In this document: positions 1-64,000 of the stretch, piece by piece
Layout of the letters: each line of letters begins with the position of its first letter
How positions within the stretch are numbered: the first letter of the stretch is position 1
Assembly: GCA_040753495.1 (NCBI GenBank)
Contig: JBFMEF010000048.1
Location: forward strand, 1,594 to 65,593
From: Candidatus Zixiibacteriota bacterium
Lineage (GTDB): Bacteria; Zixibacteria; MSB-5A5; GN15; PGXB01
Direction of reading: 5' to 3'
Length of the DNA: 64,000 nucleotides
Position numbers and translations under genes: made by a program
Notes under the pieces: model-generated
Seen by the model: the letters and a program-made list of their open reading frames with translations, nothing else
Told to the model about the DNA's origin: nothing
Database searches by the model: none

Positions 1-67
1 GCACCACATCGACCAGGTTGGTGACATTTATCTCCGCCATGGCGCGATATTCCCGCTTCTTGTTCAT
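1..67 (-). CDS. ExbD/TolR family protein (N-terminal fragment, continues off the window)
   Basis: The minus-strand ATG at 65-67 overlaps the stop of the TolQ-like gene (ATGA). The translation MNKKREYRAMAEINVTNLVDVV resembles the conserved ExbD/TolR N-terminus (AEINVTPLVDV-type motif). Confidence 0.6.
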   Translation of the reverse strand, partial: MNKKREYRAMAEINVTNLVDVV

Positions 68-783
68 GACAAATCCTTCTTAATTCGTGCCTGAAACTCC
101 AGGGAGAAATTGGACGCCTTATCAAAATAGAACTTCAATTTGTTATTTGCCCAGTTATATCCAATCACTGCCGGAATCGCCGCGCCCAGTCCCACAATTG
201 TCGCCAGAAGCGCTTCCGCTATGCCCGGGGCGACCACCGCCAGCGACGCCGAACCGCGCTCACCTATCGACCAGAAGGCATCCATAACCCCAACCACCGT
301 TCCCAAAAGTCCCAGAAAGGGAGAGGCATTGGCGGTTGTCGCCAAAAAAACTACATGCTTCTCCAGATTCCCCACCTCCTCCGCCGTTGCCCGCTCCAGG
401 GTCATCCGCACTATTTCCAGGTCGTCGTCGCCAAGTTTTGCCGGCGCGTTCGATGGATTCCCGCCGCTCTGTTTCTCAAAAATCTCTTTTATCTCGTTAT
501 ATCCGGCAAGAAACAGCGCCGAAAGCGGGGAGAGGCGCAAGGTGTTCGCCTGCCCCAGGGCTTCCGTAAATTTCCTGGTGCGCCGGAAGGAACTCAAGAA
601 GATTTCGTTTTGCGCGTCAACTTTCTTATACAGCCGCCATTTGTTGAACATAATCGCCCAGGAAACCAGCGAGAAAACTATCAATATGAACAATATTATC
701 AGTCCAAACAGACTCGACTGGCCTATTATCTGCCAGACGCCGCCGGAAAATATGCTGAAAGGAAGTATCAATTCCGTTGTCAT
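64..783 (-). CDS. MotA/TolQ/ExbB proton-channel family protein
   Basis: 239-aa ORF with three hydrophobic helices. The C-terminal core SPFLGLLGTVVGVMDAF...GIAEALLATIVGLGAAIPAVIGYN is typical of TolQ/ExbB. It is translationally coupled to an ExbD/TolR-like gene. Confidence 0.85.
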   Translation of the reverse strand: MTTELILPFSIFSGGVWQIIGQSSLFGLIILFILIVFSLVSWAIMFNKWRLYKKVDAQNEIFLSSFRRTRKFTEALGQANTLRLSPLSALFLAGYNEIKEIFEKQSGGNPSNAPAKLGDDDLEIVRMTLERATAEEVGNLEKHVVFLATTANASPFLGLLGTVVGVMDAFWSIGERGSASLAVVAPGIAEALLATIVGLGAAIPAVIGYNWANNKLKFYFDKASNFSLEFQARIKKDLS

Positions 784-1001
784 ACTTTACTCTTTTACGC
801 TCCAAGCGTGTAAAAGGTTTATAATACTCGGCTTAACCGGACATGCCGGATCTCCCCAGCAATAATATGCCCAGAAACAGCTTGAGTCAATAAAAACAAA
901 TGAACGTCCCCCCGGATGCATCTTTTGCTTGACAATCCATTTCAAATTGCGTAGATGAGTTTTGGATGTTACCGGATGGATATAAGAGAAAGGAGTTCTC
1001 G

Positions 1002-1229
1002 ATGAAAAGAATCTCAATCATTCTGCTGGCCGGGTTGCTTTTGATCTTTGTTTTGGCCGGGTGTGGTAAATCGGAAAAACCTGAAGCCGATAAGTCATCC
1101 GCCACGACTGAGACAACAACTCAGACCGCTCCCGCGACCACTGACACCGCAATGGCCACCGATTCCGCCACTACCGTCGATACCACCGGCGGAACCGGCG
1201 CCGACACCACCGGTCATTCCGGACATTGA
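1002..1229 (+). CDS. small Thr/Ala-rich lipoprotein (unknown function)
   Basis: The ATG at 1002 is preceded by AAAGGAG (988-994). MKRISIILLAGLLLIFVLAGC is a signal peptide plus lipobox. The mature part is low-complexity T/A-rich and ends in HSGH. The ORF-track start at 966 is judged too early. Confidence 0.6.
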   Translation: MKRISIILLAGLLLIFVLAGCGKSEKPEADKSSATTETTTQTAPATTDTAMATDSATTVDTTGGTGADTTGHSGH

Positions 1230-1277
1230 TGTCGCTATATTGAAAATATTTCCTGGTTTAGTTGCGATATAAATGAA

Positions 1278-1308
1278 AAGGTCCCCATCCCGGGGACCTT
1301 TGGTTTTG
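1278..1308. terminator. bidirectional rho-independent terminator between convergent genes
   Basis: A 9-bp perfect stem (aaggtcccc / ggggacctt) with loop atccc. T-rich tracts follow on both strands (ttggtttt on +, ttcattt on -). Confidence 0.6.
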
Positions 1309-1328
1309 CCGTCGATATTCTGCAGCAA

Positions 1329-2456
1329 TTAAGATTCGAGCATCTCCACGTTGGCGCGCGGCACTATTGATTTGGAGCCATCTTTAAATTGCACTTCCAA
1401 AATACGGGCGCTCGAACCTGATTCCAGCTCCAGCAGTTGCGGAGGAAGGTCGGTCACCACTCCCAGTTTGCCGAAGTGGGGATGTCGGATCACCCGGACC
1501 GGCGACCCTACCCTCAACCCCTGCTCACGATAGTCGCCGGTATCCTGTTTGGCATGGATATCGGCTGGGAAGGGAATTATTACCTCCGGCCTGATAACGC
1601 CGGCTCTAATCTGAGTGGCGCCGTTGATGCAAGCGCGCTGCCCTTCCTTCGATTTCAAAAGGTCAAAAGTCTTTTGCGCCATATTTATCTGACCAAATCC
1701 TTCGGTGACAATCAGAGTAATTCCAACATCTTCCGAACCGGTAATGGCGACTCCCAGGTCATATCCCAAAAAGTCTCTTAAATCCTTGTCATCGAATCCA
1801 CCCACAACGATTCCGGCCGCCCCGACCTTAGCTGCTTTCTTAATGGCCTCAGCCGTAACCATTGAGCCGCCTACCACCACTTTCCCTTTGCATTCCGGCC
1901 CTATTTCCTGGTCGGTTAATATGGTGCTGTTGTCCGGAACGACAACCTTTATCTCCCCGTAGGTTTCGCCGCCGATTCCGAATATCCCCTGGATAAACGA
2001 ACACCACGTAGCGACCGCCACTCCCTCCCGCTCAAAAATCTCCACCACCTCACCGTCAATATACGCTTTTACCGTGACCGGTATCGGCTCTCCGCGCAGA
2101 AGCACCTGCCCCGTGATATGCGATATCGACTCTATAGTGCCGGTGATTTTTGCCGCACATTCCGATTTGAAAAGGCCGAAGAATGATTTCGTCCGCGCAA
2201 TGACTTCCCCTTCCTTGATCGCATCCCCCTGCTTCTTCAACATGGCATCATTGATATCTTCCGGCGGAAGCCCCAGAATGTTGGCAACGTTGAGCGGCTC
2301 CACCGTGCCGGGTAAATGCGTTCTTGCCACTATATCATCCGGCTTGACCTTATCGCCTTTCTTAACGACTACTGCCCCTTTTAGAGGAAGAATCCGATTC
2401 TTGGTTATCAGTATCTTGTCGGTTACTTTCAATCCGGGGGTATATGCATGTCCCAT
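1329..2456 (-). CDS. conserved hypothetical protein (lipoyl/barrel-sandwich-like N-terminus, KOW/SH3-like C-terminus; family not recognised)
   Basis: Uninterrupted 375-aa ORF with an AGAGG SD about 8 nt upstream and an 11-nt gap to the upstream gene. It is the last gene of the GlmL-like operon. The domain guesses are inference from sequence pattern only. Confidence 0.7.
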   Translation of the reverse strand: MGHAYTPGLKVTDKILITKNRILPLKGAVVVKKGDKVKPDDIVARTHLPGTVEPLNVANILGLPPEDINDAMLKKQGDAIKEGEVIARTKSFFGLFKSECAAKITGTIESISHITGQVLLRGEPIPVTVKAYIDGEVVEIFEREGVAVATWCSFIQGIFGIGGETYGEIKVVVPDNSTILTDQEIGPECKGKVVVGGSMVTAEAIKKAAKVGAAGIVVGGFDDKDLRDFLGYDLGVAITGSEDVGITLIVTEGFGQINMAQKTFDLLKSKEGQRACINGATQIRAGVIRPEVIIPFPADIHAKQDTGDYREQGLRVGSPVRVIRHPHFGKLGVVTDLPPQLLELESGSSARILEVQFKDGSKSIVPRANVEMLES

Positions 2457-2467
2457 TTATTCGCCTC

Positions 2468-3280
2468 TTATCTATCGCTACCTGATTGGATTATTTTCTT
2501 CTTCAATCTTATTACCAGAGCGATTCCGGCTAAGACTATCGCCAGTATAATAATATAAATGCTCTTATTTCCTGATTCTTTGTTCACTCCCTGCCCTGCC
2601 GCCGGCGGTTCATTTTCTGTCGTTGGTGACGCCAGCCTCTCCCGGGTAGCCAGGTCAACAATTTTGAGGTTTTCCTGGGGAGCCATCTCTCTTAGATTCT
2701 TAGTCGAAAAAGTCTCCAGAAGATTAAAGAAAACCGGCTTCAAACTGCTGAATCTCTCCCGCGGCGCATAACAGAGAAAAAGCGCTACCCCTTTTTCATA
2801 GAATTTGCGAAGCTCCAGATAGGCTTTATCGGTAGTCGCCGTTCTGATATCGCTGTATGATGCCGCCGCTTGCCGGTTGCGGTCAAAAATCAGCCTGTCT
2901 TTGCTCAAACTGGCAGCGGCGTCAAGAGCACCTTCACTGATAGTCAGAAACTGCACCTCCGCCACTGATTTCAGTACTGAATCAATCTGACGGTCGCTCA
3001 AAGCGCCGGTCTCGTGCAACGCCACAAAAACATATGCCCCGCTCTGGAACGGCTCTGATTCTGCTTCCGCCAGAACGGCGTCATAGTCAATTGAAATCAC
3101 ATCCAGTCCCTGGTCTTCCAGAAAACTGCTCACCTCGGAATATGGCACCACCCGCCAGTTGTCCGGATAGGTGACATGAAAGCCGCCGCGCCAATCGACA
3201 AAGACTCCCGCCAATGCCGAAAGGGCAAAAAGCGATGATGCGACTATCAGAATTACTTTATGGCCTAATCTTTTATGCAT
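2468..3280 (-). CDS. hypothetical bitopic membrane protein
   Basis: 270-aa ORF with an N-terminal signal-anchor (VILIVASSLFALSALAGVFV) and a C-terminal TM helix (IYIIILAIVLAGIALVIRL). Its start lies 1 nt after the stop of the upstream gene. Confidence 0.65.
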   Translation of the reverse strand: MHKRLGHKVILIVASSLFALSALAGVFVDWRGGFHVTYPDNWRVVPYSEVSSFLEDQGLDVISIDYDAVLAEAESEPFQSGAYVFVALHETGALSDRQIDSVLKSVAEVQFLTISEGALDAAASLSKDRLIFDRNRQAAASYSDIRTATTDKAYLELRKFYEKGVALFLCYAPRERFSSLKPVFFNLLETFSTKNLREMAPQENLKIVDLATRERLASPTTENEPPAAGQGVNKESGNKSIYIIILAIVLAGIALVIRLKKKIIQSGSDR

Positions 3281-3281
3281 T

Positions 3282-5138
3282 TTATTGACGCGCCAGCGCT
3301 TCTTCAGGATATACCTTCAACTCCAGCATCCATTCGCGAAGCTTTTCGACTCTAATTTTGTCATCTTCCGGAAGAATAAAGGGTCTGCCGCGGCCGTCCA
3401 GAATGATACCGACTACGCCGCCGGTAAGTTCCGTTTCAATCTTATTCCCTTTGCCATGTCCCAAGTCAAGCCCTCGTAATGGCTCCAGCTCCGCTTTTGC
3501 TTTCAGAGGAATCTCTTTATCATCTAAGCCAAGAGGAATCAATTTCATCTGGCCTAATTCAAGAGTCCCGCTTTCGACTTTTCCGTCCGGCAGGCTAATC
3601 TTATAGTTCATGAGCGGTCCCGGCTTCTTGATTTCGCCGGCCGGCGCCACACAGCATCCCAGATGAATCAAACAGTCCTTGTTGAATACTTCCGTCGCCG
3701 CCTGCTTCTGCACCGTGGAGAGCACCCCCAGCTGCGGCATCATAAAGATCGAATCAACTGCCAGTCGTGTAACTCCCTCGGGAAGGAAGGCATCAATCAA
3801 CATCATTGCCGCCTGGTGTCTTCGCGGCGCGTGCGACAGAACTCCCCCCGACCCAACCAGAATATTCAGCGTCATCATATTGACCAGCGTCTGCCCCGAT
3901 GCCGTCTGCTCAAAGGCATCGGCAATCGTTCTCTGCTGCTGAACCCCTTTTAGAACCGTGGCGAAGCTCTTGTGCTGGATGAATGCCAGCCGCAGCGCCT
4001 CTTTGGCTATCGCCTGCTCGAAAATAAGCTCTTCCATCGACTGCGGTATGGTCGTCGGGCGAATCATTTTGTTTTTGACACGATTGCGAAGGTCCCTCTC
4101 GTCCATATGGAATGGAACCCAGCGCATTACTTTGGGCAAGGTGGCTTCGGCAAAAACATTTGAAATCGAGTAACTCATCCCCAGATTCGCCGAAACCGTC
4201 CGATTAAATATCCCTTCCTTGCCATCGGGACGAAAGACCGAGAAGACATCGGTCGTGGCACCGCCGATATCTACCCCGACCGCTTCAATCCCTTCCATAT
4301 CAGCGATGGTCTTGATTATCAGCCCCACTGCCCCCGGTGTCGGCATAATAGGGGCATCGGTCCAAGTCATCAGCTTTCGATACCCCGGCGCCTGCGCCAT
4401 TACATGCTCCATAAACAGCTCATGAATCTCTTCGCGCGCCGGACCAAGATTCTCCCGCTCCAAAACCGGCCTGATATTGGGGACTGTTCTTAAATCGACT
4501 TTCTTCCCCAATGTCTCTTTCACCGGCTCCGTGGCATCTTTGTTGCCGGCATAGATAACCGGAAGTTGATAGCCGCTCCCCAGTCGAGGCTTCGGGTCGG
4601 CCGCCGATATCAATTCCGCTATTTCTACAACATGCGTGGTCGTACCGCCGTCGATTCCCCCCGACAAAAGAATCATGTCGGGCCTGAGATGCCGGATTCG
4701 CTCAATCTGCTGATGGGGGAGACGTTTGTCATTGGAGGCAATCACATCCATCACTATTGCTCCCGCTCCCAGCGCCGCCCGCTCCGCCGACTCCGCGGTC
4801 ATCGAGCGCACCACCCCGGCAACCATCATCTGAAGTCCCCCGCCCGCGGAGGAAGTCGATATATATATATCCGTTCCAACATTTCCGTTGGAGGGCGTTA
4901 TTATCTTCCCTTCATCATCCAGCAGCTTCCTCCCCGACAATTCCTCCACTTCGCCTACCGCGTTCAAAACGCCCTTGGTTACATCCTCAAACGGCGCCTC
5001 TACTGTGGTGGGAGCCTCGCCTCGCACAATCAATCGAAATTCGCCGTCTCGCTTCTCAATCAGGATTGCCTTCGTCGTGGTCGAACCGCAGTCGGTTGCC
5101 AAAATAATCTTGATATCTTCCGGATTCATTTTCGCCAT
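3282..5138 (-). CDS. GlmL/MutL-like ASKHA-fold ATPase (glutamate-mutase-accessory-like family)
   Basis: 618-aa ORF. ILATDCGSTTTKAILI near the N-terminus and VGVDIGGATTDVFSV mid-protein are the paired phosphate-binding motifs seen in GlmL/MutL-type (also EutA/hydantoinase-like) ATPases. Confidence 0.7.
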   Translation of the reverse strand: MAKMNPEDIKIILATDCGSTTTKAILIEKRDGEFRLIVRGEAPTTVEAPFEDVTKGVLNAVGEVEELSGRKLLDDEGKIITPSNGNVGTDIYISTSSAGGGLQMMVAGVVRSMTAESAERAALGAGAIVMDVIASNDKRLPHQQIERIRHLRPDMILLSGGIDGGTTTHVVEIAELISAADPKPRLGSGYQLPVIYAGNKDATEPVKETLGKKVDLRTVPNIRPVLERENLGPAREEIHELFMEHVMAQAPGYRKLMTWTDAPIMPTPGAVGLIIKTIADMEGIEAVGVDIGGATTDVFSVFRPDGKEGIFNRTVSANLGMSYSISNVFAEATLPKVMRWVPFHMDERDLRNRVKNKMIRPTTIPQSMEELIFEQAIAKEALRLAFIQHKSFATVLKGVQQQRTIADAFEQTASGQTLVNMMTLNILVGSGGVLSHAPRRHQAAMMLIDAFLPEGVTRLAVDSIFMMPQLGVLSTVQKQAATEVFNKDCLIHLGCCVAPAGEIKKPGPLMNYKISLPDGKVESGTLELGQMKLIPLGLDDKEIPLKAKAELEPLRGLDLGHGKGNKIETELTGGVVGIILDGRGRPFILPEDDKIRVEKLREWMLELKVYPEEALARQ

Positions 5139-5235
5139 CTTTTACTCGCTTATGACAAGATATTCTTTTTCAAGTACTTAACCTCCCGGCCGAAGAACTA
5201 CTCCGATACGGCAGGTTCCATTTTCAAAGACAAAA

Positions 5236-5264
5236 AATATAACATTTGTTTGCCCCTTTGTAAA
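5236..5264 (-). promoter_or_regulatory. candidate sigma70-type promoter for the GlmL-like operon
   Basis: On the minus strand: TTTACA, then 17 nt, then TATATT. It lies about 95 nt upstream of the ATG at 5138. Confidence 0.35.
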
Positions 5265-5349
5265 CTCCTTTTTGGAATCAGCCCTTCCCGCGCAGATATG
5301 GCACTCCCACCCGATTCGAATCCTTGGACTCAATTATCGGCCATATATT

Positions 5350-6498
5350 CTATATTACATTGGTCTCTTCGTGGACCAACCCTTTGGAAAATCTGTGCGG
5401 CGACAGGGGAGAGATATCGATAGAGGGATTCTTGCCGCTCAAAATTTCCGCCGTAACGATTCCGGCGGCCGGCGCATGCATTAACCCATGCCCCGAGAAT
5501 CCGGTGACCAAGAAGATACCTTCAATCTCTTCCGCATATCCGATTATGGCATGATGGTCCGGTGTCGTTTCATACAATCCGGCCCAGGCTTTGGAGACTT
5601 CGGCCGTCTCCAGGCGCGGCACCCGCTCCAGCGCTTTCATCAGAATGGTATCGGTATATTCCGGGTCCACCGAGATATCGAATGACGGCGGCACCGACTT
5701 ATCCGCCCAGCCGAGCAGAAGTCCCGGTGACTCTTTATGGAAATACAGTCCCGCTTTGACATCGACCACCATCGGAAAAGTCGGCGGTATAAAGTCAAGC
5801 GCCCCGGTAGTGACAATCTGTCTCCGAATCGGCTCCACCGGAATCTTGATTCCGGCCATTTCACCTATCAGTTTTGCCTGAGGTCCAGCCGCATTCACCA
5901 CCAGCGGTGTCGCAATTTCGCCATTATTTGTCATCACGCCGGCAACTTTTCCTCCGCTGACCCTAATGCCGGTCACTTCGGTCTCGATATTGATCTCAAC
6001 CTGCAGTCTCCGGGCGCCGGTGGCATACCCCTGTATCAGGTCGCTGGGGTCAGCCAGTCCATCATTTTTGCAAAAGGTTGCTTTGATTATATCATCAGTT
6101 CTGACTTCGGGGGCAATTTTGTTGATTTCCGATGGCTCAATCATCTGCACCGGCAGCCCCAGAGAGCGCTGCAACTCCATCGCCTTGCTGAACTGCGCCA
6201 GTTCCTTCTCGTCCGACAACAGAAACATATATCCGACCTGGTCAAATAAGGCATGATACCCGACCTCATCCTCGAAATTCGCCAGAATCTTCTCGGAAAG
6301 CATTGACATTTCAATGTTTACTCTGGTTGTGAATTGGGCGCGAATACCGCCGGCGCATTTGCTGGTCGCTCCGGCTCCCAGGAAAAGCTCCTTCTCCAAA
6401 ACTACAATCTTCCCAAATTTCCGTCGTGCCAGCTCATATGCCGTCGCCAGACCAATAATCCCGCCTCCAACTATGACAACATCTGCGCTCTTAGTCAT
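5350..6498 (-). CDS. FAD-dependent oxidoreductase, DAO family (sarcosine oxidase beta / glycine-D-amino-acid oxidase-like)
   Basis: 382-aa ORF with the N-terminal Rossmann motif DVVIVGGGIIGLATAYELA. Length and pattern fit DAO-family flavoenzymes. Confidence 0.85.
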   Translation of the reverse strand: MTKSADVVIVGGGIIGLATAYELARRKFGKIVVLEKELFLGAGATSKCAGGIRAQFTTRVNIEMSMLSEKILANFEDEVGYHALFDQVGYMFLLSDEKELAQFSKAMELQRSLGLPVQMIEPSEINKIAPEVRTDDIIKATFCKNDGLADPSDLIQGYATGARRLQVEINIETEVTGIRVSGGKVAGVMTNNGEIATPLVVNAAGPQAKLIGEMAGIKIPVEPIRRQIVTTGALDFIPPTFPMVVDVKAGLYFHKESPGLLLGWADKSVPPSFDISVDPEYTDTILMKALERVPRLETAEVSKAWAGLYETTPDHHAIIGYAEEIEGIFLVTGFSGHGLMHAPAAGIVTAEILSGKNPSIDISPLSPHRFSKGLVHEETNVI

Positions 6499-6538
6499 AT
6501 CTAAATCCCGTCAATATAAAGAAAACTGGTAAGTTAAA

Positions 6539-6554
6539 AGTGAAACTTTTCACT
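6539..6554. promoter_or_regulatory. CRP/FNR-type palindrome (aGTGA-N6-TCACt) upstream of the flavoenzyme gene
   Basis: Perfect inverted repeat agtgaaa-ct-tttcact centred about 48 nt upstream of the ATG at 6498. It matches the TGTGA-N6-TCACA half-site layout. Confidence 0.25.
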
Positions 6555-6832
6555 TAGTTAATTTAGGAGTGAGGAAAGATAAGTCAAGGGAAAACGAAAC
6601 CGGAATCAAAGGCAGTTCAATCTTGATTCAAATCCGAGGTTTCGAATATTTTAAACTCCCTTCAAGAGATGCCAGCAGAAATGGCAATCTGGATTAATGC
6701 TGTCCACTATGGCGCCTTTTATATTTTCTCGAGCAGTTTTTAAGTAATTATAAAATAATGACTTACCTTAGATCTATGAGCAAAAAGTATAACTTACTCA
6801 TGGCTGGATAAAGACTTAAACGATAATTTTAC

Positions 6833-6861
6833 TTGACATTTGGCCAAATTAAAGATATTTA
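6833..6861 (+). promoter_or_regulatory. candidate sigma70-type promoter of the small orphan transcript
   Basis: TTGACA (6833-6838), then a 17-nt spacer, then TATTTA (6856-6861), inside an AT-rich island. Confidence 0.4.
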
Positions 6862-6976
6862 ATTAATAAATGAGGCGTTCTCAGATAGTCCCTTAAGAGG
6901 AATATTCGCAATTTTTAAACAAGAGAAGCCCGGTTTAGCCGGGAACATTAACCTCAACTTCGAAGGAGGTGGATTG

Positions 6977-7048
6977 ATGTACACACTCACCATCGAGAGA
7001 CTTGAGGAGAAAATCGCCCCCGTAGGTCTAAGCCTTGGCGGGCAATAA
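6977..7048 (+). CDS. candidate 23-aa microprotein MYTLTIERLEEKIAPVGLSLGGQ
   Basis: The ATG is preceded by GAAGGAGGTGG with a spacing of about 7 nt, one of the strongest SD sequences in the window. A promoter lies upstream and an intrinsic terminator 20 nt downstream. It is too short for the ORF track. Confidence 0.35.
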   Translation: MYTLTIERLEEKIAPVGLSLGGQ

Positions 7049-7069
7049 GCTCCTTTGAAAGTTGATGGC

Positions 7070-7103
7070 GGGGGCAGGGCTAACGGCCTGCCCCCATCTT
7101 TTT
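7070..7103 (+). terminator. rho-independent terminator of the small transcript, overlapping the 3' end of the convergent kinase gene
   Basis: A 9-bp stem (gggggcagg / cctgccccc) with an 8-nt loop, followed by atcttttt. The loop contains the TAG stop (7080-7082, minus strand) of the Ser/Thr kinase. Confidence 0.6.
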
Positions 7104-10100
7104 GCCCAGGAATCGATTCAGATTCTTTATCTCAGCTGCAAGATAATTTATTTTTCCTGCCTCCAGATATCGTGCCCGCAAGTTCTCGTCTTCGATGCTT
7201 TCGGCCATCGTCTTTATGAACTTGATTGCCTTGCGATAATATTCATATGCGCTTTCATAAGAGCCGGATAGTGCGCTGATTCGTCCCAGCCCGATAAGGC
7301 ATTCAGTCGTTTCCGGAATTAAGCCTATCCTTTTCGCCTGGCTGGCTCCTTGAGTCAAGCAGCCCTCTGCTTCAGCGATTTTCCCGATTTCCAGAAACCC
7401 TTTGCCGAGGTCTCGAAAATATCCGGCGGCTTCGATGTCAATATGTTTCTCATCTGACAAGAATCGTAAACCGGAAAGAACGCTTACCGCCTCATCCGGT
7501 CTGCCGGATTCCAGCAAAAGGTGCCCCTTTCTCAACTGAACCAATTGGAGGTCTCGCGCCACTTTGTTTGAAATGGCAAGTTTCTCCGCCTGTTCCATCA
7601 GTGTCATATCTTGTTTCAAGACCGCCCGTAGAGTTAGGATAGATGCCGCCGCCCGTTTGTCATTAATGGACTCGGCGGCTCTTTCGGCCTCCGACAAGAT
7701 CTTCAGCGCTCCCTCATGGTCATTGATGCACCCGTGAAGTTCCGCCAGCGCCAACTGGTACAGTGTCTGGTCAAGTTTATTGCCCAGTAGCGCCGTTCCC
7801 GTTATCGCCTTAAGAAGATTTTCCTGCCCCTTACCATATTGCCCCATTCTCCATTGTATTATCCCAACGAATCCGGCAAACATGCTGGAATGATTTTGAT
7901 CATTCAGTTCTTCAGAGAGCGCCGCTCCTTCGGCAAGATAGCGCAGAGCATCGCGAAGTCGTCCTCCTCTTATCATTACCTGTATCAGATTCTCATAGTT
8001 GTAAAGAAGTTCTCTTCTATTACCAATCCTCTGGTTAATTTTCAGCGACTCCGAGAGGCTGTCAATCGCCATTGCCGTTTCACCCATTTCATTATGCACA
8101 AAACCGAGATTGTTATGCACCCGGGCAATTTCTACCATATTGCCGCATTCTTCGTTCATGAGAAGCGCCGCGTTGAGGATTGTCACCATTCGGCGCAGAC
8201 GCCCCCTCGAAAAATAGGTGACGGCAATGTTATTCAAAGTTGAAGCGATATCTTTTTTGGCTCCTAACTTTTTCTGAATGTGCAGCGCCATCCGGAAAGT
8301 TTTCAGCGCCTCGTCAAATCGGTTGCTGACACAATGAATATTGCCCCGATTATTTATCGTATGCGACAACTCCAAATGGTCCCCCAGCGCCGAATAAATC
8401 TCTTCCGCTTTCCTCAGCGCCTCAATCCCTGATTCAAAATCCTGCTTCATCCGATAGAGATCGCCCAGGTCCTTAAAGGTCTCGGCGAGAAGTCTATCCG
8501 GGGGCTTATTCTGATACAGAGCGATTATCCTCTTATAGCAATCTTCCGCCGCCGGTAGCTCTCCCATCCCCTTCAGGGCATCGGCTTTTTTCATTAATAG
8601 CGGTGCGAGTCTTGTTTCATCATCTCCATTTGACGCCAGCGCCTCCAGAGCGCTCAATAACGCCACCGCTTCGGAATTCTCATTGCGGTCTATCCTGATA
8701 TCCGCCGCCTCCATCACCGCGGCATAAGCGCCTTCAAAATCGCCGGTCTGAAGATACAGTTCCGCCCCCATCTCAATATCCTTATATGACTCGATCGCTC
8801 TTCGCGCCAGGGACGTCGATAATCTTCGCAAAGTGGCGGCCGATATCCTCTGCCGCAGACAATATAAGACTGGACGGGTGTATATTTCACGCTCTGCTGC
8901 CTCTGGCTCTAATCCCAGACACCGCGCTCGTTCTATATCGCCGACAACCGCCATCTTCATCGCCATTCTCTTCTGATTGAAAGAAAGTCTTTTTATCTCG
9001 CATTCCACGGCGCGCCGCAATCTCCTCGGGAAGATTACTTTGTCGCTTGCATCCGATGCCGATATTAGAGCCCCGTCTTTCCATTGAAATACGCCCCTTG
9101 TGAAATTGCACTCCAGAAGACTTCTCAAACAATGGCGCTTAGCTCCGGCGCCGTCATACAACCGGTTCCTTATACCGGCCGAGAATCGGACAAACTCTTT
9201 TTCCAGGAATGCCTGATTGTCAAGTCTATCAAACGCTTGCATCAGATATTTGGGCCTGATGACTCGCTCGAAAGGAAAATCGGAGCCGGCCGCTTTTAAC
9301 CGCCGGCAAAGTTCAAAGCCGTCCTGAGGCCTTTTCTCCGGCAGTTTATCCAGCATTTGCGCCACGATTTCCGAAAGAGATTCCGGTGTATCGGCGCGAA
9401 CTTTTGAGAGACGCGGCGGTTCCGTTTCCTGAATGGCGGCATTGGTCCTGACCGGGTCCGAGTCATCCGCGAGGAAGGGATGTTTTCCTGACGCCATCAT
9501 ATAGGCGACTATACCGAGGGCAAAGATATCGGAGCGATGCTCCAGCGTTCCGCCGCGGATTGTTTCCGGAGCCATATAGCCGACCGTTCCCACCCCCAGC
9601 CGGGCGCCGCTATCTTCCCCCATCTTTTTCGCCAATGAAAAATCGGAAATCTTGGTAAAAAGTAATCCGTTCCTCCATTCCGAGGAGGTGTCGCCATTAA
9701 CAAATATATTCTGTGGTTTGAGATCTCCGTGCGACAATCCTGCCGAATAAAGGTAATAAAGTGAAATGCTGATTGAGGAAAGAAGCCGCAGTAACGCCTG
9801 CGGCTCCTCGATGCGTCCGATACTCTCCAGCGACTTGCCGGGGCAATACTCCATCTCCAGAAAGGGGAGAGTCGGGGAATCGATTAATCTCCTGAGGCGC
9901 ACCACTCCCGGGAAGCGCCATCCCCCTATCAAATCGAACTCACGGCTTATCAGAGTTCGAAATGTGGCAAGGTCGCCCGCGCTTCGGCGGAGTGGCATCT
10001 TTAGCGCGGAGTAAGTCCTGTCCTTCTTGTTCTGCGCCAGGAATACCTCCGCCGTCCCTCCTTGACCGAGAGAGCGGATTAACTGGTATTCCTCTCCGAT

Positions 10101-10115
10101 TGACGAGGCATCCAT
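7080..10115 (-). CDS. Ser/Thr protein kinase with long C-terminal TPR array
   Basis: 1011 aa. Hanks kinase motifs are present: GQGGTAEV (G-loop), ALK (Lys), HGDLKPQNIF (catalytic loop), DFS and GTVGYMAPE. The C-terminal ~550 aa consist of repeated TPR-like helices. Confidence 0.9.
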   Translation of the reverse strand: MDASSIGEEYQLIRSLGQGGTAEVFLAQNKKDRTYSALKMPLRRSAGDLATFRTLISREFDLIGGWRFPGVVRLRRLIDSPTLPFLEMEYCPGKSLESIGRIEEPQALLRLLSSISISLYYLYSAGLSHGDLKPQNIFVNGDTSSEWRNGLLFTKISDFSLAKKMGEDSGARLGVGTVGYMAPETIRGGTLEHRSDIFALGIVAYMMASGKHPFLADDSDPVRTNAAIQETEPPRLSKVRADTPESLSEIVAQMLDKLPEKRPQDGFELCRRLKAAGSDFPFERVIRPKYLMQAFDRLDNQAFLEKEFVRFSAGIRNRLYDGAGAKRHCLRSLLECNFTRGVFQWKDGALISASDASDKVIFPRRLRRAVECEIKRLSFNQKRMAMKMAVVGDIERARCLGLEPEAAEREIYTRPVLYCLRQRISAATLRRLSTSLARRAIESYKDIEMGAELYLQTGDFEGAYAAVMEAADIRIDRNENSEAVALLSALEALASNGDDETRLAPLLMKKADALKGMGELPAAEDCYKRIIALYQNKPPDRLLAETFKDLGDLYRMKQDFESGIEALRKAEEIYSALGDHLELSHTINNRGNIHCVSNRFDEALKTFRMALHIQKKLGAKKDIASTLNNIAVTYFSRGRLRRMVTILNAALLMNEECGNMVEIARVHNNLGFVHNEMGETAMAIDSLSESLKINQRIGNRRELLYNYENLIQVMIRGGRLRDALRYLAEGAALSEELNDQNHSSMFAGFVGIIQWRMGQYGKGQENLLKAITGTALLGNKLDQTLYQLALAELHGCINDHEGALKILSEAERAAESINDKRAAASILTLRAVLKQDMTLMEQAEKLAISNKVARDLQLVQLRKGHLLLESGRPDEAVSVLSGLRFLSDEKHIDIEAAGYFRDLGKGFLEIGKIAEAEGCLTQGASQAKRIGLIPETTECLIGLGRISALSGSYESAYEYYRKAIKFIKTMAESIEDENLRARYLEAGKINYLAAEIKNLNRFLGKKMGAGR

Positions 10116-10119
10116 TTTT

Positions 10120-11937
10120 TTATTTTTTTGAAACGTGCTCCAAAGGCAAGCTGATTATGAATGTGGTACCTTCATTCTGTTTGGAAACCACCGCTATTTC
10201 GCCGCCATGATTTTTGATAATTTTCTTGCAATTAGCCAGTCCCAGACCATGGCCGCTTTCTTTGGTGGTATAATGAGGCACAAAAATGCGCGACAGCGCC
10301 TCCTCCGGTATGCCGCAACCGTTGTCGGCAACCGATATCTTTATTTGCGCCCGGGGTTCGTCAAAGGCCGCCTGAATTTCTATCTTGCGGGTGAAATCAC
10401 GATTCCCGCTTGCCTCTTCATCTTTCCCCCTTTGTTCCAGGGCATCCGCCGCGTTATTGAGAAGATTCATCAGAACCTGCTGTATCTGCCCGACATCGAT
10501 CTGCACCGACGGCAGGACCGCTCCCAGGTCGACCGAAAATACAATCTTCTTAAAACGGTTCTGCGCTTTGAGAGAGAATAACAGGTCTTCGATGAGATGC
10601 TTGATATCGTACGATACCACCTCGGTATCCATCTTGGAAAAATCCATCAGGCCATCGGTGAACCGTTTCATTTTCGATATACTCTCAATTATCTGCTTGG
10701 AATTATAAGAAGCTTTCTCCGCCTGCCCTCTCTGAAGATTCAGCGAAAGCAATTCCGCATTATTGGCGATTATCGCCAGATAATTATTTAATTCATGGCC
10801 TATTGAGGCCGCCATTTCTCCCCGCGCCACCAGTTTCTCGGAGAGAATCACATATTTTTCCATAATCACCTTCTCGGTGATATCCTCAATAATGAGTATC
10901 AGGCCATCATGCCCGTACGGCAGTTTCCTGATAGGGGAGAGCTTGATGGAAAAAACTTTCTCATCGTAGCCGGTATTATGAAAATAGCGCGAATCCTCCA
11001 GCGGCTGACGTGTGCTGAGCGCCATATCAATCATCTGACGCCATTTCCCCCGCTCACTTTCGGGAATCAATTCAAAGAAGGTGGTCGAAGTCTCATTCGG
11101 AGTGAAGAGACGGACTTTGTCTTTGTCTTTATCAAAGGTCGCCAGGGCGGCGTCATTAATGGAAACCAGATGATAATCGGTATCAATTACAACTATGCCA
11201 ACCGGCGAATTATTGATGACTTTTTCGTTGTACTGCTTGAGGTCGAGAAGCCGGTCATAGAGGCTGGCGTTATGTATGGCATGCGCTGCCTGCTGCGCCA
11301 GAAGTTCAAACAGGAAAAGGTCCGATTTGAGAAACAGTTTCGCCTGAGACGAATTATCCAGATAGATTATCCCGATGACCCGATTGTTAATCTTGAGCGG
11401 CACGCACATGATGGAGCGCAAATGCAGCTCCAGTACCGACTTCTGATTGGCGTACCTCTGGTCGGCCTGGGCATCCGAGGTGTAAATCGATTTTCCGCTC
11501 GCCGCCACCTGGTTGGCAATCGAATTGGAAATCCGGAAATCCTCCTCCATCAGAGATTCTTTGCAGAGATTGAAGGCCGTCTTGAACTGCAGCTCCCCAT
11601 TGTCATCCAGGAGCATTATAAAGCCGCGCTCGGCTGAGAGAAGTTCAATCGCTTTCTGCATCACCATCTGCAAAACATCCTCAAGCACCAAAGAGGAATT
11701 GACAGCCAGGGATACCTCCAGGACTGCCCTCAGGTCCTCGAGTCTGGTGGTGGTCGCATTCTCGCTTGCTTCTATTCGGGGATTCTCACCGGCAATCTCA
11801 TCCAGAGCCGCCTCCATCTGCGCCAGAACGCTTCCGGTGTCACCCAGACGAAGTCTCTCGGTCTTCTGCCCAGATGGTTTCGGCTTACTTACAAAAATGC
11901 CGGTGCCAGATTCTGTCTCATCCTTGTAGTCAGGCAT
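10120..11937 (-). CDS. cytoplasmic GAF-PAS sensor histidine kinase
   Basis: 605 aa with a GAF-like then a PAS-like region. It has the H-box SIGHELNNYL, N-box NLLNNAADA, G1 DNGCGIP and G2 GHGLGLA. No TM segments. There is a 4-nt gap to the downstream kinase gene. Confidence 0.9.
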   Translation of the reverse strand: MPDYKDETESGTGIFVSKPKPSGQKTERLRLGDTGSVLAQMEAALDEIAGENPRIEASENATTTRLEDLRAVLEVSLAVNSSLVLEDVLQMVMQKAIELLSAERGFIMLLDDNGELQFKTAFNLCKESLMEEDFRISNSIANQVAASGKSIYTSDAQADQRYANQKSVLELHLRSIMCVPLKINNRVIGIIYLDNSSQAKLFLKSDLFLFELLAQQAAHAIHNASLYDRLLDLKQYNEKVINNSPVGIVVIDTDYHLVSINDAALATFDKDKDKVRLFTPNETSTTFFELIPESERGKWRQMIDMALSTRQPLEDSRYFHNTGYDEKVFSIKLSPIRKLPYGHDGLILIIEDITEKVIMEKYVILSEKLVARGEMAASIGHELNNYLAIIANNAELLSLNLQRGQAEKASYNSKQIIESISKMKRFTDGLMDFSKMDTEVVSYDIKHLIEDLLFSLKAQNRFKKIVFSVDLGAVLPSVQIDVGQIQQVLMNLLNNAADALEQRGKDEEASGNRDFTRKIEIQAAFDEPRAQIKISVADNGCGIPEEALSRIFVPHYTTKESGHGLGLANCKKIIKNHGGEIAVVSKQNEGTTFIISLPLEHVSKK

Positions 11938-12050
11938 AGTTTCACCTTCATCTTATTTATCTCCTTATGATATCGGCAGATAAGCCCCAATCCTTAAGAC
12001 CGCAAAGGGTCCCGCTGCCTCTGATTCTGACCACCTATGATACCCCCAAA

Positions 12051-12081
12051 TAAAAAAGACGGCCCTTGTAACGACCGTCTT
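12051..12081 (-). terminator. rho-independent terminator after the Omp85-like gene
   Basis: On the minus strand: aagacgg-(12-nt loop)-ccgtctt followed by TTTTT. It lies 20-50 nt downstream of the stop at 12102. Confidence 0.6.
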
Positions 12082-12101
12082 TTCAAGCATCTAACTTGTT
12101 G

Positions 12102-13850
12102 TCATTCAAACAGATTTTGAAATCTCACATAGATAACAGGGGAGACATCGGAGCGGTCAAGTCGTTTCCCGACTAACATCCTGATATCATTTCCAAACGC
12201 CAGACCCAAGCCTACCGAATGCCGCACTTCCGCCTCCGACAGACTGATCGGCTCTTCCGTTATCTGACCGACATTATAAAATATCCATCCCACCATCTCT
12301 GAGTTGGGGAAACGAACCCCATATTCCAGATTCGCCAACCAGAACTCCGAGCCATAGAACTCCTTATGCTCATATCCGTGCAGTGTACCTAAGCCGCCCA
12401 GGAAATATTTCCGTGACAAGGGAAGAGGATTGTCGGCGCCGCCATAATATCCTTTGAAGACCAGCCCCGATTGACGGCTCAACTCCTGGTGTCGCGTTAC
12501 CGTCAGCTGATATCTTGTGAATACATAGTCATCATTCCATTCCCCCGGCGCCCATTCGATATCGAGGACTCCTTTCCAATAGGATGATGCAAATAATTCT
12601 TCCGGCATTTCGGTTTCGAATGCCGCTGAAAATGTGACACTGGAAAGTTCGCTTCCATCGAGCTGTTTTATCGCCGCTCCCCGCACCGGTTCAATTATTG
12701 TTGAGAAGTTTTCCCCGAAACGCTTGGAGCCGCCGAACAGTGACCAGAGATTTTTATGCCCGTCGAGCCATTTGTACTTTTCCGACATCACCCCCAGTCG
12801 TGCTGTCAGATTACCGAACGGCTTGACCCTGACATAACCGCTTCCCCCTTCAGCCTCATAATAATCCTTATAGTCCTCGGTGGCTAAGAGAGCAAAAGCG
12901 GTATTCTCCGCCTCGCTTAAGAGCCAGCCATCATTTGACGACAACTTCTTGTAGAAACTTCCCCCCACCGCCAGCGGCAGGGAGCGAAGCACCGTCTGTT
13001 CCGCTTCCGCCACGAATCGCCAGCGCTCCGATTCAAAACCATATCCACCATAGATAGTGAATTTCGGCAGCACCGAGTCTTCATCCTGATATTTCACTCC
13101 CAGATATGGCGCCGCCCCATCAACACGATTATAGTAGAGCATTACCACCGGAGAGAAAAACCGGTCCCGTCGGTACCATTTCTTCCAGCGGTCAAAGCCC
13201 TGGTTTTTCTTGCCGCTGGAGGTCCTAATCGACCCGTAAATCGTCGCTTTTTTCGATAGATTTACCTCGCCGTTCAAAGAGACCACATTCCCCCGCACCA
13301 CCGCGTTGTCGCCGATGGTAACGTTGCCGAATATCGCCACAACATCCTCATTCACTTCACCGTCAACCAGTATATCTCCCCAGAATGCCACCGCACCCCC
13401 CCTGAGAAACCGTTCTTTCGCAATTACAATATCTTCCAGAAACGTGATTTCGTTCTGGCGCCGCGAGCGCGCCGGCATCACTCCCGCTGTATCTTTTCGA
13501 TAAAGCACTATCCGGGTTTCGTTCTCACCATTGGTTTCCAGGGCCATTCGCCCTATCAATTCCGGACCATAAAGTTGATTCCCCAGCGCGAATCCTTTTT
13601 TGCTCAAAGCCAGAGTATCTTTTATGCGAACCTCGTCCTGGTTTGCCCTGACATCCTCTTTATCGAACTGGACCTGGAAACTGGTGTCGTTGTCGAAAAT
13701 CGTAATATTGATCTGGTCGTTGTCAAAATAGATCTCCAGAAGCGGGTTTTGACTGGATGTTCTTTCGAATTTCTTAAATTCGTCGGCCGCGTTCAAGAAT
13801 GACGCTGTCAGTATTATTGCGGCGGTTATTATGAAACGGCGTAATTTCAC
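12102..13850 (-). CDS. Omp85/surface-antigen (D15) family outer-membrane barrel with bactofilin-like N-terminal beta-helix region
   Basis: A GTG at 13850 is preceded by GGAGGT and gives the signal peptide (M)KLRRFIITAAIILTASFLNA. Residues ~160-215 (GDILVDGEVNEDVVAIFGNVTIGDNAVVRGNVVSLNGEVNLSKKATIYGS) resemble bactofilin/DUF583 repeats. The C-terminus YFLGGLGTLHGY...SVGLGLAF...YVRFQNLF is Omp85-like. Confidence 0.75.
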   Translation of the reverse strand: MKLRRFIITAAIILTASFLNAADEFKKFERTSSQNPLLEIYFDNDQINITIFDNDTSFQVQFDKEDVRANQDEVRIKDTLALSKKGFALGNQLYGPELIGRMALETNGENETRIVLYRKDTAGVMPARSRRQNEITFLEDIVIAKERFLRGGAVAFWGDILVDGEVNEDVVAIFGNVTIGDNAVVRGNVVSLNGEVNLSKKATIYGSIRTSSGKKNQGFDRWKKWYRRDRFFSPVVMLYYNRVDGAAPYLGVKYQDEDSVLPKFTIYGGYGFESERWRFVAEAEQTVLRSLPLAVGGSFYKKLSSNDGWLLSEAENTAFALLATEDYKDYYEAEGGSGYVRVKPFGNLTARLGVMSEKYKWLDGHKNLWSLFGGSKRFGENFSTIIEPVRGAAIKQLDGSELSSVTFSAAFETEMPEELFASSYWKGVLDIEWAPGEWNDDYVFTRYQLTVTRHQELSRQSGLVFKGYYGGADNPLPLSRKYFLGGLGTLHGYEHKEFYGSEFWLANLEYGVRFPNSEMVGWIFYNVGQITEEPISLSEAEVRHSVGLGLAFGNDIRMLVGKRLDRSDVSPVIYVRFQNLFE

Positions 13851-13924
13851 TCTTACCTCCAATAAGGGCAAAAGTCCCTATGTTACTTCCTGACGGTCAA
13901 GTGAAATATTTCCCGTCGTCATTG

Positions 13925-14503
13925 TCAAGCCTTATTCAGGAATCGCTTGCGGTAATCGGCGAGCGCTTGACGGTGCGACTTGAATGCGATAGTCTCCGGA
14001 ACCTGGTCGAAGTCAAAAAATTGCACTTCCTGGGCGTCATCCGCCGCCGACAGTTCGCCTCCTTCAACCGATGCCAGATAGAGAATCAAGATGGCATTGG
14101 TGCGGGGGTCATCTTCACCTGAATAGACTTCAAAAAGGGAATCCAATCTCACTTTGAGCCCGGTTTCTTCCGCAATTTCCCGAACCGCGGTCTGTGAGGG
14201 ATGTTCCGCCCACTCCATAAATCCGGCCGGCAAACACCACCAGCCTACCTTGGGCGGCGCCGCCCGCTTGACGAGAAGTATTTTCCCCTCCGCTATCACC
14301 AGAGCGCCGGCGGCCGGGGTAGGATTATGATAATAGATAAAATCGCAGCTCTCACTCTGACAGCGAAGCCGCGGACGATGGTCGATAAATTCTTCCTGCA
14401 GTTCCTGGCCGCAAAGGGGACAGTATCTGTACCCGGAAAATCGCTCTTTTCGTTCAAATAAAAGCTGCTCGTTGAAATTCTTTCGGGGCATCGGAATAGT
14501 CAT
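13925..14503 (-). CDS. Nudix hydrolase with N-terminal C4 zinc ribbon
   Basis: 192 aa with CPLCG...CQSESC followed by the Nudix box GFMEWAEHPSQTAVREIAEETGL. Its start overlaps the stop of the PP2C gene (ATGA). Confidence 0.85.
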   Translation of the reverse strand: MTIPMPRKNFNEQLLFERKERFSGYRYCPLCGQELQEEFIDHRPRLRCQSESCDFIYYHNPTPAAGALVIAEGKILLVKRAAPPKVGWWCLPAGFMEWAEHPSQTAVREIAEETGLKVRLDSLFEVYSGEDDPRTNAILILYLASVEGGELSAADDAQEVQFFDFDQVPETIAFKSHRQALADYRKRFLNKA

Positions 14504-16743
14504 CCTCTCGTCAATTTCATGGCAATCAGGGTGGTGTCATCGCGGGGTGGATCGGTCGGGTCAAATTCACGAACGATCTCTAATATTTTGGTGACAATCT
14601 CCCGGGAGCTGCCGTCACGATTCTGTCGCACAAAGTCTCTTATCCGCTCTTCACCAAATTCCGTTTCCTTCTCATCCTGGGCTTCCGACAGGCCGTCAGT
14701 ATATAAAAACAGCATATCATCCGGTTCCAATCTGATAGATGTCTCCTGATAACAGGCTCCCGGAAACGCCCCCAGTAAAATGCCGCCGGTGTCAAGATTC
14801 TGAAGACGACCATCAGCCTTTGCCAGAATAGGGTAATTATGACCGGCGTTGGCATAGCGTAACTCACCCGTCCCGGGATTGAATTCAGCGTAGAACAGCG
14901 TCACAAATCTCTCTGAGGATGTCGATTCCACCACATATCTATTTATATTATACAAAATCTTGGCGATTTCGGTGTTATTGGCGACCTCCGATCGAATCAT
15001 CGCCTGGATTTGCGCCACCAGAAGCGCTGCCGGCATCCCTTTACCCGAGGCATCGGCTATGACCATTCCAAATATGCCGTCATCTTTCGGAATGAAATCG
15101 TAGAAATCCCCCCCGATTGTTCGCGACGGCAGCGAATAGGCAAAGATATCCAGGTGCGCCGAACGGGGAGGATTTTTGGGCAGCAGGTCAAGCTGAATCT
15201 GGCGCGCCATATTCAGCTCTTCTTCCATCCTCTGTTTTTCGAGCGAATCGGCGTACAGGCGGGCGTTGGTAAGGACCGTCACCAGCTGATTGGAAATGAC
15301 CCCCAGCATCGATATATCTTCCGCATTGTAACGGTAGCCCGATTCTTTCTCGGTCAGCGCCAGAAATCCCAGCAGATGGTCGGCATCTTTAAGAGGTAAT
15401 ATCAGCTGCGCTTTACGACGCTCCAATTCATCGGCAAGGGAACTCCCGGCGCGATACATAGACAAACGCTCCATGAAAGTCGGAGTTTCCAGCTGACCGA
15501 TTCCTCCCAGAAAGAGGTCTTCCCGATTAATAATGACACGATGGGCAAAATCTTCCGATGGCAGAAGCACATATTCGCCCAGACGGTCGTCAAATAGCAC
15601 GAAGTACACCCGCTTGATGAAAAGTGACGATGTCAGGGTCTTTTCAATCATGCTCCGCACCTGCTCCAGATCGAATACTGATATCAAACGGCGCGAGAGA
15701 ATCTCCATCAGGTTGCGATAATCGGTGCGGCTCTTGATGAACAGTTTCTTTATCAGATTATCGAGCTGGACATTAATCGGCTGAAAGAGCATCAGCGCCA
15801 CCACAATAAAAGCGATATTGACAATCGTGGTCTTGGCGCCAAATAGCGACGTTATCATCCGGTCGGCTTCCCCCACCAGAAGTATATATAGCCCCACCAG
15901 AATCCCCGAGGATATGGTATAGACCAGCGACTGTCGCACAATGACGCTGACATCCAGAAACTGATATCGCACAATTGACCAGGCAATGGCGCCGCCCCCG
16001 ACCAGAAGGGAGCCGATTAACACGCCGGTCTGCAGTGACGCTGAAAAATCAATCGAGAAAATCTCCGGCACCAGAAAGGCCGCCGTATAAAGCCCCATCG
16101 CTACCGAAATGCCGGTAATCAGGACATTAGATTGCCGTCTCAGCTGCTGATTGGCAATCTGCCCTTTGCCTCTCAGAATGAAATAGACCGCCAGCGCCAC
16201 ATAGATTAGATTTATCAATGAAAATAGTGTTTCCTGTGAGTGAATCAACAGGCTGAACCCAAGCACCACATATTTCAGAATATCGGAGAGCGGTTTCAGA
16301 ATCAGCGAGGCAAATCCTTCTCCCGACTGCACATCAAGCAGATTCAAAATCTTGTCCGGGTCTTTGAAAACGGTGACCAGAAAGAGATGAAATATGTGGG
16401 GCAAAAATATAAGATATTTGAGTTTCGGGAATCGCATCCCTGAAAGACGGTCCACCGGAAAAATCCAAGAAAATAAGAGAAACGACGGGAAGAAAAGCTC
16501 CCAGACATACAGAAGATTATAGATTAAGGATTCTTCAAAAGGAGCCTCAGCCGAGACATTCGGCTTGACAATCGTGCCCAGCGCCAGAAAAATCGGACCC
16601 AGGGCGGCAAAGAACAGCATGGCGCCGGTAATCCGGTTGGCGCGATGACCAATATGGTCGCGCACTATGGAATATGCCAGAAACAGCAATATGCCGCCGA
16701 AAATGAAATAGACGGCCGTTATCGCTATTTGATAAATATCCAT
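14500..16743 (-). CDS. integral-membrane GAF-domain PP2C/SpoIIE-family Ser phosphatase (RsbU-like)
   Basis: 747 aa. There are about 8 hydrophobic helices in the first 330 aa, a GAF-like middle region, and C-terminal PPM motifs (GGDFYDF, VIADASGKGMPAAL, FLYTDGLSEA). Confidence 0.85.
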   Translation of the reverse strand: MDIYQIAITAVYFIFGGILLFLAYSIVRDHIGHRANRITGAMLFFAALGPIFLALGTIVKPNVSAEAPFEESLIYNLLYVWELFFPSFLLFSWIFPVDRLSGMRFPKLKYLIFLPHIFHLFLVTVFKDPDKILNLLDVQSGEGFASLILKPLSDILKYVVLGFSLLIHSQETLFSLINLIYVALAVYFILRGKGQIANQQLRRQSNVLITGISVAMGLYTAAFLVPEIFSIDFSASLQTGVLIGSLLVGGGAIAWSIVRYQFLDVSVIVRQSLVYTISSGILVGLYILLVGEADRMITSLFGAKTTIVNIAFIVVALMLFQPINVQLDNLIKKLFIKSRTDYRNLMEILSRRLISVFDLEQVRSMIEKTLTSSLFIKRVYFVLFDDRLGEYVLLPSEDFAHRVIINREDLFLGGIGQLETPTFMERLSMYRAGSSLADELERRKAQLILPLKDADHLLGFLALTEKESGYRYNAEDISMLGVISNQLVTVLTNARLYADSLEKQRMEEELNMARQIQLDLLPKNPPRSAHLDIFAYSLPSRTIGGDFYDFIPKDDGIFGMVIADASGKGMPAALLVAQIQAMIRSEVANNTEIAKILYNINRYVVESTSSERFVTLFYAEFNPGTGELRYANAGHNYPILAKADGRLQNLDTGGILLGAFPGACYQETSIRLEPDDMLFLYTDGLSEAQDEKETEFGEERIRDFVRQNRDGSSREIVTKILEIVREFDPTDPPRDDTTLIAMKLTRG

Positions 16744-16764
16744 TTCAGTTCAATTCCCGAATAC

Positions 16765-17190
16765 TCAGGAGATTTTCTTTGACAACGTTACCCGGGTTCC
16801 TTTTCCGGGAAGAAAATCGAATTTTACGGAGTCCATCAGTGAGCGGACTATGAAAATTCCGCGCCCCACTTCGCGCATCAGGTTATCCTCATCCACCGGA
16901 TTCTGCACCGCCGTCGGGTCAAACCCGTTTCCTTCATCCCCAATCACTATCTCTATGGCCCCGTCCTTCCGCTCTATTGATACTGTCACCTCTTTGTCCA
17001 GGTCGGAGCGGTTGCCGTGAATTATGCTGTTGTTGACAATTTCTGTAACCGATATCGCAATATCGGCTATCGTTTCTTCCATCACCCCGTAACCTCGAAG
17101 AATTCCTTCCAGAAAACTGTCAACATCACTGAGGTACTCCTGCGACGAGGGGATATGAATGCTGTTGCCTTTGATTGTCGGTTTCTTCAT
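16765..17190 (-). CDS. anti-sigma-type Ser kinase, RsbW/SpoIIAB-like (HATPase_c)
   Basis: Bergerat-fold motifs are present: EIVNNSIIHG, GDEGNGF and GRGIFIV. The ATG at 17190 has a GGAAG about 8 nt upstream. The ORF track extends to a TTG at 17232, so the start is uncertain. Confidence 0.8.
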   Translation of the reverse strand: MKKPTIKGNSIHIPSSQEYLSDVDSFLEGILRGYGVMEETIADIAISVTEIVNNSIIHGNRSDLDKEVTVSIERKDGAIEIVIGDEGNGFDPTAVQNPVDEDNLMREVGRGIFIVRSLMDSVKFDFLPGKGTRVTLSKKIS

Positions 17191-17269
17191 TTTATCTTCC
17201 ATTTTAATAAAAAAGGCAGGTTGAAGACCCAACCCACCCTGCTATCTTAGGAATCACCCGGGCAATTCC

Positions 17270-17605
17270 CTAAAACGATTTCACCGCTTCTTCAACGGAA
17301 TCAAATGCCTCAAATACCGTAATCAGTTTTGTTATCGTTAGAAGCGATTGGATCTTGCCGGTCACATTAGCCAGTTTCAATTCCCCCTGATTATTCCTCA
17401 AAGTTGTCAGACCGGAAATCAGGATTCCCAGCCCGGTCGAATTCATCCACTCCACTTTGGCCATATCGACCACAACTTTCTTTTGCCCCTTTTCGATATA
17501 TTCGTGGAGTTTCTCATGCAAGACGGTGGCATCAGGGCCGCCCATTATTTTTCCTTTCGGCTCCAGCACCACCACTCCGTCCTTTTCATAATTACTAAGC
17601 TTCAT
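17270..17605 (-). CDS. STAS-domain anti-sigma-factor antagonist (RsbV/SpoIIAA-like)
   Basis: 111 aa with the STAS pattern and the phosphorylatable-Ser motif context VEWMNSTGLGIL. A GGAGG/TGAGGA SD lies upstream. Confidence 0.85.
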   Translation of the reverse strand: MKLSNYEKDGVVVLEPKGKIMGGPDATVLHEKLHEYIEKGQKKVVVDMAKVEWMNSTGLGILISGLTTLRNNQGELKLANVTGKIQSLLTITKLITVFEAFDSVEEAVKSF

Positions 17606-17943
17606 TAAGTCCTCAGCCTCCGCTTCTATCTATAAGTTTACGTATTCATCGCCATCAAGTTACACAGGGTATAATCGCGCTAAACGATTAATCTGATTCA
17701 GCTTGCAAAATCCGCAATTAATCAGTTGGTGTCAAGCCATTTTTCGAAGTTATGGCAGGTCCAGCTCCGTTAGGCAGCCGGCAACTATTCTCAGCTTCCT
17801 TCAACAGAACTTGGCTAATGCATCAAGTCGATTTCCGAATAGTTGAATACCTGTCAGTTTCTGGCACCGGCGGGCAACCTGAAAGGGTAACTACCTGCCA
17901 AATGTCCGTTAGATACAAAATAACGCCCCCTGATGCCATTGTT

Positions 17944-17990
17944 ACACAATATATTGTGATTTTTTGCAAAAAATCGCAATTTTTATATTG
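17944..17990. promoter_or_regulatory. tandem NrdR boxes (one strong, one degenerate)
   Basis: acACAATATATTGTga (17944-17959) contains a 14-bp perfect palindrome that matches the NrdR-box consensus acaCwAtATaTwGtgt. A second, weaker AT-rich box (caatttttatattg, 17977-17990) lies about 31 bp away centre to centre. It overlaps the -35 element upstream of thyX-nrdJ. Confidence 0.55.
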
Positions 17991-18016
17991 ACACTTTTCG
18001 TATTTTTGATTAGAGT
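17988..18016 (+). promoter_or_regulatory. candidate sigma70-type promoter of thyX-nrdJ
   Basis: TTGACA (17988-17993), then 17 nt, then TAGAGT (18011-18016). This leaves a leader of about 175 nt before thyX. Confidence 0.4.
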
Positions 18017-18193
18017 GTCGGTCGGCTTGGCGATATAGTCGAGTAGTCCCCCGGCAGTCAAGCGCGTTTAGGTATCTAATTATATATTAATGGCTTACGA
18101 GGAAAAGCCGGCAACGGTAACGGGAGTTTTTGCCCCAACTCGCCTGCCTCGAAAAATGTGAGACTTATATAAAGCAAAATAAGGTATTATATC

Positions 18194-18880
18194 ATGGATG
18201 TCACTTTAACAGACCGGGCAAAGGAAATGTCTAAATTAGTCGCCACACCATCGGTCGAACTGATGGCAATCACCCCTAATGCCGAGCAGGTTATTGAGCT
18301 TGCCTGTCGTACCTGTTATCTCTCCTTCCATCGTTTTTCTCCGCCCTCCTCAACGGAAGAACTGATCAAGAAGGTAATCCGGAAGAAACACCACTCCGTC
18401 CTCGAGCATGCCCTTGCCACCTTTCGCATCAAGGGGGGCTCTCGTGTTTTCACGCATGAACTGGTGCGACATCGTCTCATGTCTCCTTCGCAGGAGTCGC
18501 AGCGATATGTCGAATACGGCAAAGTGCGGGAATTTGATGTCGTCGTGCCGCCGACCATTGAACAATCGGGCTACAAAGACCGATACTTAGAATTAGCGGC
18601 GCAATGCGAGCAGTTTTATTCGGAGATGGTTAAAGCCGGCGTGCCCAAGGAAGATGCCCGCTATATTTTGCCCAACGGCACTACTTCTGAGATTGTCATC
18701 TCGGCAAATTTCCGGGAATATCGGCATATTTTTGAAGTCCGCTGCAATCCGCGGGCGCACTGGGAGATAAGAAAAATCTGTATGATTATGCTGGAAGTTA
18801 TGAAAAAAGAGGCTCCTATCGTGTTTGGTGATTTTCAAATCGACAGAGAAACCAATTCCGCAACCTTGATTGAATCTTAG
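18194..18880 (+). CDS. thyX: FAD-dependent thymidylate synthase
   Basis: 228 aa containing the ThyX signature RHRLMSPSQESQRY (RHRxxSxxxxSxRY). Confidence 0.92.
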   Translation: MDVTLTDRAKEMSKLVATPSVELMAITPNAEQVIELACRTCYLSFHRFSPPSSTEELIKKVIRKKHHSVLEHALATFRIKGGSRVFTHELVRHRLMSPSQESQRYVEYGKVREFDVVVPPTIEQSGYKDRYLELAAQCEQFYSEMVKAGVPKEDARYILPNGTTSEIVISANFREYRHIFEVRCNPRAHWEIRKICMIMLEVMKKEAPIVFGDFQIDRETNSATLIES

Positions 18881-18889
18881 GAGGTCGTC

Positions 18890-21154
18890 ATGGAAGATGA
18901 CAAAGATTACCAGCTGAGCGAAAATTCCATCAAAGTTCTTGAACGGCGCTATCTCAAGAAAGATGACCAGGGACGTGTGGTGGAGACTCCCGAAGAGCTC
19001 TTCCGCCGCGTGGCAAAAGCCATCGCCGAGCCGGATAAGAAATTCGGCGCCACTCCGGAACAGGTGCAGGAGATTGAAGATAAGTTTTACAACTTGATGT
19101 ATCGTCTCGAATTCATGCCGAATTCGCCGACCCTTATGAACGCCGGTCGCCCGCTCGGGCAACTCTCCGCCTGTTTTGTTTTGCCGGTCGATGATTCGAT
19201 GGAATCTATCTTTGACGCCGTCAAGCATACCGCCCTGATTCACAAGTCGGGGGGAGGCACCGGATTTTCCTTTTCCCGCCTTCGTCCCCGGCATGCCATG
19301 GTCGCCTCCACTTCCGGAGTTGCTTCCGGTCCCATCTCTTTTATGCGGGTTATCAACTCCGCCACCGAGGCGGTGAAACAGGGGGGAACCCGCCGGGGTG
19401 CCAATATGGGTATCCTCCGCGTCGACCACCCGGATATTCTTGAATTCATCTCTTGCAAGGACGACCTGTCGGAACTGACCAATTTCAATATTTCTGTCGC
19501 CATTACCGACGCCTTCATGCGCGCCGTGGAAGCGGGCGGCAAATATGAACTGATTGACCCCCGTACCGGGTCCGTTTACGCCAAAGAGGGCAAGCCGGTC
19601 TATCTCGACGCCCGCGAAGTTTTCAACAAGATTATCGAGCATGCCCATCGCACCGGCGAACCGGGATTGATGTATCTCGACCGGATGAACGAAGGAAATC
19701 CGGTCACCCGGGTGGCTCTCTACGAGTCAACCAATCCCTGTGGCGAGCAGCCGCTCCTTCCATACGAAAGCTGCAACCTCGGTTCTTTGAATCTGAGCAA
19801 AATGGTCCGCGCGGTGGTTGATTTCAATTCGCCTCACGCCCTTTCTCGCTATGAAATCGACTGGGAGAAACTTGACCGCACGGTGCGCCTCTGCGTCCAT
19901 TTCCTTGACAATGTTATCGAAGCCAACAAATACCCCCTTCCCGAAATCGATTTCAACACCAAAGAAAATCGCAAAATCGGTCTCGGTCTGATGGGCTGGG
20001 CCGATATGCTAATCATGCTCGGCATCCCCTACAGCTCCCAGCAGGCGCTTGACCTTGCCGAACGGCTGATGTCCCGCGTCCAGAATGTCAGTCATGATGA
20101 ATCGCAACGGCTCGCCGAGACCCGCGGCGTTTTTCCCAACTGGGAGAAATCGTTCTTTTACCGCGACGGACAGGGTCCGCGGATGCGCAATTCCACCGTC
20201 ACGACTATTGCCCCCACCGGCACTATTTCAATTATTGCCGGATGCTCCTCCGGTATCGAACCGATCTTTGCCGTCTCCTATGTCAGGACCGTGATGGACA
20301 AGACCCGCCTCATCGAAGTCAATCCTCTCTTTGAAGCGGTCGCCCGTTCCCGCGGATTCTATTCGCCGGAATTGATGGAGCGAATTGCCCAGACTAACTC
20401 AATTGCCTCGTTCAGTGAAATCCCCGATGACGTCAAGCGCGTTTTTGTCACCGCTCACGATGTCTCTCCGGAATGGCATGTCCGAATGCAGGCCGCCTTC
20501 CAGAAATATACCGATAACGCCGTTTCCAAGACTATCAATCTCCCCAAGGATGCCACCCCGGAAGATGTCCGCACCGCTTATCTGCTGGCTTACAAACTCG
20601 GCTGTAAAGGAATCACGATTTATCGTGACGGCAGCCGGGCCGACCAGGTTCTTTCTACCGGTCATACCCAGACCGCCGGCAAAACGACATCAGTACCGGT
20701 GGCGACTACCATTCAGGACCGCCCCGAAGTTCTTCAGGGGGTCACCCAGAAAATCAAAACCGGTTATGGAAATCTTTATATCACCGTCAATATGTACGAA
20801 GGGAAACCTTTTGAGGTTTTCGCCCAGATTGGGAAATCCGGTTATTCTACCATGGCCGATACCGAGGCTATCTGCCGCCTGATTTCGCTCGCCTTTCGTT
20901 CCGGAATACCGGTGGAGAGAGTCGTGGAGCAACTGCGCGGTATTGGCGGTGGCCAGCCGGTCTTCGGAAGCGGCGGATTAATCTCATCCATCCCGGACGC
21001 TATCGCTCAGGTCTTGCATAAACTTTTTGGCAACGGCGCCAAACTGGAAAAAGAAAAAGACCTCACCGAAGAGTTCTGCCCCGATTGCGCCTCCCGTATC
21101 GAGCATGAGGGGGGATGTCTCGTCTGCCACGCCTGTGGTTATTCAAAATGCTGA
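18890..21154 (+). CDS. nrdJ: adenosylcobalamin-dependent (class II) ribonucleotide reductase
   Basis: 754 aa with an AGGAGG SD. It has the active-site motif NPCGEQPLLPYESCNLGS, AVSKTINLP, and a C-terminal CPDC...CHAC zinc ribbon, all typical of monomeric/dimeric NrdJ. Confidence 0.9.
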   Translation: MEDDKDYQLSENSIKVLERRYLKKDDQGRVVETPEELFRRVAKAIAEPDKKFGATPEQVQEIEDKFYNLMYRLEFMPNSPTLMNAGRPLGQLSACFVLPVDDSMESIFDAVKHTALIHKSGGGTGFSFSRLRPRHAMVASTSGVASGPISFMRVINSATEAVKQGGTRRGANMGILRVDHPDILEFISCKDDLSELTNFNISVAITDAFMRAVEAGGKYELIDPRTGSVYAKEGKPVYLDAREVFNKIIEHAHRTGEPGLMYLDRMNEGNPVTRVALYESTNPCGEQPLLPYESCNLGSLNLSKMVRAVVDFNSPHALSRYEIDWEKLDRTVRLCVHFLDNVIEANKYPLPEIDFNTKENRKIGLGLMGWADMLIMLGIPYSSQQALDLAERLMSRVQNVSHDESQRLAETRGVFPNWEKSFFYRDGQGPRMRNSTVTTIAPTGTISIIAGCSSGIEPIFAVSYVRTVMDKTRLIEVNPLFEAVARSRGFYSPELMERIAQTNSIASFSEIPDDVKRVFVTAHDVSPEWHVRMQAAFQKYTDNAVSKTINLPKDATPEDVRTAYLLAYKLGCKGITIYRDGSRADQVLSTGHTQTAGKTTSVPVATTIQDRPEVLQGVTQKIKTGYGNLYITVNMYEGKPFEVFAQIGKSGYSTMADTEAICRLISLAFRSGIPVERVVEQLRGIGGGQPVFGSGGLISSIPDAIAQVLHKLFGNGAKLEKEKDLTEEFCPDCASRIEHEGGCLVCHACGYSKC

Positions 21155-21167
21155 TTCTGCCGATATA

Positions 21168-21204
21168 TCTTCGGGGGAGTATATGCGATTATACTCCCCG
21201 AAGA
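21168..21204 (+). other. strong RNA hairpin between nrdJ and the next ORF
   Basis: cttcgggggagtata-(6-nt loop)-tatactccccgaag forms a 14-bp stem with one bulged G. It ends 4 nt before the ATG at 21209. No T-run follows. Confidence 0.45.
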
Positions 21205-21208
21205 AATT

Positions 21209-21934
21209 ATGGCACAAGCTGACTTCATACCGGCGGGAAGAACCTCCCGCATCGTCAAAGGCGCGGTCGAACTGCAGATTCAGACCGAGTATGCATATCG
21301 ACCAAACCCCCGTTTAACGACGTCTATTTTTTCCAAGGGTCAGGTTCTTCATAAAATCGAAAAGGACCTGGCGGCGCCAATTGCCTCAATGGAAGAAAAA
21401 CTGAAAGTCGAGGGGCTTCTGCGCAAACAGCATATGGAAGTGATGGAGATTCTCAATGACGGTCAGTTTGTCAATCGCATCATGCAGCAGATTTCCCCGT
21501 CGACACCGCCGTCCGGCGTCAAGATTGCCCGCGCCCCCGAGCCGCCCCGAAAAACCGCTCCTGAGGATACGCCGACCGCGGTCGAAACAACGCCGCTTCG
21601 CCCCAAGGTATCGCTCCTCAACCGCTTCTCAGAAATTGAAGGAGTGGAGAAAATCTATCGCATTGACCCGGATGGCAATTTTGATTCTGATGCCGTCTCT
21701 TCCGACCTCAAAAAAAAATATGCTCCGATTTTCAAGGGGCTGCGCGAATTGCTCGATATTTTCCGCGACCTGCCCGGCGGACGCAAAGAGGAAGGCGTTT
21801 ATGTCATCGAGCATAACCGACTTTATCTGATTTCTTCCGGATTCGAATTTTACTTTGTGCTTACCCGCCGGCAGAAAGCAGCCAAAAACTACGAAGCCGA
21901 ATTTCATCGCCTTATCTTGGAACAATTCAGTTAA
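21209..21934 (+). CDS. hypothetical protein (two globular parts joined by a Pro/Thr-rich linker)
   Basis: 241-aa ORF co-oriented with nrdJ. No family is recognised. It contains an A9 homopolymer at 21710-21718 (codons KKK). Confidence 0.6.
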   Translation: MAQADFIPAGRTSRIVKGAVELQIQTEYAYRPNPRLTTSIFSKGQVLHKIEKDLAAPIASMEEKLKVEGLLRKQHMEVMEILNDGQFVNRIMQQISPSTPPSGVKIARAPEPPRKTAPEDTPTAVETTPLRPKVSLLNRFSEIEGVEKIYRIDPDGNFDSDAVSSDLKKKYAPIFKGLRELLDIFRDLPGGRKEEGVYVIEHNRLYLISSGFEFYFVLTRRQKAAKNYEAEFHRLILEQFS

Positions 21935-22283
21935 TATATTTCGCCATCCCCGCTTTCGCGTCGAAATCCAGCACAATACTCTCCCGCCCTCGCGGTGACC
22001 GGCAATCTCAATTCAGGGGGAAGAAAGAAAAAAAGAATGGAGAGGGCAAATAGCTTTGAAAAAACTCCTCAATTCCTTACGGTAAAGGGTTTTTACAGCC
22101 GCTTCCGGTATTTTGCTTTCGCTACCCAGCCAGAGGCGGGGGTCACGGCGTGCGCGCAACCATGAAGAGACAACCTTCATTATTGAGTTGTTAGAGATTT
22201 TTCAAAAATCAACCCTCTCCAACTCATTTGTCAGCGGCAATGTACCGACTTCAAATTTCTTACGCAACTACTTTTTCAAAATA

Positions 22284-22312
22284 TTGCAAAAAAATTAGAT
22301 TTCATTTATCAT
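22284..22312 (+). promoter_or_regulatory. candidate sigma70-type promoter of acpS-pyrE
   Basis: TTGCAA (22284-22289), then 17 nt, then TATCAT (22307-22312). It lies 40 nt upstream of the acpS ATG. Confidence 0.35.
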
Positions 22313-22352
22313 CTTCATTAGATATTTTCGGAAACAGAAAGTGAAATATTAA

Positions 22353-22724
22353 ATGATTTATTCGCTGGGCATCGATATTATTCAAACCGACCGGGTAAAG
22401 AAGGCTCTTGAAACCTGGGGCGGAAAATTCGCCGACAAAATTCTGGGCGAGGAAGAGATGGAAATATTTTCCGCCAAATTTAACAAGGTGCAATTTCTTG
22501 CGGGACGATTCGCCGCCAAAGAGGCCGTCATCAAATGCCTCGGCGCCTTCTTTGATGAGCGGGTCTCCTTCAGACAGATTCAGATTCTCAATGACCTCTA
22601 CGGAAAACCGTATGTGCATCTCGATGACCCGATTCGGGAGCGAATACTGGACAAAGAAGTCAAGATATCCATCACGCACGAACGTCAAATGGCTGCCGCC
22701 GTCGCCATCATCACAGGAGACTGA
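22353..22724 (+). CDS. acpS: holo-[acyl-carrier-protein] synthase
   Basis: 123 aa. The N-terminal GIDIIQTDRV, RFAAKEAVIKC and ISITHE motifs match AcpS 4'-phosphopantetheinyl transferases. Confidence 0.9.
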   Translation: MIYSLGIDIIQTDRVKKALETWGGKFADKILGEEEMEIFSAKFNKVQFLAGRFAAKEAVIKCLGAFFDERVSFRQIQILNDLYGKPYVHLDDPIRERILDKEVKISITHERQMAAAVAIITGD

Positions 22725-22725
22725 A

Positions 22726-23313
22726 ATGGACGAAAATAAAGTTCTTGAAATTTTCAAAGAGTCTGATGCCCTGCTGGAGGGTCATTTCAAACTGACTTCC
22801 GGCAAGCATAGCGATATCTACTACGAAAAATTCATGATTCTCAAACGCCCCCGTCTGTGCGAAAAAGTCTGTGCCGCCCTGGCGCAGAAATTTGCCAAGG
22901 ACAATGTCGAACTGGTGGTCGGTCCCACTACCGGCGGCGTCATTATCGCTTATGAAGTCGCCCGATGTCTCGGGGTTGATGCCATCTACGCCGAGCCGGC
23001 CGAAGCGGGGAAAGGGCGGATTTTCAAACGGGGATTCCATATTGATGAAGGGACGCGCGTTTTAATTGTCGATGACGTCCTCACCACCGGAACCTCTATC
23101 GTTGAAGTCATTAATCTTGTCGGTTCCTATAAGGCGAACATAGTCGGGATTGGACTTTTTCTTGACCGCTCCGGCGGCAAGATAAAATTCGATTACCCTC
23201 TGGAACCTCTCGCCACCGTCGCCGCCAACGCCTGGGAACCGGAGGTCTGTCCTCTCTGCAAGAAAGGAATCCCGCTTACCCAACGGGGGAGCCGGAAATT
23301 CCAGAAGGCGTAG
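22726..23313 (+). CDS. pyrE: orotate phosphoribosyltransferase
   Basis: The ATG at 22726 lies 1 nt after the acpS stop. The product is 195 aa with GHFKLTSGKHSDIY and the PRPP-binding loop VLIVDDVLTTGTS. The ORF-track extension to 22408 overlaps acpS and is rejected. Confidence 0.9.
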   Translation: MDENKVLEIFKESDALLEGHFKLTSGKHSDIYYEKFMILKRPRLCEKVCAALAQKFAKDNVELVVGPTTGGVIIAYEVARCLGVDAIYAEPAEAGKGRIFKRGFHIDEGTRVLIVDDVLTTGTSIVEVINLVGSYKANIVGIGLFLDRSGGKIKFDYPLEPLATVAANAWEPEVCPLCKKGIPLTQRGSRKFQKA

Positions 23314-23430
23314 GTTATTCTGCTTTCCGTCGTTAGTTGCTTCATCTGACGGGCTAAGTCATTCCCGGCTTGCCCGGAATCGATATCAAAATTCTATTAG
23401 TAAATTCCCCCGGCCGATATTGGTAGAGTG

Positions 23431-23459
23431 TTGCAATCCGGATAGAAATTGTGTAGATT
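23431..23459 (+). promoter_or_regulatory. candidate sigma70-type promoter
   Basis: TTGCAA (23431-23436), then 17 nt, then TAGATT (23454-23459). It lies about 55 nt upstream of the ATG at 23513. Confidence 0.35.
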
Positions 23460-23512
23460 TTATTCGGCAACTTACAGCGCTATGCGTAGCAAATATAGTT
23501 CTGGAGGGTACT

Positions 23513-24274
23513 ATGAAATTGCCATTTCGACTCAGTCTCCTAATCGCCCTTGTCATTGCCGTGCCGTCGTCGAGTATTCAAGCCGGCCCGGATAAGAATC
23601 CGTGGAGAGCAGAAATCTCCGTTCGCTCTACGGTCGGTACCTGGGAAATCGCCTTCGAGCGCCAGCCATACTATGGTGATGTCGAAGGATATTTGTACGA
23701 CAAACTCCATACTCGAACATCGAAAATTGGCATTACCTACGGACCGCGAGCGAAAATATATTATGGATCACTTTTTCTCTCGGCCGAAGTCGAGTTTGGT
23801 GAATTCCGTTATCATGGCGCGGGGAGCAGTAACATGCAAACCGCAAATTTCGAGTTTGGTTGGGCCGAATTATCGGATAAGAGCGCAAATATACATCTAT
23901 TCTTGGCCTATCGCTGGTTTCGGGCTGACGTCGATTCCTTGAATCCGCTGATAAGAGACCATTCGGTTAATAGCATCGGCTTGGGCCTTGCTTTCGGCGC
24001 CCCAAGGGCATCCTCTTTTCGCTGGAGTATTGAGGGCACCGTAATTCCGCTTTCGCTTTTGCCGAGTCTGTTTGACTGGGATAGAATTTCCGGATCTGAT
24101 ATGGCAATGTCCGTGGCCGCCATAATCGGTTACAAGTCGAATCGCTCCCGCTTGTTCATTGACCTCGGGTATCACTTCTCGATTTTTGATGGCATCCTGG
24201 AAGCGCGCGAAAAAGTAGAATACAACAGCATATTGTCCGTTCGTCACGGCGTTCTCCTGCGAGCCGGTTATTAA
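23513..24274 (+). CDS. hypothetical outer-membrane beta-barrel protein
   Basis: The ATG at 23513 has a GGAGGG SD upstream. The signal peptide is MKLPFRLSLLIALVIAVPSSSIQA. The protein shows an alternating amphipathic strand pattern and an aromatic C-terminus (LLRAGY). Confidence 0.65.
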   Translation: MKLPFRLSLLIALVIAVPSSSIQAGPDKNPWRAEISVRSTVGTWEIAFERQPYYGDVEGYLYDKLHTRTSKIGITYGPRAKIYYGSLFLSAEVEFGEFRYHGAGSSNMQTANFEFGWAELSDKSANIHLFLAYRWFRADVDSLNPLIRDHSVNSIGLGLAFGAPRASSFRWSIEGTVIPLSLLPSLFDWDRISGSDMAMSVAAIIGYKSNRSRLFIDLGYHFSIFDGILEAREKVEYNSILSVRHGVLLRAGY

Positions 24275-24375
24275 GAATTCGTCGGATTATTCTGTGCCGC
24301 TCTGCCTATAGCGGAATCCAAATCTGTCCGGTTCATTGGGCGACATTTGCGACTTAAGTTTCGACATCTTCTTCT

Positions 24376-24551
24376 GCGGGGCATGTGCCCCGCGCTCGTG
24401 CCAAATCTGTTCCGCCCTGTGGAATAAATACCCTTGTAAATATTGAATCCACCATTGCTGGTGGATTCTGGCAGGAGCCCGCCGCAGGCGGGGACCCTGC
24501 TCTACTAAAGATATTTCCCCAGAAAGCGTCGTCAGGAGTCCCTCCTGACGA
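24376..24551. other. cluster of four perfect GC-rich hairpins (candidate structured RNA or REP-like elements)
   Basis: Four hairpins are present. H1 24376-24393 (gcggggca/tgccccgc). H2 24445-24468 (gaatccacc/ggtggattc). H3 24471-24500 (gcagg..cccgcc/ggcggg..cctgc). H4 24529-24551 (tcgtcaggag/ctcctgacga). None is followed by a T-run. Confidence 0.3.
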
Positions 24552-24600
24552 AATCTTCTCAGCTTTCAGCCCCTTCAGGTCGAATCCCGCGCGCATTCGA

Positions 24601-24627
24601 AATTTGAAAACGTCTACATTCTGTAGA
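24601..24627 (-). terminator. rho-independent terminator of the hldC-like gene
   Basis: On the minus strand: tctaca-gaa-tgtaga, a hairpin containing the TAG stop, followed by cgTTTTcaaaTTT. Confidence 0.5.
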
Positions 24628-25069
24628 TTATCTTACTCGTTGACCGCCCCCTCTGAAGTGCAATCCGCTTAACTTTCCCGCCGTATGATTTCACAAACTC
24701 CGCCCCGACAATTTCGGAAACCTTATAGTCCGCCCCCTTCACCAGAATGTCAGGTCGAATCATTCTTATCAGCCGCTCCGGTGTTTCTTCGGAGAAAAGC
24801 ACCACATAATCGACTGGCTTGAGGGCATCCAGTATCCGCGCCCGGTCTTTCTCGTTTTGAATCGGACGGTTCTTCCCCTTGAATTTCCGCACCGAGGAAT
24901 CGGTGTTAAGTCCAACAATCAGAATATCGCCGAGCCGTTTCGCCTTGGTGAGGTAATCGACATGTCCGTAATGCAGAATATCAAAGACGCCGTTGGTGAA
25001 GACAATTCTCTTGCCGGACCGGCGGAGGGCAGCCAGAATTGATTTTAGTTTTGTTCTTGGGATTATCAT
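24614..25069 (-). CDS. hldC: D-glycero-beta-D-manno-heptose-1-phosphate adenylyltransferase (RfaE domain II-like cytidylyltransferase fold)
   Basis: 151 aa with FTNGVFDILHYGHVDYL (HxGH motif), LIVGLNTDSSV, RPIQNEKDR and VDYVVLFSEETP. This matches the RfaE-II pattern, and the gene lies downstream of the RfaE-I-like kinase. Confidence 0.8.
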   Translation of the reverse strand: MIIPRTKLKSILAALRRSGKRIVFTNGVFDILHYGHVDYLTKAKRLGDILIVGLNTDSSVRKFKGKNRPIQNEKDRARILDALKPVDYVVLFSEETPERLIRMIRPDILVKGADYKVSEIVGAEFVKSYGGKVKRIALQRGRSTSKIIYRM

Positions 25070-25199
25070 TCTATCGTTCTCACTTGACTTTGCCGAAACC
25101 GTTGATTTTGAGTCTTCGTTCTGGGTTCCCCCGCCAGGTGGAGCATACCGACCGTGGTCGGGAATGCCAATAAGGCGACCATTCGGTCACCGGGCTTCA

Positions 25200-26201
25200 T
25201 CATCCTCCATTCGCAAAATTCCGCTTCAGTTCATCCACCAGTTTCGGAAGCGCCACCGTCGCCGTCCCCAGTTCCCCTACCACAATGCCGGCGGCGCAGT
25301 TCGATATCACAGCCGCTTCTTTCAGGCTCGCTCCCGCCGCCACCGCCGAAACAAAGGCCGAAATCACCGTGTCGCCGGCGCCGGTGACATCAAAAACCTT
25401 TTTCGCCACGGTCGGGAAATGGTCCGCCTCCCCGGACGATTGGAACAGCGACATCCCTTTCTCCCCGCGGGTAATCAGCAGAGAATCGGCTTTCAGCTTA
25501 TCCAGCAACGCCTGTGCTACCGTCTGCAGGTCATCATCAGTCTTGATTCTTCTCCCGGCGGCGAATCCGGCTTCGTGATGATTCGGCGTGATGACCGAAA
25601 CATTCTTGTAATTGAAGAAATGCGTCTCTTTCGGGTCAACGGCGACAAAAATATTTCTTTCGCGGCAGAACGGTATCAACTTCTCCAGAAGCGACGCCGT
25701 AATCACCCCTTTGCCGTAGTCGGAGATTATCACTGCCGCGATTTTTTCCGCGACCGCCTGCACCCGATTCAGTATCTGCCTCTCGGTGTCGCTGGAAATT
25801 TCAAAAGTATCCTCCCGGTCGGCGCGAACTACCTGCTGCGAATGAGCGATGATTCGTGTCTTGATAGTGGTGCGCCGCTCGCCATTGTCGATTAAATACT
25901 CCCGCGAGATATCTCGCTCTTTAAGAAGTTGCGAGAGCTTAATGGCGGCATCATCTTCGCCGATTACGCCAACCAGAATCGGCTCATCGCCGAGGGCGCG
26001 AATATTATTGGCGACATTGGCGGCGCCGCCGAGACGCAGCTGCTCATTGTTGATTTCAACCACCGGAACCGGGGCTTCGGGTGAAATCCGGCTGACCACG
26101 CCGTGAAGATATTCATCGAGCATGATATCGCCGAGAATTAATATCCTTGCTTTTCCGATATTACCGGTTATTTTATCAATTCGGTCAATCTTAATTGGCA
26201 T
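25200..26201 (-). CDS. hldA: D-glycero-beta-D-manno-heptose-7-phosphate kinase (RfaE domain I-like, PfkB family)
   Basis: 333 aa with ILILGDIMLDEY, GGAANVANN and the C-terminal PfkB motif DVTGAGDTVISAF. Confidence 0.8.
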   Translation of the reverse strand: MPIKIDRIDKITGNIGKARILILGDIMLDEYLHGVVSRISPEAPVPVVEINNEQLRLGGAANVANNIRALGDEPILVGVIGEDDAAIKLSQLLKERDISREYLIDNGERRTTIKTRIIAHSQQVVRADREDTFEISSDTERQILNRVQAVAEKIAAVIISDYGKGVITASLLEKLIPFCRERNIFVAVDPKETHFFNYKNVSVITPNHHEAGFAAGRRIKTDDDLQTVAQALLDKLKADSLLITRGEKGMSLFQSSGEADHFPTVAKKVFDVTGAGDTVISAFVSAVAAGASLKEAAVISNCAAGIVVGELGTATVALPKLVDELKRNFANGG

Positions 26202-26292
26202 AATTGAGCGCCTGCTCTACAATTTTAATGATTGACTCAATATATATAAAGTTCAGGCAATTGACAAGAAAAGGAAATGCGAGGTTGATAAA

Positions 26293-26613
26293 ATGGAGAT
26301 AAAACCGCAACAGGTAAATATTGAAATCGGCGAAAAAGAGGCCGAAGGGATTTATGCCAACCTGGTCCTGGTGGCGCATTCCGCAACCGAGATAATTATG
26401 GATTTCGCCCGAATTATGCCCGGCGCGCCCAAAACCCGGGTGCAGGCGCGTATAATCATGACCCCCACACACGCGAAACTTCTGCAGAAAACTCTCGATG
26501 AGAACCTGAAAAAATTCGAGAAGCAATTCGGCGAAATTAAGATACACGGCATTCCGGAAGTACATCCAAAAAACATCGGTTTCGGACCGGCCAGCAACAG
26601 CGAGGAGAAATAA
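26293..26613 (+). CDS. DUF3467 family protein
   Basis: 106 aa. AEGIYANLVLVAHSATEIIMDFARIMPGAPKTRVQARIIMTPTHAKLL closely follows the DUF3467 pattern as I remember it (EGVYSNL..HS..EF..DF....PG.PKA.V..RI..TP.HAKRL). Confidence 0.85.
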   Translation: MEIKPQQVNIEIGEKEAEGIYANLVLVAHSATEIIMDFARIMPGAPKTRVQARIIMTPTHAKLLQKTLDENLKKFEKQFGEIKIHGIPEVHPKNIGFGPASNSEEK

Positions 26614-26614
26614 G

Positions 26615-28351
26615 ATGCCGCAAGGATATTTCGCTTTCGTCTTGCATACTCATCTCCCTTATGTGCTTGCCCATGGCCGTTGGCCGCACGGGATGGACTG
26701 GCTGTCCGAAGCGGCTGCGGAAACTTATCTGCCGCTAATTCGAATTATCAATGAACTGGTTCAGGAGGGATATAAACCGAAACTGACGATAGATATTTCA
26801 CCGGTGCTGACCGAGCAGTTAGCCGATGATTCCTTCAAGACCGAGTTTGAGACTTATCTGGTTCAGAAAATCGACGCCGCCGGAAAAGATGCCGCGGAAT
26901 TCTTCAAATATTCCCAGCCGAATATGCTGGAGAACGCCCATTTCTGGGAAAAATTCTATAAAGACACCCTGGAACAGTTCAATTCCATCAATCGCGATAT
27001 TATCGGTCAGCTGAGACGATTGCAGGAGCGGGGATTTTTGGAGATAATGACCTGCGGCGCGACCCATGGCTATTTCCCTCTTCTCTCGCGCGATGAAACC
27101 GTGCAGGCGCAGGTGAAACTGGCGGTGAAGAACTATGAAAAGCATTTCGGGCGAAGACCGCGCGGGATATGGCTGCCCGAGTGCGCCTATCGTCCCCGCT
27201 ACAAATGGGCGCCGCCGGTGCCGATTGACGGCTCCCAGGAGGCATACCAGCGAAAAGGTGTGGATGAATTCCTCTCCGAGAACGGGATTGATTTCTTCAT
27301 TGTCGATTCAGCGTTGCTGAAAGGGGGAAAATCGATTGGTGTCTACCTTGACCGGTTCGAGGCGTTAAAACGTCTCTGGGGACAATTCGAAGCCCAATAT
27401 CGCCCGCGCGAAGAGCAGAAAGATAAAACCCCCCGCGAGGTCTATCTGGTCAGCTCCTCACCCGAAGGAAAAAAGCCGACTTCGATTTTCACCCGCGACC
27501 CGGAGACAGGGCTTCTGGTCTGGTCCGGCGAACATGGATATCCCGGCGATGGAAATTATCTCGATTTCCATAAGAAACGTTTTCCGGGAGGGCATCGTTA
27601 CTGGGCGGTAACCTCATCGAAGTCCGACTTAGCCGACAAGGTGGAGTATTTTCGCAAGACTGCCCTGGCCCGCATTGGGGAGAATTCGGAACATTTTGTC
27701 GGAAAGATTCATGATATCGTTACCGGATATTACGAACAGTCGCATCGGGCGGGGATTTTGACAGCGCCATATGATGCCGAACTTTTCGGGCACTGGTGGT
27801 TCGAAGGTCCGCTGTTTTTGAAGGAAGTGCTTCGGAAAATCTGCCTTGACCCCGAAGTAGATTTGACCTTTCTGGCGGAACATCTCGATAGAGTGCAGCC
27901 GACCGAAGTAATTTCAATACCGGAGGGAAGCTGGGGCGAAGGGGGGAACCATTATATCTGGCTCAACGCTGAGAATGAATGGACCTGGAAACATATCTAT
28001 GAGGCGGAGAAAAAACTCTGCGCCCTGGCGCGCCATTATGAGGCAAATAAAAGCACGATTTCGGATGAATTGACCGAACTTATCAAGCAGCTGGCGCGGG
28101 AGTTGATGCTGATGGCCGCTTCCGACTGGCAGTTCCTGATTTCAACCTGGTCAGCCCGCGATTATGCCGAACTGCGGTTGTCGGAACATTGGTCGATATT
28201 CAAGCGCCTCGCAGAGATGGCCGACAGGATGATTGCCGGGGAGAGTCCGTCCCTCGGCGATTGGGAGTTCTACTCCGACTGCAAGAAACGGGACGCCCTC
28301 TTTCCGGAAATCGAACTGGAGTGGTTCGCGCGGGTAGAATACCCGGCTTAA
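26615..28351 (+). CDS. GH57-family 1,4-alpha-glucan branching enzyme
   Basis: 578 aa. The N-terminal YFAFVLHTHLPYV, GIWLPECAY and DAELFGHWWFEG motifs, plus the C-terminal helical DUF1957-like region, are typical of GH57 branching enzymes. Confidence 0.85.
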   Translation: MPQGYFAFVLHTHLPYVLAHGRWPHGMDWLSEAAAETYLPLIRIINELVQEGYKPKLTIDISPVLTEQLADDSFKTEFETYLVQKIDAAGKDAAEFFKYSQPNMLENAHFWEKFYKDTLEQFNSINRDIIGQLRRLQERGFLEIMTCGATHGYFPLLSRDETVQAQVKLAVKNYEKHFGRRPRGIWLPECAYRPRYKWAPPVPIDGSQEAYQRKGVDEFLSENGIDFFIVDSALLKGGKSIGVYLDRFEALKRLWGQFEAQYRPREEQKDKTPREVYLVSSSPEGKKPTSIFTRDPETGLLVWSGEHGYPGDGNYLDFHKKRFPGGHRYWAVTSSKSDLADKVEYFRKTALARIGENSEHFVGKIHDIVTGYYEQSHRAGILTAPYDAELFGHWWFEGPLFLKEVLRKICLDPEVDLTFLAEHLDRVQPTEVISIPEGSWGEGGNHYIWLNAENEWTWKHIYEAEKKLCALARHYEANKSTISDELTELIKQLARELMLMAASDWQFLISTWSARDYAELRLSEHWSIFKRLAEMADRMIAGESPSLGDWEFYSDCKKRDALFPEIELEWFARVEYPA

Positions 28352-28458
28352 GAGAAAAAGCGGTATCTGTCGGAGACTAAGGCAGTACTATAATATCAGA
28401 GCGGTTCGGGCCGCCCGAGGATACTCTCCCTGTCAGATAAGGGGCATTAATTTTTATA

Positions 28459-28713
28459 TTGCCAAAATATATTTATGATGCCGATTTTACTGCCGTGAAA
28501 CTGCTTAAGTCAAAAGAAAAAAGCAAATGCCCTTATTGTATGGAAGAGATTGCGCCGGGGGCGATAGTCTGCAAGCACTGCCATACCATTCTAAAAAAGC
28601 CGGAGAAGAAAAAGTCGCGACCCTGGTGGGTTGGAAATTATATGCTCGGCATTTACACCGGCATCGCTTTCATGGGGCTAATGATCTATCTTTATCAGCG
28701 GATATTCGGCTGA
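28459..28713 (+). CDS. tail-anchored zinc-ribbon microprotein (84 aa)
   Basis: It contains CPYC-x14-CKHC (zinc ribbon), a Lys-rich linker (KKPEKKKSRP) and a C-terminal TM helix (WWVGNYMLGIYTGIAFMGLMIYLY). The only canonical in-frame start that includes both Cys pairs is the TTG at 28459, which has a weak SD, so the start is uncertain. Confidence 0.5.
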   Translation: MPKYIYDADFTAVKLLKSKEKSKCPYCMEEIAPGAIVCKHCHTILKKPEKKKSRPWWVGNYMLGIYTGIAFMGLMIYLYQRIFG

Positions 28714-28785
28714 GACCGGCCATTTATTCCTTTGACGGATTCGCCCTCTCTACTTATTTTATATCAACAAATCGCCTGAGGCTTT

Positions 28786-31116
28786 ATGGACAAACCGCCT
28801 AAAATCAGGGACGATCTGGTTATCCGGGAAGTGACCGCTAAAGACGGCTCCAAGAACTTTGTAATCAAAGACCCGATAACCGGTCTCTTCTTTCAGGTGC
28901 GGGAGCCGGAATACTTCATAATTACAAGTTTTGATGGCGCCAAGGGGTCTGCTGATATCGCGGTCGAATTCACCAAGCGGTTCAATCTGGAAATTGATGC
29001 CGCTTCTATTGAGGGCTTTGCGGCGCACCTGCAAAAGCTCTGCTTTCTTGACAATGACCTGACCCGGCTGGAACTGCTGCGACGGCAGCGGGAAGCGACC
29101 AGAGAACCAAAACAATCCCTTCTCGGCAGACTGCTGTTTATAAAACTGAAAGCCATCGACCCGGGCCGCCTGTTTGACCGGCTGATAAATCGTGTGCGGC
29201 TATTCTTCACGCCGCAATTTGTCGCTCTGGCGGCTTTTCTGATTCTCCTGGCTGTACTCGTATCATTGAATAACAGCCGCGATATACTCCGGGGAATGGG
29301 GGAGATTCTCTCGGTTCAGGGGATAATCATCTTATATCTTTCAATGCTCATGGTGGCGGTATTGCATGAATTCGCGCACGGGCTGACCTGCAAATTTTAC
29401 GGCGGCGAGGTGCGCGATATCGGCTTCCTACTGCTTTATTTTCAGCCCGCCTTCTACTGCAATGTCAGCGACGCCTGGCTCTTTACCGAAAAGAGAAAAC
29501 GTCTCTGGGTCTCCTTCTCGGGCGGGTTCTTTCAAATTTTCATCTGGTCGCTGTCGGTGCTGGTCTGGAGAGTTACCGCGACCGATACGGCGATAAATCT
29601 GGTGGCGCTGGCTGTGATGGCTTTCTCGGGAGTTGCCACCCTGTTTAATTTCAATCCTCTTCTTAAATATGACGGCTATTATATCCTCAGCGATTATCTG
29701 GAGATTCCCAATCTTCGCCAGAAAGCCGGAAGATACTGGAAAGGGCTGCTTAGACGGCTCCTGCTGGGACAATGGCGTGATGACTCCGGGTACAGCCGCC
29801 GCGAGAAAAGAATCTATTTTTATTATGGAATTTTATCTTTTATTTATGTAGTCTTTATTCTGGGATACTTCTTTATGATGCTGGCGCAGTTCCTGGTATC
29901 CCGATTGGGCGGCACCGGCTTCTTGATATTTGCCGCCATTATGGTCTTTCTATTCAGGAATCTGATTATGGACGCAGTCAAAGAGACAGGTCGAGCCATA
30001 AAAGCGGAAGGAAGTCTTCTCCGTCGCTGGCCCGGGCGGATAACAGCGGCGATTATTCTGGTCGGTTTGATATTTCTGGTCGCGTTCGTGAAAGTCGAAC
30101 TGCGGGTGAAAGGGGAACTGGAAATCGGCCCGCGCCAGATTTTAACGCTGAAATACAACAGCGCCGGATATGCGGAACTTTTGCAGTACGACAAATCGAG
30201 CCGTTCCACCGGACAGAAGCGGGAAGTGAGCACCTTTTCGAGCGACTATACTACCACTCGATTGCTGCCGCTGGTCAGCATCGGCGACAGCATCGTGGCG
30301 GGACAGGTAATCGCCCGCCTGATTAATACCGAGACTTCGCACCTGATAAATGAATATACGGCGCGTCTGCGTGAGGCGGAGGAGCAACTGGCGATTCTTC
30401 AGCAGGGAGCGCGACCACAGGAAATAGAAGAGGCGCGCAATACCGTCCGGGAAATGCAGGCAAAATTGGACCAGGCGAGTTTGAATCTGACCCGGATTAA
30501 TGAAATGTATGCGAAAAATCTCGTAGCGAAACAGGCCTGGGAGGATGCCCGGGCTGATTCCCTGGTCTGGGACGCGCGCCTCAAAGGGGCGCAGAACCGT
30601 CTCTATTTATTAAAAGCCGGGACCCGCCCGGAAGAGATTAAAGCGAAAGAAGCCGAAATCGACCGTCTTAAAAGCCAGATAGACTTCCATTCCCGTCAAC
30701 AGGATGCCTACGAGATTAAGGCGACCATTTCGGGCATGGTGCTTCATCTCGATACCGGGGAGACCGTGTGCGAAATCGCCAACCTGGACACGGTGGAAGC
30801 GATGATTACTCTGTCGGAAAAAGAACTGGCCGATATCGGCCTGGGGCAAAAAGTGAAATTCAAAGTGCGCGGATATCCCGAGTTATCTTTCTACGGTGAT
30901 GTCTATCGGATTGACAATAAGATTGTGGAGAATGTCAATGGGGAGCGAGTCTTTCAGACCGCCTGTCTGGTGCCTAATGACGCTCATCTTCTCCGACCGG
31001 GAATGACCGGTGTCGCCAATGTGTACTGCGGCAAGAGAAAAGTCGGTCATCATATATACCGCAAATTTTTCCGCACCATCCGCACCGAGTTCTGGGACTG
31101 GTTTGACTGGTTATAA
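28786..31116 (+). CDS. fusion protein: PqqD-like N-terminal domain / M50 site-2 metalloprotease / HlyD-family membrane-fusion (periplasmic adaptor) domain
   Basis: 776 aa. Residues ~30-95 show a PqqD-like pattern (FFQVREPEYFIITSFDGAKGSADIAVEFTKRFNLEIDAASIEGFAAHLQKL). HEFAHGL (HExxH) and NFNPLLKYDGYY (NxxPxxxxDG) sit in a multi-TM core, which identifies M50. Residues ~450-776 have a coiled coil plus a beta-barrel typical of HlyD adaptors. Confidence 0.85.
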   Translation: MDKPPKIRDDLVIREVTAKDGSKNFVIKDPITGLFFQVREPEYFIITSFDGAKGSADIAVEFTKRFNLEIDAASIEGFAAHLQKLCFLDNDLTRLELLRRQREATREPKQSLLGRLLFIKLKAIDPGRLFDRLINRVRLFFTPQFVALAAFLILLAVLVSLNNSRDILRGMGEILSVQGIIILYLSMLMVAVLHEFAHGLTCKFYGGEVRDIGFLLLYFQPAFYCNVSDAWLFTEKRKRLWVSFSGGFFQIFIWSLSVLVWRVTATDTAINLVALAVMAFSGVATLFNFNPLLKYDGYYILSDYLEIPNLRQKAGRYWKGLLRRLLLGQWRDDSGYSRREKRIYFYYGILSFIYVVFILGYFFMMLAQFLVSRLGGTGFLIFAAIMVFLFRNLIMDAVKETGRAIKAEGSLLRRWPGRITAAIILVGLIFLVAFVKVELRVKGELEIGPRQILTLKYNSAGYAELLQYDKSSRSTGQKREVSTFSSDYTTTRLLPLVSIGDSIVAGQVIARLINTETSHLINEYTARLREAEEQLAILQQGARPQEIEEARNTVREMQAKLDQASLNLTRINEMYAKNLVAKQAWEDARADSLVWDARLKGAQNRLYLLKAGTRPEEIKAKEAEIDRLKSQIDFHSRQQDAYEIKATISGMVLHLDTGETVCEIANLDTVEAMITLSEKELADIGLGQKVKFKVRGYPELSFYGDVYRIDNKIVENVNGERVFQTACLVPNDAHLLRPGMTGVANVYCGKRKVGHHIYRKFFRTIRTEFWDWFDWL

Positions 31117-31268
31117 GCCCGGTAAGCCCCGGCTAAAATATCCTCTTGATTAACAAGTCGCCAATCCAGGTCGCGTTGGAAAAACGGGACGAAACCGGGC
31201 GGGAGCGGCTCTATGACCGCGTTATTTTCTTTTCTACTATCATTGTATCTCCTATATTGGCGTCAGGT

Positions 31269-31883
31269 ATGAACAGCAGCCTGATTTCAGAGCTCTCCGC
31301 CAAAGGGTACTGGCCCGCGCTCGCAATGGAATATTTTCTGGAGAAGAAATTCTCCCGGGCAATCGAGCTTTGCCGCCTGAGACTCTCGGAATGTCCGGAA
31401 CTGATTTCGGGGCGAACAATCCTTGCCCGGGCGTTGTTTCATACCGGGCAGATGGAATTGTCGCAGCAGGAGTTTTACCGAGTACTGGAGAAAGACCCGG
31501 ACAATCTCGTGGCGCTGAAATATCTGGGAGATATCAAATTCTATTCCGGCGACAGCGCCAGCGCCTTTTCATATTATGAGCGATTTCTCCTGACGGCACC
31601 CGCTTCCGAAGGACTGGCGTCGTCGATAGCCGACCGACCTTTTACGGCAACCAAAATTGTAATGCTCCGTAAGGGAGAAGATAAGAGAGATACCGCCGAG
31701 GAAAAATTGCGCGATATACCGTTCCGAACCGAAACTCTGGGAAACCTCCTGATGGCGCAAGGGTACTATCGCCTGGCTCTGAAAGTGTTCAATGAACTGG
31801 CGGAAGCCGGTATCAACCCCCGAATTTCCGAGAAGATTGAAATAATAGAAGCATCATTAAGCAAGGACAAGAAAAATGCATAA
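31269..31883 (+). CDS. TPR-repeat protein
   Basis: TPR-like helices run from GYWPALAMEYFLEKKFSRAIELC onward. The ATG at 31269 is chosen. The ORF track starts at a TTG at 31146, which would add a hydrophobic N-terminal segment, so the start is unresolved. Confidence 0.6.
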   Translation: MNSSLISELSAKGYWPALAMEYFLEKKFSRAIELCRLRLSECPELISGRTILARALFHTGQMELSQQEFYRVLEKDPDNLVALKYLGDIKFYSGDSASAFSYYERFLLTAPASEGLASSIADRPFTATKIVMLRKGEDKRDTAEEKLRDIPFRTETLGNLLMAQGYYRLALKVFNELAEAGINPRISEKIEIIEASLSKDKKNA

Positions 31884-32949
31884 GAAACGAATTGAAAAAA
31901 TACAGAGACAACTCGCTGCGGAAAATCTTGATGGTTTCCTGGTGAATCGGCTGGTGCATATTCGATATCTCTGCGGATACAGCGGCTCTTCGGGGCTTCT
32001 GATTGTCAGAGAAAAAGACGCCTTCTTTCTCACCGATTTCAGATACAAGGACCAGGCCGCCAAAGAGGTCAAAGGGGCAAAAGTCATAATTACGAAAGGG
32101 GACGCGATTTCCGAGTTGAAAGACCTCAAGCAGTTCCAGGGGAAAAATCTTAGATACGGTTTCGAATCGGCGCACGTGACACACGGCGAATTGCAGAGAA
32201 TTCAAAACGGCTTAGCCGGCGCCTTGCTCGTTCCGGCGACCGATATGGTGGAGCAATTCTCGGTGATAAAAGACGCCGATGAGATTGCCTCGCTGCAAAA
32301 AGCGATGGATATAACTGATACCGCTTTCGAACGAATCCTGGGATACCTTCGTCCCGGTCTCAGGGAAAACGAAGTCCGCGCGGAACTGGAATACCAGATG
32401 ATGACCCTTGGTTCGGAGAAGCCGGCATTTGAGACCATTGTGGCATCGGGATACCGCTCTGCCATGCCTCACGGGGTGGCATCGAAAAAGAAAATCGCCA
32501 GAGGAGACTTTGTCACTTTTGACTTCGGAGCTATGTATAACGGATATACCGCCGACCTCACCAGAACTGTGGTAGTCGGCAAAGCCAGCGACCGGCAGAG
32601 AAAGGTCTATAATATCGTTTTGCGGGCGCAACTTGCTGCGATAAAAAAGGTTAGACATGGTGTGGAAGGAAAGATGGTAGATAAAGTGGCGCGCGATATC
32701 ATTAACAAGGCGGGGTTTGGGAAAAACTTCGGACATGGTTTAGGGCATGGCTTGGGAGTCTATATTCATTCAAAGCCGAATGTTGGTCCACGCAGCACCG
32801 ACACACTTAAGTCAGGGATGGTCATAACGATAGAGCCCGGAATCTACATTTCCGGCTGGGGTGGGGTAAGAATTGAGGATGACGTTCTCGTGACCACAAG
32901 GGGTGGTAGAGTGATGACCCGGTCACCAAAAAATTTGTTTGAACTGTAG
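31876..32949 (+). CDS. M24-family Xaa-Pro aminopeptidase/dipeptidase
   Basis: 357 aa with a creatinase-like N-domain and a pita-bread domain carrying metal-ligand motifs (DFGAMYNGYTADLTRT, HGLGHGLG, TIEPGIY, RIEDDVLV). Confidence 0.85.
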   Translation: MHKKRIEKIQRQLAAENLDGFLVNRLVHIRYLCGYSGSSGLLIVREKDAFFLTDFRYKDQAAKEVKGAKVIITKGDAISELKDLKQFQGKNLRYGFESAHVTHGELQRIQNGLAGALLVPATDMVEQFSVIKDADEIASLQKAMDITDTAFERILGYLRPGLRENEVRAELEYQMMTLGSEKPAFETIVASGYRSAMPHGVASKKKIARGDFVTFDFGAMYNGYTADLTRTVVVGKASDRQRKVYNIVLRAQLAAIKKVRHGVEGKMVDKVARDIINKAGFGKNFGHGLGHGLGVYIHSKPNVGPRSTDTLKSGMVITIEPGIYISGWGGVRIEDDVLVTTRGGRVMTRSPKNLFEL

Positions 32950-32999
32950 TTTTAATTTGTTATCTTTTTTTCCGTTCCCAAGCCCCTACGAGGTGGAAT

Positions 33000-33485
33000 A
33001 TGCGTGAGAAAACGATTAAGAAATTGATAAGATTGGTTGAAGAATCAGATATTGATCAGCTTGAAGTTACCAGCTGGGGTCGGACGGTAAGAATCACTCG
33101 CCGGATGAGCGGTCGCAACGGCAAGTCCGACCAGCCGGCGGTCATACAGACTGTCGCCCCGGTGGCGATGCCGCCGGCGGCTGTGACTTCAGCGCCGCCG
33201 ACTGCGGCAGTGGAGACGAAGCCTTCTGATGCCGAAAAGAACTATGTAGAGATCAAGTCACCTATGGTGGGGACATTCTACGCCGCGCCGGCCCCGGATA
33301 CCCCGCCCTACGTGAAACTGGGTCAGAAAATTTCGGTCGGTCAGGTGGTTTGTATCGTCGAGGCGATGAAACTGATGAATGAAATAGAATCAGAAGTCGC
33401 CGGCACCGTTACAAAAATTCTCGTGGAAAACGCCCAGCCCGTCGAATTCGGGCAGGTTCTGTTCCTGATCGACCCGCAAGGTTAA
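33000..33485 (+). CDS. accB: acetyl-CoA carboxylase biotin carboxyl carrier protein
   Basis: 161 aa with a Pro/Ala linker and the biotinyl-lysine motif VEAMKLMNEIE. Confidence 0.9.
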   Translation: MREKTIKKLIRLVEESDIDQLEVTSWGRTVRITRRMSGRNGKSDQPAVIQTVAPVAMPPAAVTSAPPTAAVETKPSDAEKNYVEIKSPMVGTFYAAPAPDTPPYVKLGQKISVGQVVCIVEAMKLMNEIESEVAGTVTKILVENAQPVEFGQVLFLIDPQG

Positions 33486-33512
33486 GTTAAGAACACCTTC
33501 AGGAGGCGGGAT

Positions 33513-34643
33513 ATGAACCTCAAACAGATGCTTGTTGAGATGCTCAGCCGCAATGCATCCGACCTGCATATCCGTGTCGGCATTCGTCCGCACATTCGTG
33601 TCAATGGTCATCTGGAGCAGATATCGACTACCCCTATCACCATAGACGAAATGGAAAACGTTGTCAGCCAGATTCTCAATGAGCAGCAACTGGAGCGGTT
33701 CCGGAAGAAGAACGAGATGGACCTGGCGCTTTCGGTTGCCAAACTGGGACGATTTCGTATAAACCTCTTCCGCCAGCGGGGAACCAGCGGTATCGCCATC
33801 CGCGCCGTCAATACCAATGTCCCTTCCTTTGATGAATTGAATCTTCCCGATACCATTCGAAAACTGGCAATGGAACGGCGCGGTCTAATCATAATCACGG
33901 GAACTACCGGTTCCGGTAAATCAACCACTCTGGCGGCGATGATTGAGCATATGAATGAAAACAGGGATGACAATATCCTGACCATCGAAGACCCTATAGA
34001 ATATATCTACCGCGATAAAAAGTCTATCATAAGCCAGCGCGAGGTGGGCGCCGATACCGAGACTTTTGCCTCGGCTTTGCGCCATGCCTTTCGTCAGGAC
34101 CCCGATGTGATTCTGATAGGAGAAATCCGCGACCTGGATACGATGTCGATTGCGTTGACGGCCGCCGATACCGGTCATCTGGTCTTGACAACGCTTCACA
34201 CTCTCAATGCGGTGGAGACCCTGTCGCGCATAATCTCCTTTTTCCCGCCCCATCAGCATCAACAGATTCGGCTGCTTCTGGCGGGAACGCTGAAATCGAT
34301 TGTCTGCCAGCGGCTGCTGGCTCGAACCGATATGCCGGGACGAGTACCGGCGCTGGAAATTCTTATATCGACGGCGGCAGTTCGCGATTATATTGTTAAT
34401 CAGGATAAGACCTCGAGCATTCCCGACCTGATTGAGCAGGGGGGACAGTACGGAATGATAACTTTTGACCAGTCGATTATGCATCTTTACAGGAGCGGGA
34501 TGATTTCGTTTGAAGAGGCGATGAATCAGTGTACCAACCCGGACGACTTTGACTTACGGGTCAAGGGTATCACCGGAGCGTCCGAGCGGTGGCAATCCGG
34601 GGAGCCACAGGCAGAAAAAGAAGGCGACATTCATCGTTTTTAA
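33513..34643 (+). CDS. pilT: type IV pilus retraction ATPase PilT family
   Basis: 376 aa with an AGGAGG SD. It has Walker A GTTGSGKSTTLAAM, Walker B ILIGEIRD and the His box GHLVLTTLHT. The N-terminal ASDLHI motif is present. Confidence 0.85.
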   Translation: MNLKQMLVEMLSRNASDLHIRVGIRPHIRVNGHLEQISTTPITIDEMENVVSQILNEQQLERFRKKNEMDLALSVAKLGRFRINLFRQRGTSGIAIRAVNTNVPSFDELNLPDTIRKLAMERRGLIIITGTTGSGKSTTLAAMIEHMNENRDDNILTIEDPIEYIYRDKKSIISQREVGADTETFASALRHAFRQDPDVILIGEIRDLDTMSIALTAADTGHLVLTTLHTLNAVETLSRIISFFPPHQHQQIRLLLAGTLKSIVCQRLLARTDMPGRVPALEILISTAAVRDYIVNQDKTSSIPDLIEQGGQYGMITFDQSIMHLYRSGMISFEEAMNQCTNPDDFDLRVKGITGASERWQSGEPQAEKEGDIHRF

Positions 34644-34692
34644 TGTATATTAGTCTGATTGGAAATCGGACTGGATTGGAGAATAGGAATCT

Positions 34693-36087
34693 TTGTTTAA
34701 GAAGATATTAATTGCCAATCGCGGCGAAATTGCGCTGCGGGTAATCCGCGCCTGCCGCGAGTTAGGAATAAAGACAGTTGCCGTTTACAGCGAAGCCGAT
34801 CGCGCCTCGCTTCATGTTCGTTTTGCCGATGAAGATGTTTGCATCGGTCCGGCGCCGGCCGGCTCCAGCTATCTGGACGCCAAGCGAATAATCTCCGCCG
34901 CCGAAGTAACCAACGCCGACGCTATTCATCCCGGGTACGGATTTCTTGCCGAAAACGCCGAGTTTGCCGAAATCTGCGAATCCTGCGGAATTACTTTCAT
35001 CGGTCCTAAACCGGACATGATTCGAAAAATGGGCGACAAGAACATCGCCAAGCAAACGATGCGCGAAGCCGGGATACCGGTGATACCCGGTTCGGAAGGA
35101 ATTGTCGGCACACTCGATGAAGCCAAATCGATTGCCGCGGAAATTGGTTATCCGGTGATGATAAAAGCCGTTGCCGGCGGCGGCGGCAAGGGGATGCGAC
35201 TCTGTCGCGACGAGACCGAACTGGAGAACAACTTTCCCATGGCTCGGGTCGAAGCCGAGGCCGCTTTCAAGAATCCCGATGTCTATCTGGAAAAGGCTAT
35301 TTTGAGCCCGCATCATGTTGAAATTCAGTTGATGGGCGATTCCTATGGCAATATCATTCATTTCGGAGAAAGAGACTGCAGTATCCAGAGACGTCATCAA
35401 AAACTTGTTGAGGAATGTCCTTCGCCTCTGGTGACTCCGGAACTTCGGGCTATCATGGGACGCACCGCCGTCCTGGGCGCCGCTACTATTCAATATCTGG
35501 GAGCCGGGACTATTGAATTCCTGGTCGATGCCGACCTCAATTTTTATTTTATGGAGATGAACACCCGTATTCAGGTGGAGCATCCGATTACCGAAGAAGC
35601 GACCGACATTGATTTGGTGAAAGAACAGATTCGGGTGGCCGCCGGAGAAAAACTGCGCTACCGTCAGGAAGATATCATTCTCAAGTGGCATGCCATAGAA
35701 GCCCGCATCAACGCCGAAGACCCGGACAAAGATTTTCGCCCGGCGCCGGGCGAGATTACCTCGTTCCATGTTCCCGGCGGGCATGGCATTCGGGTGGATA
35801 CCGCCGCCTACGCCAAATATGTCATCCCCCCTTATTATGACTCGATGATTGCCAAGTTGATTGTGCGGGCGCAAACCCGGCGGGAAGCGATTGAAAAGAT
35901 GAAATATGCCCTGGAGGAGTTCATCATTGAGGGAATTCCCACCACGGTCAGTTACCATAAAAAGATATTCAGTCATCCTGATTTCATAAACGGCCAGTTC
36001 GACACATCCTTCATCTACCGCATGGGAGAGGCTGAAAAACAGACCAAAGAAATCACGACTAAATCGACTGAGGATGAGCAAAAATAG
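34693..36087 (+). CDS. accC: acetyl-CoA carboxylase biotin carboxylase subunit
   Basis: TTG start with a GGAG upstream. [23 protein letters not shown], the ATP-grasp GGGGKGM, and [14 protein letters not shown] are present. Confidence 0.93.
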
Positions 36088-36099
36088 AGGAGGTGTTTT

Positions 36100-36477
36100 T
36101 TGAACATTCCATCAGACCTGAAATATACCAAAGAGCATGAATGGGTTAAAATGGATGGGGATATTGCTACGGTCGGAATAACAGATTTCGCGCAGGGGGA
36201 ACTGGGGGATGTGGTCTTCGTAGAGCTGCCGTCGGTCGGGACCAAAGTCAAGGCGCTTCAGCCCTTCGGGACAATTGAAGCGGTGAAAGCGGTTTCCGAA
36301 ATATTCGCGCCGGTTTCCGGCGAAGTCGCCGGAGTCAATACAAGTCTGGAAGGCGACCCGACGGCGGTCAATCGCGACTGTTACGGGGAAGGATGGATGA
36401 TTAAAATCAAGACTAACGACCCCTCAGAACTGGGGAAACTTCTCACCGCTGATGATTACAGAAAACTTGTCGAATAG
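36100..36477 (+). CDS. gcvH: glycine cleavage system H protein
   Basis: TTG start 6 nt after GGAGGTG. YTKEHEWV and the lipoyl-lysine motif TIEAVKAVSE are present. Confidence 0.92.
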   Translation: MNIPSDLKYTKEHEWVKMDGDIATVGITDFAQGELGDVVFVELPSVGTKVKALQPFGTIEAVKAVSEIFAPVSGEVAGVNTSLEGDPTAVNRDCYGEGWMIKIKTNDPSELGKLLTADDYRKLVE

Positions 36478-36492
36478 GATTGTCTTCCGTCT

Positions 36493-37860
36493 ATGTCATA
36501 TATACCGAATACCGACGATGACCGTCGGATAATGCTTGAAAAAATCGGGGTTAAGAATTTTGAGGAATTGCTGAAGCCGATTCCGTCGGCGATTCAGATG
36601 AAGTCGCCGCTCGACCTTCCGGCGCCGCTGCCGGAGATGGAATTGCTGCGGGAGATGGAAGAAATCTCTCTTAAGAACAAGACCGGACTGGTAATTTTTG
36701 CCGGCGGTGGGGTCTATGACCATTTCATCCCTTCGGCGCTGGGGACCATTTTGAGCCGGCCGGAGTTTGTAACGGCATACACCCCCTACCAGGCAGAGGT
36801 AGCGCAGGGGACGCTTCAGGTAATATACGAATTTCAGACCAACATCTGCCGTCTAAGCGGAATGGATGCCGCCAACGCCTCGATGTATGACGGTGCCTCG
36901 GCCGCTGCCGAAGCGGTCCATCTGGCGCTGGCGCATACCCGTCGGAATAAGGTCGTCATTTCCGATACGGTCAGCCCGCTCTATCGCGATGTCATAAAGA
37001 CCTATCTCTCCGGATTGAATGTCGAGATAGTCATTATTCCAAATAGTAAAGGGGTGACCGACCTGGAGCAGGTGCGCCAGGCGGTTGACAGCAATACCGC
37101 GGCTCTTCTTATGGCGCAACCGAACTTTTTCGGACTGGTTGAGGATGTTGAGCCGGCGGCTAATCTGATTCATAATAGCGGCGGGCTATTTTTAGAGGCC
37201 GTTGACCCGATTGCGGCGGCTCTTCTGAAAACGCCGGCCGGGTGCGGCGCCGACATCGCCGTAGGCGAGGGGCAGCCGCTGGGGATTCCTATGAATTTCG
37301 GCGGACCGCTGGTCGGTTTTTTTGCCGTCAAAAAAGAGCTGATAAGACTGATGCCAGGAAGACTGGCAGCGCGCACCATTGACGAAGAAGGCAAGCCCGG
37401 CTTTGTTCTGACCCTGCAGACCCGTGAGCAGCATATCCGACGAGAGAAAGCAACTTCTAATATCTGCACCAATCAGGCGCTTTGCGCCACGACGGCAACT
37501 GTTTATCTGGCGCTGCTGGGCAAACAAGGGCTGAAGAAGGTGGCGCTCCTCTGTCTGGATAAAACCCACCAGGCGGCTGAAAAACTGGCAGCGCTGCCGG
37601 GATTTTCCGCCTACTTCCCCGGCGATTATTTCCGCGAAACCGTTATCCGAACACCGCTTCCTGCCGGTCAATTAATTGAGATTATGATTGACCGCCATGG
37701 GATAATGCCGGGAATTGACCTGGGACGATTTTATCCCGATATGAAAGATGCGCTTCTTGTCGCCGTAACAGAGAAGCGGACCGACGCCGAAATCGCCGCC
37801 TTTGCCCGGGCGATGCAGGAGGCGGCAGCGGTGGCAGTCTTATCGCCCGCGAAGCGATAG
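36493..37860 (+). CDS. gcvPA: glycine dehydrogenase (decarboxylating) subunit 1
   Basis: 455 aa. TAYTPYQAEVAQGTLQ and ATSNICTNQAL are typical of the P-protein alpha subunit. Confidence 0.92.
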   Translation: MSYIPNTDDDRRIMLEKIGVKNFEELLKPIPSAIQMKSPLDLPAPLPEMELLREMEEISLKNKTGLVIFAGGGVYDHFIPSALGTILSRPEFVTAYTPYQAEVAQGTLQVIYEFQTNICRLSGMDAANASMYDGASAAAEAVHLALAHTRRNKVVISDTVSPLYRDVIKTYLSGLNVEIVIIPNSKGVTDLEQVRQAVDSNTAALLMAQPNFFGLVEDVEPAANLIHNSGGLFLEAVDPIAAALLKTPAGCGADIAVGEGQPLGIPMNFGGPLVGFFAVKKELIRLMPGRLAARTIDEEGKPGFVLTLQTREQHIRREKATSNICTNQALCATTATVYLALLGKQGLKKVALLCLDKTHQAAEKLAALPGFSAYFPGDYFRETVIRTPLPAGQLIEIMIDRHGIMPGIDLGRFYPDMKDALLVAVTEKRTDAEIAAFARAMQEAAAVAVLSPAKR

Positions 37861-37957
37861 AGGACCTTAGATTGTTTTGTAAACAAAGAATCTCGTTAGG
37901 TTATCGTAAAACTTGAATACGATAAGGAAATCATAAATTTTAGTTACTGGAGATGTT

Positions 37958-38845
37958 ATGAGAAAAGGGAGAACGTTAGGGTTGATGGTGGTCTGCTTCA
38001 GTCTGGCGGCGATTCTATCTCTTGCCGGATGTTCCAAAAAAGCCGAGGTGGTAGCGCCGACCAAGATCGAATTTGCCACCAGTTATGAGCAGGCGTTGCA
38101 GCTGGCGCAGCAGAAAAATCAGAAACTGCTAATCGACTTCTATACCGACTGGTGCACCTGGTGCAAACGTTTGGACACCGTGACATTTGTCGATTCCGCG
38201 GTTATCGCCATGTCGAACAATATCGTTTTTGCGCGGATTAATGCCGAGCAGGATACCATAACCGCCCGCAAGTATGGCGTGAGCGGCTATCCCACGGTAG
38301 TGTTTGCCAACAGCGACGGCACCGAAATCGACCGCATCGCCGGTTTCCTGCCGCCGCCTGATTTTATCGGGACGATAACCGACTACACTAATGATATTCA
38401 TACTTTGAACTACTATCTGCGTCAAGCCGACAGCGGCGCCACCAATGAACTAAATGCCATTATCGGCGAAAAATATGCTGATCGGGGTATGTACACGGAA
38501 GCGGAGATGTACTTCCAGAGGATTATTGATGCCGACCCGGAAAATAAAGAAGGCTATACCGACAAGGCGATGATGGCGGTCGCCGACCTGAAACGTCGGG
38601 GTAAGAATTTCGATGACGCGATGGCGATTTTTGGAAAAGTCCGGAAACAGTTCGCCGGAACCGAAATGGCGACCGACGCTGAAATCTGGACCGCTATCTG
38701 TCTGCGCCAGAAAGGGGATACCACCGCTGCAATTAAAGCCTTCGAAGACTTTATCGCCAATAATCCGGCCAGCGCCGACACTACTTATGCCCGGCAGCAG
38801 ATAGAAAAACTAAAAAATCCGGACACAACCAGCGCGTCAAATTAA
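37958..38845 (+). CDS. thioredoxin-fold (CxxC) lipoprotein with C-terminal TPR region
   Basis: The signal peptide plus lipobox is LSLAGC. The thioredoxin-like motif is LLIDFYTDWCTWCKRLD. The C-terminal half has TPR-like helices. Confidence 0.75.
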   Translation: MRKGRTLGLMVVCFSLAAILSLAGCSKKAEVVAPTKIEFATSYEQALQLAQQKNQKLLIDFYTDWCTWCKRLDTVTFVDSAVIAMSNNIVFARINAEQDTITARKYGVSGYPTVVFANSDGTEIDRIAGFLPPPDFIGTITDYTNDIHTLNYYLRQADSGATNELNAIIGEKYADRGMYTEAEMYFQRIIDADPENKEGYTDKAMMAVADLKRRGKNFDDAMAIFGKVRKQFAGTEMATDAEIWTAICLRQKGDTTAAIKAFEDFIANNPASADTTYARQQIEKLKNPDTTSASN

Positions 38846-38869
38846 CGGAAGCGAGCGAATTGCAGCATA

Positions 38870-40324
38870 ATGAATAAACAGATTTTGATTCATGAGAAAT
38901 CCCGGGCGGGAAGAGTCGGGACACCAATGCCGGAGCCATCCCGCTCGGAGCAGGAACTTCTGAATTTGATTCCCCAAAAGTACCGGCGGGATGTCGATGC
39001 CCCTATGCCGGAGGTGACCGAAGGGGAAGTGATGAGGCATTATGTCGGGCTTTCGGTGAAAAATCATCATATCGACAAAGGCTTTTATCCTCTCGGCTCC
39101 TGCACGATGAAATATAATCCGAAACTCAATGACCGGGCGGCTTCGCTGCCCGGGTTTGCCGAGCAGCATCCGCTGGCACCCTGTCGGACCGCCGCTGGCT
39201 CCCTCCAGATTATGTATGAGCTGGAAGGATATCTCAGGGAGATTTCGGGATTCGACGCCGTATCGCTGCAGCCGGTCGCCGGAGCGCAGGGAGAATTTGT
39301 CGGACTGCTGATAATCCGGGCATATCACAAGGACAAAGGAAATCCCCGCCGGAAAATCTTGATTCCGGATTCGGCGCACGGAACCAATCCGGCGTCGGTC
39401 AGCCTCGCCGGATACGAGACCGTTCAGATCAAATCAAATGAAAATGGCATTATCTCTCCTGAGACAGTCGCCTCCGCCATTGACAGCGAGACGGCGGCGT
39501 TGATGCTGACCAATCCCAATACGCTGGGATTGTTTGAGTCGAAGATTGCCGAGGTGGCAAAGATTGTGCATGACGCCGGAGCGCTGCTCTATATGGATGG
39601 CGCCAATCTGAATGCCCAGTTGGGCATTGTCCAGCCGGGGAAAATCGGATTCGATATTCTTCATTTCAATCTTCACAAGACTTTCTCGACTCCGCATGGC
39701 GGCGGCGGTCCCGGCGCGGGTGCGGTCGGGGTCGTAAAAAGGCTCGAGCCATATCTGCCGGCGCCGGTCTTGTCGAAGAAAGCCGATGAGGATAATCGTC
39801 TGTTCCTGGATTATGACCGCCCCAAATCAATTGGAAGGGTTCACTCCTTTTACGGCAATTTTGCCAATTCGATTCGGGCCTATGCTTACATCCGAACCTT
39901 AGGCGCCAGAGGGCTTAGAGATATCTCTGAAAACGCCATACTGAACGCCAATTATCTTAAGGAACTCTTAAAAGAGCGCTTCGATATGCCGTATGATTCG
40001 GTCTGTCAGCATGAATTTGTGCTTTCCTGCACCCGTCAGAAAAAACTGGGCGCAAAGGCGCTGGATATCGCCAAAAGGCTCCTTGATTTCGGATTTCATG
40101 CCCCAACCGTTTATTTCCCGCTGATAGTCCCGGAAGCATTCATGATTGAGCCGACCGAAACCGAGAGCCGGGAAACGCTGGAGGCATTTGCCGAGACTCT
40201 AATCGCAATAGCGGCAGAAGTGGAGACCGATGCGGAAAAGCTGCATCATGCTCCTTTCACAACCCCGGTCCGCCGGCTGGATGAAGTCAAGGCGGCGCGT
40301 GAGCTTGATATCTGCTACAAGTGA
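38870..40324 (+). CDS. gcvPB: glycine dehydrogenase (decarboxylating) subunit 2
   Basis: 484 aa with the PLP-lysine region HFNLHKTFSTPHGGGGPG. Confidence 0.92.
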   Translation: MNKQILIHEKSRAGRVGTPMPEPSRSEQELLNLIPQKYRRDVDAPMPEVTEGEVMRHYVGLSVKNHHIDKGFYPLGSCTMKYNPKLNDRAASLPGFAEQHPLAPCRTAAGSLQIMYELEGYLREISGFDAVSLQPVAGAQGEFVGLLIIRAYHKDKGNPRRKILIPDSAHGTNPASVSLAGYETVQIKSNENGIISPETVASAIDSETAALMLTNPNTLGLFESKIAEVAKIVHDAGALLYMDGANLNAQLGIVQPGKIGFDILHFNLHKTFSTPHGGGGPGAGAVGVVKRLEPYLPAPVLSKKADEDNRLFLDYDRPKSIGRVHSFYGNFANSIRAYAYIRTLGARGLRDISENAILNANYLKELLKERFDMPYDSVCQHEFVLSCTRQKKLGAKALDIAKRLLDFGFHAPTVYFPLIVPEAFMIEPTETESRETLEAFAETLIAIAAEVETDAEKLHHAPFTTPVRRLDEVKAARELDICYK

Positions 40325-40373
40325 GAAAGTCTCGAAAATAAGCGCGATTGAGTTTGAATTGACTTGAATTTCT

Positions 40374-40410
40374 CCGCCGATGGCGTTAATTACCCCATCG
40401 GCGGTTTCTT
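40374..40410 (+). terminator. rho-independent terminator after gcvPB
   Basis: A 10-bp perfect stem (ccgccgatgg / ccatcggcgg) with an 11-nt loop, followed by tttctt. It ends immediately before the ATG at 40411. Confidence 0.55.
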
Positions 40411-41997
40411 ATGATTAAATTCTCTGACGTCACTTATCGTTACCCGCAGGGGATTCGGGGTGTTGATGGGCTAAGCCTGGAAATAGGCTCCGGCGAGAAA
40501 TGCGCCATTATCGGCAACAACGGCTCCGGCAAGACAACATTTGCTTTGCTTGCAAAAGGATTGCTTAAAGCGGAGTCGGGACAGATCGAAATCGACGATC
40601 TGAATCCGGCTGCGATGGCCGACAGCAAGGCTCTCAAAAGAAAAATCGGACTGGTATTTCAAAATCCCGATAATCAGTTAGTGGCATCAACGGTGGAAAG
40701 GGAAATCGCTTTTACCCTCGAAAATCTGAATATGCCCCGAGTCGAAATGAAGGAGCGGGTAGAGAATATGCTCCGTCTGTTCTATTTGGATGACAAACGA
40801 GAACGGCTGACATCACAACTTTCCGGCGGAGAAAAACAGAAACTGGCGCTGGCATCAGTAATGGCGGCATCGCCGGAGATTCTAATACTGGACGAGCCGG
40901 GGTCGTTTCTGGATGAAGCCGGAAAACGGCTCCTGCGTGAGGTTTTAGACCGGTTGCTTTCGACTCATCCCCTTCTGACCGTTGTGCGAATAACGCAATA
41001 CTCTTACATAGCAGAACAGTATCCGCGTCTAATCGTACTGAGCAAAGGAAAGGTTCTTCTCTCGGGAACTCCGGACGAGACATTTTCCAATCCGGCGCTC
41101 TGCCGGGAAGCCGGAATTGAGCCGCCGCTTCGTCACCGGCTGCGCCGTGGCCCGCTCGAATCGGCAAAGAAAATAGTCCCGACTACCGCGGGAAACCTAC
41201 CGGTGCATCAGATAAAAGTCCAAACCCTCGAATTCGCCTATCAAAATGGCTCTGCCGGCGCTCGATTATTTTGCGGCGAATCATTGGAGATTGACAACCG
41301 TTCAGTTTATGGGCTGGTGGGTCCCTCGGGAAGCGGAAAAAGCACGCTGATACAACTAATGGCGAAACTCCTGAAGCCGGACCGCGGCCAAATCCTGTAT
41401 ATTGATTTCGATTCGGACAATCCCCGTCTGGCGGTCTCGTTTCAGCATCCCGAGCGGCAGTTTTTTCTTGAAACCGTGGAGAAGGAGATTCGCTTCGGCG
41501 CGGAAAATTTCGGCATCGCTGACATTGACCGGATATCGCAGGACTGTTACCGGATGGTGGGACTGGACCGGGCGGAATTTTTCAATCGCGACCCTTTCAG
41601 TCTTTCCGGCGGCGAAAAACGCCGGCTGGCATTTGCCGCCATACTCTCCATGAAACCGTCATACATCTTTTTTGACGAACCGACCAGCGGTTTGGATGCC
41701 GAAGGGATTGGGCATTTTCGGTGCCTGGTGAAATCGCTTCAAGAACAGGGGGTCGGAGTCCTGATAATTTCGCATTATGGGAATATTATCTTTGACTTAT
41801 GCCAGCGAATAATCACCCTCAATCAAGGGAAAATCGAAAGCATTTTGAGCCGGGAGGAGTTTTTTTGCAGCGCCGCTTACCGCAGTTTTCTTTCGGAGCC
41901 GGAAGTCATTTCTTTTCAACTTCAGGAATGGGGGGAAATCCGGCGCTTCGATGAGGCGGGACTTATTGAGGAATTGGGGTATAAAATAGCCGAATGA
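40411..41997 (+). CDS. ECF/CbiO-type ABC transporter ATPase with duplicated ATPase domains
   Basis: 528 aa with two Walker A motifs (GNNGSGKTT, GPSGSGKST), two signature motifs (LSGGEKQKL, LSGGEKRRL) and two Walker B motifs (ILILDEP, YIFFDEP). Confidence 0.85.
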   Translation: MIKFSDVTYRYPQGIRGVDGLSLEIGSGEKCAIIGNNGSGKTTFALLAKGLLKAESGQIEIDDLNPAAMADSKALKRKIGLVFQNPDNQLVASTVEREIAFTLENLNMPRVEMKERVENMLRLFYLDDKRERLTSQLSGGEKQKLALASVMAASPEILILDEPGSFLDEAGKRLLREVLDRLLSTHPLLTVVRITQYSYIAEQYPRLIVLSKGKVLLSGTPDETFSNPALCREAGIEPPLRHRLRRGPLESAKKIVPTTAGNLPVHQIKVQTLEFAYQNGSAGARLFCGESLEIDNRSVYGLVGPSGSGKSTLIQLMAKLLKPDRGQILYIDFDSDNPRLAVSFQHPERQFFLETVEKEIRFGAENFGIADIDRISQDCYRMVGLDRAEFFNRDPFSLSGGEKRRLAFAAILSMKPSYIFFDEPTSGLDAEGIGHFRCLVKSLQEQGVGVLIISHYGNIIFDLCQRIITLNQGKIESILSREEFFCSAAYRSFLSEPEVISFQLQEWGEIRRFDEAGLIEELGYKIAE

Positions 41998-42060
41998 GGG
42001 GCTTCACCCCTCAAGTCTTCAGCCGCTTTCTGTTTTCCCTGAAATTTTTTCAGAAACTGC

Positions 42061-42088
42061 TTGACGCCCGAAAAATTAATGATATAAT
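42061..42088 (+). promoter_or_regulatory. candidate sigma70-type promoter of the pyr operon
   Basis: TTGACG (42061-42066), then 16 nt, then a perfect TATAAT (42083-42088). Confidence 0.45.
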
Positions 42089-42104
42089 CGCTTTGGTTTT
42101 TTGA

Positions 42105-42137
42105 CCTTTTAAAGCCGTCCGGAGAGGCGGCAAAAGG
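42105..42137 (+). promoter_or_regulatory. PyrR-binding RNA hairpin (pyr leader attenuator element)
   Basis: ccuuuuAAAGCCGUCCGGAGAGGCGGCAAAAGG has an outer stem (ccuuuu/aaaagg), an inner stem (gccg/cggc) and the loop UCCGGAGAGG. This resembles the Bacillus PyrR binding-loop consensus ..UCCAGAGAGGCU..AAGG. A U-rich tract (42190-42196) and a possible long-range pairing (42136-42147 with 42188-42199) lie downstream. Confidence 0.55.
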
Positions 42138-42240
42138 AAGAAATGATAAGTGTTATCAGCAACGTATTCCAAACCATAGTTTTCAAATCATTTTTTCCTC
42201 CGGTATGTGTCAGCTATAAATTCATCTCAACGGAGGCGGT

Positions 42241-42849
42241 GTGACCAGGGAAAAGATAGAAGAAGTCCTTGATGAAAAGGGGATTGCGCGCGCCATAACG
42301 CGGATCTCGCACGAAATCCTCGAAAAAAACGGCGGCGCGGAATCGCTGGTGATAATCGGAATTTTGAGTCGCGGCGCCGATATCGCTAAACGAATCGCGG
42401 ATAGAATTCGTGAAATTGAAGACCGCGATATCCCGGTTGGTCTGATGGATATCAATCTCTATCGCGATGATACCCATTTCAAACTGGACCAGCCCGTCAT
42501 ACAGAGAACTGAGATTTTGTTCGATGTGGCGGGGCGGAATCTGATACTGGTTGATGATGTTCTGTTCACGGGACGAACCATCCGGGCGGCGCTGGACCAG
42601 ATAATCGATTTTGGGAGACCGAAATCAATTCAACTGGCGGTCCTGATAGACCGGGGGCATCGGGAACTGCCTATCAGACCGGATTTTGTAGGAAAGAATA
42701 TTCCGACTGCGGCCGATGACCGCGTGCTGGTGCGGCTAAATGAAACCGACGGACGGGAAGGGGTTTTTGTGGTGAAAGGCGGCATGAAAAAGCCGGTTCC
42801 GGAAATTGTGGCCTCGAAAAAACGCCGGGCGAAAGGGGGAAAGAAATAA
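42241..42849 (+). CDS. pyrR: bifunctional pyr mRNA-binding attenuation protein / uracil phosphoribosyltransferase
   Basis: GTG start 5 nt after GGAGGCGG. ITRISHEILEKN, the PRPP loop LILVDDVLFTGRTIRAAL, and DRGHRELPIRPDFVGKN are present. Confidence 0.9.
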   Translation: MTREKIEEVLDEKGIARAITRISHEILEKNGGAESLVIIGILSRGADIAKRIADRIREIEDRDIPVGLMDINLYRDDTHFKLDQPVIQRTEILFDVAGRNLILVDDVLFTGRTIRAALDQIIDFGRPKSIQLAVLIDRGHRELPIRPDFVGKNIPTAADDRVLVRLNETDGREGVFVVKGGMKKPVPEIVASKKRRAKGGKK

Positions 42850-43781
42850 TGCAGCTTAAATCGCGTCATCTGTTGGGGCTGGAGGGAATGACCGAGGAAG
42901 AGATCACCCTGATTCTGGATACGGCAGAATCTTTCCGAGAAATTATTGAGCGGCCTATCAAGAAAGTGCCGACACTGCGAGGCATAACGGTTCTGAACCT
43001 CTTCTATGAACCATCCACTCGTACGCGGATATCGTTCGAACTGGCCGAAAAGCGGCTCTCGGCCGACAGCATCAGTTTTACGCCGGCGACCTCTTCGGTG
43101 AAAAAAGGGGAGACTCTTAAAGATACCGTGCGCAATATTGAAGCGATGAAGATAGATATGGTGGTGGTGCGGCACTCCTCCACCGGCGTGCCGTACTTTT
43201 TGACACAATGCATCCAATCAAATGTGATAAACGCCGGGGATGGCTCGCATGAGCACCCCACTCAGGCGCTTCTGGACATGTTCACCATCCGGAGAAAATA
43301 CGGGCGCCTCAAAGACCTGCGGGTTGTGCTGGTGGGAGATATCAAACACTCCCGGGTGGTCCGTTCCAATATCTGGGGATTAAAAGCGATGGGAGCATCG
43401 GTGGCGGTCTGCGGTCCGACCACATTGCTTCCCGTCGAAATCGAAAAGTTCGGAGTTGATGTCTATCAGAATCTGGATAAAGCGATTGAAGGCGCCGATG
43501 TGGTCAATATCATGAGAATTCAGCTGGAGCGGCAGCAGGCCGGGCTCTTTCCCTCACAGAGAGAATATACCAACCTGTTCGGAATGACACGGGAACGTCT
43601 GGCGCTTCTGAACAAAAATTACACCATAATGCATCCGGGTCCAATGAACCGGGGAGTAGAGATTACCAATGAAGTCGCCGATGGCGATGCTTCCGTAATA
43701 CTGGAGCAGGTTACTAACGGGCAGGCGGTGCGGATGGCGGTCCTGTATCTTTTGTCCGGCAAGAAAGCCGAGGAGGAATAG
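42849..43781 (+). CDS. pyrB: aspartate carbamoyltransferase catalytic subunit
   Basis: 310 aa with the STRTR, EHPTQALLD and HPGP motifs. It overlaps the pyrR stop by 1 nt (TAATG). Confidence 0.93.
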   Translation: MQLKSRHLLGLEGMTEEEITLILDTAESFREIIERPIKKVPTLRGITVLNLFYEPSTRTRISFELAEKRLSADSISFTPATSSVKKGETLKDTVRNIEAMKIDMVVVRHSSTGVPYFLTQCIQSNVINAGDGSHEHPTQALLDMFTIRRKYGRLKDLRVVLVGDIKHSRVVRSNIWGLKAMGASVAVCGPTTLLPVEIEKFGVDVYQNLDKAIEGADVVNIMRIQLERQQAGLFPSQREYTNLFGMTRERLALLNKNYTIMHPGPMNRGVEITNEVADGDASVILEQVTNGQAVRMAVLYLLSGKKAEEE

Positions 43782-45095
43782 ATGAAGATATCGGAATTTG
43801 ACCTGGTCATCAAAAACGGGTTGGTTATCGACCCGGCTATCGGTTTCGGCAACGAGGCGGATATCTTTATCAAAGAAGGCAAGATTGCCAGAGTCGGAAA
43901 AGATGGGCTCACCAAAAAAGAATCTGCCGGTATTCCGTCGGACAGAATCATTGATGCCTCCGGAAAACTGGTTGTGCCCGGATTGATTGATATGCATGTC
44001 CATCTGCGGGAACCGGGGCGGGAAGACGAAGAAACCATTATCACCGGTTGCCAGGCCGCTGCCGCCGGAGGTTTTACCTCGGTCTGCTGCATGCCCAATA
44101 CCACGCCGACCATCGACAATCAGGAGACGGTCAAGTTCGTGCTCTCGCGAGCGGAGATGGCGGACGCCAATGTCCATGTGGTGGGAGCGATTACTAAAGG
44201 AATCAAAGGGGAAGAACTGGCCGAAATTGGAGACCTGGTAAATGCCGGAGCCGTGGCGATTTCAGATGATGGCAATTATCTGCAGAATCCGGAATTGATG
44301 CGCCGCGCCCTCGAATATACCAAAATGTTTGATATACCCATTATATCCCATGCGGAAGACCGCTATCTGAGCGCCTCAGGTGTGATGAATGAATCTTATC
44401 AGTCTACCCGGCTGGGCTTGAAAGGAAGTCCCGCGGTCGCCGAAGAGATAGCGGTGCTCCGCGATATCCGTCTTTGCGCCTTCACCGGAGGACGGGTTCA
44501 TATCGCGCATATTTCCACCGCCGGCGCGGTGCGAGCGGTGCGGCTGGCTAAAGCCGAAGGAATCAATGTAACCGCTGAAGCAACACCGCATCACTTTTCG
44601 CTGACCGATGATGAAATCGGCAAGGAATTCAATACCAACCTCCGAGTCAATCCCCCTGTCAGAACGCAAAGGGATGTCGAGGCCGTTATAGAAGGATTGA
44701 TTGATGGTACCATCGATTGTATCAGCTCCGACCATGCGCCGCACGCCGAAGAGGAAAAGGATGTCGAGTTCGACCAGGCGCCGCCAGGAATGATAGGACT
44801 GGAAACCACCCTCGGTCTGGTAAAAACCAGATTGATTGACAAAGGGTATCTATCCTGGGCTGATGCCTTAAGCAAAATGACCATTAATCCGGCGCGAATC
44901 CTGAAACTTCCCGGCGGCAGACTGGAAATTGGAAAGAAAGCGGATATCACCGTCATTGACCCGGAGAAGAAATGGACTGTGAAAAAAGAGAATTTCCGCT
45001 CCAAGTCGAAAAATTCGCCCTATATCGGATGGAAACTGAGCGGTAAAGTGGAATATACGATATTGGGGGGGCGATTGGTATATAAGCCAAAGTGA
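43782..45095 (+). CDS. pyrC: dihydroorotase
   Basis: 437 aa with GLIDMHVHLREPG and SSDHAPH. It starts directly after the pyrB stop. Confidence 0.9.
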   Translation: MKISEFDLVIKNGLVIDPAIGFGNEADIFIKEGKIARVGKDGLTKKESAGIPSDRIIDASGKLVVPGLIDMHVHLREPGREDEETIITGCQAAAAGGFTSVCCMPNTTPTIDNQETVKFVLSRAEMADANVHVVGAITKGIKGEELAEIGDLVNAGAVAISDDGNYLQNPELMRRALEYTKMFDIPIISHAEDRYLSASGVMNESYQSTRLGLKGSPAVAEEIAVLRDIRLCAFTGGRVHIAHISTAGAVRAVRLAKAEGINVTAEATPHHFSLTDDEIGKEFNTNLRVNPPVRTQRDVEAVIEGLIDGTIDCISSDHAPHAEEEKDVEFDQAPPGMIGLETTLGLVKTRLIDKGYLSWADALSKMTINPARILKLPGGRLEIGKKADITVIDPEKKWTVKKENFRSKSKNSPYIGWKLSGKVEYTILGGRLVYKPK

Positions 45096-45119
45096 CCCGC
45101 CGTCGGTCGTGATAGATTT

Positions 45120-45143
45120 AGCGGCGCACAGTCGTGCGCCGCT
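45120..45143. terminator. GC-rich hairpin between convergent pyrC and DUF3078 genes (possible bidirectional terminator)
   Basis: A 9-bp perfect stem (agcggcgca / tgcgccgct) with a 6-nt loop. No clear T-run follows on either strand, so termination is uncertain. Confidence 0.4.
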
Positions 45144-45223
45144 GTAAAACAAAAATTTATCCGCTTTTAGCGGCAAGTCTGTCAGACGATTTCAGTGCGA
45201 ATTCCGCCAAACCCAAAAGCCGT

Positions 45224-46117
45224 TCAAAACATTTTATAGGTCAATCCCAGCGAGAGGGTCTGTTTCAGCCTACCCTTGGTGCTTATCTGTTTGTCATATA
45301 AGAGCTGAATATAGAAAACAACCTGGACATATTTGGAAACGCTTGCCGTCAGAGAATTCTCCCAGTTGACATCGATAGCCTTCCAGTAATCCTCGGCTTC
45401 CGTTCCCTGGAATTTTTCTTTCTCCGAATAGAATAGCGCCTTGTAGGCGGTCAATTTCCCGACATACGCCAGCTTGTCGCTTAAAACTTTCTTTATATCG
45501 GTAACCGATTCAATACCGCCGTCGGTGGCGGTTTCCGCTTTGGTGGTCGAGGAATCGGGCGGCTGCAGGACTTTGTTTATATTCTGCTTGAAGGCGAAAC
45601 CGAGACGAGTCAGGATTTCGTCTTTATCCTTCTTCAAAATCTGTCGTGCCAGACCGGCCGATTCGGTAAGAAGCATCGGGTTGACATACCGCTTATGGTC
45701 GGGGACCGAGGCGTCCAGAAACTGGCTTTCAAAGCGGAAGGCGACATACGGCTGAATCAATGATTGTATGGTAAAAAGACCGACCGCTTCCAGGTCGATT
45801 TTATCGGTCGATTTAGTCGGTTTCGACCAGTTCTTGGTTAACTCATCCTGGCTATGGGTCTGCCCGAATGCCAGCTTAACCGTGTTCTTGAGATTGAATA
45901 CCGGCGATAGCTGCTTGGAAAATATGCCGTTGGCATTGATAGTCCAGGCAACACTGCCGGCTTCTCCGCCGACCCAAGAGTCGGAGTAACTGCTCTGGGT
46001 GGCATTAAGGCTGAGGTCCAGCGACTTCTCCCAGCCGGTTTGCGCCCTTGATGTCGCCAATCCGGCAATGATTAAGCAGAAAAGAAGTATGGTTGTTTTG
46101 TATGCGGGATTTTTCAT
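45224..46117 (-). CDS. DUF3078-like outer-membrane beta-barrel protein
   Basis: The ATG at 46117 lies 5 nt after GGGAGGTG. The signal peptide MKNPAYKTTILLFCLIIAGLATSRA is followed by QTGWEK. LSLNATQSSYSDSWVGGEAGS resembles the DUF3078 N-terminal pattern. The protein ends in YKMF. Confidence 0.75.
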   Translation of the reverse strand: MKNPAYKTTILLFCLIIAGLATSRAQTGWEKSLDLSLNATQSSYSDSWVGGEAGSVAWTINANGIFSKQLSPVFNLKNTVKLAFGQTHSQDELTKNWSKPTKSTDKIDLEAVGLFTIQSLIQPYVAFRFESQFLDASVPDHKRYVNPMLLTESAGLARQILKKDKDEILTRLGFAFKQNINKVLQPPDSSTTKAETATDGGIESVTDIKKVLSDKLAYVGKLTAYKALFYSEKEKFQGTEAEDYWKAIDVNWENSLTASVSKYVQVVFYIQLLYDKQISTKGRLKQTLSLGLTYKMF

Positions 46118-46229
46118 CGTCACCTCCCGGTTAGATTTGTTCAATTGCCGTCTTGTAAACCCGCCTTAACCTTTGTCTGGTTAAGGCAATTATGTTGACA
46201 TATCTCAATATAAAAATTAATCTAAACCG

Positions 46230-48314
46230 ATGCCAGATATATCGCTTCAGACCGAAATACAATTTGTAAAGGGAGTCGGACCGCGTCGCGCCGAGGCATT
46301 GGCTAAGGTCGGAATCAGAACCGTCGCCGACCTGCTTTATTACCTTCCCCGACGATACCTTGACCGTTCTGTCATTACACCGATAGGGTCCCTGCGGTCC
46401 GAAACCGAAGTGACTGTTATCGGCAAAGTCATGGGAAAGGGAATTCTCAAAGGAAAACGGCCGCGGCTGGAAGTGATGCTGGGTGATGGCACTGGATTTA
46501 TAGCCTTAATCTGGTTCTCCGGGATTCGATTCCTGGAGAAATATTTCAGCAAGGGGGAAATTTACGCCGCCACCGGGACGGTCAGCTATTTTCAGCAGCT
46601 GCAGATCGTTCACCCGGAAATGGAGCGGATGGAAGATGATGATAGCGAACTGATTCATGCCGGAAGAATCGTGCCGGTTTACCCCGCAACCTCGGAACTG
46701 AAAGAGACCGGCTTAACCGGCAGGGTCATGCGCCGACTCGTCAAGCAGACCTTGGAACTTTGTGGCGACCGGCTTCCGGAACCCCTCCCGCGGGAGCTGG
46801 CTCAGGAGTATCAATTAACCCCCTTTGACCGGGCTATCAGGTCGATTCATTTTCCGGAGAGCGCGGGGGATATCGAGGGGGCAAGGAAACGTCTCGCCTT
46901 TGATGAACTTCTGGAGCTCCAATATCTGATTCTGAAGATGCGCAAAAAGATTCGCGCCGCCGGAAAAATGGAAAAATATCAGCCTCCCGGCAGCACCACG
47001 CGCGGTTTTGTCAAACAGCTCCCTTTCCAATTGACTGAGGACCAGCATAAGGCAATTGATGTCATTATCGCCGATATGCAACGAGAGCGACCGATGCATC
47101 GGCTGTTGCAGGGGGATGTCGGATGCGGGAAAACGGTCGTGGCTCTGGCGGCATCGGTTTTCGCTGCCGAGAATGGCTATCAGGCCGCTTTCATGGCTCC
47201 CACCGAGCTTTTGGCCGAGCAGCACTATCGCAACTGGGCGGAATTTCTTGAGCGCCTCGGTATCACGGCGGAGCGTCTGACCGGCTCACTGCCCGGCGCC
47301 GACAAAAAAGAGACGCACCGGATGGTATCATCCGGAGAGGCGCAAATCATTTTCGGAACTCATGCCCTTCTATCGGAGCCGGTGAACTTCTCCCGACTGA
47401 GCCTGGTCGTCATCGATGAGCAACATCGATTCGGAGTGATGCAGCGTGGAAATCTGGTCGGTAAAGGGCGGCATCCTGACACGCTGGTAATGAGCGCTAC
47501 GCCGATTCCGCGAACGCTGGCTCTGACCCTCTACGGCGACCTGGATATAACCACAATACGGAGTATGCCCCCCGGTCGCAAGCCGACCCGCACCGTCTGG
47601 CGGAATGCATCTGCCCGACCGGAAATCTACAAGTTTCTAATGGAACAACTAAAGACCGGCAAGCAGATTTTCTTCATTTACCCGCTGGTGGAAAAATCAG
47701 AAAAGGTCGATCTGCAGGCGGCTGAAGAAGAATTCGAACGGCTCAAAAAAGATATCTTCCCGGAGTTTCGGCTGGGATTGGTGCATGGACGTATAAAGCG
47801 TGGAGAGAGAGAAAAAGCGCTTGCCGACTTCCGCTCCGGTCGGCTGCAGATACTGGTGGCGACCACTGTAATCGAGGTCGGCATCGATATTCCGAGCGCC
47901 TCGATTATGGTAATTGAGCATGCCGAACGGTTCGGACTGTCGCAGTTGCATCAGCTGCGGGGACGGGTAGGGCGCGGCAATGAAGCGGGTCTGGTAATAG
48001 CGGTAGCGACCCCGCCGGTAAGCGAAATGGCGAAAGAAAGGCTGGAGCTTTTTCAAAGCACACGGGATGGATTCGAGATTGCCGAAGCCGACCTGAAACT
48101 GAGAGGACCAGGTGAATTTTTTGGAACCCGCCAGCACGGTCTGCCCGAATTGAAGATTGCGAATCTCTCAAAAGATGCCGAACTTCTGCCGATAACCAGA
48201 AATATAGTGACCGAACTGCTGAGCGATAAAGGGCTTGACAGCGACCGTCAGAATCTGTTAAGCTATTTGACGAAAAAGGCTTCCCTGAAGAAGTACAGTT
48301 TTCAAACCGGATGA
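46230..48314 (+). CDS. recG: ATP-dependent DNA helicase RecG
   Basis: 694 aa with a wedge/OB N-terminal part, Walker A GDVGCGKT, VIDEQHRFG and QLHQLRGRVGRG. Confidence 0.92.
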   Translation: MPDISLQTEIQFVKGVGPRRAEALAKVGIRTVADLLYYLPRRYLDRSVITPIGSLRSETEVTVIGKVMGKGILKGKRPRLEVMLGDGTGFIALIWFSGIRFLEKYFSKGEIYAATGTVSYFQQLQIVHPEMERMEDDDSELIHAGRIVPVYPATSELKETGLTGRVMRRLVKQTLELCGDRLPEPLPRELAQEYQLTPFDRAIRSIHFPESAGDIEGARKRLAFDELLELQYLILKMRKKIRAAGKMEKYQPPGSTTRGFVKQLPFQLTEDQHKAIDVIIADMQRERPMHRLLQGDVGCGKTVVALAASVFAAENGYQAAFMAPTELLAEQHYRNWAEFLERLGITAERLTGSLPGADKKETHRMVSSGEAQIIFGTHALLSEPVNFSRLSLVVIDEQHRFGVMQRGNLVGKGRHPDTLVMSATPIPRTLALTLYGDLDITTIRSMPPGRKPTRTVWRNASARPEIYKFLMEQLKTGKQIFFIYPLVEKSEKVDLQAAEEEFERLKKDIFPEFRLGLVHGRIKRGEREKALADFRSGRLQILVATTVIEVGIDIPSASIMVIEHAERFGLSQLHQLRGRVGRGNEAGLVIAVATPPVSEMAKERLELFQSTRDGFEIAEADLKLRGPGEFFGTRQHGLPELKIANLSKDAELLPITRNIVTELLSDKGLDSDRQNLLSYLTKKASLKKYSFQTG

Positions 48315-48367
48315 GTTGGCTTCCCACCTGAGCGGCGGCCCGTATTTCCGATAACCTGAGGCTTTAA

Positions 48368-48691
48368 GTGACTTCAGATTCAAAAATAAACCCGCAGTTT
48401 TTTCAGCTGGTGATGTCGCTTCAGATCGCGGCGATGCAGTACCTGGGGAAAATAGTCTCTCCGATTACCGGTAAAGTGGAACGGAATCTGGAGCAGGCGA
48501 AAGCGAGTATTGAACTGCTCTCTATGCTGGCCGATAAGACCAGGAATAATCTCAGTCCGGACGAAGAAAAGTTTTTATCCAATATGCTGTTTGAGCTCCG
48601 CTTAAATTATCTGGACGAACTAAAGAAACCGCCGGAACCGGCCGCTTCCGCGGCTGACTCCGAACAGAAACCGGGTGCGGAGAAGGGGTAG
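48368..48691 (+). CDS. DUF1844 domain protein
   Basis: GTG start 8 nt after TGAGG. FFQLVMSLQIAAMQYLGKIVSPITGKVERNLEQAKASIELLSMLADKTRNNLSPDEEKFL follows the DUF1844 pattern. Confidence 0.8.
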   Translation: MTSDSKINPQFFQLVMSLQIAAMQYLGKIVSPITGKVERNLEQAKASIELLSMLADKTRNNLSPDEEKFLSNMLFELRLNYLDELKKPPEPAASAADSEQKPGAEKG

Positions 48692-48773
48692 TTGGCAGGT
48701 CGCAGAAGCCTGACGGCAGCGGTTTTGTGCCCCGTTTTGGCTTGATTTTAGAATATCTGGTGGTATATTTGAA

Positions 48774-49742
48774 ATGAAAGTTCTGGCAAAAAGGCTGGAG
48801 CAGCCGCTAAAGGAAGCAGCGAAAGTACTTATGGAAAAATTTGGCGACTTGATCACCAAAGACGAGCCTCTTTCGGCTCACAATACATTTGGCACCGGCG
48901 GCAAGGCTCGTCTTTTTGCCAATGTTCATACTACCGGGGAATTGGCCGCAGTGGTTCATATCGCCGAGGAACTCAAAATTCCTTATTTCATGCTGGGGGG
49001 CGGCTCCAATATGCTTATCTCCGATGATGGGTATAACGGGCTGATAATCAAGAATAGCATTATGGGAATCAATCTGGAGGGGACCGAAATAACGGTTGGC
49101 GCCGGCGAGGATTTACAGCGTCTGGTTGACTTCGCCACAGAAAAAGGTCTAAGCGGACTGGAGTTCGCGGCCGGTATCTGGGGGACGGTCGGTGGGGCTA
49201 TCTTCGGAAATGCCGGGGCGTACGGCTCCGAAATGGGCTCGGTGCTGAAATGGGCAGAACTGGTGGACCGCAAAGGGTCTGTCAGAGTCGAGCCGGCTTC
49301 ATATTTTGAATTTGACTATCGGACATCAAAGCTGAAACAGACGCGGGAATTTGTGGCGCGGGCAGGCATTGCGCTCAGTCCCGGTGATAAGAATGAGAGC
49401 GCCCGAAAGGTGGCAGAGATATTGAGAACCCGTAAGGACAAACTCCCTGAGACCGAACACTCGGCCGGCTGTTTTTTTAAAAATATTCCGGACAAGCGGG
49501 AGAAATTCGGGAAACTCCCGGCCGGCAAACTTCTGGAAGAGGTCGGCGCCAAAGAGATGCGGATTGGGGGGGCTTATGTTTATGACAGGCATGCCAATAT
49601 TATCATTAATGACGGCACCGCCAACTCGCGCGAAATCAAGCGGCTGGCGGAGATGCTGAAAAAGAGAGTCAAAGAGAAATTCGGGATTGAACTGGCTGAA
49701 GAAATCACATTTCTTGGCGATTTTAAGGAGGAGAAACTATAG
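48774..49742 (+). CDS. murB: UDP-N-acetylenolpyruvoylglucosamine reductase
   Basis: 322 aa with the FAD-binding region FMLGGGSNMLISD and the C-terminal MurB pattern (AGCFFKN, IGGAYVYDRHANIIIN). Confidence 0.9.
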   Translation: MKVLAKRLEQPLKEAAKVLMEKFGDLITKDEPLSAHNTFGTGGKARLFANVHTTGELAAVVHIAEELKIPYFMLGGGSNMLISDDGYNGLIIKNSIMGINLEGTEITVGAGEDLQRLVDFATEKGLSGLEFAAGIWGTVGGAIFGNAGAYGSEMGSVLKWAELVDRKGSVRVEPASYFEFDYRTSKLKQTREFVARAGIALSPGDKNESARKVAEILRTRKDKLPETEHSAGCFFKNIPDKREKFGKLPAGKLLEEVGAKEMRIGGAYVYDRHANIIINDGTANSREIKRLAEMLKKRVKEKFGIELAEEITFLGDFKEEKL

Positions 49743-49881
49743 AATCTTTTTAACGAACTAAAATGAACCGCTTTTCAAGCTGTTAGATACGACCAGTAAG
49801 CTGACATATTCACTTCTTTTATCGGTTGTCCTGTCAATCGGTAGTTTATCTTATTCCGCCGAGCCTGGTTTTCACGGGGAA

Positions 49882-52800
49882 TTGAATTACCCTGCCGGGC
49901 TGATTGCCCCTTACCCCCTGGAAGAACCTAAGTTTGTAATCTCACTCAGTTATGCCAGAATTCCGCGTCTGAAAAGAATCGGCGAGCTTCCCACCAAGGT
50001 TATTCGCTCCGACTTTGAAAGCCAGACCATAACTTTTTCGGGGGAATATTATCGGTCGGGCATGCTTGCCTACGAATATACCCCCCGATCGGTCGATGCA
50101 GCCGAGTATATGCAGCGGCGGCGCGACCTCAGTCTGCTTCAAAACATGAGCGATTTGAGGGCGCAGGCGTTGACCAAAGACCAGAAACAGAAGCAGGGGG
50201 GACTTCTGTCGCTAAATATCCCCATCAAGTCGAAAGTACTGGAGTCGATTGCGGGGGAAGGCGGCGCCGGGTTGAAAGTATCGGGGTATCATCAGATTAC
50301 TTTCTCCGGTCGGTCGCAGTGGGATGACCGCGCCTCTACCGCCACCTATCGCCAGAGCAAATTCCCCTCCCTCAATATGGAGCAGATTTCCCGATTTGAC
50401 ATTAATGGTACCATCGGCACCAAAATCTCGGTCTCGGTGACACAGGATTCCCAGACCGACATCCCGCTGGCAAACCGGATAATGCTCCGTTACAAAGGGG
50501 ATGAGGATGATATTATTAAAAGCATCGAAGCCGGGAACACCACTCTTTCATTGCCCAACACGCAGTTTGTGGGATACTCTTCCCGAATTCAGGGGCTCTT
50601 TGGCATAAAGACAACAGCGCAGATCGGCAACTTGACAATGACCGCTATTGCCAGTCAGGAAAAGGGTACCACCGAAAGAAACTCCATTATTGCCGGAGCA
50701 AGCGCCCGCAAAGATTACATCCGCGACTATAACTACGCCTCCGGACGGATTTTTGACCTGGGGAGAAAAAACAGTCAAGGTTTCTTCGTTGATTTCTTCC
50801 TCGGAGATGCCATCACATATATAGATGTCTATACCGGTATCAGCCAGTATTCACAGACCACGACCGGCATCAACGCCAACCTCTATGTTGACCCCGATGA
50901 TACCACCGAGTTCGCCAACGAAAAGCTCTCGGCGCTGGTTAACCCGACTCCCGTGGACCGGAACACCTATTATGTAGATGTCAAGAACAACTGGATTCTG
51001 TTTGATAACGCCAATATCTCTTACGGAACAGAAATCGGCGTCTATATGATTATCAAGCGAGCCAATGGCACGATTGACACCGTTGGCAACGTAGGTCAGG
51101 AACCGTACGCGCTGAAGCTGATTCGTCACAAAAATCCCGATTCAACTCAGGTCACCTGGGATTATATGTGGCGCAATGTTTATTATCTTAACGCCACCAA
51201 TATAGATGTCTCCGGTCTGGAGATTAGAATTCTGAAAGGAGCCGGGAACACCGAGCGCTCCGAGGATAATCTTGACCATCAGGACGGCATTCCCTACATC
51301 AGATTGATGGGGCTGGATAGCATCAATCAGGCGGGACAGGCGATGTCGGATGGTCTCGCCGATGTGCAAAAGCCATCGATAGTTGACCCGGTGCGGGGAC
51401 TTCTGATATTCCCGGACCGCAAGCCGTTTGCCAGCAACAAACCTTACTACGATACCCTGCTGCTAAAAGATCAGGTGCCGGAAATATACAGTTATCAGAT
51501 TTCCACGCAGGAAGTAATAAAGGCAAGTAAGTACTACATCGAGGTTTCCAACCGAAGTCGCGCCACCGAGATTAGCCTGGGAAGGCCCAATATCATCGAA
51601 AATTCGGAGCGGATTACCCTTAACGGACGTCTGCTAAACAAAGGGACCGATTATAATATTCAATATGATTTTGGGCTTGTCACCTTCTTGACCGAGGAGG
51701 CGCTTGACCCGAACGCCAATATATCGATTGACTATGAATATACGCCCTTTATTGCGGCGGAAAAGAAAACCTTATTCGGCATCCGGGGTGAATATGAATT
51801 CAGCAGTAATTTTAAATTAGGGGCGACCTATCTGTACAAGTCCGATAAGGCCACCGACCGCAAGCCGAAAGTGGGACAGGAGACCACTCGCTCCACGATT
51901 TGGGATGCCGATGCCTCGTACAAATTCAAGCCGAATTTCCTCAGCAAAGCGATAAACCTGCTGCCGTTTTATTCGACCACCAGCGAATCGAACCTGGCGA
52001 TTTCCGGCGAAATGGCGCAATCGCATCCGAACCCCAATGTCGATGGGGTGGCATATATCGATGATTTTGAGGGGAGCCGCGACTCCTATTCGCTGGGGAT
52101 TTTCCGCGAGCTCTGGACGCTATCATCACGCCCGGCCGGACTGGACACAGCCAGTCATCGGGCGCGCCTGGTCTGGTACAATCCTTACGACCAGGTGGCA
52201 ACCAACGATATCTGGAATCGGGAACTAAAACCTGGCGAAAGCGGCACTCATACCCTTTGGGTGCGGTTTGAGCCGGGCAAGCTCGACCGTCGGGCAGGAG
52301 AATATTCCTCCAATATCACCTACGACTCCCTGCGCGCCTGGAACGGGCTGATGCGCTATATGCCGGCCGGTTCGGCAAATCAGGATGCCGCCCAGCTGCT
52401 GGAATTGCGCATTCAAGGAGAAAAGGGCATTGTTCACTTCGAAATGGGGATAATTTCCGAGGATGTCAACGGAAATGACAGTCTCGACACCGAAGACAAA
52501 AGGAGTATCGGCGGTTTTTACAACAATATTCTCGACGAGGGAGAGGATGTGGGGCTGGATGGTCGCAAAGACAGTGATGAGCCAGGGTATGACCCCGTCA
52601 CCAATCCTGACCCCAACGGCGATAATTGGTACTACAACGGTGAGGGAGCAGGCTGTAACGGATGTGACCCCTATGATTACGAAGCCATAAACGGCACCGA
52701 GGGCAATGCCAAAGATCCCAATCGGTGGGGAAAGCCGGATTCGGAAGACATCTATAGAAACAACGTTTCCGACAAAGCCAACAACTATTTTTCATTTGAG

Positions 52801-55698
52801 CTTGACCTCGCCAATCCGGGCGGTTTCTATGTGGACAGTTCTGAATTCAACGGCTGGAAGACCTACCGCATTCCGATTAAAGACACAGCGGTGCTGGACA
52901 CGATAGTCGGGTCGCCGTCATGGTCGCAGATAAACTATGTGCGGGTCTGGTTTGAATCCCCTACCGGCGAAGTCTGTCAGATAAACTTTGCCACTATGGA
53001 TTTCATTCAATCCAACTGGGATGATAAACTGAAGCCGGTTGCGCCGCTGCAGCCCACCACCAGCCGTTTCAATGTGGCGGTCATAAACAATCAGGAGAAC
53101 ATCGATTACCGTCTCGACCCGCCGCCCGGTGTCAGCGGTTATTATGATAAAACCAATCAGGTCACGGAGCCGGAGCAGTCACTTCTTCTTCACTACGAAA
53201 ACTTCAAAGCGCTCGACACCGGATTGGTGGAACGGGTGCTGTTTGACGCTCCCAACTATGTGGGGTACCGGCGCCTCAATATGCTGGTTCATGGAGCCCC
53301 CGGCGTAGATTCGGTTATGTTCTTTTTCCGCCTTGGTCAGGACTCTAACAACTACTACGAATATCAGACGATGCTTCAGCCGGGATGGAATTCCGCCAAC
53401 GAGGTTAATATCGATTTCGACCGGATTACCGGCTTAAAGGAATTTATGATGCGCAGTCGCGACGGCAGCGTGGACCGGCCTTACGATACGACCGATGGCA
53501 ATTATCGCATTTTCGGATTGCCCAATCTGACGCGCGTCAAATATCTCGCCTGCGGCGTGGTCAATCTCGACACGGCACAGACGCCGACCGGCGATGTCTG
53601 GGTTAACGAATTAAAATTGATTGATGTTCGTCGTGATGTTGGAACGGCTGCCCGCGTTTCCGCCAGCGGGAATATCGCCGATTTGATTTCTTATGGAGTG
53701 ACTTATTCGTACCGGGATGCCTTTTTCCGGGAGATTTCATCATCCACGCGGGGAGGCTCATCGGGCAACCTCGGCAGCGGACGCTCCACCACCAGCTACG
53801 GCTTCAACGTGAATATTGGTCTGGAAAAATTCCTGCCCCGCTCCTTAAATGCCTCTCTGCCGCTTTCCTTACGGTACGGGAAGACCACGGAAATCCCGCT
53901 TCTGAGGTTCAATACCGATATCGTCCTTCCCGAAGAACTTCGCGATGATGAAAGCAATATCAACGTCAGCAAAGGATTCACCATTTCCGAAAGTTTCAAC
54001 AAGCGCTCCAGCAATCCGCTCTTTTCCATCCTTCTGAATAAACTGCGAATGAACTATTCCTATAACAAGACGGAAGGCAAATCGCCCAAAACCCCTGTTT
54101 CCTTTAATGAAAATTATCATCTGAGCGGAAGATACGATTTCTCTTTCGGCAAGATTCCCAGCATTAAGCCCTTCTTCTGGACGGAGCCGGTGCCTCTGCT
54201 CAAAAAACTGAGCGGAAGCCGTTTTTATCTTCTGCCCAACAGTTTTGGCTCCACCGCCGATCTTGACCGCAATCTGACCGTTTCGGAGAATACCAGCCGG
54301 GTCCGTACCGAGAGCTTGCGACGGGATTTCCGCGGTAATTTCCGACTCGGGTACAAAATATCCGACAATATGAATGCCACCTATAGTATGGATACCAAGC
54401 GGGATATGTCGGACCCGCGCACGGTGGTTTTCAGTTTGAACCCAGGCAAATTCCGGCTGGGGCGCGAGACCAACTATAATGAATCTTTTGGTATTTCTTA
54501 CTCCCCGACCATTTTCTCGTTCCTCACGCACAAGATGACATTCTCGACCGGATATCGTGAAGATATAAAGGTCAATGATGTTACGCGCAATGCCGCGGCG
54601 AGCAAATCCTATGGCGTCGGCGGCGACCTGAATCTTAAAAAATTGTTTGGTGACCCCGGCAGCAGACCGCAGCGCTCCCGCGCCAGGACGAAGGAAGCGG
54701 AGGATGCCCAGAAGAAAAAGAGTTCGGTAGGAAAAGGATTGGAACCGCTGGCAAAATTGATGCGATTCCTGACCGGATGGATAAATCCTATCAGTTACGA
54801 CTTCAATGAGCGGTACGGGTACTCCTACACCGGGCTTCTGGAAAGAGCCCAGCTGAAATTCCGCTTCGGCTTGAGCGAAGATATCGGGGCAGAAGTAGAT
54901 TCCAATGCCACCACCACCGGCTACTCCACGGCTGTCTCCAAGAGCACCGGATATTCCTTCGGGAGTGGCACCGTCTTCTTCGGCGGGCTGCGGACCGATG
55001 TGTCATACAGCCGGAAGATTGACCAGGATATTGTCAAATCTTTCAATCCCCAGAAATCGATTCAGACCACTTTCCCGGATATCCGCTTTGCCATCAGCCC
55101 CTTTAAGACCTTTACTCTGCTCAATCCGATAATCAAGCGGTTCAATCCCCGCACCGGATATACCCGCAGCACCTCTGAAGTGATTAATAAGCAGACCGGT
55201 AAACAAGCGTCAGAGAGAGTTACAATTGCCCAGAGGCCGCTTCTCTCGGTCAATTTTGATATTTTGAAAGGGGTTCAGATCAACGTAAATACCGACCGCT
55301 CTGTTACGGATGAGAAGATATTCAATTCGCAGAGCGGCGCCATGACCAGCCGTCAACGGTCGGTCCAGACCAATTATAATTTTTCGACCAAATATTCATT
55401 CTCGGCGCCGACCGGTATCAAGATTCCGCTGTTTGGCCGATTAAAGTTCAGTTCGACCATGTCTCTGGCGGTGGATGTCACTATGCGCAAACAGAAAACG
55501 GAAAGCGCCAACGGCGAAAACCCCCTGGCGTCGTCCGGTGAACGTTCCGACCTTATGGTGACACCGAATATTTCGTATTCATTCTCCTCGCAGATTCGCG
55601 GCGGTCTGAGCGCCCGCTGGCAGGACACCAATGACGTCGCCCTGCAGCGAAAGTCGCATATCCGCGAATTGCGCATTTGGGTCGATATCCGGTTCTAA
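49882..55698 (+). CDS. sprA: SprA/Sov-like giant outer-membrane beta-barrel (type IX secretion translocon family)
   Basis: ORF of more than 1900 aa ending in a beta-barrel signature (..IRELRIWVDIRF). The segment IEAGNTTLSLPNTQFVGYSSRIQGLFGIKTTAQIGNLTMTAIASQEKG resembles the conserved SprA N-terminal motif as I remember it. The true start probably lies upstream (see the finding on 49763-49884). Confidence 0.7.
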   Translation: MNYPAGLIAPYPLEEPKFVISLSYARIPRLKRIGELPTKVIRSDFESQTITFSGEYYRSGMLAYEYTPRSVDAAEYMQRRRDLSLLQNMSDLRAQALTKDQKQKQGGLLSLNIPIKSKVLESIAGEGGAGLKVSGYHQITFSGRSQWDDRASTATYRQSKFPSLNMEQISRFDINGTIGTKISVSVTQDSQTDIPLANRIMLRYKGDEDDIIKSIEAGNTTLSLPNTQFVGYSSRIQGLFGIKTTAQIGNLTMTAIASQEKGTTERNSIIAGASARKDYIRDYNYASGRIFDLGRKNSQGFFVDFFLGDAITYIDVYTGISQYSQTTTGINANLYVDPDDTTEFANEKLSALVNPTPVDRNTYYVDVKNNWILFDNANISYGTEIGVYMIIKRANGTIDTVGNVGQEPYALKLIRHKNPDSTQVTWDYMWRNVYYLNATNIDVSGLEIRILKGAGNTERSEDNLDHQDGIPYIRLMGLDSINQAGQAMSDGLADVQKPSIVDPVRGLLIFPDRKPFASNKPYYDTLLLKDQVPEIYSYQISTQEVIKASKYYIEVSNRSRATEISLGRPNIIENSERITLNGRLLNKGTDYNIQYDFGLVTFLTEEALDPNANISIDYEYTPFIAAEKKTLFGIRGEYEFSSNFKLGATYLYKSDKATDRKPKVGQETTRSTIWDADASYKFKPNFLSKAINLLPFYSTTSESNLAISGEMAQSHPNPNVDGVAYIDDFEGSRDSYSLGIFRELWTLSSRPAGLDTASHRARLVWYNPYDQVATNDIWNRELKPGESGTHTLWVRFEPGKLDRRAGEYSSNITYDSLRAWNGLMRYMPAGSANQDAAQLLELRIQGEKGIVHFEMGIISEDVNGNDSLDTEDKRSIGGFYNNILDEGEDVGLDGRKDSDEPGYDPVTNPDPNGDNWYYNGEGAGCNGCDPYDYEAINGTEGNAKDPNRWGKPDSEDIYRNNVSDKANNYFSFELDLANPGGFYVDSSEFNGWKTYRIPIKDTAVLDTIVGSPSWSQINYVRVWFESPTGEVCQINFATMDFIQSNWDDKLKPVAPLQPTTSRFNVAVINNQENIDYRLDPPPGVSGYYDKTNQVTEPEQSLLLHYENFKALDTGLVERVLFDAPNYVGYRRLNMLVHGAPGVDSVMFFFRLGQDSNNYYEYQTMLQPGWNSANEVNIDFDRITGLKEFMMRSRDGSVDRPYDTTDGNYRIFGLPNLTRVKYLACGVVNLDTAQTPTGDVWVNELKLIDVRRDVGTAARVSASGNIADLISYGVTYSYRDAFFREISSSTRGGSSGNLGSGRSTTSYGFNVNIGLEKFLPRSLNASLPLSLRYGKTTEIPLLRFNTDIVLPEELRDDESNINVSKGFTISESFNKRSSNPLFSILLNKLRMNYSYNKTEGKSPKTPVSFNENYHLSGRYDFSFGKIPSIKPFFWTEPVPLLKKLSGSRFYLLPNSFGSTADLDRNLTVSENTSRVRTESLRRDFRGNFRLGYKISDNMNATYSMDTKRDMSDPRTVVFSLNPGKFRLGRETNYNESFGISYSPTIFSFLTHKMTFSTGYREDIKVNDVTRNAAASKSYGVGGDLNLKKLFGDPGSRPQRSRARTKEAEDAQKKKSSVGKGLEPLAKLMRFLTGWINPISYDFNERYGYSYTGLLERAQLKFRFGLSEDIGAEVDSNATTTGYSTAVSKSTGYSFGSGTVFFGGLRTDVSYSRKIDQDIVKSFNPQKSIQTTFPDIRFAISPFKTFTLLNPIIKRFNPRTGYTRSTSEVINKQTGKQASERVTIAQRPLLSVNFDILKGVQINVNTDRSVTDEKIFNSQSGAMTSRQRSVQTNYNFSTKYSFSAPTGIKIPLFGRLKFSSTMSLAVDVTMRKQKTESANGENPLASSGERSDLMVTPNISYSFSSQIRGGLSARWQDTNDVALQRKSHIRELRIWVDIRF

Positions 55699-55749
55699 AT
55701 TATTCGGTTGACTTTCCCTCCCCGCCTCCCTTTTTTCCACCTGTACCGT

Positions 55750-56688
55750 ATGAGACACTCAGGCATTATTGTAATGGCGCTTATGGCGCTGACGGCGCTT
55801 TCCTGCCGGTCCGGAAACAAGGAAAGGTCACTGCCGACTTTCGACGGCGAAAGGGCGATGAGTTACCTCGTGGCGCAGGTGGAGTTTGGTCCCCGGGTGC
55901 CGGGAAGCGCCAGCGCCGCCCGTTGTCGCGAATACATTGCCGGTTTCTGCCGCAACCTGGGAGCGGAGGTCGACACCATGCAGTTTATCCATGCCGACAA
56001 GCATACCGGAAAAAATATTGAGATGGTCAACCTCATTGCGAGATTTTCAGGCGCGGCAGGTCCGTCGGGAGAGCGGATACTTCTGGCGGCGCACTACGAT
56101 TGCCGGCCGCGGGCAGAACTGGACCCCGACAGCAGCAAGCAGAATCTTCCCATTGACGGCGCCAATGATGGCGCCTCCGGCGTGGCGGTGCTGATGGAAT
56201 TAGCCAATCTTTTCGCCGCCCAGAAGCCGCGCCTGAATGTTGACCTGGCGTTTCTTGACGGTGAAGATTTTGGTATGAGCGGAGACCTGAGCGATTATTT
56301 TCTCGGCGCCAAGGAAATGACCCGGCGGGGAATCAAGGACAAATATCGCTGCGCGGTTGTGGTCGATATGGTGGGCGACCGTGACCTGCGCGTCTATCGC
56401 GAAAATTTCTCGGAACAGTACTTTCCAAAGTTAAACGATATAATCTGGAAGACAGCCCGCGATATCGGAGAGACAACCTTTTCCGACACGGTCGGATATT
56501 TCGTGCATGATGACCATCTCTCTTTCATGACTGTGGGATTGCCGTCGGTGGTAGTGATAGATTTTGCCTATCAGTACTGGCACACATCATACGACACGCC
56601 GGACAAATGCTCGGCGGCATCGCTGGCGTCGGTCGGAAGAGTTATGACACATTTTATTTACAATTTTCGAGATGACAAAATCAGATAA
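55750..56688 (+). CDS. M28-family zinc enzyme, glutaminyl-peptide cyclotransferase-like lipoprotein
   Basis: The ATG at 55750 gives MRHSGIIVMALMALTALSC, a signal peptide with a possible lipobox. AAHYDCRP, DGANDGASGVAVLMELA and FLDGEDFG match M28 / animal-type glutaminyl cyclase metal-site motifs. Confidence 0.7.
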   Translation: MRHSGIIVMALMALTALSCRSGNKERSLPTFDGERAMSYLVAQVEFGPRVPGSASAARCREYIAGFCRNLGAEVDTMQFIHADKHTGKNIEMVNLIARFSGAAGPSGERILLAAHYDCRPRAELDPDSSKQNLPIDGANDGASGVAVLMELANLFAAQKPRLNVDLAFLDGEDFGMSGDLSDYFLGAKEMTRRGIKDKYRCAVVVDMVGDRDLRVYRENFSEQYFPKLNDIIWKTARDIGETTFSDTVGYFVHDDHLSFMTVGLPSVVVIDFAYQYWHTSYDTPDKCSAASLASVGRVMTHFIYNFRDDKIR

Positions 56689-58054
56689 ATTCAGCCGGCG
56701 CGATATTCCCTCAATAGAAGCGCTGGCGTCGGAACCGGAAGTGGTATCCATTTGCGAGAAAATTCCGCGGCAACTTGCTGTAGTCATCATTCGTGAAACC
56801 GTGGAAGAATTCAAACGGCGACTTGACAGCGATGAAAAGGACCTGTCCCTGTCGAGACTTAAAAGCGAGATTGTTAAGGTACTGAGTGCAACTGTTAAGA
56901 AAAAGGTGGGGCGGGTTATCAACGGCACCGGCATTCTGGTGCATACCAACCTGGGACGGGCGCCGCTTGCCGAGACACTTTTTGACCGCATCAAAAGCCA
57001 TATTGTCGGGTACGGCAATCTCGAATTTGATATCAACAGCGGCAAGCGGGGGCGTCGCGGCGAACTGGCTGAAAAATATCTGGCCCTGATGTCGGAATCG
57101 GAAGATGCCGTCATTGTCAATAATAATGCCGCGGCGATTTTTCTGATTATCAATACCCTTGCCTGTAAGAAGAAGGTGGTAATCTCGCGCGGAGAACTGG
57201 TGCAAATCGGGGGCGGTTTTAGAATCCCGGACATCATTAAGCGCGCCGAAGGAAAACTTCTCGAAGTCGGCACCACCAACATCACCACAATAGATGATTA
57301 CCGCGCGGCGCTGGCTGAAAATCCCGCCATGATACTGCGGGTGCATAAAAGCAATTTCGCCCAGAAAGGATTCACGGAAGAACCATCACTCAAAGAATTG
57401 ACGCAATTAGGAACGGAATCTGGCGTTCCCGTCATAAATGACTTAGGAAGCGGCGTTTTCATTGATACGTCAGGATTTACCGGGACCGAAGAGCCCACCG
57501 TGCAATCATCCAGCCGGGATGGCTCCTCGCTAACCTGTTTCTCCGGCGACAAACTGCTGGGCGGTGTTCAGTCCGGTTTGATTGTCGGACAGCGCCAACT
57601 GACCGACCGTCTCAAAAATAATCCGGTATACCGGGCGCTTCGCGTCGATAAGATTGTTTTCTCGGCGCTGGAGGAATTGCTGAAATATTACCTCGACGGT
57701 GTCTGGCAGGAAAAAATCAAACTCTGGAGTCTTGCCGCCGTCAAGGAAAAGGAACTATACGAAAAGGGGCAACGAATTCTAAAAGAATTAGGCGGTGGCG
57801 AGAAAATTATTCTCGAGGGCTCCAAAGGTGAAATGGGGGGCGGCTCCCTGCCGACCGTCACGTTGCCTTCCGTAGCGCTGGTATTCCGAAGCGGTCTTCC
57901 GCCCCAAAAACTGGCGCAACTCTTTCGCGCCGCCGAACCGCCGGTTATAGGTCGGATTGCGGACGGCAATTTCTTAATTGACCTGAAAGCGATTGACGAC
58001 AGCGACCTCAAAGCCCTGACCAGAATCATCAAGACCATATTACCCCTGTTATAA
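56672..58054 (+). CDS. selA: L-seryl-tRNA(Sec) selenium transferase
   Basis: 460 aa with [15 protein letters not shown] and the PLP-lysine motif [13 protein letters not shown]. It overlaps the upstream gene by 17 nt. Confidence 0.9.
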
Positions 58055-58057
58055 GAA

Positions 58058-59959
58058 ATGTTTGTTATCGGTACCGCGGGACATATTGACCATGGCAAAT
58101 CCTCCCTTATCAACCGGCTGACCGGCATCGACCCCGACCGTCTCCCTGAGGAAAAGGAGCGGGGGATGACCATTGACCTCGGCTTTGCTTATTACGACAC
58201 CTCCACCGGCAAGAGAATCGGGATAGTCGATGTACCGGGACACGAGCGGTTTGTGCGGAATATGATTTCCGGCGCCGGTGGCATTGATGCCGTCCTGATG
58301 GTCGTGGCGGCTGATGACGGATGGATGCCCCAGAGCCAGGAACATTTTCAGATTACTCAATTGCTGGGTGTCCGGTACGGTATCGTGGTAATCAATAAGA
58401 TAGACCTGGCGGAAAAAACCTGGGTTGACCTGGTGGAAGAGGATATTCGCACCCGGGTGCGGGGGACTTTTCTCGGCGAGGCAACATTCGTGCGCGTCTC
58501 CGCCGCCACCGGAGAAGGAATCGAACGACTCAAATCGGAAATCGAAAAACTGGCAGAGCTTATCACGGAACGAATGGATATAGGAAAGCCGCGACTGTAT
58601 ATCGACCGTTCCTTTGTATTGCAGGGGATTGGAGGTGTGGTCACCGGTACTCTCAAGGATGGAATCTTTAGGGTGGGACAGGACGTGGCGGTATTTCCTT
58701 CGCGAGTTCGCGGGCGTATTCGCAATATCCAGTCGCACAATCAGCAGGTAGATACCGCTTTTCCGGGTCAGAGAACTGCGCTAAGTCTCACCGGGGTTGA
58801 TAAGGAGTATCTGGCGCGCGGCGGAGTAATTTCCCTGCCGGCATTAGTGGAAAATTACCCGCAGGAAACGGTCGTTGCGGCAAATGTCAAACTGCTCGAA
58901 GATGCGCCCTTCCAGGTTGCCGACGGGCGAAGGCTTCTGATGATTCTGGGGACGACCGAAGTGGAAGGGGAAGTGCGCTTATTTGAAGAGAGAGAGCTTC
59001 ACCCTGGAGACGAGGGAATGCTCTTCTTTCGCCCCTCAGAACCGCTTCTGGCTTTTATTGGCGACAGATTTATCTTTCGTCTGCCGACACCGCCGGTTAC
59101 GGTCGGAGGCGGCACCATTATAGATTTGCTGAAGCGGTTTCCTCCGCGAAGAGAGAAACCTCTCTTTCAGTATCTGAGAAACCTGAAAGAACTGACCCTG
59201 GGCAACCTGATTGACGCAGGCTTGAAGAAAAGTCTCTTTGTCGGCGCCGGCGATTTTGCTCTCGCCAACTTCTCAGAAAGTCAGGTGACGGCGCATCTGA
59301 ATCAATTGTACGAAGCCGGCGCTCTGAAAATAATTGGCAATCGCTACTATCGCCTGGCTGACTACAAAAGATTGAGCGAGCAAATTCTTCTGACAATGAA
59401 AGAGTTTTTTGCAGACAAACCTCATATCGATGGCCTCACCGCTGATTTTCTGGCAAAATCCGGGGAGCTCCCGCCGGCGATAGTAGAGACGGTGTTGCAA
59501 CTGCTGGTCGATGATAACCGCCTCGTGCGAAAAAAGAACCGTTATGATCTGCCGGGACGTCAACTGTCCGCGATTGGGGAAATCAAAGTCAGGGCAGACT
59601 TGCTGGAAGAGATATACCGCAAAGGGGGGGCATCACCGCCGACCATAGAGGAAGCGATTCGTTCGGAAAGAAACCTCTCTGAAGCGATTGAATATCTCTT
59701 TGGTACGGGAAGATTGGTCCGCGTTGGCGGAGCGCTGGCGTTTCATCGCGATGTTTGGAAAGACATAATTACGAAACTGGTTGCCCTGCTTGCCGATGGT
59801 CGGACGATGGCAGTAGGGGAGTTCCGCGAAGCGATAAATAGCTCGCGCAAATATGTTGTGCCGATATTGGAAGAAACCGACCGTCTCAAAATCACACAAC
59901 GTCAGGGCGATTTTCGAGTCCCCGGAGAAAATTATGAGAAAGCGCAGACTCTTTTTTAA
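58058..59959 (+). CDS. selB: selenocysteine-specific translation elongation factor
   Basis: 633 aa with GTPase motifs [18 protein letters not shown] and NKID, followed by EF-Tu-like domains II/III and C-terminal winged-helix repeats. Confidence 0.9.
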
Positions 59960-61529
59960 CGGAAAGATATATACTCAGGTGGCCGGGCTCCCGCCGGCGG
60001 AATCAATGGCAATCGACGGGAACCTGATTGCGGCCGTGGGGAAAAATCTCAAGTACGATGCCGACTTTTCTTCCTACGAGAAAATCGACCTGCGTGGCTC
60101 CGCTGTCATACCGGGGCTGGTCGATGCCCATACCCATTTCTATTTCATTATCATTTCGATGGGAACGGTGAAACTGGACGGATTAAATTCATTGGAGCAG
60201 GTGCTGGATAGAATAAGAAAGCATTCGGCAAAACTGAAGAAAGATGAATGGGTGGTGGGAGAAGGATTCTCCCCCGACCGATGGAAAAAATTTGTCGTGC
60301 CCGACAGACTAATGCTCGACAAGGTAACCGGAGGCCGACCGGCGGCGATATTTTCCAAAGACCAGCATATGCTCTGGACAAACTCGAAGGCGCTGGCGCT
60401 CGCCGGAATATCATCGGGAACTCCGCAACCAGCCGGCGGCGCTATTGAGCGGTTTGCCGATGGCTCCCCCTCGGGAATCCTGAAAGAGATACCCGGATAT
60501 TTCCCTGTTTTCAAATTGATTGGCAAGCCGGGCAGGTCAAAAATCGCCCGGTTCCATCAGATGACCCTGAAAGAAGCATATTCCCGCGGGGTAACCGGTG
60601 TCCATTCCTTCGACGGACCCGATGCGCTGCCGTATTTCCGAGACCTCTCAGCAGAAAAAAAACTGGGACTGCGGGTCAATTTCTATCCGCCGGCGAAAAT
60701 GATTGAGGAATTAGCCCGCCAGGGAATCGGTCGCAATTACGGCAACGATTATTTTCGAGTTACCGGAGTCAAGATTTTTGCCGATGGCTCGCTGGGAAGC
60801 CAGTCCGCCCTCTGCTTTCAGAAATATATTGGGTCTAAAAATAATTTCGGAATTGAGACCACCCCCAAGAGTGATATTGCGGAGCTGATTGAGAAAGCGT
60901 CTAAATTAAATCTTCCGGCAGCGATACATGCTATCGGCGATAAGGCGATTTCCAATGTGCTTGATTGCTTTGAGCATGCCCCGGCATTGCCGCACGGAAT
61001 CCGTCACCGCATCGAGCATCTGCAAATGATTCGCCGCTCCGACGTTGCCCGGGTCAAACGGCTCGGGGTGGTGGCATCAATGCAGCCGACCCATTGCCCC
61101 TCGGATGTCAGGCTTATCGAAAAATACTGGGGCAAAAGAGGACGCAATTGCTACATTTTTCGAACCCTTATAGACCGCGGGGTACATCTGGCTTTTGGCT
61201 CCGATGCCCCTATCGAAACCCTCCATCCGGTGGCGGGGATAGACGCCGCCGTCAATCGATTTATCCCGGGAACCCGAAAGTCGTTCTACCCCCAGGAGCG
61301 AATCTCCGTTGCGGAAGCGATTTTTAATTATACAGCAGGACCTGCTTACGCCGTTGGGCAGGAAAACGAACGCGGCTATCTTCTCCCCGGATACAAAGCT
61401 GATTTTGTGGTATTTGAAGAAAATCCATATAAGATTTCCCGATTCGAACTCTCCGGATTGCAGCCGGCAGCGACCTTCCTTGACGGCGCGCCGGTTTATC
61501 TTCAGGGAAAACTCGCCCGCTTATTATAG
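59934..61529 (+). CDS. amidohydrolase-3 family metal-dependent hydrolase (YtcJ-like)
   Basis: The ATG at 59934 lies 26 nt inside the selB 3' end. GLVDAHTHF, HAIGD, EHLQM and GSDAP metal-ligand motifs are present. Confidence 0.85.
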   Translation: MRKRRLFFNGKIYTQVAGLPPAESMAIDGNLIAAVGKNLKYDADFSSYEKIDLRGSAVIPGLVDAHTHFYFIIISMGTVKLDGLNSLEQVLDRIRKHSAKLKKDEWVVGEGFSPDRWKKFVVPDRLMLDKVTGGRPAAIFSKDQHMLWTNSKALALAGISSGTPQPAGGAIERFADGSPSGILKEIPGYFPVFKLIGKPGRSKIARFHQMTLKEAYSRGVTGVHSFDGPDALPYFRDLSAEKKLGLRVNFYPPAKMIEELARQGIGRNYGNDYFRVTGVKIFADGSLGSQSALCFQKYIGSKNNFGIETTPKSDIAELIEKASKLNLPAAIHAIGDKAISNVLDCFEHAPALPHGIRHRIEHLQMIRRSDVARVKRLGVVASMQPTHCPSDVRLIEKYWGKRGRNCYIFRTLIDRGVHLAFGSDAPIETLHPVAGIDAAVNRFIPGTRKSFYPQERISVAEAIFNYTAGPAYAVGQENERGYLLPGYKADFVVFEENPYKISRFELSGLQPAATFLDGAPVYLQGKLARLL

Positions 61530-61619
61530 AATCTGACCGGAACCGCCGCGCCGCTTTCCCTTGTCAATTATTCAATTGACACCGGTGATTTGTTGATATT
61601 ACTTAAAGCAGGGTTTAAT

Positions 61620-62951
61620 ATGTACCGATTGTCTTTGCATATAACTTTGTTTCTTTTCCTTTTTAGCTTCCCTTTATGTAATATTTCTTCATCCGAGACA
61701 ACCGGGGTTGCCGGCGATTCGGTTGCCTCCTCTGACGCTGACCTGGTTCTGATTTTGACTATCGACGGCGCCATCGGAACGGTCACGGCTGACCGCGTCA
61801 TTGAAGCGGTGAAGCAAGCCGAGGCGGAGCATGCGGCTTTGCTGCTGATATTGATGGACACACCGGGCGGTTTTAATGACTCCTTCTGGGCAATAACCAA
61901 AGCGATGATGAATTCCCAGGTACCGGTGGCGATATATGTTTACCCGGTCGGAGCCCGGGCGGCATCGGCTGGAGTCTATATAACCTATGCGGCGCATATT
62001 GCCGCCATGGCGCCCAGCACCAGTATCGGCGCGGCCCATGTCGTTTCCGGAACCGGTCAACCGATCGACTCGGTTCTGACCGAAAAAATAATGAATGATG
62101 CCGTGGCGGCGCTAAAAGGAATGGCCGAGCGGCATGGTCGTAATGCTGAATGGGCGGAAAAAGCGGCGCGCGAGTCGGCCTCTATCACCAGTAATGAAGC
62201 GCTGGAGCTGAAGGTGATTGACTTTGTGGCGACCGACGTGGATGACCTGCTGCGCCAGATTAACGGTTTTGAAGTCAACACGGTGCTGGGGAAAAGGAAA
62301 GTGGACCTAACCGAACCGCTGAAAAAACCGCTTAAAAAGACACTTATTCAAACCATCCTGGAGATAATCTCTTCGCCCAATGTAGCGTTCATTCTCTTTT
62401 CGCTGGGCGGCTTGGGGATTGTTATCGAGCTTTACAATCCGGGAGCAATTCTTCCGGGGATTGTCGGCGGAATATGTATGATTCTCGCTTTCTACAGCTT
62501 CCGCACTCTGCCGATTAATTACGCCGGACTTCTGCTGATTCTGTTTGCGATACTTCTTTTCATATTGGAGATAAAAATTGTGAGTCACGGATTGTTGACT
62601 ATTGGCGGGGTGATATCGCTGATAATCGGGGGGATGATGCTGATCGATACGGCCGACCCGTCACTGCGAATCTCCAAATCAGTCATTTTTGCGGTGGCCG
62701 TGGTCATTGGAGCCTTTGTGGTGATTGCCTTCACCCTGGCGCTAAAAGCGCGCATCGCCCGTCCGACCACCGGGGTGGAAGGATTGGTCGGGCAGGTCGG
62801 CGTTGTCAAGCAAAGAATTGACCCGACCGGATATGTCTATGTCGCCGGGGAATTGTGGGAAGCGCGCGCCGATGAGCCTGTCGATGAAGGGGTGTCAGTG
62901 GAAGTTCTGGAAGTGAAAGATCTGAAAATAAAGGTCAAAAGGAAAGTATAA
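61620..62951 (+). CDS. NfeD-family membrane-bound ClpP-class serine protease (long form)
   Basis: It has a signal/anchor, a ClpP-like domain ([20 protein letters not shown]), four TM helices, and a C-terminal OB-fold NfeD domain ([14 protein letters not shown]). It sits upstream of an SPFH gene. Confidence 0.85.
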
Positions 62952-62964
62952 GCAGGGAGGTTTT

Positions 62965-63714
62965 ATGCAACTTGCTACTCTTGGAATAATAGCGTTTCTG
63001 GCGTTGATAATTCTATCGAACGCAATTAGAATTCTTCGCGAATATGAGCGCGGTGTTATCTTTCGACTGGGACGACTGATAGGCGCTAAAGGACCGGGAA
63101 TTATCTTCCTCATTCCTCTCGTGGACCGCATGCTCAAAGTCGATTTGCGCACGATTACTTTTGATGTCCCCTCGCAGGATGTAATTACCCGCGATAACGT
63201 GTCCGTCAAGGTAAACGCCGTGGTTTATTTCCGGGTGATGGACCCCAACAAAGCCATTGTGGCGGTCGCCAATTATTTTGAGGCTACCTCACAGATTGCG
63301 CAGACCACCCTTCGCTCTGTTCTGGGGCAGGTGGAACTGGATGAACTTCTGGCGAACCGGGAAAAAATAAACCAGGAGTTGCAGAAAATTATCGACCATC
63401 AGACCGAGCCGTGGGGTATCAAAGTTTCCGTGGTCGAAATAAAGAATGTTGACCTGCCGCCGGAGATGACCCGGGCGATCGCGCGCCAAGCGGAAGCGGA
63501 ACGGGAGAGACGGGCGAAAGTTATTCATGCCGAAGGAGAACTGCAGGCGTCGCATAAACTGTCCGAGGCGGCCGCCATCATTGCAGCCCAGCCCAGCACA
63601 TTGCAACTTCGCTTCCTGCAAACGCTGACAGAAGTCTCGGTGGGAAAATCAAGCACTATCATATTCCCGCTGCCGATCGATCTGTTTGAGCCGTTCTTGA
63701 GGGATAAGAAATAA
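62965..63714 (+). CDS. SPFH/Band-7 (stomatin-like) protein
   Basis: 249 aa with a GGGAGG SD, an N-terminal TM helix, [13 protein letters not shown], a PHB core, and the coiled-coil [17 protein letters not shown]. Confidence 0.9.
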
Positions 63715-63802
63715 TAGCGCGGCTGACGTAAATCCCCAATTATAAACGGCTAATAGCTTTCAACGGCAAGAACAATAGATTCTGACGTATAATCATAAGA
63801 AT

Positions 63803-64000
63803 ATGAGGTTTGGAAAGAATCCTGTCGTAATCATAGCTGGAGCCTTATGTATGCTTGCGGCTGTCGCGGCTGGGACCGAGGAAGATTCTTCCGCCGTTAA
63901 GCGGGAGGCGAAAATGGAACTGACATGTCCATCCTTCAAGGAGGGGGATTCGATACCGGCCAAATTCACCTGTGACGGCGCTGACCTCTCGCCGGAATTG
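63803..64000 (+). CDS. YbhB/YbcL (PEBP/RKIP-like) family protein, N-terminal fragment
   Basis: The ATG at 63803 is followed by a signal peptide, MRFGKNPVVIIAGALCMLAAVAA. FKEGDSIPAKFTCDGADLSPEL matches the PEBP-family motif (IP..YTCDG.N.SP.L). The gene runs off the window. Confidence 0.7.
   Translation, partial: MRFGKNPVVIIAGALCMLAAVAAGTEEDSSAVKREAKMELTCPSFKEGDSIPAKFTCDGADLSPEL

Follow-up and report, generated by a model that had tools for sequence, protein, structure and literature searches.

A fusion of RRE, site-2-protease-like and HlyD-adaptor parts in Zixibacteria, a candidate for leader-dependent peptide maturation and export

Three-part fusion gene and its surroundings

The central part of the window (the whole 64-kb stretch of Zixibacteria DNA analysed here) carries the following features, listed with coordinates, strand and basis:

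28459..28713, +, zinc-ribbon microprotein with a C-terminal TM helix, 84 aa (ORF; clade-restricted upstream neighbour)
28786..31116, +, RRE / S2P-like protease / HlyD-adaptor fusion, 776 aa (ORF, NCBIfam and Pfam matches, AF2)
28786..29085, +, RRE / PqqD-like leader-binding domain, cytoplasmic, aa 1-100 (AF2, Foldseek, PF05402 in homologues)
29212..30096, +, seven-TM S2P-like core, aa 143-437 (hydropathy, positive-inside, NF041824, NF058609)
29365..29379, +, HEFAH motif, aa 194-198
29653..29676, +, NPLLKYDG motif, aa 290-297
30097..31041, +, HlyD/MacA-type adaptor, periplasmic, aa 438-752 (Pfam, phmmer, Foldseek)
31042..31113, +, conserved C-terminal helix RKFFRTIRTEFWDWFDWL (helix 753-775 in the AF2 model)
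31213..31272, +, 19-codon ORF MTALFSFLLSLYLLYWRQV (its stop overlaps the true TPR start)
31269..31883, +, TPR protein, 204 aa, cytoplasmic, no TM segment (ATG at 31269 projected from orthologues)

All ORFs described in the original prediction are present, and its three-domain reading of the 776-aa product, the RRE/PqqD-like fold included, is upheld by domain matches. The gene, which begins 72 nt 3' of the zinc-ribbon ORF, encodes a genuine three-part membrane protein composed of a cytoplasmic RRE domain, a 7-TM S2P-like core and a periplasmic HlyD/MacA-like adaptor (AF2 model, pLDDT 75.7). The N-domain is modelled in beta3-alpha3 order (pLDDT 87), and structure comparison returned the lasso B1 RRE fold: the six top PDB matches by Foldseek, TbiB1 (5v1u, 5v1v) and 6jx3 among them, are leader-bound lasso-peptide B1 RRE proteins (probability 0.99-1.00, TM 0.53-0.68). 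PF05402 (PqqD) ranks first among Pfam families in nine of ten homologous N-domains (best E 1.5e-4); it is not the top family for the window copy's own N-domain.

Hydropathy and positive-inside analysis give seven TM helices with Lys/Arg-rich loops facing the RRE side, and the catalytic motifs lie where TM2 and TM4 reach the cytoplasmic side. Residues H194, E195, H198, N290, P291, D296 and G297 are unchanged in all 14 homologues compared, and the HExxH and Asp motifs are invariant across family clusters sharing only 32-38% identity. The daptide_HExxH family NF041824 matches residues 33-395 (E 1.1e-64) with 219 bits against a curated cut-off of 300, and NF058609 (YydH/LiaK) matches aa 135-310 (E 3e-15). 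Matches to Pfam M50, M50B and DUF3267 (E 0.028 for the last) are sub-threshold only, PF02163 scores 15.8 against a curated threshold of 27.2, and a profile of the TM core found no relative among PDB sequences, solved S2P structures included.

The last TM helix of the fusion anchors the adaptor, which is built of a barrel-sandwich, a long alpha-hairpin and a beta-barrel. PF16576 (HlyD_D23) scores 49.7 bits (cut-off 30) and PF13437 27.4 bits, likewise above cut-off; phmmer matches the adaptor half to MacA 9qgy (E 2.3e-5), and the top PDB matches of the C-terminal half by Foldseek are MacA and EmrA (E 4e-17 to 2e-15). The adaptor consensus of the family has R-x3-L-x6-S at the hairpin tip, and the C-terminal helix has the signature R-x-x-R-V-E-F-W-S-W-W. 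This tail is kept in most relatives of 700-950 aa, with R759, R766, E768, W770 and W772 invariant in 14 homologues.

The fusion family is large and uncharacterised, with 1,972 homologues at E<=1e-5 (8,000 candidates scored) and 7,785 clusters at E<=1e-10 for the RRE-protease core family; its nearest curated relative is the daptide leader peptidase. In agreement with the original prediction, Pfam annotation of the predicted genes of the 64-kb window contains no pump, TolC-like channel, radical-SAM/YcaO/LanM-type enzyme or sigma factor, five window proteins being without a Pfam match (140-865, 1329-2456, 2468-3280, 21209-21934 and 60140-60526). The window holds no linked gene for an energy source or outer-membrane channel, and no pump was found in sampled Zixibacteria loci.

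Leader-peptide genes linked to the fusion family

The fusion family is genetically linked to tiny leader-peptide genes. These ORFs have in common the leader Y-x-L-x-V-E-x-L-E-x-R/K-I-A-P followed by a short core, and an iterated profile of the leader gave 41 matches in 36 loci (43,628 six-frame segments searched). All but one (L086, divergent) share the strand of the fusion gene, and no more than two, the window copy and a weak match in L041, fall outside the interval of -600 to +1,124 nt around it. Peptide genes adjoin the fusion in 30 group-2 loci, in four distant loci (by profile) and in 11 metagenome loci. Their frequency differs between Zixibacteria clusters, with an adjacent peptide in 22 of 26 loci of one and in only 3 of 27 of another large one; group-1 loci have no leader peptide gene within 8 kb of the fusion. 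The peptide also lies upstream of the fusion in distant, non-Zixibacteria-type loci (L042, L052, L066, L068, L084, L087 and L088). Long, variable cores of low complexity are seen in other phyla, and L057 carries tandem multi-copy peptide genes.

The view that no precursor was present is refuted by this family, one member of which lies in the window and had been missed:

5350..6498, -, FAD-dependent (DAO family) oxidoreductase (synteny anchor beside the peptide gene)
6965..6969, +, Shine-Dalgarno GGAGG, 7 nt 5' of the peptide ATG (sequence)
6977..7048, +, 23-aa precursor-like peptide gene, MYTLTIERLEEKIAPVGLSLGGQ (leader profile match, synteny, codon changes)
7070..7105, +, intrinsic-terminator-like hairpin with T-run, 3' of the peptide gene (sequence, folding)
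7080..10115, -, Ser/Thr kinase-TPR protein, 1011 aa, no TM segment (Pkinase 3.5e-39 plus TPR; convergent with the peptide gene)
10120..11937, -, GAF/PAS sensor histidine kinase, 605 aa, no TM segment (conserved neighbour of the peptide gene)

Codon changes (seven synonymous, one non-synonymous against L098), the conserved Shine-Dalgarno region (AAGGAGGTG kept in nine of nine homologous loci) and terminator-like hairpins whose stem sequences differ (present in eight of the nine) show that this mini-gene is real. The window's own hairpin has a 9-bp stem with eight G-C pairs and a fold energy of -24.9 kcal/mol. The core is conserved along with the leader. We infer that the 6977-7048 product is the likely substrate of the fusion, with a 15-aa leader MYTLTIERLEEKIAP, an 8-aa core VGLSLGGQ and a predicted cleavage site.

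Because the peptide gene sits 21.7 kb upstream of the fusion gene, the link between the two is one of family-wide association and not of adjacency. The block of DAO oxidoreductase, peptide, Ser/Thr kinase-TPR and histidine kinase genes (5.3-12 kb) is syntenic with ~25 loci that have the fusion between the oxidoreductase and peptide genes, its position in group-2 loci; the same block houses the fusion gene in other Zixibacteria. The Ser/Thr kinase-TPR gene adjoins the peptide gene in ~25 genome loci, ~17 metagenome loci and L169-L171. The prediction that block sites devoid of the fusion keep the peptide gene was borne out in metagenome loci and on group-1 contigs. A LEEKIAP-type peptide gene occupies such a site in six window-like metagenome loci (five distinct, L096 and L097 being duplicates), and the remote gene is also retained on three contigs that carry a group-1 fusion (DYGG01000002.1 and contigs of 413,932 bp and 535,366 bp).

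Loss of the fusion-peptide adjacency in group 1 could also mean that an unlinked family member processes the 6977-7048 peptide, the group-1 fusion having neofunctionalised towards another substrate or the zinc-ribbon protein. The group-1 fusion shares no more than 32-36% identity with other clusters and lies among unrelated housekeeping genes, and the visible genome amounts to 64 kb. We nevertheless consider such a paralogue unlikely: among the best 80 GTDB loci, four chromosomes that are complete or nearly so included, there is no case of two fusion copies from one assembly; the ancestral site, both here and in nine related loci (eight distinct), has no fusion but retains a peptide gene subject to purifying selection; and the LEEKIAP leader variant follows the group-1 lineage.

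Immediate neighbours of the fusion gene

The 84-aa microprotein combines CPYC..CKHC, a Lys-rich linker and a single C-terminal hydrophobic span. Its Pfam zinc-ribbon matches are sub-threshold, an identical protein is named 'zinc ribbon domain-containing protein' by NCBI, and only two proteins were found in an index of 5.8 billion. The original prediction had placed the substrate among the flanking small genes, which the comparison of loci does not support. The zinc-ribbon gene adjoins the fusion in 12 of 18 group-1 (close orthologue) loci (45-92% identity, with or without a GH57 insertion upstream), and in these 12 it is probably co-transcribed with the fusion. It is missing wherever the upstream block differs; L003, L005, L006, L007 and L014 lack it, as do all 66 group-2 (more distant Zixibacteria) loci and the distant loci; the microprotein is a lineage-specific accessory at most. 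The 19-codon ORF, judged by comparison of orthologues, is probably not a gene: a partial version occurs only in the 90%-identical L004, 14 other orthologue loci compared lack it, and the fusion-TPR spacing of 53-107 nt in most orthologues contains no such ORF. Nor does the TPR gene behave as a linked neighbour of the fusion. It overlaps PepP (31876) in the window and in L001-L003 and remains with PepP where insertions part it from the fusion; it belongs to the PepP operon, which it opens, and is no specific partner of the fusion.

In the earlier model, the zinc-ribbon microprotein (anti-sigma-like) or the 19-aa product would be the target of regulated intramembrane proteolysis by the fusion, which would relay a signal; we rate this somewhat less likely still than a paralogue. 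The position of the microprotein gene on the same strand and its N-in single-TM topology would suit a substrate of a site-2 protease, and S2P-clan proteases can cut membrane-integrated single-TM precursors, as in the TMcin system (PMC13252029). However, the gene is clade-restricted and the 19-codon ORF is not conserved; sigma factor, site-1 protease and PDZ domain are all absent; known RREs take short linear leaders and not folded zinc ribbons; and the whole family is tied to another class of small ORFs.

Proposed mechanism and related systems

On balance, we slightly favour the reading that this diderm bacterium (Zixibacteria) uses the 776-aa protein to mature and export peptides in a leader-dependent manner, with the 6977-7048 product as the substrate. 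The RRE would hold the 15-residue leader in the cytoplasm, and the protease would cut after ...IAP, by analogy with daptide MpaA (Pro at position -1), freeing the octapeptide VGLSLGGQ. The fused adaptor, probably oligomeric and docking to an unlinked TolC-like channel, would then take the peptide through the periplasm and the outer membrane. Candidate export partners lie beside two members of the family: P0213, a distant homologue, has a pair of TolC-like OEP genes and another adaptor as neighbours, and in L085 a second adaptor gene immediately precedes the fusion. Since tailoring enzymes are absent from the linked genes, the short peptide may be left unmodified.

The recognise-cleave-relay logic proposed earlier is supported by homology to RRE-dependent intramembrane RiPP leader peptidases (NF041824, YydH/LiaK). 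Its supposed lack of a known counterpart does not extend to the RRE-M50 part, since MpaP is an RRE fused to a site-2 protease and removes an ELExMEAP-type leader (Ren et al. 2023, PMC10036551); an adaptor-fused RRE-dependent intramembrane RiPP protease, in contrast, was not found described in the searched literature. MpaP/DapP (NF041824) likewise carry an N-terminal RRE on an intramembrane HExxH site-2-type protease, and the leaders end similarly (ELExMEAP versus LEEKIAP, both ...(I/E)-A-P), but they measure ~380 aa and are devoid of the HlyD adaptor found in the 776-aa fusion. Daptide clusters are Gram-positive (Actinomycetota, Bacillota), with MpaB/C/D/M tailoring and Thr-ending precursors, none of which occur in the window. 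EpeP/YydH and LiaK (NF058609) are also intramembrane M50-type RiPP proteases, EpeP being thought both to cleave and to export its own peptide (PMC10885120), and JGI gives relatives of the fusion the YydH-type label 'putative peptide zinc metalloprotease'; EpeP/YydH, however, has no adaptor, and its monoderm host supplies a radical-SAM epimerase and an ABC transporter as partners. TmcP (DUF3267, S2P clan) is a further RiPP leader peptidase working at the membrane, but it is a minimal four-TM protease without RRE or adaptor that acts on a substrate with a TM helix of its own and is encoded together with a dedicated ABC exporter (PMC13252029).

RseP and SpoIVFB share the intramembrane zinc protease core with HExxH and N-x-x-P-x-x-x-x-D-G in TM helices, whereas the fusion lacks PDZ and CBS domains and is not partnered by an anti-sigma factor, a sigma factor or a site-1 protease. 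In type I secretion bacteriocin exporters (peptidase-containing ABC transporter / HlyD / TolC), a protease that recognises and removes an N-terminal leader is likewise joined to an envelope-spanning export apparatus with a HlyD adaptor; there, a C39 cysteine peptidase sits on an ATP-driven ABC exporter with a separate adaptor, while here a zinc S2P-type protease sits on the adaptor with no linked ATPase or motor. MacA and EmrA have the same single TM anchor and adaptor build, but they are stand-alone proteins encoded with an ABC or MFS pump, whereas the window adaptor makes up the C-terminal half of a protease and bears an additional conserved aromatic C-terminal helix.

The peptide might instead stay in the cytoplasm and bind or regulate either the fusion or the kinase-TPR/histidine kinase pair, being sensed by the RRE to gate proteolysis of some other substrate, which we regard as very unlikely. 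TPR domains commonly bind peptides, both kinases beside the peptide gene are without TM segments, and the core is conserved as well as the leader. Against this, the cores in other phyla are cargo-like, the tandem genes of L057 are typical of precursor arrays, and homologous RRE-protease enzymes strip leaders from their ligands (PMC10036551). Least probable of all is an ordinary efflux adaptor, whose HlyD part would serve an unlinked RND or ABC pump with the N-terminal half as a mere membrane anchor: NCBI labels relatives 'efflux RND transporter periplasmic adaptor subunit', the adaptor fold is strong in Foldseek, and one distant homologue has an RND pump gene and OEP genes nearby, but the invariant catalytic motifs, the conserved RRE, the lack of a pump in the 64 kb and in sampled Zixibacteria loci, and the specific link to leader peptides all speak against it.

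If the fusion is indeed a peptide maturation and export protein, the constant position of the peptide gene beside the Ser/Thr kinase-TPR and GAF/PAS histidine kinase genes makes a signalling role for the small peptide possible, which we offer as speculation.

Domain organization and family of the fusion protein

The original prediction read a 776-aa ORF as a PqqD-like recognition domain (RiPP recognition element, RRE), an M50-type site-2 protease (S2P) core and a HlyD-type adaptor joined in one polypeptide. The ORF and its upstream neighbour lie where they had been located:

28459-28713, zinc-ribbon microprotein, 84 aa, with CPYC...CKHC, a Lys-rich linker and one C-terminal hydrophobic span
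28786-31116 (+), 776-aa fusion ORF, starting 72 nt 3' of the 84-aa zinc-ribbon ORF

Taken together, Pfam and NCBIfam matches, AF2 folds, a topology of seven transmembrane (TM) segments and invariant catalytic residues bear out the three-domain description. The C-terminal part (residues 498-740) matched HlyD_D23 (PF16576; 49.7 bits, cut-off 30) and HlyD_3 (PF13437), both above cut-off. When the full-length AF2 model (pLDDT 75.7) was compared with Foldseek, the top structural matches were the MacA and EmrA adaptors (E 4e-17 to 2e-15), and the barrel-sandwich, alpha-hairpin and beta-barrel of the HlyD family follow a TM7 anchor (419-437). The matches listed were all adaptor structures and left the protease core without structural information. 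In the family consensus, the tip of the adaptor hairpin carries an R-x3-L-x6-S motif, whose significance we presume from general knowledge of adaptors. A C-terminal helix (31042-31113, aa 753-776) is not part of classical adaptors and is conserved, with its signature, in the majority of fused relatives from different phyla; it may lie against the membrane or touch the protease core.

For the N-terminal domain, the sequence profile gave chance-level matches only against PDB sequences, so that a comparison of folds was required. A separate AF2 model of residues 1-105 (pLDDT 87) shows the beta-beta-beta-alpha-alpha-alpha order of an RRE, with strands at 12-17, 23-28 and 35-39 and helices at 40-48, 55-66 and 72-84, as in a winged-helix-like fold. 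Its six best Foldseek matches in the PDB are lasso-peptide B1 RRE proteins crystallised with leader peptides (TbiB1 5v1u and 5v1v; 6jx3), with probabilities of 0.99-1.00 and TM scores of 0.53-0.68. The RRE fold was thus recovered as predicted; a PqqD family assignment by Pfam was not, the window's own domain having no PF05402 match. PF05402 is the top Pfam family in 9/10 homologous N-domains, weakly and only at E >= 1.5e-4, and one relative (protein P0014) has a precomputed PF05402 match.

Hydropathy predicts seven TM segments with Lys/Arg-rich loops on the RRE side. In this topology the cytoplasmic face carries the RRE together with the two catalytic motifs, and the adaptor is periplasmic. 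HEFAH (194-198) follows TM2 and NPLLKYDG (290-297) follows TM4, giving the HExxH and the distal Asp-ligand motif (N-x-x-P-x-x-x-x-D-G) of the S2P clan, and seven residues (H194, E195, H198, N290, P291, D296, G297) do not vary among homologues, even at 36% identity. Pfam matches near HEFAH (M50, M50B, DUF3267) were all sub-threshold, with PF02163 at 15.8 bits against 27.2, and a profile of the TM core matched no chain among the PDB sequences, so neither PF02163 nor a solved S2P was recovered. Among NCBIfam models, residues 33-395 match NF041824 ('daptide biosynthesis intramembrane metalloprotease'; 1.1e-64, 218.9 bits, below the 300-bit equivalog cut-off) and residues 135-310 match the YydH/LiaK epipeptide protease model (3e-15).

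The closest proteins come from Zixibacteria MAGs, where they are named 'efflux RND transporter periplasmic adaptor subunit', 'hypothetical protein' or, at JGI, 'putative peptide zinc metalloprotease protein'; the database names of the family are thus misleading, calling its members efflux adaptors or hypothetical proteins. When the RRE-protease core alone (residues 1-420) was searched exhaustively, 11,453 clusters (50% identity) reached E<=1e-3; at E<=1e-10 there were 7,785, and at E<=1e-30 there were 2,133. The best 150 relatives are mostly 700-950 aa long, and most of the long ones end in the tail R-x-x-R-V-E-F-W-S-W-W, which reads RKFFRTIRTEFWDWFDWL in the window protein; members also occur outside Zixibacteria, for example in Acidobacteriota MAGs. 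Judged on these cluster counts, the common long form with its tail and the spread to other phyla, the fusion belongs to a large, coherent, uncharacterised family and is no one-off. Seemingly unfused relatives of ~410 aa are, at least in part, contig-end fragments (e.g. P0139 in locus L088). The RRE-protease half is a described architecture, as in MpaP, an RRE fused to a site-2 protease (PMC10036551), and a description of the HlyD-fused form or of the peptides cognate to it turned up neither in Pfam, NCBIfam and PDB sequences nor in the literature searched.

Immediate neighbours of the fusion gene

The original prediction sought the substrate among the adjacent small genes and the downstream TPR gene. 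To this question we brought 3 + 80 loci (L-numbers below) fetched and analysed by script; with the window included, 18 loci form a group of close orthologues (group 1, 54-90% identity). The downstream ORFs concerned are:

31213-31272, 19-codon ORF, its stop overlapping the ATG of the TPR gene
31269 (true start ATG), TPR gene, 204 aa, overlapping the start of PepP in the window and L001-L003

Group 1 has the downstream order fusion - TPR - PepP - AccB - PilT - AccC - GcvH - GcvP. Because the TPR gene overlaps PepP, and insertions of 527-1,811 nt (L003, L011, L014) all fall between the fusion and TPR genes, it is a member of the PepP operon, and we rejected it as a specific partner. (The TPR proteins near the more distant Zixibacteria fusions, group 2, are the kinase-TPR proteins that adjoin the peptide gene described below.) The 19-codon ORF was likewise discarded as a gene: a partial counterpart exists only in L004 (90% identical), and most orthologues have 53-107 nt of intergenic sequence without such an ORF.

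The zinc-ribbon/TM microprotein is a real conserved gene (45-92% identity), found directly 5' of the fusion in 12/18 group-1 loci. BLAST and a CxxC...CxxC motif scan recovered it neither in L003, L005, L006, L007 and L014, which have a different upstream block, nor in any of the 66 more distant Zixibacteria loci, and a database search with the 84-aa protein returned its own cluster and one relative only, the word index being weak for short proteins. It may be a lineage-specific accessory or regulator. It is retained whether or not a GH57 branching-enzyme gene (26615-28351 in the window) stands further upstream; this gene lies between DUF3467 and the zinc-ribbon gene in the window, L004, L009, L010, L012, L016 and L029, and is absent from L001, L002, L008, L011 and L015. 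At L011 4774-5072 the zinc-ribbon gene is frameshifted, with zinc ribbon and TM helix in separate frames (a pseudogene or an assembly error). Several MAGs in this set (those of L004, L006, L012-L014 and others) are labelled Ignavibacterium or Ignavibacteriaceae and have genes 55-90% identical to the Zixibacteria-like window, so that the labels are probably taxonomic mislabels.

In the 64 kb, otherwise filled with housekeeping genes, we found no sigma factor, PDZ, CBS, pump, TolC-like or tailoring gene, in agreement with what had been noted from the sequence for pump, channel, tailoring and sigma-factor genes. Anti-sigma S2P cascades of regulated intramembrane proteolysis (RIP) combine an anti-sigma substrate with a sigma factor, a site-1 protease and a PDZ or CBS domain; no sigma factor, PDZ or CBS domain was found here and the zinc-ribbon neighbour is not family-wide, and a cascade of the anti-sigma type is improbable. 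Neither the 64 kb nor the sampled Zixibacteria loci yielded an inner-membrane ABC/RND/MFS transporter, and no motor protein is linked to the window's fusion. Outer-membrane channel (OEP) genes adjoin the fusion only in one distant homologue, which has two of them and a second adaptor on its flanks; another distant homologue has a second adaptor directly upstream. The sole ABC ATPase of the window (40411-41997) has two ABC domains, no membrane domain and is of ABC-F type, a soluble factor and no exporter.

Leader-bearing mini-genes and the fusion lineages

Small same-strand ORFs lie just 5' of the fusion in distant members, reading MKHLRLELQKLEERIAPWGGGG... (L087) and MKSKKLKLTVEDLEERIAPSFIF... 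(L088). The six-frame segments of all loci numbered 43,628; searched with a regular expression and then with an iterated HMM, they yielded 41 matches in 36 loci. The L086 match is divergent, and all the others are on the fusion strand. Apart from the window copy and a weak match in L041, all lie -600 to +1,124 nt from the fusion. The leader aligns over 14-17 residues as Y-x-L-x-(V/I/L)-E-x-L-E-x-(R/K)-I-A-P, and the core, mostly 8 residues, reads hydrophobic-G-hydrophobic-S-x-G-G-Q, with peptides ending in GGQ, GGE and similar. The Zixibacteria ORF stands 150-400 nt 3' of the fusion (e.g. MADYKLTVEVLETRIAP-IGLSQGGQ); other lineages have it 5' of the fusion, with longer Gly/Ser/His/Asn-rich cores. 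Gene callers missed these mini-genes (in L084 the opposite strand was called), NCBIfam has no model for them, and no paper on the leader motif was found in the literature searched.

Two loci extend the pattern. In L057 (10468-11511), five tandem leader-peptide genes, MVYELTLEELEARI(S/I)PSKYG(VD/TG), follow one fusion like a precursor array. L086 (3-6053, -) encodes a 2017-aa repetitive acidic protein headed by the same leader (…KADKLEERIAPAMMV…), divergent from its RRE-protease-adaptor gene, which suggests that the leader may also mark large cargo. The Acidobacteria-type loci L084 (5032-5262, 7943-8959) and L087 (889-1113, 4078-5088) have His/Ser/Gly/Lys-rich cores with GGSHH and KSSKSH repeats, which possibly bind metal, and share a conserved downstream protein of ~337 aa without a Pfam match.

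The window has a single match to the leader profile, in a mini-gene absent from the original prediction. It stands within the following block:

5350-6498 (-), DAO, FAD-dependent oxidoreductase, flanking the peptide gene
6977-7048 (+), peptide mini-gene, product MYTLTIERLEEKIAPVGLSLGGQ
7080-10115 (-), Ser/Thr-kinase-TPR protein, flanking the peptide gene
10120-11937 (-), GAF/PAS histidine kinase (HisK)

A GGAGG lies 7 nt 5' of the peptide ATG, and a 9-bp hairpin (8 G-C pairs) with a T-run follows the stop. The Shine-Dalgarno sequence is conserved in 9/9 compared loci, and terminator hairpins still pair, despite differing stem sequences, in 8/9. Such a strong Shine-Dalgarno sequence with a terminator would predict a short and plentiful transcript. 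Compared with L098, the mini-gene differs by 7 synonymous changes and 1 non-synonymous change, and we judge from such comparisons that it evolves as coding sequence. A 17-nt stretch directly after the stop, GCTCCTTTGAAAGTTGA (7049-7065), is near-identical in 8/9 related loci though the later terminator stems differ, and may be a 3' UTR element or binding site. Rfam found no known RNA in the window, and scanning for the sigma-70 consensus revealed no peptide-gene promoter, only a lone TTGACA hexamer (6833-6838). Between the peptide block and the fusion gene lies a partner-switching module (14500-17605, -) that comprises a 747-aa SpoIIE-type phosphatase, a 155-aa RsbW-like HATPase_c_2 kinase and a 111-aa STAS protein; the module also adjoins the block in L169-L171.

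About 25 group-2 loci share this block, with the fusion gene between DAO and peptide; in the window this interval is a 478-nt gap and the sole fusion gene stands at a distance of 21.7 kb. With DAO as anchor, a scan of metagenomes yielded 11 loci ordered kinase-TPR / peptide / fusion / ... / DAO and 6 (5 distinct, L096 and L097 being duplicates) ordered HisK / kinase-TPR / peptide / DAO without a fusion. The DAOs of these 6 are among the closest to the window's (67-74% identity), and all 6 have the leader variant ...LEEKIAP; other variants of the leader are LEARIAP and LETRIAP. On group-1-fusion contigs the peptide was predicted to lie beside kinase-TPR, and it was found there in 3/3 tested, with no fusion within 5 kb: on DYGG01000002.1 (L004, L169) the peptide is identical and lies ~22 kb away from the fusion, a 413,932-bp contig (CVT49_02200, CVT49_02300) has MKLTIEKLEEKIAPAISLGGQ and a 535,366-bp contig has MKLTIVRLEEKIAPLGFSLGGQ.

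Average-linkage clustering separates several Zixibacteria fusion clusters, 32-38% identical to one another. An adjacent peptide occurs in 22/26 loci of one cluster and 3/27 of another. Beside the peptide-less cluster, a search for some other conserved small ORF returned only a thioredoxin-like gene and out-of-frame artefacts. Group 1 has none (0/15 loci, full-length fusion proteins only), and remote peptides were present in the window and all 3 other genomes examined. No assembly appears twice among the 80 best GTDB loci, consistent with one fusion copy per genome. The simplest reading is that, in the window lineage, the fusion was relocated or replaced by a divergent copy and the peptide stayed at the old site with a slightly changed leader. 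The proposed pairing of peptide and fusion in this genome accordingly rests on association, not adjacency.

Proposed mechanism and comparison with known systems

A few RiPP pathways of Gram-positive bacteria (daptides, epipeptides) are known to use RRE-dependent intramembrane proteases. The family leader resembles that of daptides, whose motif ELExMEAP has Pro at -1; MpaB/C/D/M-type genes and Thr-terminated precursors were found neither in the window nor in the sampled loci. With NF041824 (218.9 against 300 bits) and PF02163 both below threshold and no daptide context, the protein should be classed neither as a daptide protease nor as a canonical M50/RIP enzyme. By analogy, it would act in the manner of the RRE-dependent intramembrane leader peptidases of RiPP pathways (MpaP, EpeP), with a MacA-like adaptor attached. 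PCAT/HlyD/TolC bacteriocin exporters follow a parallel logic with different parts.

In the mechanism we propose, the RRE would bind the peptide leader in the cytoplasm, the protease would cut after IAP to release VGLSLGGQ, and the fused adaptor, probably oligomeric, would carry the released peptide to a TolC-like channel whose gene lies elsewhere. EpeP, itself an M50 protease, is thought both to cleave and to export its peptide (PMC10885120); this precedent, the OEP and second-adaptor neighbours of distant homologues and the hairpin-tip motif fit an envelope-spanning assembly. The two cytoplasmic kinases that constantly adjoin the peptide gene suggest, speculatively, a signalling role.

A broader reading, which we regard as improbable in its full extent, is that such RRE-S2P-HlyD fusions form a widespread and hitherto unrecognised envelope-spanning secretion route of diderms. 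The RRE would read an N-terminal leader ...ELE(E/A)(R/K)IAP, the protease would remove it, and the adaptor would pass the product on to a channel in the outer membrane, with no dedicated ABC/RND motor. Cargo would range from unmodified 6-13-residue Zixibacteria peptides (possibly signals read by kinase-TPR/HisK) to His/Gly/Ser-rich peptides and a 2017-aa repetitive protein in other phyla.

The family joins a recognise-and-cleave core, itself comprising thousands of sequence clusters, to a Gram-negative-type periplasmic adaptor, and is paired here with tiny leader-bearing genes, a class not annotated before. This pairing makes the function testable, since it offers a defined candidate substrate of 23 residues together with predictions of the cleavage site and of the octapeptide product, and the leader motif provides a class-independent handle for mining such peptides. 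If the export role is true, a diderm could process small ribosomal peptides and release them with no need of a PCAT-type ABC exporter, and peptide signalling may occur in an uncultured phylum.

Elsewhere, the window encodes a SprA-like protein (1938 aa, a type IX secretion component; 49882-55698), the SelA/SelB selenocysteine machinery (56672-59959) and an NfeD/SPFH pair (61590-63714).
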